A DNA stretch of 46,798 nucleotides from Macrostomum lignano (Eukaryota): assembly GCA_002269645.1 (NCBI GenBank), contig NIVC01004413.1, positions 1-46,798 of the forward strand, read 5' to 3'. Numbering within the stretch: the first letter of the stretch is position 1; each line of letters begins with the position of its first letter. Positions 1 to 46,798 of the stretch are shown here, piece by piece. The position numbers and the translations under genes were made by a program. The notes under the pieces were generated by a model. It was not told where the DNA came from. It worked only from the letters and a program-made list of their open reading frames with translations, and ran no database searches.

Positions 1-272
1 AGGGGTGAGAGAGAGAGGAGTTAGAGGAGAGGGGTGAGAGGAGAGAGGACAGGGGTGAGAGGAGTGAGAGGACAGGGGTGAGAGGAGAGAGGAGTGAGAG
101 GAGAGAGGAGTGAGAGGAGAGGGGTGAGAGAGTGAGAGGAGAGGGGTGAGAGGAGTGAGAGGAGTGAGAGAGGAGAGAGGAGTGAGAGAGGAGAGGGGTG
201 AGAGGAGTGAGAGGAGAAGAGAGGAGTGAGAGGAGAGGGGTGAGAGGAGAGAGGGACAGGAGAGGGAAGCGG
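1..272. repeat. Purine-rich (GA/GAGT/GGGGT) low-complexity microsatellite
   Basis: Almost pyrimidine-free run of gagag/gtgagag/ggggtgagag units; truncated by the window start. Confidence 0.95.
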
Positions 273-482
273 AGAGGGGGAGTTAATCCTTCAAAGAGTT
301 ATAAATTACAGCAAAAATGCTTTATGCTCGTAGAATTAATCTGGTACAGAAGTTTTCGTCACGAAATGTCACAGCATCATGAATAAGTGACGAGTGTTAT
401 CCTGATTCGCTACTGAGTCAGAATCAGAAGAAGAAATTCTGCAACATAAATTTTCAATCAAATTCTATTCACAGTGGCGAAA

Positions 483-9109
<8,627 letters not shown>

Positions 9110-10068
9110 ATGCGAGCCATGGCTTACTCGTAGTGTAGCTCGCATCTCATATATGACTTATATTTTTTCATATTTGACTCATATTTGCCAGCAAAACTTT
9201 TATAGCTGACCTTTCAGTTTTGAATTGATACTCATATTGCGATTATTTATATTATTGGTCACACAGATAAATGTGTGCACATTTTTGCAACTTTGGATAA
9301 TTGAGTGCATATTGTTCGTACACGATTGGTAATATACAGCATGCAATAGACAGTTACTGGGAGTTTGATAATAGCAACTTGTGTAGTCGCACAAAAAAAT
9401 TATCCTTGTAAATTTTAGTTCGTCACGAAATGTAAGCCATGCGATGCAGTACGAGCGTAAAGTTTTCCACCTCTGCAAGGGAGGCTTATTGTCGCTATGC
9501 AAGCAGATTCGGTGGTGTACACTGTGGAGTACAGTCAAAATAGGGTACTAAAATAAGGACGGAACAGAGCGGGACTGTTTAATTGTGTTTTTCGTCTCCG
9601 CTCAAATCCGCCACGTACATGTACGTACGTACAGTAGGTAGAGCGAAACGCCTGCACTAGCTGGATTCAGTCGGAGCAGGCAATGAGGCTTATTGCCTAT
9701 ACACTAGGCTTGGAGAGACGCTATGATTCCATGTGTATGCAGCCACTTATAGGTTTGCCTGAAAGGAAGCCTAAACGGGCAAAACACTTGGAGACGTGCT
9801 TGCTTGGAAGGGCCGTTGGAAATATTTGTAAGTCTTGTTATAACTTGATTTATATACTCGTATTTAATCCGAATGCACTTTAGATTGAAAATACACAGGT
9901 GCATTCGTATCAAGCATGTATTCTTTAGAAATCTAATTTGCAAAAAATAGTTTTAAAATACTCGAATGCAAGTTCATATAAAGTTTCAGATGAGGTGAAT
10001 AACTGCATGTATTCCATTATTAACTGGTTCATTTCTAGATAAGTTAACGTCCAACGTAACCAGCTGTC

Positions 10069-13000
10069 ATGTCGGAAGACATTCAAAAGTCTCTGCTCAA
10101 AATGATGAAGCATGGTGAGAGGAGGCTGGAAAAAAGCGATATAGGATCGGAAAAAGACAAAGTAGAGCGAAACTTGTTCTTCGCCTCGGTCGCATCAGGC
10201 AACAATCGTTCCGTGCACTCGTTTTTGCTGAAAGGCATCGACCCGAACGCCACAAACGAGGAGGGTCGCTCCGGCCTGCACATTGCCGCACTGTCGAGCC
10301 ACCAGGACGTGTTCGGCACGCTGCTCACCAGGGGAGCGAATTCCGATCAGGCCGATAAGAGTGGCATCACGCCGCTGATGTGCGCCGCTCAGTCGGGCAG
10401 CGTTGTCATCGTAGACCAGCTCCTTGGTCGCGGCGCGGACGTGACGAAGAAAACAAACGACGGCTTGTCGGCCGTATTCTACGCTCTGTTCAACGGGAAC
10501 ACAAAGATTGCTAAGAAGCTGGAGAAGCAACAGTCGTGCATTCATCAGCTAGCGGAGAAGCCGACCGCTAGTATTCTTGAAAAGGCGGTCACAAAGAACT
10601 GGATCAAGGTGGTACGATTCATGCACGAAAGAAAGTGCGATGTGTCCTACCGAGCAAAGCTCGTCCTCGCCTCCCAAGCTGGCCTGTGCGGTCACACGGA
10701 GATGTTGCAGTACTTTCCAGTAAAGTTTGATGACAAAGTTGATGAAGATGGCCGCAGCCCTCTTCGCTGCGCAGTGCAGAACGGTTTTTATGATGCTGTG
10801 AAATACATGCTGGACGAAGGCTGCGATGTGAATAACAATGAAGAATGCGTTAAAATTGCCATCTTGACAGGGCACTTGGATATACTAAAACTCTTAAGAG
10901 AGAAAGGCGCTCCGCTTTACGAAAAAGACGAACAAGGCGTCACCCCCATTCAGCTAGCTCTTGCCCAAGGAACATTGGATATGCTGAAGTACCTCCTGGA
11001 CCAGGGCTGCTCCCTGGAAGCCCATGAGAAAATGGGAAACTTACCTATAATGGCAGTATCAATGCGACAGACGGAGCTACCAGAAGTCTTGAAATTTCTT
11101 TCTGAGAAAGGCTTGAAAATCGATGAGCAGGATCCTAATACTGGCGAAACAGCACTTTTAGCAATTTCTCAGAAGGGACCGATTCAAGCCATCGAGTTTC
11201 TCATCGATCAGGGTTGCAATTTGAGCGTTAAGAATCAGCGCGATGTGACACCAGCGTTAAGAGCCGCTCATAACAAGCAAGAAGACATACTGATGCTGCT
11301 GGGAGAGCGAGGCGCAGAACTCGACATACCGAATCGTAACGGCGAGACCGCCATTTTGTGCGCAGCTCGCAACAAGTCGCTTTCAATGGTTCGTTTTTTG
11401 GCAGAAAAAGGTTGCAAGCTGGATACGAGGGACATCCTCGGGCATAGCATCGCCTACTACGCCGTGAAGGAAAATAATGTGGCACTACTGAACTTTCTTC
11501 AGCAAAGAAGGGTTTCTTTTGACGACCCCGACAACAAAGGGATGACGCCGCTTATAATTGCCGTTAAATGCGGAGCAATCGACGCGATCAAGCTTCTGAC
11601 AACCCGACCCAATCTGTGCACGATCGACTACAAAGACAGAGCCGGTAGAACTGCTTTGCAACACGCTGTCCAAACAGGTAAGCTGGAAATCATCAAATAT
11701 TTGAAAGAGAAAAATGCCAACGTAAGCACTGTAGACTGTGCTGGAAACACGTTACTTCTAGAAGCACTAAAGCAGAAAAGATCTTATGCCGTTTTGGAAT
11801 ATCTAACTGAAACTCTTGAGTGCGACATTCAGGCAACAAATAATGAAATCAAAACAGCCATGCACTATGCCTGCATGGATAAGACAAACGACGCCCTGAT
11901 GCATCTACTTGAAGCTGAGTCGCCCTTCGATACTCAAGACCACGACGGAATGACGCCTTTCATGATCAGTTCTGCTCAAGGCAGCGAATCGCTTGTCACC
12001 GTGCTCAAGTCCGTTGGTGCCGACGTCAACAGACGGAATCATGCCGGCGAAAATGCGGTTCACTTGGCGGTAAAGAGCGGCAATCTCAAGGTTGTCCAGT
12101 GCTTCTCCCTGTTTGGTTGCGTGATGGACCAGGAAGACAACTGCGGCATCACACCGCTGATGATCGCCTGCTCAAAAAACGAGCTGGGCATGGTCAGGTT
12201 TCTCGTCAAGAAAAATCGAGCGGATGTCAATGCCATCGCTCACAATGGACGAACACCAGCGCACTTTGCGTGCCAGTCTGGTTCCTTGGAGCTTTTGAAG
12301 CTTTTGCACAGCCAGGGTGCAGAGTTGGACAATGCAGATAACAACGGCGTTACGCCCATCTTCCTCGCAGCCGCAAACCAAAATGAAGCGTTCTTGGTGT
12401 ACCTTAGCAACTCGGGATGCCAGCTAGCCGCTGCGGACATGTCCTTGAAGACTGTTCTTCACTACGCTGTTGAGGGAAAGAACGAGGCCGCTGTCCGATC
12501 TCTGCTCGAAAGGGATGGCATCGATCCTAATGCACTTGATGACTCAGGGACTTCGCCCGTGATGCTGAGCGTCCAGCTCGGCAGCGACTCCATCCTGGAG
12601 GCGCTTCGGAAGAAAGGCGGTAGAATCGATGAAACATTCGACCAGGAATGGCGCAGCATTGCCCACATGGCCTGCGCAACTGGAAACCTGAGGCTACTTC
12701 ACGAGACAAAAGGCCAGGTGTCACTCAGTAGCCGAACAAAGTCAAGTGAAAACTGCTTAACTATTGCGTGCGCGAACGGACACGAAGAGATCGTGAACTT
12801 TCTAATTCAGAGTAAGGTTCACATAAGCTACAAGAATTCTCAAGGTGATAACGCACTGATTGTTGCTGTGAAGAGTTCAAATTTAAAGCTGGTTCCTGTG
12901 CTGCTGAAAGCTGGAGCAAAAGCACAGGACACTAATAAAGAGGGAAACAACGCTGCGCACGTGCTCTGCAGCAAGCCTTGCACATCTAAGTTGGACAAAG

Positions 13001-16000
13001 TTAAAAGACTAAAGATGGAGACCGACGAGCATTTGGATGACTTAAAAAGATCTATTGAAAAGGGACTTCGCGGACAAGACGCGCTGAAGCCGAAATTTCT
13101 TGAGGTCGTGTCCAGGACAAAGGAACTGCCCGATCACCTTGTGAAGAGCAAACTGCCTCCGGGCTGCGTGTCAAAAAAACTCGCGATTAAATGTCTCTCC
13201 AAGTTTTTCGAATCTGGGACGGACGTGAACGCGCAGAATAATGAAGGCAAAGGAGCTCTGCATTTCGCGGCCGAGGTTGGAAGCAAGGAGATGATTCGCT
13301 TCCTTCTATCAAAAGGGGCGCTTATTGATCTCAAAGACAAACATGGTGAAACGCCAGTTTTTGGTGCCATCAGACGGGGCAAAGAGAAAGTGGCCGAGCT
13401 GCTGCTCGACCGGGGAGCGAGTGCCTCTAGTACGAATAACAATGGACTGTCGGTGTTCTCGCTGGCTGTCGCGGTCAACAGTGTCAAAGTGGTTGAACTT
13501 CTTCGGCAAACGGAGGCCTCACTAAGCATCGATCATGTAGTTGACGAGCTGAAGCTAGAAGACATATTCAAGTTTCAAAACGTTAAGCACTTGGAATTCC
13601 TTCTCAGCAGAGATTTCGATGGAAAGAAGAGAGAAAACGGTATGACCATTCTTCATCACTTGATTTTGGCTGGCGACATTCAACTGTTAAGAGCGGTTCG
13701 AAGGAATCCCAAGTGCTCGTTTCTTAAGGAAATTGTGAACGATCAGGACGCAGATGGCAATTCAGCCTTGCACTTGGCGCTCATGACTGGCAGGCTGGAC
13801 ATGGCTGCCGTGCTGTCTGACCTTCAGTGCCGCACCGATCTGAGGAATGCACGCGGCCACTTGCCACTGCATGTTGCTGTTAGCGAGAACAAACTCAGCT
13901 TGGTCAGGTGGCTGTTTGATCACTGCAAAATAAGTGTTCGACCGGATGCAGAGGAACCAGAAGGCACCCAGTCTCCGCTACACCTTTCTGCAACCATGGG
14001 CAACCTGCTGGTGTTCGAATATCTGCAGCAGAAAAACTTTAAACCTGAAACAGTTTGCAGCAACAAAAACAACTGCGCCCATTACGCAGCCATTCATGGA
14101 AACCTGCACATCCTGGAAGCTATTTTCGGCTGCCCAGAACGTGAAAATCTACTAAAAGAAGAAAACTGCCAGAATCTGACGCCATTGTTATGCGCTATTC
14201 TTAACGGTCACGAGCGCGTTGCCAGATTTCTGTACGAGAAAAACCCCGTCATGCCGCCTACCGCTATAAACCTTTTGGTTCAACGGGGACACCAGCAAAT
14301 GTTCGACTGGGTAAGCAAGACCGAAAGACCCGGGACCGCTTTGCTTTCTGCTGTCTGTTCCGGAAATCTTCACTTGATTAAGAAGCTCATTAGGGACTCA
14401 ACGGATTGGCAAAAAAACATCGACGAGGATCAGCAAGACAGCTTCGCACACGTGGCTGCGTCATTTGGGCATGGACACTTATTGAGGTTTTTGAATGATA
14501 AACAAGTGAATCTGGATCTGAAAAACAAAAATGGCGACACGCCCTTGCTGAAGTGCGCCAGCAGTGGACATCTGGTTTTAATGAAACTGCTTCAAGAGTT
14601 CAACTGCATCGTTGAAGAGAAGAACGAGATGGACAGGAGCATTGTACACCTGGCCAGTATCGGGTCCGACGGCAGAAGGGGTCACCTGAAGGTGTTGAAG
14701 TTCGCCAGCGATCAGCAGCTGCCGCTCGATGAAGCGGACTCGCAAGGCAACACAGGGCTCATGTACGCATGCCGCAGGGGATTCAAGGACATTGCGGAGT
14801 ACCTGGCCAGCAGCCAGTGCGATGCAAACAAGGCCAATTCAAGAAAACTCACTGCAGTTCATCTGGCCGTCCTGTCAGGCCGGTCCGACATCCTGGAAGT
14901 TCTCTACAAGCACGGCGCTGATCTAAACGCGACGGACGCGAATGAAACAACCCCATTGATGATTGCCGCCTACCGCCACCACCTGGACTGCATGAGTTTC
15001 CTAGTGGATCGGCTGGACGAGGCTGCAATCTGCAAACAAAATAAGTTTGGTTGGACGGCTCTGAAGATCGCTCGTCGGTCAGGACTGCCAGCCTGTGCTA
15101 CATCTGAAATGGAGTCTATGCTGAGTAGGAAAATTCAACTGCCGCCGGAAAGCGAGCATAGGTAAGTGGCTTGAGGCCTCTTTTTGTAACTGGTAGCTCG
15201 CGCTCTTAGACTCAATAGCCCTCAATAGCCTATAGAGAAATCATCGATGCATGATTGCATTCCTTCTGAGAGCAATTAGAACAAATTTAAATTTTACAGC
15301 AAAACGATTCCCGAAGAGGAGATTGTCACAGACATCGACATGAATCTGTCCGCTCATCAGCAACGGCAGCCACTGCAGGTAGACAAAAACCTCGCCGTAG
15401 AAGAAAATCCACAGGAGCTGAACAATGATGAGGAAGATCGGTGAGGTTCCAGAAAAAATTATTGTCCGTCTTAACAAAGTGAGAATTTGCTGAGTCTGCA
15501 TTAATCAATCTGGGCTATGGATCAAAAGTCTACAGCAGGATCTAACTTCTGTGTGTTAGTCTGGAGCAGTAACTAACTCTTGTGTGTTAGTCTGGAGCAG
15601 TAACTAACTCTTGTGTGTTAGTCTGGAGCAGTAACTAACTCTTGTGTGTTAGTCTGGAGCAGTAACTAACTCTTGTGTGTTAGTCTGGAGCAGTAACTAA
15701 CTCTTGTGTGTTAGTCTGGAGCAGTAACTAACTCTTGTGTGTTAGTCTAGAGCAGTAACTAACTCTTGTGTGTTAGTCTGGAGCAGTAACTAACTCTTGT
15801 GTGTTAGTCTGGAGCAGTAACTAACTCTTGTGTGTTAGTCTGGAGCAGTAACTAACTCTTGTGTGTTAGTCTGGAGCAGTAACTAACTCTTGTGTGTTAG
15901 TCTGGAGCAGTAACTAACTCTTGTGTGTTAGTCTGGAGCAGTAACTAACTCTTGTGTGTTAGTCTGGAGCAGTAACTAACTCTTGTGTGTTAGTCTGGAG

Positions 16001-18365
16001 CAGTAACTAACTCTTGTGTGTTAGTCTGGAGCAGTAACTAACTCTTGTGTGTTAGTCTGGAGCAGTAACTAACTCTTGTGTGTTAGTCTAGAGCAGTAAC
16101 TAACTCTTGTGTGTTAGTCTGGAGCAGTAACTAACTCTTGTGTGTTAGTCTAGAGCAGTAACTAACTCTTGTGTGTTAGTCTGGAGCAGTAACTAACTCT
16201 TGTGTGTTAGTCTGGAGCAGTAACTAACTCTTGTGTGTTAGTCTAGAGCAGTAACTAACTCTTGTGTGTTAGTCTGGAGCAGTAACTAACTCTTGTGTGT
16301 TAGTCTGGAGCAGTAACTAACTCTTGTGTGTTAGTCTGGAGCAGTAACTAACTCTTGTGTGTTAGTCTAGAGCAGTAACTAACTCTTGTGTGTTAGTCTG
16401 GAGCAGTAACTAACTCTTGTGTGTTAGTCTGGAGCAGTAACTAACTCTTGTGTGTTAGTCTGGAGCAGTAACTAACTCTTGTGTGTTAGTCTGGAGCAGT
16501 AACTAACTCTTGTGTGTTAGTCTGGAGCAGTAACTAACTCTTGTGTGTTAGTCTGGAGCAGTAACTAACTCTTGTGTGTTAGTCTGGAGCAGTAACTAAC
16601 TCTTGTGTGTTAGTCTGGAGCAGTAACTAACTCTTGTGTGTTAGTCTGGAGCAGTAACTAACTCTTGTGTGTTAGTCTGGAGCAGTAACTAACTCTTGTG
16701 TGTTAGTCTGGAGCAGTAACTAACTCTTGTGTGTTAGTCTGGAGCAGTAACTAACTCTTGTGTGTTAGTCTGGAGCAGTAACTAACTCTTGTGTGTTAGT
16801 CTGGAGCAGTAACTAACTCTTGTGTGTTAGTCTGGAGCAGTAACTAACTCTTGTGTGTTAGTCTGGAGCAGTAACTAACTCTTGTGTGTTAGTCTAGAGC
16901 AGTAACTAACTCTTGTGTGTTAGTCTGGAGCAGTAACTAACTCTTGTGTGTTAGTCTGGAGCAGTAACTAACTCTTGTGTGTTAGTCTGGAGCAGTAACT
17001 AACTCTTGTGTGTTAGTCTGGAGCAGTAACTAACTCTTGTGTGTTAGTCTGGAGCAGTAACTAACTCTTGTGTGTTAGTCTGGAGCAGTAACTAACTCTT
17101 GTGTGTTAGTCTGGAGCAGTAACTAACTCTTGTGTGTTAGTCTGGAGCAGTAACTAACTCTTGTGTGTTAGTCTGGAGCAGTAACTAACTCTTGTGTGTT
17201 AGTCTAGAGCAGTAACTAACTCTTGTGTGTTAGTCTGGAGCAGTAACTAACTCTTGTGTGTTAGTCTGGAGCAGTAACTAACTCTTGTGTGTTAGTCTGG
17301 AGCAGTAACTAACTCTTGTGTGTTAGTCTAGAGCAGTAACTAACTCTTGTGTGTTAGTCTGGAGCAGTAACTAACTCTTGTGTGTTAGTCTGGAGCAGTA
17401 ACTAACTCTTGTGTGTTAGTCTGGAGCAGTAACTAACTCTTGTGTGTTAGTCTGGAGCAGTAACTAACTCTTGTGTGTTAGTCTGGAGCAGTAACTAACT
17501 CTTGTGTGTTAGTCTGGAGCAGTAACTAACTCTTGTGTGTTAGTCTGGAGCAGTAACTAACTCGTGTGTTAGTCTGGAGCAGTAACTAACTCTTGTGTGT
17601 TAGTCTGGAGCAGTAACTAACTCTTGTGTGTTAGTCTGGAGCAGTAACTAACTTCTGTGTGTTAGTCTGGAGCAGTAACTAACTCTTGTGTGTTAGTCTG
17701 GAGCAGTAACTAACTCTTGTGTGTTAGTCTGGAGCAGTAACTAGCTCTTGTGTGTTAGTCTGGAGCAGTAACTAACTTCTGTGTGTTAGTCTGGAGCAGT
17801 AACTAACTCTTGTGTGTTAGTCTGGAGCAGTAACTAACTCTTGTGTGTTAGTCTAGAGCAGTAACTAACTCTTGTGTGTTAGTCTGGAGCAGTAACTAAC
17901 TCTTGTGTGTTAGTCTGGAGCAGTAACTAACTCGTGTGTTAGTCTGGAGCAGTAACTAACTCTTGTGTGTTAGTCTGGAGCAGTAACTAACTCGTGTGTT
18001 AGTCTGGAGCAGTAACTAACTCTTGTGTGTTAGTCTGGAGCAGTAACTAACTTGTCTTTTCTGCGCCGGACTCGAGACAGACTGCATAGCTCATAACCCC
18101 CCCCCCCAAACGGGCACCCTGCAGGTCATCGAACCTCGTCGACACCCGGTGCCGCAAACCGAAGCTGGTCGCAGACCTGGCTGTCGTGAGTGGAACGGGA
18201 GATCAGCAGGACGGGCAGAACGAACCTTCAGCTGTCGATGAAGACAAAGATGAAGAAGAGGCTGATTCCTCATCACCGAGACGGCAGTTTCCCTCGGTTA
18301 AGCAGATGTCTGCTATGCCCGTTCCTGGAGTACCGCCTGAACTGCCCAACTGTGCGCAGCAGTGA
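10069..18365 (+). CDS. Large ankyrin-repeat protein (~1,825 aa; 3 coding exons)
   Basis: Exon 10069-15161 encodes dozens of ANK repeats (G.TPL..A, G.TALH.A). The apparent stop at 15163 lies inside a perfect donor (AG|GTAAGT, 15162). Phase-2 splicing to 15300-15440 (SKTIPEEEIV...NNDEEDR) and 18125-18365 (SSNLVDTR...DEDKDEEE...CAQQ*) keeps an open frame encoding an acidic disordered tail. No ZU5, death or kinase domain recognised. Confidence 0.88.
15551..18052. repeat. 31-bp satellite (GTGTGTTAGTCTGGAGCAGTAACTAACTCTT)n, ~80 copies, in ANK intron 2
   Basis: Period 31 (15551, 15582...); near-identical units with a recurring CTGGAG>CTAGAG variant and a few deletions near the right end; no spacers. 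Confidence 0.97.
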
Positions 18366-21027
18366 ACTGCAGACAGTTTATTCGTTTATGAGTGAACTTT
18401 TGTTGACTGTTTTTTGTTCAAATTTGAATTCATCAAAAGTTTTAGAGGCCAAAAATGGTTTAACCAATACGTTATAACAAATTTACTCACTCAACAAATT
18501 TACTAAGTATTTGACTTGGCTATCAAACAGGATGAATTCAAATTTGCTCAACCTTGACATTTCCATGAACACAAATTCTTTAAAAATTTCATCGAATTGA
18601 AACAAAGTTTGATCCGTTTTTATAATAGTTTAAACTACTCTTGTAATAAATCAAAATAATATGTTGTACCATGTACGTTTAAAACCACCGTAATATTGGC
18701 TTTGGTTTTTTCCTTTACCTTTTCCTCATTACCTTTTGATAATTTTTTTCCTTTCCATGTTAACCAGCTATTTCAAAACTGCTCATGCCTCACTACTTTA
18801 TCCGAGTATATTAACCAAAAATTTTATGCGAAATATATAGAAGCTTGGCTTGCTAGAAGCTAATGCTTCGTTTGAATTCATATTCTGAATCGAAAAATGA
18901 AGTATTTCATTCAGCTATGACATGATTAAGCGGTTCTCTGTGTCCCACTATTATTTGCCTATTGCCTATGCAGCACACTCACCGTTTAGTCTACTGCTAG
19001 TAGCAATTTTAGACATAACCTTTTTTGTACTTTGAATTTTACATTTCTTATATTTCATACATGGACAGCTGAAGTAGAAGGACGCTACACAGGATTTTCT
19101 TAGAAATCAGGCTGGAGGCTGGAGTGGCGTTCTATTGTGAGTTGTTTCACGTCGTCATGGCAACTTGAGTTTTACGCGTCGTTGGTAAAACAGAAGCCAA
19201 TTATACCTGAACGACTACGAGTAACTTCTTTTTGTAGGCAGCCACATTGCAGCTCATTACCTTTCGGTTCGCGAGTCCAATTAGTGTGTACACCATGCAG
19301 TCTGTTTTCGAATGTCTAAAATAAGAATTTCTTTACCAAGCATGACCTGCAAGACGCCATCTTCGATGCGATCGCAACAAAAACACCCACCCGTATGAGA
19401 GTTCGGACCGAGCTGCAGTGGAGCAAATCACAAATTCTTCCCGTCAACATCGGCTTAGCCACACGGAAGCTACGAAGAGACTAAGCTGACAGACAGAAAG
19501 TCTCGCCGTCTTGTCCTTCCCTCACGCATCTTTCGGAACAAAATCCTAAAATTCAACGGATTTGTCTTTAGCAATGACGCGGGCGACTCCTCAGAGTTCC
19601 TTCCCGGCTCCCCTTCGCTCGTCAGTGCAGATCCGGGCGGATCAGAGTGCAGAAGAAGCCGCCTCGTTCCGGTCTTGTCTTGTCCCGCCTCGCAACCTTC
19701 CCTCATCCTCTGCCTGCGTCTCCGCCATCGTCTTCCCCTTCCCTTGATCAGTCGAACGGCGAACCCACCTGGAAACTCTGCCTGCTCCGCTCCTATTTGA
19801 GAATTTTTTCTAGCCTCCTTCCTTCACCGTCCCGGCAAAGTGTACGGCTGTTCAGAGCAGTGGCACCTTTTCCACTCTCCCCAGATTCTCTTTCTCCATC
19901 TCTCCTCCCAAGGAGAGTCGCGAGTAGAAAACTCGAAAAAGATTCTTACCTACCCCTCCCCCTCCTCGATGAACAGTTAAAAAAATAAATGCGATTTTCG
20001 GCATGGAACAGCAGCTGTTGCGGCTTATTCAGGATCGCCGCTACTTTTGAAATTTAACAAAAACAGTTCTTATTTTCTTTTGGTCCTCGGCTGAGTGGTA
20101 AGTTACAATAGAAATATTTTTGTGTTTGCCTTTGTAGACAGACGACATTTCTCTGATAGCTTTTTGAGCTTGCTTGAGAACTGCCACTCCTCAGGTCAAT
20201 TTACTGAAAGCATCTTTCTGCTTCTTGCAAAGTACAAAAGTTTTCACCGGATATGTTACAACCATTTGCGGAGTGACTCCGTCCATTGACTGTTAAAGTC
20301 CGATTTCACAGTTAAACCAAACAATTTATTAGAAAATGAATGTAAAACTAGCAGCACCATCAACTACTTTGGCTTGGTGGCTCTGGTTTTCGTTGTATAA
20401 TTCAGTTTTCTCAGAAAGGTTTGATGTATAAACGAATTTCGGTAGGTAAAAACTCATCTTAATAAAGTATTTTCATTTTATCGACTGCACTTCTGCAATT
20501 TTTGCAGTGCACAGGGCAATCCGTCCTGGTAGACAACTCAGTGCTTTTCACTTTCAACCCTTAGATTCTATTTTGGAGAATATTTCAGAGATTTTTTTTC
20601 CATTCGGTTGCCAAGGCGCCAGATCAGGATCGATGTGTTTGGCGCCGACTCAAATTAGACTATGTAGTCATACCGTACTCGATTCTATTGTACACCAGAC
20701 TGGTGACCCGGCGTCCTGACGCGAGCATCCGTCTTGTCCTGACCCAGGCGAGCAAGGACCCGTGTAGTTGTAGTGTACCCAAGGACTACTAGCAGTTTAT
20801 ATGTATGCTGCTAGAGGTCCTTGACTGTATCCTGTACACTCTACTGAATCCCTAACAGGGGATTTTCAAGACGGATTTGTCTTAATTATACTCGCTGGTA
20901 GAACTCCATGGAAGGCAGCGAATTAATTCTGAACAAAAGCTTAGAGAACGTTTGGAGAACCCACTGTTACTTTCTCGACTCTCAGGAGAGTTTAAAAATG
21001 GGACACGAATGCTACCTACTAGTAGTT

Positions 21028-21400
21028 GGGGGCCGCAGCCCAGTGGCCTAGCGCGGCGCTCTGGTGTGCCAGCGACCCAGGCTCGATTCCCAGTGCATTC
21101 ACATTAAGTTGTGACTAAATTGGAATCTCGGCTTGGCTCTGCTCGTGCAATTAACGGCTTTGAGGGCCAACGCCCAAGGCACAGTGAAGTGTACATGCCT
21201 AACGATAAACAAAGTTAAAGGGCCGCTGTACACTCCTGTGTGAGTGCGTGTCTGTGCGTTTGACTGCGTACGTATCCGCGCGCTTGTGTGCCTGCTCAGG
21301 GGAGTTGGCGGAATGGGCAGCAATGCATCTCGCCGGTTGTGTGACAATGTCGCTTAAAGTGTTCCAGGGTGCACACAGCCCACTTCTTCTATCAAACTAA
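21028..21400 (+). mobile_element. tRNA-headed SINE, family 1
   Basis: Head GGGGGCCGCAGCCCAGTGGCCTAGCGCGG...GGCTCGATTCCC (Pol III A and B boxes), shared core, A/ACTA-rich tail; second copy at 7478-7790. Confidence 0.85.
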
Positions 21401-21564
21401 CTAAAAAGTAACAATTAACTTGATTTAAAAATTAGCTACTGCTTTGACTTTTCTTAGTTTTTAAACTTCTTTAGTTACACTATAGATTAAATGCAAGATA
21501 GTCTACTTGCTATCAAGTAGTCACATTGGAACATGACCTATCAATAAATTATCAGAGACGAAAA

Positions 21565-30232
<8,668 letters not shown>

Positions 30233-30973
30233 CGCAGCCTAGAACAGACGATTGACTCAAGAAGTGTTGTCGAGTTGTTGTATGCTGTAACTAACAGGTT
30301 TTTATCTGCCCCCAGTTGGTCATGTAACATGTAAATAAGAGTTTTGACGTTTCACCACAGAAGTTTTTAAATACCTCTGCCGATTTTTTATGCAATTTTC
30401 TTATGCTGAATCGGTCTGCATACAATTGCAGAACCGTGTCGCAAAGCGTGTTGGTCCTTCTGTTAAAGTTTTAAAAAGCATTGCTAAGACACCACGTATG
30501 TAATCTAAAGTATTTTCTTTTCAACCAATAAAATATTTGAAATCTATTGAACTTTTAATCTGAGTCGCTGCATCAGACAGTGAGATTTCCCAGTAATACG
30601 TGCATTCAGGTCCCCTCCGTGTGTCAAGAACCGAGCGATAACTTACTGAAATTGCATTGAACCACATTCAGTTTTTTAAAACTATTTTCTTCAGAAAAGC
30701 GCTGATATCCTCAGTTACGAATCTATATCTCAGAATTTAAAATAATCGATTACATAGGTACGTGCAGATGCTTTCAGTTTTACGAAGACAAGTTTTGCGT
30801 ATACTCGTATCTGTTCAACCCCGACAAGGAAAAAGTTGGTATGTACACTAAGAGCGAAATAAAGATTAAAGGACAAACCAAAGCTTTAGAGTTACTGAGT
30901 CAACCGATGAAATATTCAATTTACTTCGAAAGCTTTCACATCCATTGCAAAGACACTAAAATCTGTCAATCGA

Positions 30974-32307
30974 TCAACCGAAGACAACGGTGTTGATATC
31001 GCCGCGGTTGCTCATCTTCCTGTAGACGTAGCGGTCGCTTCTCATCGTGAACCACACGTCGCAGCCCCAGCAGATCGAGCCGACGAAAGCCGCGTCCGAG
31101 CAGCTGTTGCCGATCTTGGAGCGGATCAGATTGGTCCAGGACTCGGCGTGGCTTCCGGAGCCCACCCGCTGAGCGGCGTCAAGCGCGGCGTTGCCTTTGG
31201 CCCGAGTAAATCTGGAAGATCCAGGGTTAGAACTGGCCACAACGACGTTGCGACCTCCGTGAGTCCTGAACCGAGCGTCTCCGCCACAGTAGGACACCCA
31301 GTGCTTGTCACCGCCAGAGACGTCCTTGTACGAAAGGGCGATCCAGTAACGACGGTCAAACTTGTCAGCGAGGAAGCGGTACATATGGCCTGAGAAGTCT
31401 TTGTTGCTTAGGTGTCTGTTATCCAGGATGACGCGACCAATGTCGGAAGTCATCTGAGAGTGGTACTTGCTCAGTACACCGTTCTCAACCTGCTGCATGC
31501 GGGTGAGCATCTTTTCCATCCGGGTGTCCCACAGTGCCTGAGTGACGGTGGCAGCATGATCTCCGTGGACCATCTTCTCGTAGGCGATCTCGAGCTGAGC
31601 ACCCCTCATGACCAGACGCTGCATGGCTAGCAGAAAGTTCATCACGTTACGCCTGTGGTTCTGGGTGTAGTGGACAACTGCCACTCCAAGGTTGTCGGAA
31701 ATGGTGAGGTCTGTTTCCACGACGGCCTGGTACAGTTTAAGTGCGGCAATTGGGTTTTTGCGGAAGGCGGTAAGGAACTGACGCTTGTGGACTTCGCGCG
31801 TCATGGCGTCGTTAGCTCCGACGTACTATCCAGCAGATGTGTGGTAGCCACAATGAAGGACTCGTAGTTGGCGTAGGTCACGCGAGTGGTTTGCCACTCG
31901 ATCAGTCGCTTGACCTCCTCAAGCTGTAGAGAGATGCTGTCTAGCTTGGCGTGCACCTCCTTGAACTGTTCGCGCATGAACTTCATCTCGGCGGATTCTT
32001 GCGCTCCCAGACCGCCAATCAGGTTGATGATGGCAATTACGAAGGACAGAACCTTTGAGACGACTTGGGCCACGATGTAGACCTTGGGAAACGCCTTGAA
32101 GATGTCTGAGTTAAAGATGTCAACGAAGTTCTTGACAGCCTCAAGAGCCTTCTTGGCTGTCTCCAAGTCATCGTTGACAGGCAGCGCCATCAGCTCTCCG
32201 GCGGTCTCCTCCATCCTCAGCACCATGGCACCATCCCCTGGCGACACCACTTCGGTGGCGGAGGCGACAGCGCACACAGCAAGAAGTCCAAGCAGAAGCA
32301 GCTTCAT
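30974..32307 (-). CDS. Secreted rapunzel/SE-cephalotoxin-like protein, copy A (intronless; 1-bp frameshift near 31826)
   Basis: Signal peptide MKLLLLGLLAVCAVASA. ORFs 32307-31801 and 31804-30974 join into a full homolog of copies B and C if one base is restored (..HLLD-x-YVGANDAMTREVHKRQF). Confidence 0.8.
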
Positions 32308-32863
32308 TGTCTATTTTTGCTCCGTCTTAGTCAAAGCCCAACTAGCAACCAGAAATTTATAGCGCTTTGTCCGTTAAAAAATAATTCCAGCCGCAGGTTT
32401 ACTCGTCTCACGGGTTGTCAAGCGGATAGTTGGACAATTTCGAAACGGAGCCCCAATCTGGAAGATTGGCACCGCAGGCCATGTGACTCAGTCACACAGC
32501 AAAAATGTATTGCTGCAGCATAAAGATAGGCTACTCTTCCACTGCAGTTAGTTTTATGTTTTTCTAGAATTTCACCTTGTACAACTTTTTTAACTCACAT
32601 TTATTAGACTCATTGTGATCGAAATAAGGTAAGTCGTAATTTTTTACCTCGTTATTCTCTATAAACCGATATGCTTTTAGCCGTGAGACTTCAATAAAGA
32701 AATCCAAGGCTAATAAAATTAATCAATCCGGCTAAATTGACATTATCTTTCTGCATAAGAATTCTTTCCAAGTTAGCAACTGATGTCGAAATCCCAAGAA
32801 AATTATTTTAGCACTAGGGGGAGGGCTGTCATCGGTTTCAAGACAACTTGGAGAAACTTGACG

Positions 32864-32913
32864 GCTGATAAGAACAGCCGCTTGCTGATAAATCCTGGAG
32901 TGATTTTATAAGA
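32864..32913 (+). promoter_or_regulatory. Putative core promoter of copy B: two GCTGATAA (GATA) motifs and TATAAGA
   Basis: GCTGATAAG 32864-72, GCTGATAAA 32884-92, TATA-like box ~55 nt before the ATG. Copies A (TATAAAT, 32355-61 minus) and C (TATAAAA, 36370-76 minus) have TATA boxes at similar distances. Confidence 0.45.
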
Positions 32914-32964
32914 CAAGTAACAAATTGAATTGGTAATTGAAACCGAAGGCAAATCTTGAAAGCC

Positions 32965-34293
32965 ATGAAGTCGCTACTAATTGGTCTGGTAGTCCTGTGC
33001 GCCATCGCCGCATGCGCGCACGCAGGCCGAACCGAAGCTGCGGCAGTGGTAGTCCGCTCGGAGGAGACCGGCCTTGACGTCTTTTCGGCGCCCTACAACC
33101 GAGATCTCGACATTGCTAAAGATGCTCTAGAAGCAGTGAAAGAGTTTATTGAGTTTTTTAATTCGGATCTATTTGAAGAGTCTGGTGTAAAGGAAATCGC
33201 AGAAGTAGTCTCCAAGGTATTTACCTTCGTAACCTCCATTATCGACCTGATCCAGGGTGCTCAGGGTGGTGAGTCGGCCGAGATGAAGTTCCTTCGTGAG
33301 CAGTTCGCTCAGGTTCACGCAAAGTTGGACAGCATTTCGCTGCAGCTCGATGACGTCAAGAGACTTATCGAGTGGCGAACAACGCGAGTGATGTACGCGA
33401 ACTACGAGACCTTCATCATCGCGGCCAGCTCAATCCTCAACAATTACGTGGCGGCACCTGAGAGCTCCCGCGAGGTGCTGAAACGCCAGTTCATCGCTGC
33501 ATTCCAGCATAACCCGCTCGCTCCGCTGAAGCTGTACCAGGCAATCGTAGAGAAGAACTTCGTGATCGCCGAGAACCTCGCTGCCGCGGTGGTCCACTAC
33601 ACCCAGAACCACCGACGCCACGTGATCAACTTCTTGCTGGCCATGCAGCGCTTGATCATGAGGGGCGCACAGCTCGAGATCGCCTACGAGAAGATGGTCC
33701 ACGGAGACGGAGCCGGAAACGTGGCCAAGACCGTTTGGGACGGTCGCATGCAGAAGCTGCTTAGCCGCATGAAGCAGCTGGAGACTGACGTAAAAAACCG
33801 GTACCACTCTCAGATGACTTCCGACATTGGTCGCGTCATCCTGGATAACAGACACCTAAGCAACAAAGACTTCTCAGGCCATATGTACCGCTTCCTCGCT
33901 GACAAGTTTGACCGTCGTTACTGGATCGCCCTTTCTTACAAGGACGTCTCTGGCGGTGACAAGCACTGGGTGTCCTACTGTGGCGGAGACGCTCGGTTCA
34001 GGACTCACGGAGGTCGCAACGTCGTTGTGGCCAGTTCTAACCCTGGATCTTCCAGATTTACTCGGGCCAAAGGCAACGCCGCGCTTGACGCCGCTCAGCG
34101 GGTGGGCTCCGGAAGCCACGCCGAGTCCTGGACCAATCTGATCCGCTCCAAGATCGGCAACAGCTGCTCGGACGCGGCTTTCGTCGGCTCGATCTGCTGG
34201 GGCTGCGACGTGTGGTTCACGATGAGAAGCGACCGCTACGTCTACAGGAAGATGAGCAACCGCGGCGATATCAACACCGTTGTCTTCGGTTGA
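32965..34293 (+). CDS. Secreted rapunzel/SE-cephalotoxin-like protein, copy B (intronless, 442 aa)
   Basis: ATG at 32965, signal peptide MKSLLIGLVVLCAIAACAHA. ESAEMKFLREQFAQVHAKLD, KRQFIAAF, LYQAI, RRHVINF and WDGRMQKL recall the rapunzel-family motifs as I remember them (ESKEAEYMKEQF..., LYNAV, RRAVEDF, WAEKMKVV). C-terminal KFDRRYWIALSYKDVSGGDKH domain. Family assignment is from memory, not from a search. Confidence 0.82.
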   Translation: MKSLLIGLVVLCAIAACAHAGRTEAAAVVVRSEETGLDVFSAPYNRDLDIAKDALEAVKEFIEFFNSDLFEESGVKEIAEVVSKVFTFVTSIIDLIQGAQGGESAEMKFLREQFAQVHAKLDSISLQLDDVKRLIEWRTTRVMYANYETFIIAASSILNNYVAAPESSREVLKRQFIAAFQHNPLAPLKLYQAIVEKNFVIAENLAAAVVHYTQNHRRHVINFLLAMQRLIMRGAQLEIAYEKMVHGDGAGNVAKTVWDGRMQKLLSRMKQLETDVKNRYHSQMTSDIGRVILDNRHLSNKDFSGHMYRFLADKFDRRYWIALSYKDVSGGDKHWVSYCGGDARFRTHGGRNVVVASSNPGSSRFTRAKGNAALDAAQRVGSGSHAESWTNLIRSKIGNSCSDAAFVGSICWGCDVWFTMRSDRYVYRKMSNRGDINTVVFG

Positions 34294-34946
34294 TTTCTGT
34301 CTGATGTCTGCAGTGCATTGTTGCTGTAGAGTGACGAATAATCTGTCGCTTTTTGGTTCAAACGAAATACACTTGTGTTGCTGTTTGAATGTAGGGATTA
34401 GATATATATATATCTATATTGGCCAATTTTATCCGTTTCAATGCCTTAGTTATTTTTTAATTTAGTTAATGTTATTTATTACATTGCCAAATTGTATTAC
34501 AAAAAAAGACGGAAAAAACAGTAATTTTGAGCATTTGCGTTTGACACAACCACGGTTTCTATAAAACAGCTATACTTCCAGTTTACATGCATTATATTTT
34601 TGACTCCCTTCTCGTCAAACTGTTTGTCATTTTTTTATAAAAGATGAATTAAAAATGCAGTTGAAGCTACTGTGATAGGCACATAATGCATATTTCATTA
34701 AAACTAATGCTTAAAGAATTACATGACTACCTCTGCATCGGACCACTAATTGACTAAACATTAGAAAGAACTCTGAAAATTAGGAAAGCAACAGCTAGGG
34801 CAAAAACCATGGTTGAACCAGAATTGAAAGCTTTTTCAACAAACGAGCCAAGTGTATTTTTCCATGAAAAAAACGAAACACGCTTCCATTCTTTTCCAAA
34901 CACAAAATTTCGCAACTAGCTAGCTATATGTCATTTTGCAAGAGTC

Positions 34947-36314
34947 CTAGCCGAAGATAATGGTGTTGATGTCGCCCCGGTTGCTCATCTTCCTGTAGAC
35001 GTAGCGGTCGCTTCTCATCGTGAACCACACGTCGCAGCCCCAGCAGATCGAACCGACGAAAGCCGCATCCGCACAGCTGTTGCCGATCTTGGAGCGGATC
35101 AGATTGGTCCAGGACTCGGCGTGGCTTCCGGAGCCCACCCGCTGAGCGTCGTCAAGCGCGGCGTTGCCTCGCGGCTGACTGAACCTCGATGATCTCTTAT
35201 CTGCGCTGGCCACCACGACGTTGCGGCTTCCGTGAGTCCTAAATCGGAGATCTCCGCCGCAGAAGGACACCCAGTGCTTGTCACCGCCAGAGACGTCCTT
35301 GTACGCCAAAGAAAACCAGTTGCGATGATCGAACTTGTCAGCGAGAAAGCGGTACATATGGCCTGAGAAGTCTTTGTTGCTGAGGTGCCTGTTGTTCAAG
35401 ATGACGCCACCAATGTCGGAAGTCATCTGAGAGTGGTACTTACTCTTTATCTCGTTTTCCAGGCGCATCATTCGAATCAAAAGCTTCTCCATCCGGCCAT
35501 TCCAAACGGTCTTGGCCACGTTTCCGGCTCCGTCTCCGTGGACCATCTTCTCGTAGGCGATCTCGAGCTGTGCGCCCCTCATGATCAAGCGCTGCATGGC
35601 CAGCAAGAAGTTGATCACGTGGCGTCGGTGGTTCTGGGTGTAGTGGACCACAGCGGCAGCGAGGTTCTCGGCGATCACGAAGTCCTTCTCTACGATGGCC
35701 TGGTACAGCTTCAGCGGAGCGAGCGGGTTATGCTGGAATGCAGCGATGAACTGGCGTTTCAGCACCTCGCGGGAGCTCTCAGGTGCCGCCACGTAATTGT
35801 TGAGGATTGAGCTGGCCGCGATGATGAAGGTCTCGTAGTTCGCGTACATCACTCGCGTTGTTCGCCACTCGATAAGTCTCTTGACGTCATCGAGCTGCAG
35901 CGAAATGCTGTCCAACTTTGCGTGAACCTGGGCGAACTGCTCACGAAGGAACTTCATCTCGGCCGACTCGGTGCCTTGCAGGTGTTGAATTAGGTCGATG
36001 ACGGATGTGACAAATGTAAAGACTTTGGAGACGACTTCTGCAACCTGGGTGACGTTGCCGTTTACCTTTTCAAAGATTTCAGAGTTGAAAAACTCGATGA
36101 ACTCTTTTGTGGCCTCAAGAGAGTCCTTTGCGGTGTCGAGGTCTCGACTGTTCGTTGCCTGAGCAAAAACATCAACACCTGTATCCTCGGTTCGGATCTC
36201 GATGTCTCCAGCAGCTTCCTTTGTAATGCCACCATCACTTGCAGCTTCCAGAAGGCCCGTGCCATCTGTGGCAGCGGCGCACATGCTGAGCAGACAAATA
36301 AGAAGTATTCTCAT
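34947..36314 (-). CDS. Secreted rapunzel/SE-cephalotoxin-like protein, copy C (intronless, 455 aa)
   Basis: ATG at 36314, signal peptide MRILLICLLSMCAAA; full-length paralog of copy B. Confidence 0.82.
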   Translation of the reverse strand: MRILLICLLSMCAAATDGTGLLEAASDGGITKEAAGDIEIRTEDTGVDVFAQATNSRDLDTAKDSLEATKEFIEFFNSEIFEKVNGNVTQVAEVVSKVFTFVTSVIDLIQHLQGTESAEMKFLREQFAQVHAKLDSISLQLDDVKRLIEWRTTRVMYANYETFIIAASSILNNYVAAPESSREVLKRQFIAAFQHNPLAPLKLYQAIVEKDFVIAENLAAAVVHYTQNHRRHVINFLLAMQRLIMRGAQLEIAYEKMVHGDGAGNVAKTVWNGRMEKLLIRMMRLENEIKSKYHSQMTSDIGGVILNNRHLSNKDFSGHMYRFLADKFDHRNWFSLAYKDVSGGDKHWVSFCGGDLRFRTHGSRNVVVASADKRSSRFSQPRGNAALDDAQRVGSGSHAESWTNLIRSKIGNSCADAAFVGSICWGCDVWFTMRSDRYVYRKMSNRGDINTIIFG

Positions 36315-37326
36315 TTTCCCTTTTGACTTAACCTGGTTGGATTGCGAATCCACTTTTTACAGTCGAAGCTTTTATAGTGGAAATATTGATTTGAAAAGTT
36401 ATCATTATTTTTTTCTTATCAGCTTGTCGTGCGCCTTTAGTGTGATTCCTTCTGGGCTTTTCTAGCGCTCCTTCTGTGCGAGTTCCTATACTGTAAGAGA
36501 TAAACGAATCTTCCTTGCCTAATACATGTATCTGTAAATCCTAGGCTGCAGTCCTAGCTTGCTGCAGGTTCTTCGATAAGTGGTTCGACCTAGCCATGCC
36601 ATTATTTAATTCTATTTTATTAGTCTGCCTTTAATCTGATTTCAGCAAAGCTTTTTTGGCTAAATTATGAATTAACTTGTTAAAAATCATGGGTTACGAT
36701 TATTTATCATATGTACAGTCTTCATCAAGGGAGAAGCGGCGTGGAGCTAAGACGACCCCAGCACAGTGGTCTCAACTCCAGTGTTCTTCAGAGCGAGGTG
36801 CCTGCCTATCAGCTTCTGTGCGGCAGATACGCGTCGAAGGCAGCTGCTCAGCGATCGAAAAGTTATTTTTCACTTTTTTTTCACTTTTTCAGGATAGCCT
36901 AGGCAATTCAACCCTAATTCGGTCCCTTTCTGTCGTAGAACCGACTCCAAACCTGCAGTCCTGGAATGCAAGGCCCAGCTTGTGGCTCAATATCTTTATT
37001 CTGAAATCGTGTTTCTGTATTGGATTTGGAGTGCCTGCGTACCGACCCTCTGCTATGTGTAGCGTCGCCAGTGTACACTTGGCGGTCCCCGTCTCAGAGT
37101 GTGTTGGGGTGGGGTTGATGTGCGTGAGGCGTTGTTGAGTCAGAGAGTTGGAGAGAGAGAACATTGATTTAATTTAATATATATGCAATAATTTAGCCAC
37201 AGGGCTCATTTACCTGTTTTTTGTTAAAGTCTAACCCTCAGATTTTATTAGACTTAATTAGCGGAACGGCCGGAGGGCAAGGATTGGAGAGCACGAGCAA
37301 AACATCCCAAAAACCCGGACAAAGGA

Positions 37327-38339
37327 TTAAAAAGTAGGGTAGACGGCGACGGGGCGAGTCAGGCGAGCGCTAGGAGGTGCCGACAGCACACGGTTGACCA
37401 TTGGGCGCAGGAGACGGAGGCAACCTCCCGACTGCGGCAGGTAGCGTGAAACGGCGCCGCTGCGCCAGCCGCCCAGCCGCTTGATCTGCTCCACGTCGAG
37501 GCCGCTGTCGAACGCCAGACAGGCGCCACCCCGTCGTAGAGAGTGGCCTGAGAAAGCTGTCGCCGCCCAACCCGCATCTGTCAGAGCCCGAGCGAGGCGG
37601 CGGTCGAATTGACGCGATGACATCGGGCACCAGCTTCCGGCGATGTGGACGCAAAACAGCCGAGTGAGCGCCGGCGCAGACCGCAGCTTGTTAGTCTGAA
37701 AATGCCGCCGCAGGGCTTGGACAGGGCATAGTGGGTGGCTTCCGAGCGCTGGCAGCACCGCCTCCTGGTAGTCTTGTCCGCATTGGTTGGTCTTCGACTG
37801 TCGAACTCGGAGTCTCCAGCACTGACTATCGGCCTGAGTGTCGCCGACGAGAATGGAGTGGCGCCCGCAGACATTTGCTTTCCTGAGAAGCGCCCAGAAG
37901 CAGCAGAGCACGGCGGCCCAAAAGGCGGCGTCTGCAGGGTCTCTTGGGTTCACCTGGTTTGCCAGTGAAAGCAGAACAGCCGGGGTGATGGGGTCTTTCT
38001 GCTTGACTGAATGGCCGCTTGTCCGTTTGGCGCTCTTGACTGCCAGATCGATCAGGCCGGACTTGGTGATGTCGGGGAGTAGCGCCAGCTTGAAGCTCCA
38101 GCTGATGGCCGCCAGGTGTCCACCGAGGCTACCGGGTGCCACGCCGCGCTTAGCCAGGCGTCGCACATACTCGACCAAGTGCACCGGGGACGCCGCTAGT
38201 GGCTGAACACCTTCGAGGTTGCAGAAGCGCTGCCACTGTTCGAGGTTTGAAGCGTACGATGCCCTCGTACTAGGAGCCCAGGCGTCGGCGAGAAAGCGAA
38301 GGAGCGGCCCGGGTAGGCGGGAGGCAGGAGGCGCCGGAC
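37327..38339 (-). CDS. Tyrosine recombinase of the YR retrotransposon
   Basis: Frame extends upstream of the called ORF (…LADAWAPSTRASYASNLEQWQRFC). Catalytic residues present: R (LLRKAN), K (SKTNQ), HxxR (GHSLRRG), W (LGGWRS), Y (VSRYL). No ATG; a strong splice acceptor precedes it at 38340-41. Confidence 0.9.
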
Positions 38340-40148
38340 CTGCAAAAGCAAAAGGGAGGCGGAGGCAGGGCAGAGTGCGTGGCGCGAGATGCAGCAGGAT
38401 TCAGCAGCTAAATCATGCAGGCTACGGTAGAAGCGGAGAAAGAAATTCTGCGCCCCGCTTCTAGAAGCAAGGCGAGAGGCCGGGTCCGCCAGGACCTGGA
38501 AGGCGCCCGGAACGTGAAAGGCCCGCAGCCGCAGACCCCACGCGTCGCAGGCAAGCGACAGCGTGTGCAGGAGCCGGTTGACGTCGTTACATGGCGAGCT
38601 GAGCTTGTTCAGCGCACCGACAGCCGCTGAGCTGTCGCTGTACACGACGATGTCCGCACCGGCGAAGCGGCCCGGGGCCGCGAGGATGCTGAGGACAGGC
38701 GTGATGGTCTCCTTAACGTTGATGTGGGCCGAAGCAAAACGGCCACCAGCGTCGTTCTTCCAGTTGATGTAGAGCCAGTCGGATTTATTGGCCTCCCGAA
38801 CAATGCAGGCACCACCCGAGTTGCAGGCGTCAGTCTCGATGACGATCTTTCGAGCGTAGCGAGGCCAGATGGGCGCGCAGCCAACGGACTGAAGGCTTCT
38901 CCTCCACCAGTGCAGCAGCTCAGTGAGGTGCGGGGTCAGCCGCAATTTGTCCCCAGGTCTAGTCGCCCGGCTCGCCAGCATCAGTAGAGGGCGGATGGAA
39001 GCTCGGCCTTTCCTGGTCACGCTGCTCACCCAGGACAGCTTGCCGCAGATCCGCTGAAGGTCGCGCTTGCTGATGGCACCGCGTCGATGCAAGCAGCTCC
39101 CAAGTGCGTCTTCGAGTGCACTGAGCTTGGCCACTGGGATGCTCAGCATCCCCGACTCTGTGTCAATCAGGACGCCCAGGAAAACCGTGCGCCGCGACGG
39201 CCCGCTAGACTTCTTTTCGTTGATGGTGAAACCGAGGCTCGTCGCCAGGCTCCTCAAGCTCTCGTAAGCCTCGACACAGGACTCGTAGGTGCTCCCGGCC
39301 ACAGCGAAGTCGTCGAGGTAGCCAACGCAGGTGAACTCGCGCCGTTGCATCATGCGCACCACCGCCTTAGACAGCCTGTTGAAATGGTACACCGAGGCCG
39401 CAGCGCCGAAGCTCAGCCGGGTGTCGACCAGGTAGGTAGGCTCGCTGTCGCCGCTAAATTGCCATTTGATTCCCAGAGCGTCGAGAGAAGAAGGATGAAC
39501 ACCTACAGAGCGATACGCCTCCTTGAGATCGATCTTGGCCGTGAAGTCACCGGGCTTGAGTTGTGAGCAGAGGCCGCTAACCGTTTCAAACTTAATCTTG
39601 TGGTCTGCGATAAAGTGGTCGTTGACCGCACAGCCTTCCGGACGACTGCAGTCGTGGATGATACGGACTCCACCGTCCTCTTTCGGGATGGCACCAAGCG
39701 CGGAGATCTTGCACGGACGTCGGCTGACTGACACATACCGCCCGCTGGCGATCTCACGCTGCAATTGCTCTTCAACCAGCGTCTTGTACTCACTGGCGGA
39801 CGAGTAGTTCTCAACTTCGGAAGGCTTAAAATCTGTTTCAGTAGTGAGCGCGAAGCCGTTTTGGACTCCGTCAATTAAAAAAGGCCCATCGGGGTCGCCG
39901 TCTAGCTCCTTCGCCCAGGCATTTGCGTCAAGGGAGCCACTCGGATTGAAATTGATGTCGCGAATGGAGTAAAAACTTGGGATTAAAATTTGCGGCTGCC
40001 AGCTTGCCGGGGCCACTGGAGCCGCGGCTATTCGTTTTTTGCCGCGTGTTGCGTCTCGCCGTGGTCCGAGCGCAAGCAGACCCGGCACGCATGAGTGTAC
40101 TTGCAATTCTGGAACTTGCAGCCACCACGGGTATTGAACTTGAGGCAC
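38196..40148 (-). CDS. Reverse transcriptase-RNase H of the YR retrotransposon
   Basis: KIDLKEAY, SFGAA, GYLDDF, FLGVLID; RNase H ETDAC..HINVKE..YSDS..HVPG..ADPASR. Confidence 0.93.
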   Translation of the reverse strand: MPQVQYPWWLQVPELQVHSCVPGLLALGPRRDATRGKKRIAAAPVAPASWQPQILIPSFYSIRDINFNPSGSLDANAWAKELDGDPDGPFLIDGVQNGFALTTETDFKPSEVENYSSASEYKTLVEEQLQREIASGRYVSVSRRPCKISALGAIPKEDGGVRIIHDCSRPEGCAVNDHFIADHKIKFETVSGLCSQLKPGDFTAKIDLKEAYRSVGVHPSSLDALGIKWQFSGDSEPTYLVDTRLSFGAAASVYHFNRLSKAVVRMMQRREFTCVGYLDDFAVAGSTYESCVEAYESLRSLATSLGFTINEKKSSGPSRRTVFLGVLIDTESGMLSIPVAKLSALEDALGSCLHRRGAISKRDLQRICGKLSWVSSVTRKGRASIRPLLMLASRATRPGDKLRLTPHLTELLHWWRRSLQSVGCAPIWPRYARKIVIETDACNSGGACIVREANKSDWLYINWKNDAGGRFASAHINVKETITPVLSILAAPGRFAGADIVVYSDSSAAVGALNKLSSPCNDVNRLLHTLSLACDAWGLRLRAFHVPGAFQVLADPASRLASRSGAQNFFLRFYRSLHDLAAESCCISRHALCPASASLLLLQVRRLLPPAYPGRSFAFSPTPGLLVRGHRTLQTSNSGSASATSKVFSH

Positions 40149-41020
40149 ACGGGCGCACCTTGGATCACCGGAATCTTCCTATCCATGCGAGAACGGGCAT
40201 GTTGTGGAGTCTGCTGCGGGGCGATGAGGTGCCGTGCCACCAGCGAGAAACTCGGTCGCGCCCAGTCTTGCATGCCCGCCTGCTGCTCTCTTCTAAATGC
40301 GTCGTCGAACCGCATGATCCTGGTGGTGTCGTAACCTGCCTCGACTAGCTCACCGATCTGCACATTGTACTGCAAGTACTGCCGAACGCCTTCCAGGTCG
40401 AGCTGTCCCCTAGAGATCAGGGCGTCGAGGATGCGCGCGTTGCCGACTATCCACTGACCGATTCCCAGCGATTCGGGTTTAGGCTGATTGGCGGTTGGAT
40501 GCAGCATCTTTTCCCTACGACTCGCCGACGCCGTCCGAGGGTCGAAACCGCAGAAATCCGCAACGACGAGTGGTGCCGCCCGTAGCCCTAGTTGAGCTAC
40601 TGAGGGTTCGAGCCTGGTCTCGAACCCGGGACCTCTGAGCATACTTGGGATATTCATGTCGCTACTACAATCAGAGGGCTCATTAAGAAGCTGTTGGTCC
40701 ACCTCACCTGGTCTAAATCGGCCTTCCAGCTGCTGGCGCATTGCTGCCGTCTCCGATTCCAGGCTAGCTATCTTCCGCCGGAGCTCTGCTAGGTCCAGCG
40801 CCTCCCCTGCCTCCAGCCGTTGTTGCTGCTGCTGCCGCCGACCTTCGCTGTCGGTTTCCGCGGAGTTTGACGCCGCTTGTTCCCGCCGACTAGCTGCTTC
40901 GCTCTGGTTCATCGCAGTGGAGAGTCTGCTGACCAGGTCTTTCTTGTAGCCGTGCGTGCTCAGGCCCCTATCACTCAATTCTTCACGTAGCTGATTTACA
41001 GTCATCCTACGCAAACTCAT
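40028..41020 (-). CDS. Gag-like ORF1 with N-terminal SAP motif and C-terminal CCCH-type zinc finger
   Basis: MTVNQLREELSDRGLSTHGYKKDLVSRL matches the SAP pattern (L...L..RGL...G.K..LV.RL); C-terminal CLKFNTRGGCKFQNCKYTHACRVC. Confidence 0.85.
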   Translation of the reverse strand: MSLRRMTVNQLREELSDRGLSTHGYKKDLVSRLSTAMNQSEAASRREQAASNSAETDSEGRRQQQQQRLEAGEALDLAELRRKIASLESETAAMRQQLEGRFRPGEVDQQLLNEPSDCSSDMNIPSMLRGPGFETRLEPSVAQLGLRAAPLVVADFCGFDPRTASASRREKMLHPTANQPKPESLGIGQWIVGNARILDALISRGQLDLEGVRQYLQYNVQIGELVEAGYDTTRIMRFDDAFRREQQAGMQDWARPSFSLVARHLIAPQQTPQHARSRMDRKIPVIQGAPVCLKFNTRGGCKFQNCKYTHACRVCLRSDHGETQHAAKNE

Positions 41021-41272
41021 AGTACCCAGAGTAAGTTGAGTAATTAAGTTGGGCTAGCCAAAAATCGCAAAAAAACGCATGCAAGCTGGCGAGGAGAGAT
41101 AGGCTGAGGCGGGCACAACGCACGGGGCTAAAAAGGCCCCACAGACACCCAGCCCCGCCCCGGGGGCGGCGCACCCACCCCCGGGCCAAGCACCCCCAAA
41201 CACGGGCGACGACAAGCCCCCCGGCCCCGCTAACAGCGATTGGCCAGCCAATCTACACTTATTTCTTTAACA

Positions 41273-41284
41273 TGGCGCCCGAAC
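41273..41284 (+). promoter_or_regulatory. Primer-binding site (tRNA-Lys-like) directly after an LTR-type ...AACA end
   Basis: TTTAACA|TGGCGCCCGAAC: 12 nt identical to the known tRNA-Lys3 PBS TGGCGCCCGAACAGGGAC, 82 nt upstream of the gag ATG. Confidence 0.75.
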
Positions 41285-41354
41285 CAAAATCACAGTAAAA
41301 TCAAGCAGTGAGCGCAAGAGTGCTACAGTGACTCAGCGATTTATCAACAACAGC

Positions 41355-44300
41355 ATGGACTCCAGGAAAAGAGGCGTGTTACGAGCGACGGTCACCAGAC
41401 TGGCACAGAAAGCCGAAGACCTGCTCAAAACAGATGCTGCTGAAGATGAAATCGACAGCGTTCTAGAGGCTCTACGGTTCAAGAAGCAGCAGCTCCAAGC
41501 AGCAGATGAAGAGCTCGCCGCGGAGGTTGACGAGAAGGACGTGCAGGCTGAAGCAGAGACGACAATGGAGTACGACCTGCTGGCTGGCAAATTGATCTCA
41601 AACCTCACCAGACGGCTCCAGGAGCTTCAGACCGCGCGGACCGGCACGCCGCAGGCAACAAACATGCTGCAGCCATACAGACGACGACTTCGTCCAAGTC
41701 TTCGGAAGAGAATTCTTCAACGACAAGGACTCAGACTGCCATCAGGTTGCCAAAACTGCCGCCACCGTCATTCAGTGGCGATCGGACCCAATGGACGGAA
41801 TTCTGGGACCGCTTCAACTCCAGTATCCATGACAACCCGAGCCTGAGTGTCGTCGACAAATTCAGCTACCTGCAGTCGTGTCTGTCTGGGAAAGCCCGAA
41901 ACTCGATCGCTGGTCTCAACATCACGAAGGACAACTACCATATCGCCATCGACAACCTGCAACGACGATTTGGATCCCGCAACGGAGCCGTGCGCGAGCA
42001 CCTGGCAAAGTTCTCGGTGCTGACCTGCTCCAGTTCGTCGGCACAGCACCTGAGGAATTTCTACGACCAAGTCAATGGAAATGTCCGCAGTCTGACGAAT
42101 CTCGGGGTGAGTGTCGAATCTTACGAATCCATGTTGCTGCCCAACTTGCTGGCGAAGCTGCCGGAAGTCGTTCGTCTCGGGATGCTGAGAACTGCTCGGA
42201 TTGCTTCCGTCGGTTATTCCTTTGGTAGCAGCTTGTCGCAGATGAGGGATGGCAATGGCTTAGATTCTGTGACGGAGTTTCTGCAGGTCTTGGAAATGGA
42301 GATTTTAGTCCGGGAGGAGGCGGCCCTTGGAGCTGCAGGGCAGACGTCCGGTTCCAATGGAGCGTCCAAGACTGCTGGTGAGAAACAGACAAGGGATGGC
42401 GGCACAGTGGCTGCGCTTCACACGAAGGTCAAAAAGGTCAGCACGGCTTGTCCCTTCTGCGAAACTGAACATGCTCCAGAGAAGTGCACTCGCCTGGTAG
42501 ACGTTGCGGCACGACTCCAGTTTTTGAAGGAGCAGAGGCGTTGCTTCAGCTGTCTCTGCAAGGGACACAGCGTCAAGACCTGCTACCACAAGAAGCAATG
42601 TGAATTCTGCCAGATGAAGCATCACCCAAGTCTCTGTAGCGCACGCATGGAGAAGCTGCAGGGTAAGGGTGGACCGAAGGCACCCGGCTCCACACTTGGA
42701 AAGGTGGGAGAAGACCGGAAGAAGTCCGAGCAGGCTGCTGCACAGAATGTGAAGAGTCAAGAAGTGAAGACCATGGCTATGGTGACAAAAGCTCAAACAG
42801 TGATCCTTCCAACAGCGGGAGCTGTACTGATTTCGACTGTTAACAATCAGGAGACTCCGGTGCGAATTCTCTTTGACTCTGCAAGCAACCGTTCGTTCAT
42901 CTTGACCAGCTTGGCTGAGAAGATGGGGCTCCAGGTCATGGGCAGAGAGACGATGGAGGTGACAACATTCGGTGGCACAGAGGCCAAGGTGCTGCAGACT
43001 GCGATGGTCGAGTTCAAGCTTCGGAAATCTGACAGCACCGCCCAGTTCACAGTGCGCGCCAACACAGTGCCTTACATCTGCTCTCATCAGCCAGTTGTCA
43101 GCAGCTTGTGCATGAAGCACTTTCAACACCTCGACATGGCAGACTGGGACATCGGTGGTGAACAGAATCCCGAGATCAGTATCCTCATCGGAGCTGACCA
43201 ATTCTACGACCTCATCACAGGTCAAGTGATTCGCTCAGAGGTCGGCTCCGGTCCAGTTGCCGTATCCAGTCAGCTCGGTTGGTTGCTGTGCGGGTCACTG
43301 TCAGATGGGATCGCCGCAAGTGAGCTAGAGACCAGGTCAGAGCAGGTTCTTCTCTGCTGTGCTCAAGGAGCGGAGAAAGGTCTGGACAGCAGCACCATCG
43401 AGGCGTTCTGGACTTTAGAAGGTCTCGGCATCAGAAGTGCAGCCGAGCCTGATCAGCGTCCACTGACTCTGAATGCCCAGTTCCAAGAGGGTCGCTACTC
43501 AGTTCAGCTGCCGTGGAAGATTCCCAAAAAGGAATTAAGATTGCCCGACAACTTCGAGGTAGCGTTCAAGAGACTAAAGAACAATCTGACGAGGCTGCGT
43601 CGTGAGCCTGCGCTTCTTCAGGAGTACCACCGCATTCTGACCAGTCAGAAGGAAGCTGGCGTAGTCGAAGAAGCTCCAGATGGGACCAGCGATCTCATCC
43701 ACTACCTACCCCACCGAGCCGTAATCCGTCCTGAAGCTGAATCGACCAAAGTTCGAGTGGTTTTCGACGCGAGTGCCAAGCGAGATCAGTGCAGTCCATC
43801 GCTGAATGACTGTCTGGAAACAGGAACCTGTTCGTTGGCCGAGATTCCGCGACTGCTTCAGGCCTTTCAACTTCATCCGATCGCCTTGACTGCCGATATT
43901 GAGAAGGCTTTTTTGCAGATCCGAATTGCAGAAGACGATCGCGATGCTCTACGATTCCTCTGGCCACGGGATCCCAGTCAAGCTGATTCACCTCTCGTTG
44001 TTCTGCGCTACGCTGCTCTGGTGTTCGGACTCACCTGCTCACCTGCCGTCCTGGAGACTGTCATTCAACACCACTTGGCATCTCACCGAGGCCAGCATGC
44101 AGAGTTCGTGGATAAGGTGTCCAAAGAAATCTATGTGGACAACCTGATCTCTGGGTGCGTGGATGAACAGCAGGCCCTGGATCTCATCCAAAAATCCCGG
44201 CACATATTCCAACAGGCTGGAATGAATCTGCGACACTGGCAGTCCAACAGCAAGAATGTATTGAAAGCGGTTCGCGCCAGCACACTAGACAGTGATGTTC

Positions 44301-46792
44301 TTGCTCCGGCGTTGTCGGCGGTGACAAAGGACATCACGGAGGACCCCTCCAGCTATTCAGCCGCCTCCTTGGGCGAAGATGGCGTATCGTCAAAAGTCCT
44401 CGGGCTGCGATGGGAGACAGGATCGGACGTGTTCGTGCTGCAGTTTTCTCCGCCAGAAGATTTGCTCAAGGCGTCGCCCTCCAAGCGTGTCGTGCTACAG
44501 CTGCTGGCCCGTGTCTACGATCCTCTGGGCTTCCTGGTTCCGCTGCTTACGTTGCCGAAATCGATGTTCCAGAAGCTGTGCGTTGAAAAGATTGCTTGGT
44601 CTTTTCGCTCGCTAAAGGAGCCGATTAAGCAGCAGTGGCTGAAGTGGTTGCAGGAGATGCTGGCAGGTCGATTTCAAGTTCCAAGGTTGGTGCTTTCGGC
44701 GACGAAGGAGGTCGAGGAGATACAGCTGCATGGGTTCTGTGATGCGTCAATCAAATGCTATGCGGCGTGTCTTTACCTGCGAGTGCAGTACACCGATGGT
44801 TCCGTCAGCTGCAACCTGGTGGCCGCCAAGGCGAGAGTGGCTCCACTGTCGGTTTTTTCAATTCCTCGGCTCGAACTCCTGGGTGCCTTGATACTCGCCA
44901 GACTGTTGACATCATCCATGAGTCAGTATCCTCATGTTCGCCAGGTGTTTTGCTGGACAGACAGTGCCGACACGCTCTACTGGATCCGGCAGCACAGACC
45001 CTGGAAGCTCTTTGTTCATAATCGGGTGACGGAGATCCGCCGCCTGGTGCCAGAGGATGCCTGGAGACATGTCCCAGGCGAGGAGAATCCGGCGGACGTT
45101 GCATCTCGAGGAACATCAGCGAGCAAGTTGCAGGCAGACAACAGCTGGTGGCACGGTCCAGACTGGCTGGCACGACCTCCTGACGATTGGCCCGACCAAT
45201 CCTTTCTCAGCTTACTGACAGCGGCAGTTGCCGAGGAGCAGAAGACACAGGCAAACCGTCCAGTTGTTCTGCTAACTGAAGCGGTCCTGACATCAGTCTA
45301 CAGGACATCAGTCAATGACACGAACTTCTCATCCTGGATCAAGCTGATTCGGGTGACAGCCTATGTCCTACGCTTCGTCAGAAACCTGCAAGCTAGAACT
45401 TCTGCAGCGGGGGAGGAGCGAGTGGGACCACTGGCTGCAGCAGAAGTCCTTGAAGCTGAAGAGCGCTGGCTGCGAGAAGTGCAGAGACGGAGTTTTCAAG
45501 CCGAAATTGCTCACCTTCAGGAGTCAGCGGCCAGTACAGATCTCAGCAGGCAGTTGAATCTTTTTCTCGACAACAAGAGTATTCTCCGAAGCCAAGGTCG
45601 ATTGAAGGAGTCCAACGCCTCTGCCGAGGTTGACTGTCCGATTCTGATCCCGAACAAGTCACACCTGGCCGAGCTTCTTCTCATCTGGGACGCTCACGCC
45701 AAGGTTCTGCACGGGGGAGTGCCCAGCACTCTTTGTAAGCTGCGAGAGAGATTCTGGCTAATCAGAGGAAGACAGCGAGTCAAGTCGATCCTGAGAAGGT
45801 GCTTTGTCTGCAGACGTCTTCAAGGACTACCATATGCAGTGAAGCAAATCCCAGCCTTACCTGAAGCACGCGTGAAGTCTGGGAGAGCCTTTGAGTGGTG
45901 CGGACTCGACTACTGCGGACCTGTCAAACTGATGGAGGACACAGAGATCGAGAAAGGCTATATCCTGGTTTTCACCTGTGCGGCCACGCGAGCCCTTCAC
46001 CTGGAACTGGTGAGCGACTTGACGACCGAGACCTTCCTGCGAGCCCTCCGACGGTTCTGTGCTCGGAGAGGAATTCCCAATCTCATCAGTGACAACGCCA
46101 AGACATTCACCAAGGCTGCCAAAATACTTCAGGCGACAAGTTCAAGACTTCTGCGCCACCAGGAAAATCACCTGGCAATTCATCGTCGAACGCGCACCGT
46201 GACAAGGAGGCTTCTGGGAGCGACTGATGAGGGACATCAAGCTGGCTTTGCGCAAGACCATCCTCAACGCAACCCTGACGCTGGACGAACTGCGGACAGT
46301 GCTAATGGAGGTGGAAGCGGTGCTCAACAGTCGGCCTCTACTCTACGTGGATGCCGAAACCAACGGAGAAGTCCTGACGCCGGCGCACTTTCTGGTCCTG
46401 CAACGGCTAACGGCGGAGCCAACTTCTAGCGGTACGCCCGAGCTCCTGCTGCCGTTGCCAACACTGCTGAGGCGAATGCGCGCCAGACTGCAAGCCTTCT
46501 GGGACTGCTGGGAGCGACAGTATCTGACCAGCCTGCGAGAACATAATCTAAGTCCCAAGCATGGCGTAACTCGAGAAGCTACGGCCGGCGACATCGTCCT
46601 GGTGAAAGGTGAAGCCGGGCAGCCGAGGCTTACCTGGTGTACCGGTCTCATCGAGTCGGTGCATCCTGGCCGAGACGGGCGGTGAGATCTGCAACGGTTC
46701 GAGTCGCGCCCAGACCTGGCCGCGGTCCCAGGAGATGCTTGATTCGCCGACCGGTGGAGAACCTGATTTTGCTGGAAGCTGTGACTGAATGA
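41355..46792 (+). mobile_element. BEL/Pao LTR retrotransposon gag-pol, decayed (3 frameshifts, 1 nonsense codon); 3' LTR lies outside the window
   Basis: LPKL..PSFSGD..W.EFWD (DUF1759-type gag), three Cys/His knuckles, protease ILFDSASNRSFI, RT YLPH..TKVRVVFDAS / ADIEKAFLQI / YVDN, RNase H LHGFCDAS..HVPGEENPADVASRG, integrase H..H..C..C, GLDYCGP, SDNAKTF, and a DUF5641-type tail FWDCW..QYL..LRE. Frameshifts near 41650, 46138 and 46680; TGA at 46200 replaces W in RAPWQGGFWER. Confidence 0.93.
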
Positions 46793-46798
46793 ACTTAA

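Follow-up and report, generated by a model that had tools for sequence, protein, structure and literature searches.

The locus analysed here raises the question of how neighbouring paralogs that have diverged widely over part of their length have come to be almost identical, in pairs, over sharply delimited coding segments. It lies in the flatworm Macrostomum lignano (assembly Mlig_3_7, contig NIVC01004413.1), and the whole 46,798-nt stretch that was analysed is hereafter referred to as the window. The original prediction held that the middle gene (B) is a patchwork of its two inverted neighbours (A and C), generated by recurrent conversion or inversion, with a cassette-like diversification of effectors as the outcome. 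Our analysis indicates that the pattern very probably results from interlocus gene conversion that has recurred among three paralogs, all intronless and encoding secreted cephalotoxin-like (CTXL_M) proteins. The process is already known: this is ordinary conversion between paralogs and involves no new mechanism.

Organization of the gene triad

The three paralogous open reading frames (ORFs) alternate in orientation, A(-), B(+) and C(-), and are separated by about 0.65 kb. The inversion of B relative to both its neighbours, as predicted, was confirmed by the ORFs and by the repeat finder. The genes and spacers are as follows.

30974-32307, minus strand: gene A, cephalotoxin-like paralog (ORF calling, alignment)
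32308-32964, unstranded: A/B spacer between head-to-head genes, unique and outside all repeats (repeat finder, flank alignment)
32965-34293, plus strand: gene B from its ATG, 442 amino acids (aa), intronless, with an N-terminal signal-peptide-like helix (ORF, alignment, model)
34294-34946, unstranded: B/C spacer between tail-to-tail genes, unique (repeat finder, flank alignment)
34947-36314, minus strand: gene C, 455 aa counted from the ATG (MRILL...), intronless (ORF)

Gene A is interrupted in the window by a 1-bp deletion (TT to T, at about 31824), giving ORFs 31801-32307 and 30974-31804; in both other copies of the locus, described below, it is uninterrupted and encodes 444 aa. Outside the near-identical tracts, dN/dS was about 0.1-0.2, and A, B and C are therefore constrained coding genes. 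Elsewhere in the window, two 213-aa ORFs (25964-26605 and 27665-28306) displayed no relationship to each other.

Converted tracts and synonymous divergence

Gene B consists of segments of different types: residues 1-102 and 259-279 are its own, residues 103-258 are of the C type and residues 280-442 of the A type. The corresponding DNA segments are listed below.

30974-31466, minus strand: A-B tract, A arm, one difference in 493 nt from B 33801-34293 (base-by-base alignment, dS)
33271-33738, plus strand: B-C tract, B arm, four differences in 468 nt from C, encoding residues 103-258 of the predicted helical region (alignment, model)
33739-33800, plus strand: B-specific 62-nt island separating the two tracts, unlike A and C (alignment)
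33801-34293, plus strand: A-B tract, B arm, predicted to encode two helices (280-314) and the entire C-terminal alpha/beta domain (319-442) (alignment, model)
34046-34289, plus strand: older three-way block at the 3' end, 92% identity, with counterparts at A 30978-31221 and C 34951-35194 (repeat finder, synonymous differences)
35502-35969, minus strand: B-C tract, C arm (repeat finder, alignment)

The repeat finder returned two inverted pairs, I1 (30973-31798/33469-34294) and I2 (33271-34034/35206-35969). Within them, B 33801-34293 corresponds to the reverse complement of A 30974-31466, as had been noted from the sequence, with a single, synonymous mismatch (T at B 33936, G at A 31331). The similarity also noted between B 33271-33738 and the reverse complement of C 35502-35969 was likewise confirmed, with base-by-base mismatches at B 33309, 33543, 33556 and 33588. 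The encoded residues are 100% identical between A and B over 280-442, and only one differs between B and C over 103-258. The identity of A and B had been said to halt at the stop codon, and it ended one base beyond it. In general, the tracts stop abruptly where homology falls, namely at the stop codon, a divergent patch (33252-33270) and the island specific to B. This island has nine sites at which A and C agree and B differs, and is read as a remnant of B's own sequence, left unconverted. Outside the tracts, about 20-45% of sites differ between the paralogs, and windows flanking the tracts show 55-75% identity. The 5' and 3' flanks of the triad genes cannot be aligned, a gapped global alignment giving about 52% identity.

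Among informative sites, the chi-square for the best single breakpoint was 138.7, a value reached in none of 20,000 permutations. The longest identical runs of variable sites, 42 for A=B and 72 for B=C, were likewise each reached in 0 of 20,000 permutations; the longest run for A=C in the same test comprised three sites and was not significant. Synonymous divergence followed the same pattern. In the B-C tract, dS was 0.029 between B and C versus 1.94 between A and B, consistent with the predicted divergence of A where B resembles C; in the A-B tract, it was 0.009 between A and B versus 0.41 between B and C. For the same codons, dS to the third paralog was 0.4-1.9, so synonymous sites are free to vary. 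Over the N-terminal 117 codons, dS was saturated for all pairs, and the three N-termini do indeed differ. Uniform dS along the genes had been named as one observation that would speak against a mosaic; dS was instead strongly non-uniform, and the mosaic stands. Together, the permutation tests and the dS contrast rule out chance and uniform divergence. Finally, the proportion of synonymous differences separating C from A and B was 0.09-0.23 in the last 70 or so codons versus 0.5-0.9 elsewhere, pointing to an older tract common to all three genes.

Three copies of the locus

The same assembly contains the locus twice more, on contigs NIVC01000661.1 (hereafter L001) and NIVC01002837.1 (hereafter L003). 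All three copies share their mosaic boundaries, and the main events are therefore older than the divergence of the copies. The copies are also colinear, with the same gene order and orientation, which does not support the inversion proposed in the original prediction.

Of the variants by which the window differs from the other copies, B and C have those at alignment columns 408, 518 and 752 in common, A and B the one at column 1349 and A and C the one at column 740; in addition, B3 has the C state at column 642. In window coordinates, the B/C variants are at B 33325, 33435 and 33666, paired with C 35915, 35805 and 35574, and the A/B variant is at B 34263, paired with A 31004. The probability of the B/C overlap alone arising by chance is about 2e-6. 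As these copy-specific variants are paired between converted partners, conversion went on after the locus copies had diverged. The B/C differences at B 33543, 33556 and 33588 also separate B from C in L001, so homogenisation was patchy and was not one single event. The recurrence of conversion, which had been predicted, is thus borne out by the paired variants in the three copies and by the older three-way tract at the 3' end.

Alternative explanations

The assembly was generated from PacBio reads (SRX1063031) with Canu and polished by Pilon with Illumina and RNA-seq reads (PMC5730564). All the copies come from one PacBio data set, and Pilon may have removed or copied a few single-base differences within tracts that were near-identical beforehand, a point against conversion. 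The identical blocks themselves could, conceivably, be collapsed paralog reads, or the result of Pilon overwriting real differences through multi-mapping Illumina or RNA-seq reads. Polishing did make use of both short genomic and RNA-seq reads (PMC5730564), near-identity is limited to coding sequence, and the 1-bp indel in gene A of the window is of the type made by PacBio consensus errors. However, the 20-45% divergence outside the tracts precludes short-read cross-mapping there, and Pilon does not rewrite 0.5 kb. Moreover, three separately assembled contigs have the same boundaries, yet each has its own paired variants, and random multi-mapping across six near-identical tracts would blur such variants rather than create new ones. 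The three B/C differences are preserved in both the window and L001, and the structure of B is the same in the ML2 assembly. We consider an assembly artefact highly improbable. Selection at the nucleotide level, preserving the identity of the blocks without any transfer, has a negligible probability: the blocks do fall within the best-conserved portions of these proteins across the family, but the third paralog has a dS of 0.4-1.9 over the same codons, a contrast that effectively refutes this explanation already, and constraint alone cannot yield paired copy-specific variants.

It is also very unlikely that B was assembled just once, by segmental duplication or illegitimate recombination, from the middle of C and the 3' end of A, with no ongoing conversion. 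The unchanged boundaries in the three copies, with main events predating their divergence, are what such an origin would give. Nevertheless, B has its own diverged N-terminus and a 62-nt island between the tracts, which fits an old gene overwritten patchwise; the paired copy-specific variants require transfers later than the split of the copies, and the older three-way 3' tract reflects earlier rounds of exchange. A further reading, close to the original prediction, is that the inverted triad acts as a cassette-like device diversifying effectors by conversion or inversion, possibly aided by an adjacent tyrosine recombinase. The alternating orientation does make both A and C inverted repeats of B, conversion is recurrent, and a tyrosine-recombinase ORF (37327-38184) lies 1 kb from C. 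However, this ORF adjoins a reverse-transcriptase ORF, which identifies a DIRS-like retroelement, and lies past 37015 and 36954, the limits of homology with the other two copies; the comparison of the three copies revealed no dedicated recombinase conserved alongside the locus. There are no alternative chimeras and no flipped spacers in these copies. None of the three genes is a silent cassette, since A, B and C are all complete and each has a start and a signal sequence of its own. The boundaries are constant and variety is reduced rather than increased, with A=B over residues 280-442 and a single B/C difference over 103-258. The net effect is homogenisation, leaving two middle types and two C-terminal types among three genes, and the predicted diversification is not apparent. 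A device of this kind is therefore highly improbable. There is an equally slim chance that the triad is kept for germ-line or somatic reshuffling of the helical and C-terminal parts of CTXL proteins by conversion or spacer inversion, with chimeras differing between worms or lineages; if true, animals would have a counterpart of the cassette systems that vary effectors.

The annotated chimeras of these genes are models in which C is spliced to A over the intervening B. We rejected gene model P0001 (C-type front, A-type end) as an independent alternative chimera, because its gene range, from C2 to A2, spans B2. The window's own model, P0161, makes the same C-to-A join at another junction. In both cases the junctions are placed where A and C are identical, which identifies the chimeras as annotation joins. 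The public annotation has thus already been misled, with two models fusing C to A across B and A lacking its own gene model. P0159, an earlier gene model from ML2, likewise extends from C into the antisense of B and has the B island next to an A-type end.

Direction of transfer and proposed mechanism

Recurrent interlocus conversion, the preferred explanation, is drawn from the pattern in the sequences and not from directly watched events. Patchwork conversion between inverted paralogs is supported as the best explanation of the pattern. The description of B as a mosaic of its inverted neighbours is only one possible reading: B could equally have been the donor to A and to C. The closest outgroup has 36% protein identity and the non-tract comparisons are all saturated, so donor and acceptor cannot be assigned.

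On the preferred explanation, A, B and C are old intronless paralogs encoding secreted CTXL proteins, in alternating orientation, in which non-reciprocal homologous repair repeatedly overwrites coding stretches of about 0.5 kb between inverted neighbours. The B-C tract covers part of the predicted central helical region and the A-B tract the sequence from residue 280 through the stop codon, with the extreme 3' end corresponding to an older, partly decayed tract common to A, B and C. A probable route is double-strand-break repair of the synthesis-dependent strand-annealing type, templated by the inverted paralog on the same chromatid or on the sister chromatid. Exchange between inverted pairs may be unhindered because a crossover accompanying it would do no more than flip the spacer; with A and C, which are in direct orientation, a crossover would delete B.

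Comparison with known systems

Interlocus conversion produces hybrid alleles of the tail-to-tail RHD/RHCE genes, and the inverted hsp70 duplicates of Drosophila provide another example. The triad resembles such cases of concerted evolution in its sharp tracts, which are a few hundred bases long and have a dS close to zero within old diverged paralogs, in the inverted cis neighbours that serve as partners, and in having hybrid genes and lineage-specific variants common to paralogs. It differs from them in that one gene exchanges different segments with both of its flanking neighbours. Gene conversion between arms also occurs in large palindromes, for instance on the human Y chromosome; these likewise have inverted arms around a unique spacer and owe their near-identity to intrachromosomal conversion. 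However, the arms here are only about 0.5 kb long, are confined to coding sequence and form parts of otherwise saturated genes, and the flanks and spacers lie outside any palindrome. Cassette variation systems (trypanosome VSG, Neisseria pilE/pilS, Borrelia vlsE and bacterial shufflons) share with the triad the mosaics arising by segmental conversion between related coding sequences, but the triad lacks silent donors, a single expression site and a dedicated recombinase conserved along with it, and its three copies show no variant arrangements.

A literature search found nothing on gene conversion in Macrostomum, on the four gene identifiers or on conversion of CTXL genes in flatworms. In a neopolyploid flatworm, the locus offers a well-controlled case of ongoing conversion between loci, and its three copies serve as natural replicates by which exchanges can be dated. 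The converted tracts will confound read mapping, expression counts, RNAi, knock-out design and orthology calls.

Encoded protein family and predicted structure

A, B and C are predicted to be secreted. The AlphaFold2 model had a pLDDT of 85.4. A Foldseek search of the PDB with the whole model gave nothing significant (best match Vip3, E 0.014, TM 0.24-0.29), with the pore-forming toxins HblL1, PaxB, MakA and AhlB at E 0.19-0.30 and TM of about 0.1; the C-terminal domain alone had no significant neighbour in the PDB, and a profile search of PDB sequences gave weak coiled-coil noise only. An alpha-helical pore-forming toxin of the ClyA/Hbl/Mak/Vip3 type is not supported, as in this search the helical region showed no significant structural similarity to solved members. 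The "pore" and "receptor-binding" modules of the original prediction also fail to match the tracts: the A-B tract begins at residue 280, inside the helices, rather than at the helix/beta border at about 316, and the full model and the C-terminal domain both lack a significant match in the PDB that would justify these labels.

A search of A, B and C against Pfam-A profiles, in a copy without the PF27742 model, yielded nothing significant. Precomputed matches to PF27742 (CTXL_M) are available for P0001, P0002 and the genes of L003. SE-cephalotoxin-like and Rapunzel sequences have been linked (PMC6315956). The products of the locus resemble CTXL proteins, relatives of SE-cephalotoxin and Rapunzel, in their PF27742 matches and in the similar length of their homologs, but identity reaches only 36% with the best relative beyond the locus. 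Toxicity of these CTXL proteins is annotation by name only, and the short members have no known activity. P0011, a CTXL paralog of M. lignano that is more distantly related, stands alone outside any cluster, and the inverted triad is therefore not a general arrangement in the family. The locus flags CTXL as a widespread, uncharacterised animal family, with a confidently predicted fold that appears to have no solved relative. We obtained 235 representative homologs of about 420-450 aa from molluscs, annelids, nemerteans and other animals, and a second word-indexed search with a profile added one more protein. Homology to P0019 was full-length (E 9e-37), and its cluster includes a "cephalotoxin-like protein [Mytilus edulis]".

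Organization of the gene triad

Three paralogous cephalotoxin-like ORFs lie within 30.9-36.4 kb of the window, in the alternating order and orientation described in the original prediction:

30974-32307 (-): gene A, intronless paralogous ORF
32965-34293 (+): gene B, intronless paralogous ORF, 442 aa
34947-36314 (-): gene C, intronless paralogous ORF, 455 aa counted from the ATG

A and B are arranged head to head, with a spacer of 657 bp, and B and C tail to tail, with a spacer of 653 bp. No additional copy of B was identified within the window by tblastn with B as the query. The same locus was found on two further contigs of the assembly to which the window belongs, Mlig_3_7 (GCA_002269645.1): NIVC01000661.1 (hereafter referred to as L001) and NIVC01002837.1 (L003). 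For each, one colinear alignment (~96.7% identity) covers window 29675-37015, and L001 and L003 share 98.4% identity. The genes follow one another in the same order and orientation in all three copies. Three diverged copies are to be expected, because M. lignano has a hidden tetraploidy, the DV1 line that was sequenced carries additional large chromosomes, and Mlig_3_7 contains 180 Mb of duplicated blocks with at least 95% identity (PMC5704211, PMC10733133, PMC5730564).

In the window contig only, A is split by a frameshifting 1-bp deletion near 31824 (TT to T, GATAGTTACG to GATAGTACG); the extra T is present and A is intact (444-aa ORF) in L001 and L003. This deletion may be genuine, turning A into a pseudogene in one subgenome copy, or may be an indel error in the PacBio consensus. 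The public annotation has no separate gene model for A. Two models, P0161 (window 30974-36338) and P0001 (L001 10001-15539), run across B, beginning with the 5' part of C and finishing with the 3' part of A. Their junctions differ, both falling where A and C are identical, and we therefore rejected them as true chimeric proteins; they are gene-model artefacts caused by the repeats. The B models P0160, P0002 and P0162 lack a signal peptide because they begin at internal methionines.

Mosaic structure and synonymous divergence

Base-by-base comparison showed the block coordinates originally proposed to be exact. In reverse complement, B 33801-34293 matches A 30974-31466 (AB tract) with one synonymous difference (T at B 33936, G at A 31331), and identity, said to stop at the stop codon, ends one base past it. 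B 33271-33738 matches C 35502-35969 in the same inverted manner (BC tract), with four differences (B 33309, 33543, 33556 and 33588). In the 62-nt island between the tracts (33739-33800), B is unlike both neighbours, A and C agreeing against B at nine sites. The 5' and 3' flanks gave no usable alignment between paralogs.

The single-breakpoint maximum chi-square was 138.7 (312 sites at which B matches one neighbour only), a value reached in 0/20000 permutations. Likewise, the longest pair-identity runs comprised 42 variable sites for A=B and 72 for B=C (each 0/20000 permutations), the longest A=C run in the same test, of three variable sites, being unremarkable. Estimates of dS per segment (Nei-Gojobori) were strongly uneven along the genes, at 0.009-0.029 in the tracts versus 0.41 to >2; the uniform dS named beforehand as refuting the mosaic was not seen. 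In the BC tract, dS was 0.029 for B-C and 1.94 for A-B, and in the AB tract it was 0.009 for A-B and 0.41 for B-C. Over the N-terminal 117 codons, where all three genes had been said to differ, it was saturated (>2) for all pairs. Outside the tracts, dN/dS was ~0.1-0.2, and A, B and C are therefore constrained coding genes. In a sliding window, synonymous differences between C and A/B were 0.09-0.23 in the last ~70 codons and 0.5-0.9 elsewhere, a dip that agrees with the 92% blocks that the repeat finder placed at A 30978-31221, B 34046-34289 and C 34951-35194.

Timing and recurrence of exchange

In a nine-sequence alignment of A, B and C from the window, L001 and L003 (to which column numbers refer), the mosaic boundaries were the same in every copy, and the main tracts are therefore older than the divergence of the copies. 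Variants setting the window apart from the other two copies were often common to converted partners (B and C at columns 408, 518 and 752; A and B at column 1349), which supports the recurrent conversion originally suggested. The probability that three copy-specific sites, out of four in B and five in C, would coincide in the 468-nt tract is P = 2.3e-6, the same base not yet being required. The B/C differences at B 33543, 33556 and 33588, located between converted patches, were found in both the window and L001, and B of L003 alone bears the C state at column 642 (B 33556). At column 740 (B 33654 / C 35586), where the surrounding stretch is conserved in A, B and C alike, a copy-specific variant occurs in A and C, the direct-repeat pair, without B; this may be a sign of short A-C exchanges now and then, or of parallel mutation. 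Taken together, these sequences indicate layered, patchy exchange that continues among A, B and C and is most extensive between inverted neighbours.

Between the window and L001, substitutions amounted to 1.1-7.7% in non-coding DNA and 0.15-1.8% in coding sequences. Within 29675-37015, the values for A (0.15%) and B (0.60%) were far below those of the flanking non-coding DNA, and the low divergence of A extended to synonymous sites (two synonymous differences over the whole gene). This low coding divergence of A and B may reflect exchange between homeologous copies too, or codon-level constraint.

Conversion, polishing and direction of transfer

Mlig_3_7 was assembled from PacBio reads by Canu and polished by Pilon with Illumina and RNA-seq reads (PMC5730564), and such polishing could blur single bases within near-identical tracts. 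It cannot make 0.5-kb identities where the sequences otherwise differ at 20-45% of sites, or give rise, on three contigs, to paired variants specific to each copy. The P0159 model, from the older ML2 assembly, likewise reads out of C into B in antisense and includes the B island, after which comes an A-type end. Patchwork gene conversion is supported, and is strengthened by the three-copy comparison. Inversion, originally put forward beside conversion, was not borne out, as no spacer was flipped in the three copies.

Homogenisation is non-reciprocal, in tracts of ~0.5 kb, is confined to alignable coding sequence and ends where homology falls. On general principles of recombination, double-strand breaks would be repaired with the inverted paralog as template, located on the same or the sister chromatid, and in most cases no crossover would follow. 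Occasional crossovers between inverted paralogs would be harmless, because their outcome would be inversion of the spacer; an A-C crossover, between direct repeats, would delete B. The mosaic pattern attributed to B was confirmed, but a history in which B gave one piece to A and another to C is equally allowed, because the non-tract comparisons are all saturated and the nearest outgroup is only 36% identical. The process is well known, and the triad provides a new and clean instance of it in a protein family that is uncharacterised.

Protein family and predicted structure

Among database proteins, gene models of M. lignano came closest. The annotated products of the locus have a precomputed Pfam match, PF27742 (CTXL_M). 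An exhaustive HMMER search yielded 235 representative relatives, mostly of 420-450 aa, in M. lignano itself as well as in annelids (Owenia), molluscs (Pinctada, Mytilus, Lottia) and nemerteans (Lineus). The name "cephalotoxin-like protein" is attached to one cluster member. SE-cephalotoxin-like and Rapunzel sequences have been linked, and are present in non-venomous animals (PMC6315956). The AlphaFold2 model was confident (pLDDT 85.4, 38-sequence alignment) and predicted the following regions:

residues 2-18: signal-like helix
residues 21-42: disordered stretch
residues 44-314: helical region
residues 319-442: C-terminal alpha/beta domain

The C-terminal domain, which has the conserved motifs K..WR.W, KH and GRN..VAS, reached a pLDDT of 92.7 when modelled separately. 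A profile search of PDB sequences found nothing, and neither the whole model nor the C-terminal domain had a significant PDB structural neighbour, the best matches being Vip3 (E 0.014, TM <0.3) and ClyA-type toxins (E 0.19-0.30, TM ~0.1). The labels "pore" and "receptor-binding" given to the two modules therefore lack support.

The first residue of the AB tract is 280, two helices ahead of the domain border, and the BC tract corresponds to residues 103-258. The A and B products are identical over residues 280-442, a single residue (N198 in B, D in C) distinguishes B from C in the BC tract, and the same mosaic is fixed in three copies. The evidence thus points the opposite way from the cassette-like diversification envisaged originally.

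Neighbouring elements

Three ORFs lie beyond C:

37327-38184: tyrosine recombinase ORF (Phage_integrase, E 2e-6), 1 kb from C
38196-40148: reverse-transcriptase ORF, on the same strand as the recombinase ORF and directly after it
40028-41020: SAP-domain ORF, also on that strand, the third of the 37327-41020 group

Together they look like a DIRS-like retroelement, the recombinase being read in this way because of the adjoining reverse transcriptase. Homology to L001 ends at 37015 and to L003 at 36954, so the element is probably an insertion specific to the window copy. The recombinase ORF lies beyond both ends and is therefore not part of the conversion system; given this position and its DIRS-like context, we rejected it as a component of triad shuffling.

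The ORF at 41747-46429 (1560 aa, with DUF1759, aspartyl protease, RT, Pao peptidase (A17) and integrase zinc domains) is a BEL/Pao-type LTR retrotransposon polyprotein. At 10069-15165, ankyrin repeats (Ank_2, E 5e-188, 23 matched stretches) make up nearly all of an unbroken 1698-aa ORF. The window also contains tandem arrays:

15527-18052: large array, 31 bp x 82 copies, 98% identity
22991-24247: large array, 40 bp x 31 copies, 90% identity
1234-1763, 5366-5656, 6561-6879, 8350-8949 ((TAGT)n): smaller arrays

The 40-bp array is also present in L001, at a different length.

What the first reader, a model, noticed from the sequence alone, without database searches (positions are those of the whole stretch)
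30974..36314. Cluster of three intronless, secreted rapunzel/cephalotoxin-like genes: candidate new toxin or immune-effector family
Seen: three ~440-455 aa paralogs, each with a signal peptide, an acidic spacer with a conserved R-[SMT]-E-[ED]-T motif, a variable amphipathic helix pair (e.g. EVVSKVFTFVTSIIDLIQG), a long helical body and a Cys-containing C-terminal domain. All are intronless in an intron-rich neighbourhood. Known: the zebrafish rapunzel proteins as I recall them lack signal peptides, SE-cephalotoxin is a secreted cuttlefish venom protein, and N-terminal amphipathic hairpins are typical of alpha-helical pore-forming toxins (Cry domain I, box-jellyfish CfTX). Inference: a lineage-specific secreted cytolysin family used in prey capture, defence or gut immunity.
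Basis: partly seen in the sequence, partly recalled or inferred. Interest (0 to 1): 0.78.

Follow-up and report, generated by a model that had tools for sequence, protein, structure and literature searches.

The report
Secreted Rapunzel/cephalotoxin-like gene trio in flatworm
The window holds three neighbouring, intron-free genes of the flatworm Macrostomum lignano that encode secreted members of the already catalogued Rapunzel/cephalotoxin-like protein family, so the genes are real but the family is not new, and how it works remains unknown.

Summary
Three paralogous single-exon ORFs lie at 30974-32307(-), 32965-34293(+) and 34947-36314(-). Each has a signal peptide, an acidic spacer with R-[MST]-E-[ED]-T, two amphipathic helices, a long helical body and a Cys-bearing C-terminal domain. 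One correction: g1 is split by a 1-nt deletion in this window. It is intact in a 99.8% identical public copy.

The "rapunzel/cephalotoxin-like" label is confirmed. phmmer reaches proteins named "protein rapunzel-like" and "cephalotoxin-like protein". A profile-profile comparison with 20 fish Rapunzels gives probability 99.9%, E 2e-34. Near-identical M. lignano proteins and all listed fish Rapunzels carry Pfam PF27742 (CTXL_M).

"New, lineage-specific family" is not supported. Relatives occur in annelids, bivalves, a nemertean and fishes. Planarians are already reported to have seven signal-peptide-bearing Rapunzel homologues in gut goblet cells.

The pore-forming idea is neither supported nor excluded. 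The AlphaFold models are confident (pLDDT 87.5 and 94.6), but no PDB fold matches at E<=0.001. The best hit is Vip3 (E 0.025, TM 0.24), and a profile comparison with Vip3 fails (1.1%). A hydrophobic segment at a conserved position is the only membrane-related hint.

The paralogues are mosaics shaped by gene conversion and are under purifying selection. Verdict: a new member of a known kind, of modest interest.

The parts
30974..32307 (-). g1: CTXL/Rapunzel-family paralogue. In this window a 1-nt deletion splits it into two ORFs (31801-32307 and 30974-31804). The conceptual product is 444 aa.
   Evidence: the intact 444-aa ORF in the sister copy L001 6349-7683 differs at only 3 nt
31825..31826 (-). 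Site of the single-T deletion (GATAGTTAC -> GATAGTAC) that shifts the frame of g1
   Evidence: pairwise alignment with L001
32965..34293 (+). g2: intact CTXL/Rapunzel-family gene of 442 aa plus stop, with no intron in the CDS
34947..36314 (-). g3: intact CTXL/Rapunzel-family gene of 455 aa plus stop, with no intron in the CDS
32965..33024 (+). g2 signal peptide (residues 1-20, MKSLLIGLVVLCAIAACAHA)
   Evidence: heuristic: hydrophobic core KD 3.27, A-H-A before the predicted cut; predicted as helix 2-21
33025..33096 (+). g2 acidic spacer, modelled with low confidence (residues 21-44). It contains R-S-E-E-T at residues 31-35 (nt 33055-33069).
   Evidence: (pLDDT 45-64)
33097..33258 (+). g2 amphipathic helix pair (residues 45-66 and 75-98). 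The second helix is the hydrophobic segment that sits just before the family motif E-S-x-E-M-K-F.
   Evidence: KD19 1.69; 27 of 51 relatives reach 1.6 or more at this position; muH 0.50 and 0.52
33277..33906 (+). g2 helical body (residues 105-314), the part that aligns with fish Rapunzel proteins
33919..34290 (+). g2 C-terminal alpha/beta domain (residues 319-442) with Cys339, Cys401 and Cys411-x-x-Cys414
   Evidence: pLDDT 94.6; no PDB match
33274..33708 (+). Gene-conversion tract g2 = g3 (g3 about 35532-35966). dS is about 0.03 here, against saturated dS further upstream.
   Evidence: (I2)
33823..34293 (+). Gene-conversion tract g2 = g1 (g1 about 30974-31444), with one synonymous difference in 156 codons
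   Evidence: (I1)

Best explanation
This is a local expansion of the metazoan CTXL/Rapunzel protein family (Pfam PF27742, 'CTXL_M') in the flatworm Macrostomum lignano. The three genes are arranged <-g1 g2-> <-g3. Each has no intron in its coding sequence and encodes a secreted protein of about 440-455 aa.

Shown by the tools: family membership; the predicted domain layout (signal peptide, disordered acidic spacer, two amphipathic helices, a helical bundle of about 210 residues, and a 125-residue alpha/beta domain with four Cys); purifying selection; and mosaic gene conversion that keeps the 3' two-thirds nearly identical while the N-terminal 100 codons are old and divergent.

Inferred from signal peptides and Cys content, and from published expression of relatives in planarian goblet cells, sea-anemone mesenterial filaments and cuttlefish and stingray venom glands: the proteins are made by gut or gland secretory cells and released to act outside the cell. 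I take the C-terminal domain to be a binding module and the helical module to be the effector. My preferred mechanism is that the hydrophobic helix, which sits at a conserved position just before the E-S-x-E-M/L motif, becomes exposed and engages a target membrane of prey or microbes. I put that mechanistic step at only about 0.3. The identity and secretion parts I put at 0.9 or more.
For: Source organism: BLAST-level identity to M. lignano proteins and 96.7-99% DNA identity to NIVC01000661.1.

Family membership: 235 representative clusters match at E<=1e-3. They include 'protein rapunzel-like' from sturgeon and shark (E about 1e-10), 'cephalotoxin-like protein [Mytilus edulis]' (E 9e-37), Owenia, Mytilus, Pinctada, Saccostrea and Lineus. 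hhalign of the invertebrate profile against 20 fish Rapunzels gives 99.9%, E 2e-34 over 328 columns. PF27742 CTXL_M is recorded for near-identical M. lignano proteins and for every fish Rapunzel listed.

Structure: AF2 full-length pLDDT 87.5, pTM 0.81. C-terminal domain alone pLDDT 94.6.

Secretion: N-terminal features fit a signal peptide. All four mature-chain Cys lie in the C-terminal domain. Most invertebrate relatives also begin with a hydrophobic leader.

Hydrophobic segment: KD19 is 1.6 or more in 27 of 51 relatives at the same alignment position, often as I-G-P-F-L-G-A-x-G-P.

Modularity: relatives carry a duplicated C-terminal domain or an added C-type lectin.

Selection and conversion: dN/dS is 0.10-0.53 where it can be computed, and dS is 0.009-0.03 in the conversion tracts.

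Expression of relatives: planarian goblet cells, with possible secretion (PMC13563047, PMC7117911); anemone mesenterial filaments (PMC5010892); stingray venom tissue (PMC6315956); cuttlefish salivary gland (PMC4986456; bioRxiv 10.64898/2026.04.09.716377).
Against: There are no expression or protein data for these M. lignano genes. No solved structure resembles either domain at a significant level, so the membrane step rests on hydrophobicity alone. The hydrophobic helix may simply be buried core, and coordinates could not be inspected. In the window proteins this segment lacks the Gly/Pro pattern of most relatives. SE-cephalotoxin's mode of action is itself unknown (PMC4986456, PMC6410017, bioRxiv 10.64898/2026.04.09.716377). 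Zebrafish RPZ5 acts inside cells on TBK1/IRF7, as cited in PMC13563047. Direct similarity to SE-cephalotoxin (B2DCR8) was not tested. The local Pfam copy lacks PF27742, so that hit is taken from precomputed annotation of 90-100% identical proteins.
Confidence: 0.6

Rival explanations
1. One reading: a new, lineage-specific family of alpha-helical pore-forming cytolysins (ClyA, Cry domain I or CfTX type) whose N-terminal amphipathic hairpin inserts into membranes.
For: The amphipathic helix pair is real, as is the hydrophobic segment at a conserved position. The proteins look secreted. Among the weak Foldseek hits are several bacterial helical toxins: Vip3Cb1 (prob 0.95, E 0.025), Vip3B (0.72), PaxB, HblL1 and MakA (0.13-0.18). 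Independently, the best ToxProt FASTA hit of Vip3Cb1 is SE-cephalotoxin, at a non-significant E of 0.092 (PMC12998829).
Against: The family is not new and not lineage-specific. No PDB match reaches E<=0.001, all TM-scores are 0.28 or lower, and no Cry entry appears among the 50 rows shown. The profile-profile comparison with a Vip3 alignment gives probability 1.1%. The Pfam SesA hit is below threshold and seen in only 4 of 51 members. dN/dS is below 1 in the N-terminal region wherever it could be computed, so no arms-race signal is detectable.
Confidence: 0.15
2. A non-lytic secreted product of gut goblet or gland cells. It could be a structural or ligand-binding component of mucus or secretory granules, or an extracellular immune modulator, and it would bind a target (glycan, nucleic acid or receptor) rather than damage membranes.
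For: Planarian Rapunzel homologues are goblet-cell products. They were pulled down with transfected DNA and are down-regulated, not induced, after injection (PMC13563047). An oyster 'rapunzel 5'-like transcript falls strongly after bacterial challenge (PMC4133350). Relatives carry added lectin or duplicated C-terminal domains, which suggests binding functions. No toxin fold is detected.
Against: The only family member with a measured activity is a crab-paralysing venom protein (PMC4986456). Family transcripts are among the most abundant in stingray venom tissue (PMC6315956). The conserved hydrophobic segment has no obvious role in a pure binding protein.
Confidence: 0.3
3. Intracellular signalling regulators acting like zebrafish RPZ5 on the TBK1/IRF7 axis, with the N-terminal hydrophobic stretch serving as a membrane anchor rather than a cleaved leader.
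For: They are homologous to fish Rapunzels over 328 columns. [quoted passage not shown]
Against: The N-termini look like canonical signal peptides with small residues at -3/-1. Four Cys are confined to the C-terminal domain. Fish proteins lack any leader. Planarian RPZ4 is seen outside the cells that express it (PMC13563047).
Confidence: 0.03
4. A decaying cluster or annotation artefact: the copies are pseudogenes or products of mis-assembly.
For: g1 carries a frameshift in this window. The public gene models at the locus are chimeric or truncated.
Against: g2 and g3 are intact here, and all three are intact in the sister copy. dN/dS is 0.10-0.24 across the body. The AF2 models are confident. 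g1 differs from its intact counterpart at only 3 nt.
Confidence: 0.05
5. Genes acquired by horizontal transfer from bacteria, which would explain the lack of introns.
For: The coding sequences lack introns, and the weak structural echoes are to bacterial toxins.
Against: No relative was found in 185,579 bacterial and archaeal genomes by pattern plus tblastn, although that scan sees close relatives only. Named relatives are all animals. GC content (0.49-0.50) matches the flanks.
Confidence: 0.02

Closest known systems
Vertebrate Rapunzel proteins (zebrafish rpz, rpz2-5/6; 'protein rapunzel-like' of fishes)
   Same: They are homologous over the hydrophobic segment, the E-S-x-E-(L/M)-x-x-(M/V)-K-x-x-F motif, the whole helical body and the first strands of the C-terminal domain (K-Y/F-D-W-x-x-W, N-V-V-V-S). 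hhalign gives 99.9%, E 2e-34. They carry the same Pfam PF27742 and are of similar size (about 390-395 aa).
   Different: The fish proteins have no signal peptide or acidic spacer. Their C-terminal halves diverge after N-V-V-V-S-Y-S, and the His of G-G-D-K-H-W is not kept. Their reported roles are intracellular or developmental: RPZ5 with TBK1/IRF7, skeletal overgrowth in the rpz mutant, and haematopoiesis (PMC13563047; bioRxiv 10.1101/2025.08.09.669486).
Planarian (Schmidtea mediterranea) Rapunzel homologues rpz1-7
   Same: [quoted passage not shown] The planarian genes are expressed in intestinal goblet cells, and the protein is seen outside the producing cells (PMC13563047, PMC7117911). This is the most likely functional analogue of the M. 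lignano trio.
   Different: No planarian sequence was available, so neither orthology nor percent identity was tested here. Expression of the M. lignano genes is unknown.
SE-cephalotoxin (Sepia esculenta, UniProt B2DCR8) and 'cephalotoxin-like' proteins of molluscs, nemerteans and cnidarians
   Same: The family name is shared (Pfam CTXL_M), and the proteins are secreted. g2 matches the cluster that holds 'cephalotoxin-like protein [Mytilus edulis]' at E 9e-37, and a Lineus longissimus protein at E 1e-33. Fish Rapunzels are named 'SE-cephalotoxin' by some sources.
   Different: From my own recollection, SE-cephalotoxin is a glycoprotein of about 1050 aa with extra regions; I did not check this. 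Direct alignment with B2DCR8 was not done. Its paralytic activity on crabs has no known mechanism (PMC4986456; bioRxiv 10.64898/2026.04.09.716377).
Vip3 vegetative insecticidal proteins of Bacillus (helical domains I-II)
   Same: Vip3Cb1 is the top Foldseek hit of the full model (9efi_A, prob 0.95, 355 columns) and Vip3B also appears (prob 0.72). Both proteins are secreted and combine long helical bundles with a downstream beta-rich domain.
   Different: E is 0.025, TM-score 0.24 and rmsd 22 A. hhalign of the family profile against five Vip3 sequences gives probability 1.1%. No sequence hit appears in the PDB profile search. This is a resemblance at most, not membership.
ClyA-superfamily alpha-pore-forming toxins (ClyA, Hbl/Nhe, MakA, XaxAB/PaxB)
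   Same: Both are elongated helical bundles carrying a hydrophobic element, and both are secreted.
   Different: Foldseek probabilities are 0.13-0.18 and TM-scores 0.12 or lower. No head domain or beta-tongue could be identified. There is no sequence similarity.

Membership tests
CTXL / Rapunzel family (Pfam PF27742, CTXL_M) | Significant sequence similarity to proteins named Rapunzel | tested here: met
   phmmer of g2 gives E 2e-10 and 1e-9 to representatives whose clusters are 'protein rapunzel-like' (sturgeon, paddlefish, shark). BLASTP gives E 4e-17 and 2e-17. hhalign A2 vs A3 (20 fish Rapunzels, including Danio Rapunzel3 B9VEN2) gives 99.9%, E 2e-34.
CTXL / Rapunzel family (Pfam PF27742, CTXL_M) | Match to the Pfam model PF27742 | tested here: inconclusive
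   The model is not in the local Pfam copy, so there is no hit for the window ORFs. The precomputed PF27742 hit is recorded for M. lignano proteins 90-100% identical to g2/g3, for the oyster relative P0093 and for all 120 fish Rapunzels listed. This is indirect but strong.
CTXL / Rapunzel family (Pfam PF27742, CTXL_M) | Shared motifs in order: hydrophobic segment, E-S-x-E-L/M..K..F, Y-T..(D/H)-R, K-Y/F-x-W-R-x-W, G-R-N-x-V-V-A-S | tested here: met
   Consensus of 51 relatives and the invariant columns (E148, F176, W258, K314, R318, W320, G341 in g2 numbering). The C-terminal-domain alignment. The same motifs align to the fish consensus.
CTXL / Rapunzel family (Pfam PF27742, CTXL_M) | Direct similarity to the name-giving SE-cephalotoxin (B2DCR8) | not tested
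The only evidence is indirect, through 'cephalotoxin-like protein [Mytilus edulis]' (E 9e-37) and literature that links SE-cephalotoxin-like and Rapunzel hits (PMC6315956).
ClyA-type alpha-pore-forming toxins | Fold: long helical bundle with a hydrophobic head or beta-tongue, detectable by structure comparison | tested here: not met
   Foldseek against PDB: PaxB prob 0.15, HblL1 0.18, MakA 0.13, TM 0.12 or lower; nothing at E<=0.001.
ClyA-type alpha-pore-forming toxins | Membrane permeabilisation by oligomeric pores | not testable with these tools
   This needs liposome, haemolysis or bilayer assays. The only hint is a hydrophobic segment at a conserved position (KD19 of 1.6 or more in 27 of 51 relatives).
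Vip3 insecticidal proteins | Structural similarity to Vip3 domains I-III | tested here: inconclusive
   Top PDB hit 9efi_A has E 0.025, prob 0.95, but TMq 0.24 and rmsd 22.5 A. 6v1v_B has prob 0.72.
Vip3 insecticidal proteins | Sequence-profile similarity to Vip3 | tested here: not met
   hhalign of A2 vs A5 (five Vip3 N-terminal regions taken from annotated Bacillus plasmids) gives probability 1.1%, E 0.049. A bait sequence recalled from memory was used only to find the records.
Three-domain Cry toxins (domain I) | Seven-helix bundle detectable by structure comparison | tested here: not met
   No Cry entry appears among the 50 rows shown out of 842 PDB matches at E<=10.
SesA / HeLo-like cell-death domains | Pfam PF17107 match above the gathering score | tested here: not met
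   13-14 bits against a cut-off of 26.3. Only 4 of 51 invertebrate relatives and no fish Rapunzel give even a weak hit.

The most novel reading that the evidence does not exclude
The CTXL/Rapunzel family as a whole could be an undescribed class of animal membrane-inserting effectors. In this reading a Gly/Pro-rich hydrophobic segment is held in a helical bundle and released, Vip3-like or fusion-protein-like, to penetrate target membranes. The previously unseen C-terminal alpha/beta fold would provide targeting. The secreted, intron-free and RNAi-accessible M. lignano trio would then be a convenient system for showing this, and for explaining both SE-cephalotoxin toxicity and the goblet-cell Rapunzels of planarians.
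Probability: 0.15. Interest if true: 0.7.

Novelty: new member of a known kind. Interest (0 to 1): 0.3.

Why it matters
The family is widespread. It occurs in flatworms, annelids, molluscs, nemerteans and fishes, and by literature reports also in cnidarians. It is abundant in venom and digestive secretory tissues. It includes a potent crab-paralysing toxin and a zebrafish growth and immunity gene. Yet no member has a known biochemical mechanism or a solved structure.

This locus adds three things. First, correct gene models for three M. lignano members, since the public models are chimeric or truncated. Second, confident structure predictions that show a two-module layout whose C-terminal domain has no counterpart in the PDB. 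Third, a clear case of mosaic gene conversion that preserves the body of the protein while the N-terminal 100 residues stay divergent.

M. lignano is transparent and amenable to RNAi and transgenesis, so it could serve for localisation and loss-of-function tests. The finding does not itself reveal a new kind of system.

Tried and rejected
1. The local Pfam scan of the ORFs gave only sub-threshold noise (SesA, MtrG, gp64) because PF27742 is missing from that copy.
2. The word-indexed homologue search found 2-3 hits, with g2 alone or with a 51-sequence alignment. It was useless for distant relatives. The full HMMER scan was needed.
3. PDB sequence searches with g2 and with the family profile gave nothing significant. 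The weak influenza HA2 hits (E 0.04-0.6) are treated as coiled-coil noise.
4. Foldseek of the full model against PDB and BFVD, and of the C-terminal domain against PDB, gave no match at E<=0.001.
5. The Vip3 lead from Foldseek was followed by building a Vip3 alignment from annotated plasmids. hhalign gave 1.1%, so it was rejected as homology.
With g2 alone it found 105 pattern matches and no relative.
7. Exact-sequence look-ups of g2 and g3 in public assemblies found nothing on record. The look-up of P0002 gave the sister locus.
8. Literature searches for the M. lignano gene IDs, for Macrostomum plus rapunzel, and for PF27742 or CTXL gave nothing relevant.
9. Positive selection in the variable N-terminus was considered. 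Nei-Gojobori dN/dS is 0.13-0.53 where it can be computed and dS is saturated, so there is no support.
10. A catalytic role for the conserved K/H/N/S of the C-terminal domain was considered. It was dropped because the His is not kept in fish Rapunzels and no enzyme fold matches.

Full report
**What is there**

The interval 30974-36314 holds three paralogous reading frames. They are g1 at 30974-32307 on the minus strand, g2 at 32965-34293 on the plus strand (442 aa from the first ATG) and g3 at 34947-36314 on the minus strand (455 aa). The order is <-g1 g2-> <-g3. So g1 and g2 diverge from a 657-bp spacer, and g2 and g3 converge. A tblastn of g2 against the window finds these three copies and no others. 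The 141-aa ORFs antisense to g2 and g3 lie inside the most conserved stretch and are by-products of it.

**Where the window comes from**

The window is Macrostomum lignano DNA. The closest proteins are BOX15_Mlig001364g3 and BOX15_Mlig026676g3. The locus that carries them, GenBank NIVC01000661.1 (L001), matches window 24883-37015 at 96.7-99%.

- Signal peptides. All three proteins start M-K/R and continue with a 10-residue core of Kyte-Doolittle 3.0-3.3. Small residues sit at -3/-1 around positions 15-20. This is a heuristic, because no signal-peptide predictor was available.
- Acidic spacer. The next 25-40 residues have a net charge of -2 to -7. They are modelled with low confidence (pLDDT 45-64) and contain RMEET, RSEET and RTEDT.
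- Amphipathic helices. Helices 45-66 and 75-98 of g2 have the largest hydrophobic moments of all predicted helices, 0.50 and 0.52.
- Body and C-terminal domain. Residues 105-314 are helical, and 319-442 form an alpha/beta domain. The only Cys of the mature chain are in that domain: C339, C401 and C411-W-G-C414.
- No intron in the CDS. The ORFs are colinear with full-length relatives, and all three are uninterrupted in L001.
- Contrast with the neighbourhood. A neighbouring channel gene with a cyclic-nucleotide-binding domain is split into short exons at about 27.1-28.3 kb. The other neighbours are retroelements and one long ankyrin ORF.

There is one correction. In this window g1 is broken. 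A single T is missing at 31825/31826 (GATAGTTAC in L001, GATAGTAC here), which splits the gene into ORFs of 168 and 276 aa. The L001 copy differs at only 3 of 1335 nt and encodes an intact 444-aa protein. Away from the conversion tract, g1 shows dN/dS of 0.10-0.13 against its paralogues. The break is therefore either an assembly error or a very recent null allele.

**Which family it belongs to**

The local Pfam library gave nothing above threshold. The word-indexed homologue search found only the two M. lignano entries. A full HMMER scan of 1.84 billion cluster representatives found 235 relatives at E<=1e-3 and 33 at E<=1e-30.

Most relatives are 400-450 aa and start with a hydrophobic leader. 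Names recovered for a sample place them in:

- Owenia (annelid), Mytilus, Pinctada and Saccostrea (bivalves) and Lineus (nemertean);
- further M. lignano paralogues that UniProt calls "Secreted protein";
- sturgeon, paddlefish and shark "protein rapunzel-like" (E about 1e-10);
- a cluster that contains "cephalotoxin-like protein [Mytilus edulis]" (E 9e-37).

A search started from the sturgeon protein returned 551 fish proteins. Among the 120 listed are zebrafish Rapunzel3, and some are called "SE-cephalotoxin" by UniRef. Every one listed carries the precomputed Pfam domain PF27742. That is the same domain recorded for the M. lignano proteins and an oyster relative. Its short name is CTXL_M.

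A profile-profile comparison of 51 invertebrate-plus-window sequences against 20 fish Rapunzels gives probability 99.9% and E 2e-34 over 328 columns. The aligned region runs from the hydrophobic segment, through the E-S-x-E-M-K-F motif and the whole helical body, into the first strands of the C-terminal domain.

The "rapunzel/cephalotoxin-like" call is therefore correct. Direct comparison with SE-cephalotoxin itself was not possible.

**The family is not new, and the idea of secreted flatworm members is not new**

A 2026 paper on Schmidtea mediterranea reports seven Rapunzel homologues. [quoted passage not shown] They are expressed in intestinal goblet cells, and RPZ4 protein appears outside the expressing cells after injury. 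Four of the genes are down-regulated in a TBK1-dependent response, and several proteins were pulled down with transfected DNA. Their function is stated to be unknown (PMC13563047; goblet-cell expression also in PMC7117911).

SE-cephalotoxin-like transcripts have been noted in several other settings:

- nemerteans (PMC4986456, PMC6410017);
- sea-anemone mesenterial filaments, at very high levels (PMC5010892);
- stingray venom tissue, together with Rapunzel hits (PMC6315956).

A "rapunzel 5"-like transcript also falls sharply in oysters after bacterial challenge (PMC4133350). The mode of action of SE-cephalotoxin is repeatedly described as unknown (PMC4986456; bioRxiv 10.64898/2026.04.09.716377).

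**Structure**

With the 51-sequence alignment, AlphaFold2 gives a confident model of g2 (pLDDT 87.5, pTM 0.81). Modelled alone, the C-terminal domain reaches pLDDT 94.6.

Foldseek against 350,542 PDB chains finds nothing at E<=0.001 for either model. For the C-terminal domain the best probability is 0.11, so it has no detectable counterpart among solved structures.

For the whole protein the top hit is the Vip3Cb1 protoxin (E 0.025, probability 0.95, but TM 0.24 and rmsd 22 A). Vip3B follows at 0.72, and the ClyA-type toxins PaxB, HblL1 and MakA at 0.13-0.18. No Cry entry appears among the 50 rows shown.

A safety study of Vip3Cb1 happens to list SE-cephalotoxin as its best, non-significant ToxProt hit (E 0.092; PMC12998829), so I followed the lead. 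Five Vip3 N-terminal regions were taken from annotated Bacillus plasmids and aligned; a sequence I recalled served only as bait to find the records. hhalign against the family profile gives probability 1.1%. I therefore treat Vip3 as a loose resemblance between long helical bundles, not as homology.

Other searches also found nothing:

- The PDB sequence search with the family profile gave only weak coiled-coil-type hits to influenza HA2.
- The viral structure library gave no match.
- The Pfam SesA hint is confined to 4 of 51 members and is absent from the fish proteins.

**What hints at a mechanism**

One family-wide feature stands out. Immediately before the conserved E-S-x-E-L/M motif lies a hydrophobic stretch of about 20 residues. 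Its best 19-residue window reaches Kyte-Doolittle 1.6 or more in 27 of 51 relatives, usually with the pattern I-G-P-F-L-G-A-x-G-P-x-x-S-L-x-x-x-F. In the window proteins the same position holds VVSKVFTFVTS(I/V)IDLI (1.66-1.69), without the Gly/Pro residues. This is probably the "transmembrane domain" predicted for the planarian proteins.

The segment could be a concealed membrane-insertion element, or simply the core of the bundle. I could not inspect coordinates to decide.

Architecture varies around a constant helical module. An Owenia protein carries the C-terminal domain twice. A Pinctada protein adds a C-type lectin. This fits an effector module joined to a binding module.

**Evolution of the trio**

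The copies are mosaics. g1 and g2 differ by one synonymous change in the last 156 codons (dS 0.009). g2 and g3 are nearly identical over codons 117 to about 260 (dS about 0.03). The remaining comparisons, above all the first 115 codons, have saturated dS.

This is the signature of repeated gene conversion between inverted copies over an old duplication. dN/dS is 0.10-0.53 wherever it can be computed, so nothing supports diversifying selection on the variable N-terminus.

The public gene models at the sister locus are wrong. One (523 aa) splices the 5' half of g3 to the 3' end of g1 across g2. The other (346 aa) starts g2 at an internal Met.

**Horizontal transfer**

A scan of one genome from each of 185,579 bacterial and archaeal species found no relative of g2, although that method sees close relatives only. 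All named relatives are animals, and GC content matches the flanks. Nothing supports HGT.

**Best explanation and its limits**

Family membership, domain layout, purifying selection and gene conversion are shown. Secretion is inferred from sequence and from the behaviour of relatives. An extracellular role in gut or gland secretions is inferred from planarian, anemone, cuttlefish and stingray data.

The step I favour is that the hydrophobic helix is released to engage a target membrane while the C-terminal domain binds the target. It rests only on hydrophobicity and on the toxicity of one distant relative, and I give it about 0.3. A non-lytic secreted binding or immune-modulating role is about as likely. 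An intracellular RPZ5-like role, pseudogene decay and HGT are all unlikely.

**Verdict**

The family assignment is right. The claims of a new, lineage-specific family and of a pore-forming fold are not supported. This is a new local expansion of a known, mechanistically unexplored family: a useful annotation and a reasonable experimental entry point, but not a surprise.

Noticed in passing
window 31825-31826 (g1): A single-T deletion relative to NIVC01000661.1 breaks g1. The two copies otherwise differ at 2 of 1335 nt. This is either an assembly indel or a very recent null allele.
   Followed up: yes
L001 (NIVC01000661.1) 6349-11887: The public gene models are wrong. BOX15_Mlig001364g3 (523 aa) joins the 5' half of g3 to the 3' end of g1 across g2. 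BOX15_Mlig026676g3 (346 aa) is g2 started at an internal Met. Three simple ORFs of 444, 442 and about 457 aa fit better.
   Followed up: yes
window 37327-41020 (-): Tyrosine recombinase (Phage_integrase, E 2e-6), reverse transcriptase and SAP-domain ORFs lie in a GC-rich (0.60) block. This looks like a DIRS-like retroelement. The sister copy L001 stops matching the window at 37015, so the element appears to be absent there.
   Followed up: partly
window 41747-46429 (+): A 1560-aa BEL/Pao-type retrotransposon polyprotein (DUF1759, Peptidase_A17, RVT_1, integrase zinc-binding domain).
   Followed up: partly
window 10069-15165 (+): One uninterrupted 1698-aa ORF made almost entirely of ankyrin repeats (Ank_2, E 5e-188).
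   Followed up: no
window 27134-28288 (+): Short exons of a cyclic-nucleotide-gated or HCN-type channel gene (cNMP_binding, E 3e-13), separated by short introns. A (CTAT)n array at 26610-26857 lies just upstream.
   Followed up: partly
window 15527-18052, 22991-24247, 8350-8949, 1234-1763: Large satellite arrays: 31 nt x 82 copies at 98% identity, 40 nt x 31, TAGT x 150, and 34 nt x 15. The 22991-24247 array coincides with a strong negative GC skew.
   Followed up: no
window 29456-29527 and 29780-29851: A 72-nt direct repeat at 99% identity, 324 bp apart, just outside g1.
   Followed up: no
g2 residues 411-414 (window 34195-34206) and the same site in g1 and g3: A C-W-G-C (CxxC) motif sits at a predicted beta-hairpin turn. 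Among the relatives examined it is shared only with the nearest one, P0003 (C-Y-G-C). It may be a lineage-specific extra disulfide.
   Followed up: partly
relatives P0007 (Owenia), P0062 (Pinctada), P0117: Architectural variants of the family: the C-terminal domain duplicated in tandem, an N-terminal C-type lectin added, and a protein with 13 repeats of the G-G-D-K-H-W..C..F-R motif.
   Followed up: partly
family profile A2 positions 89-177 (g2 residues about 105-195): Weak, non-significant hits (E 0.04-0.6) to the long-helix region of influenza HA2, and a sub-threshold Pfam hit to baculovirus gp64. Together with the Gly-rich hydrophobic segment just upstream this recalls fusion proteins, but it is at noise level.
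   Followed up: partly
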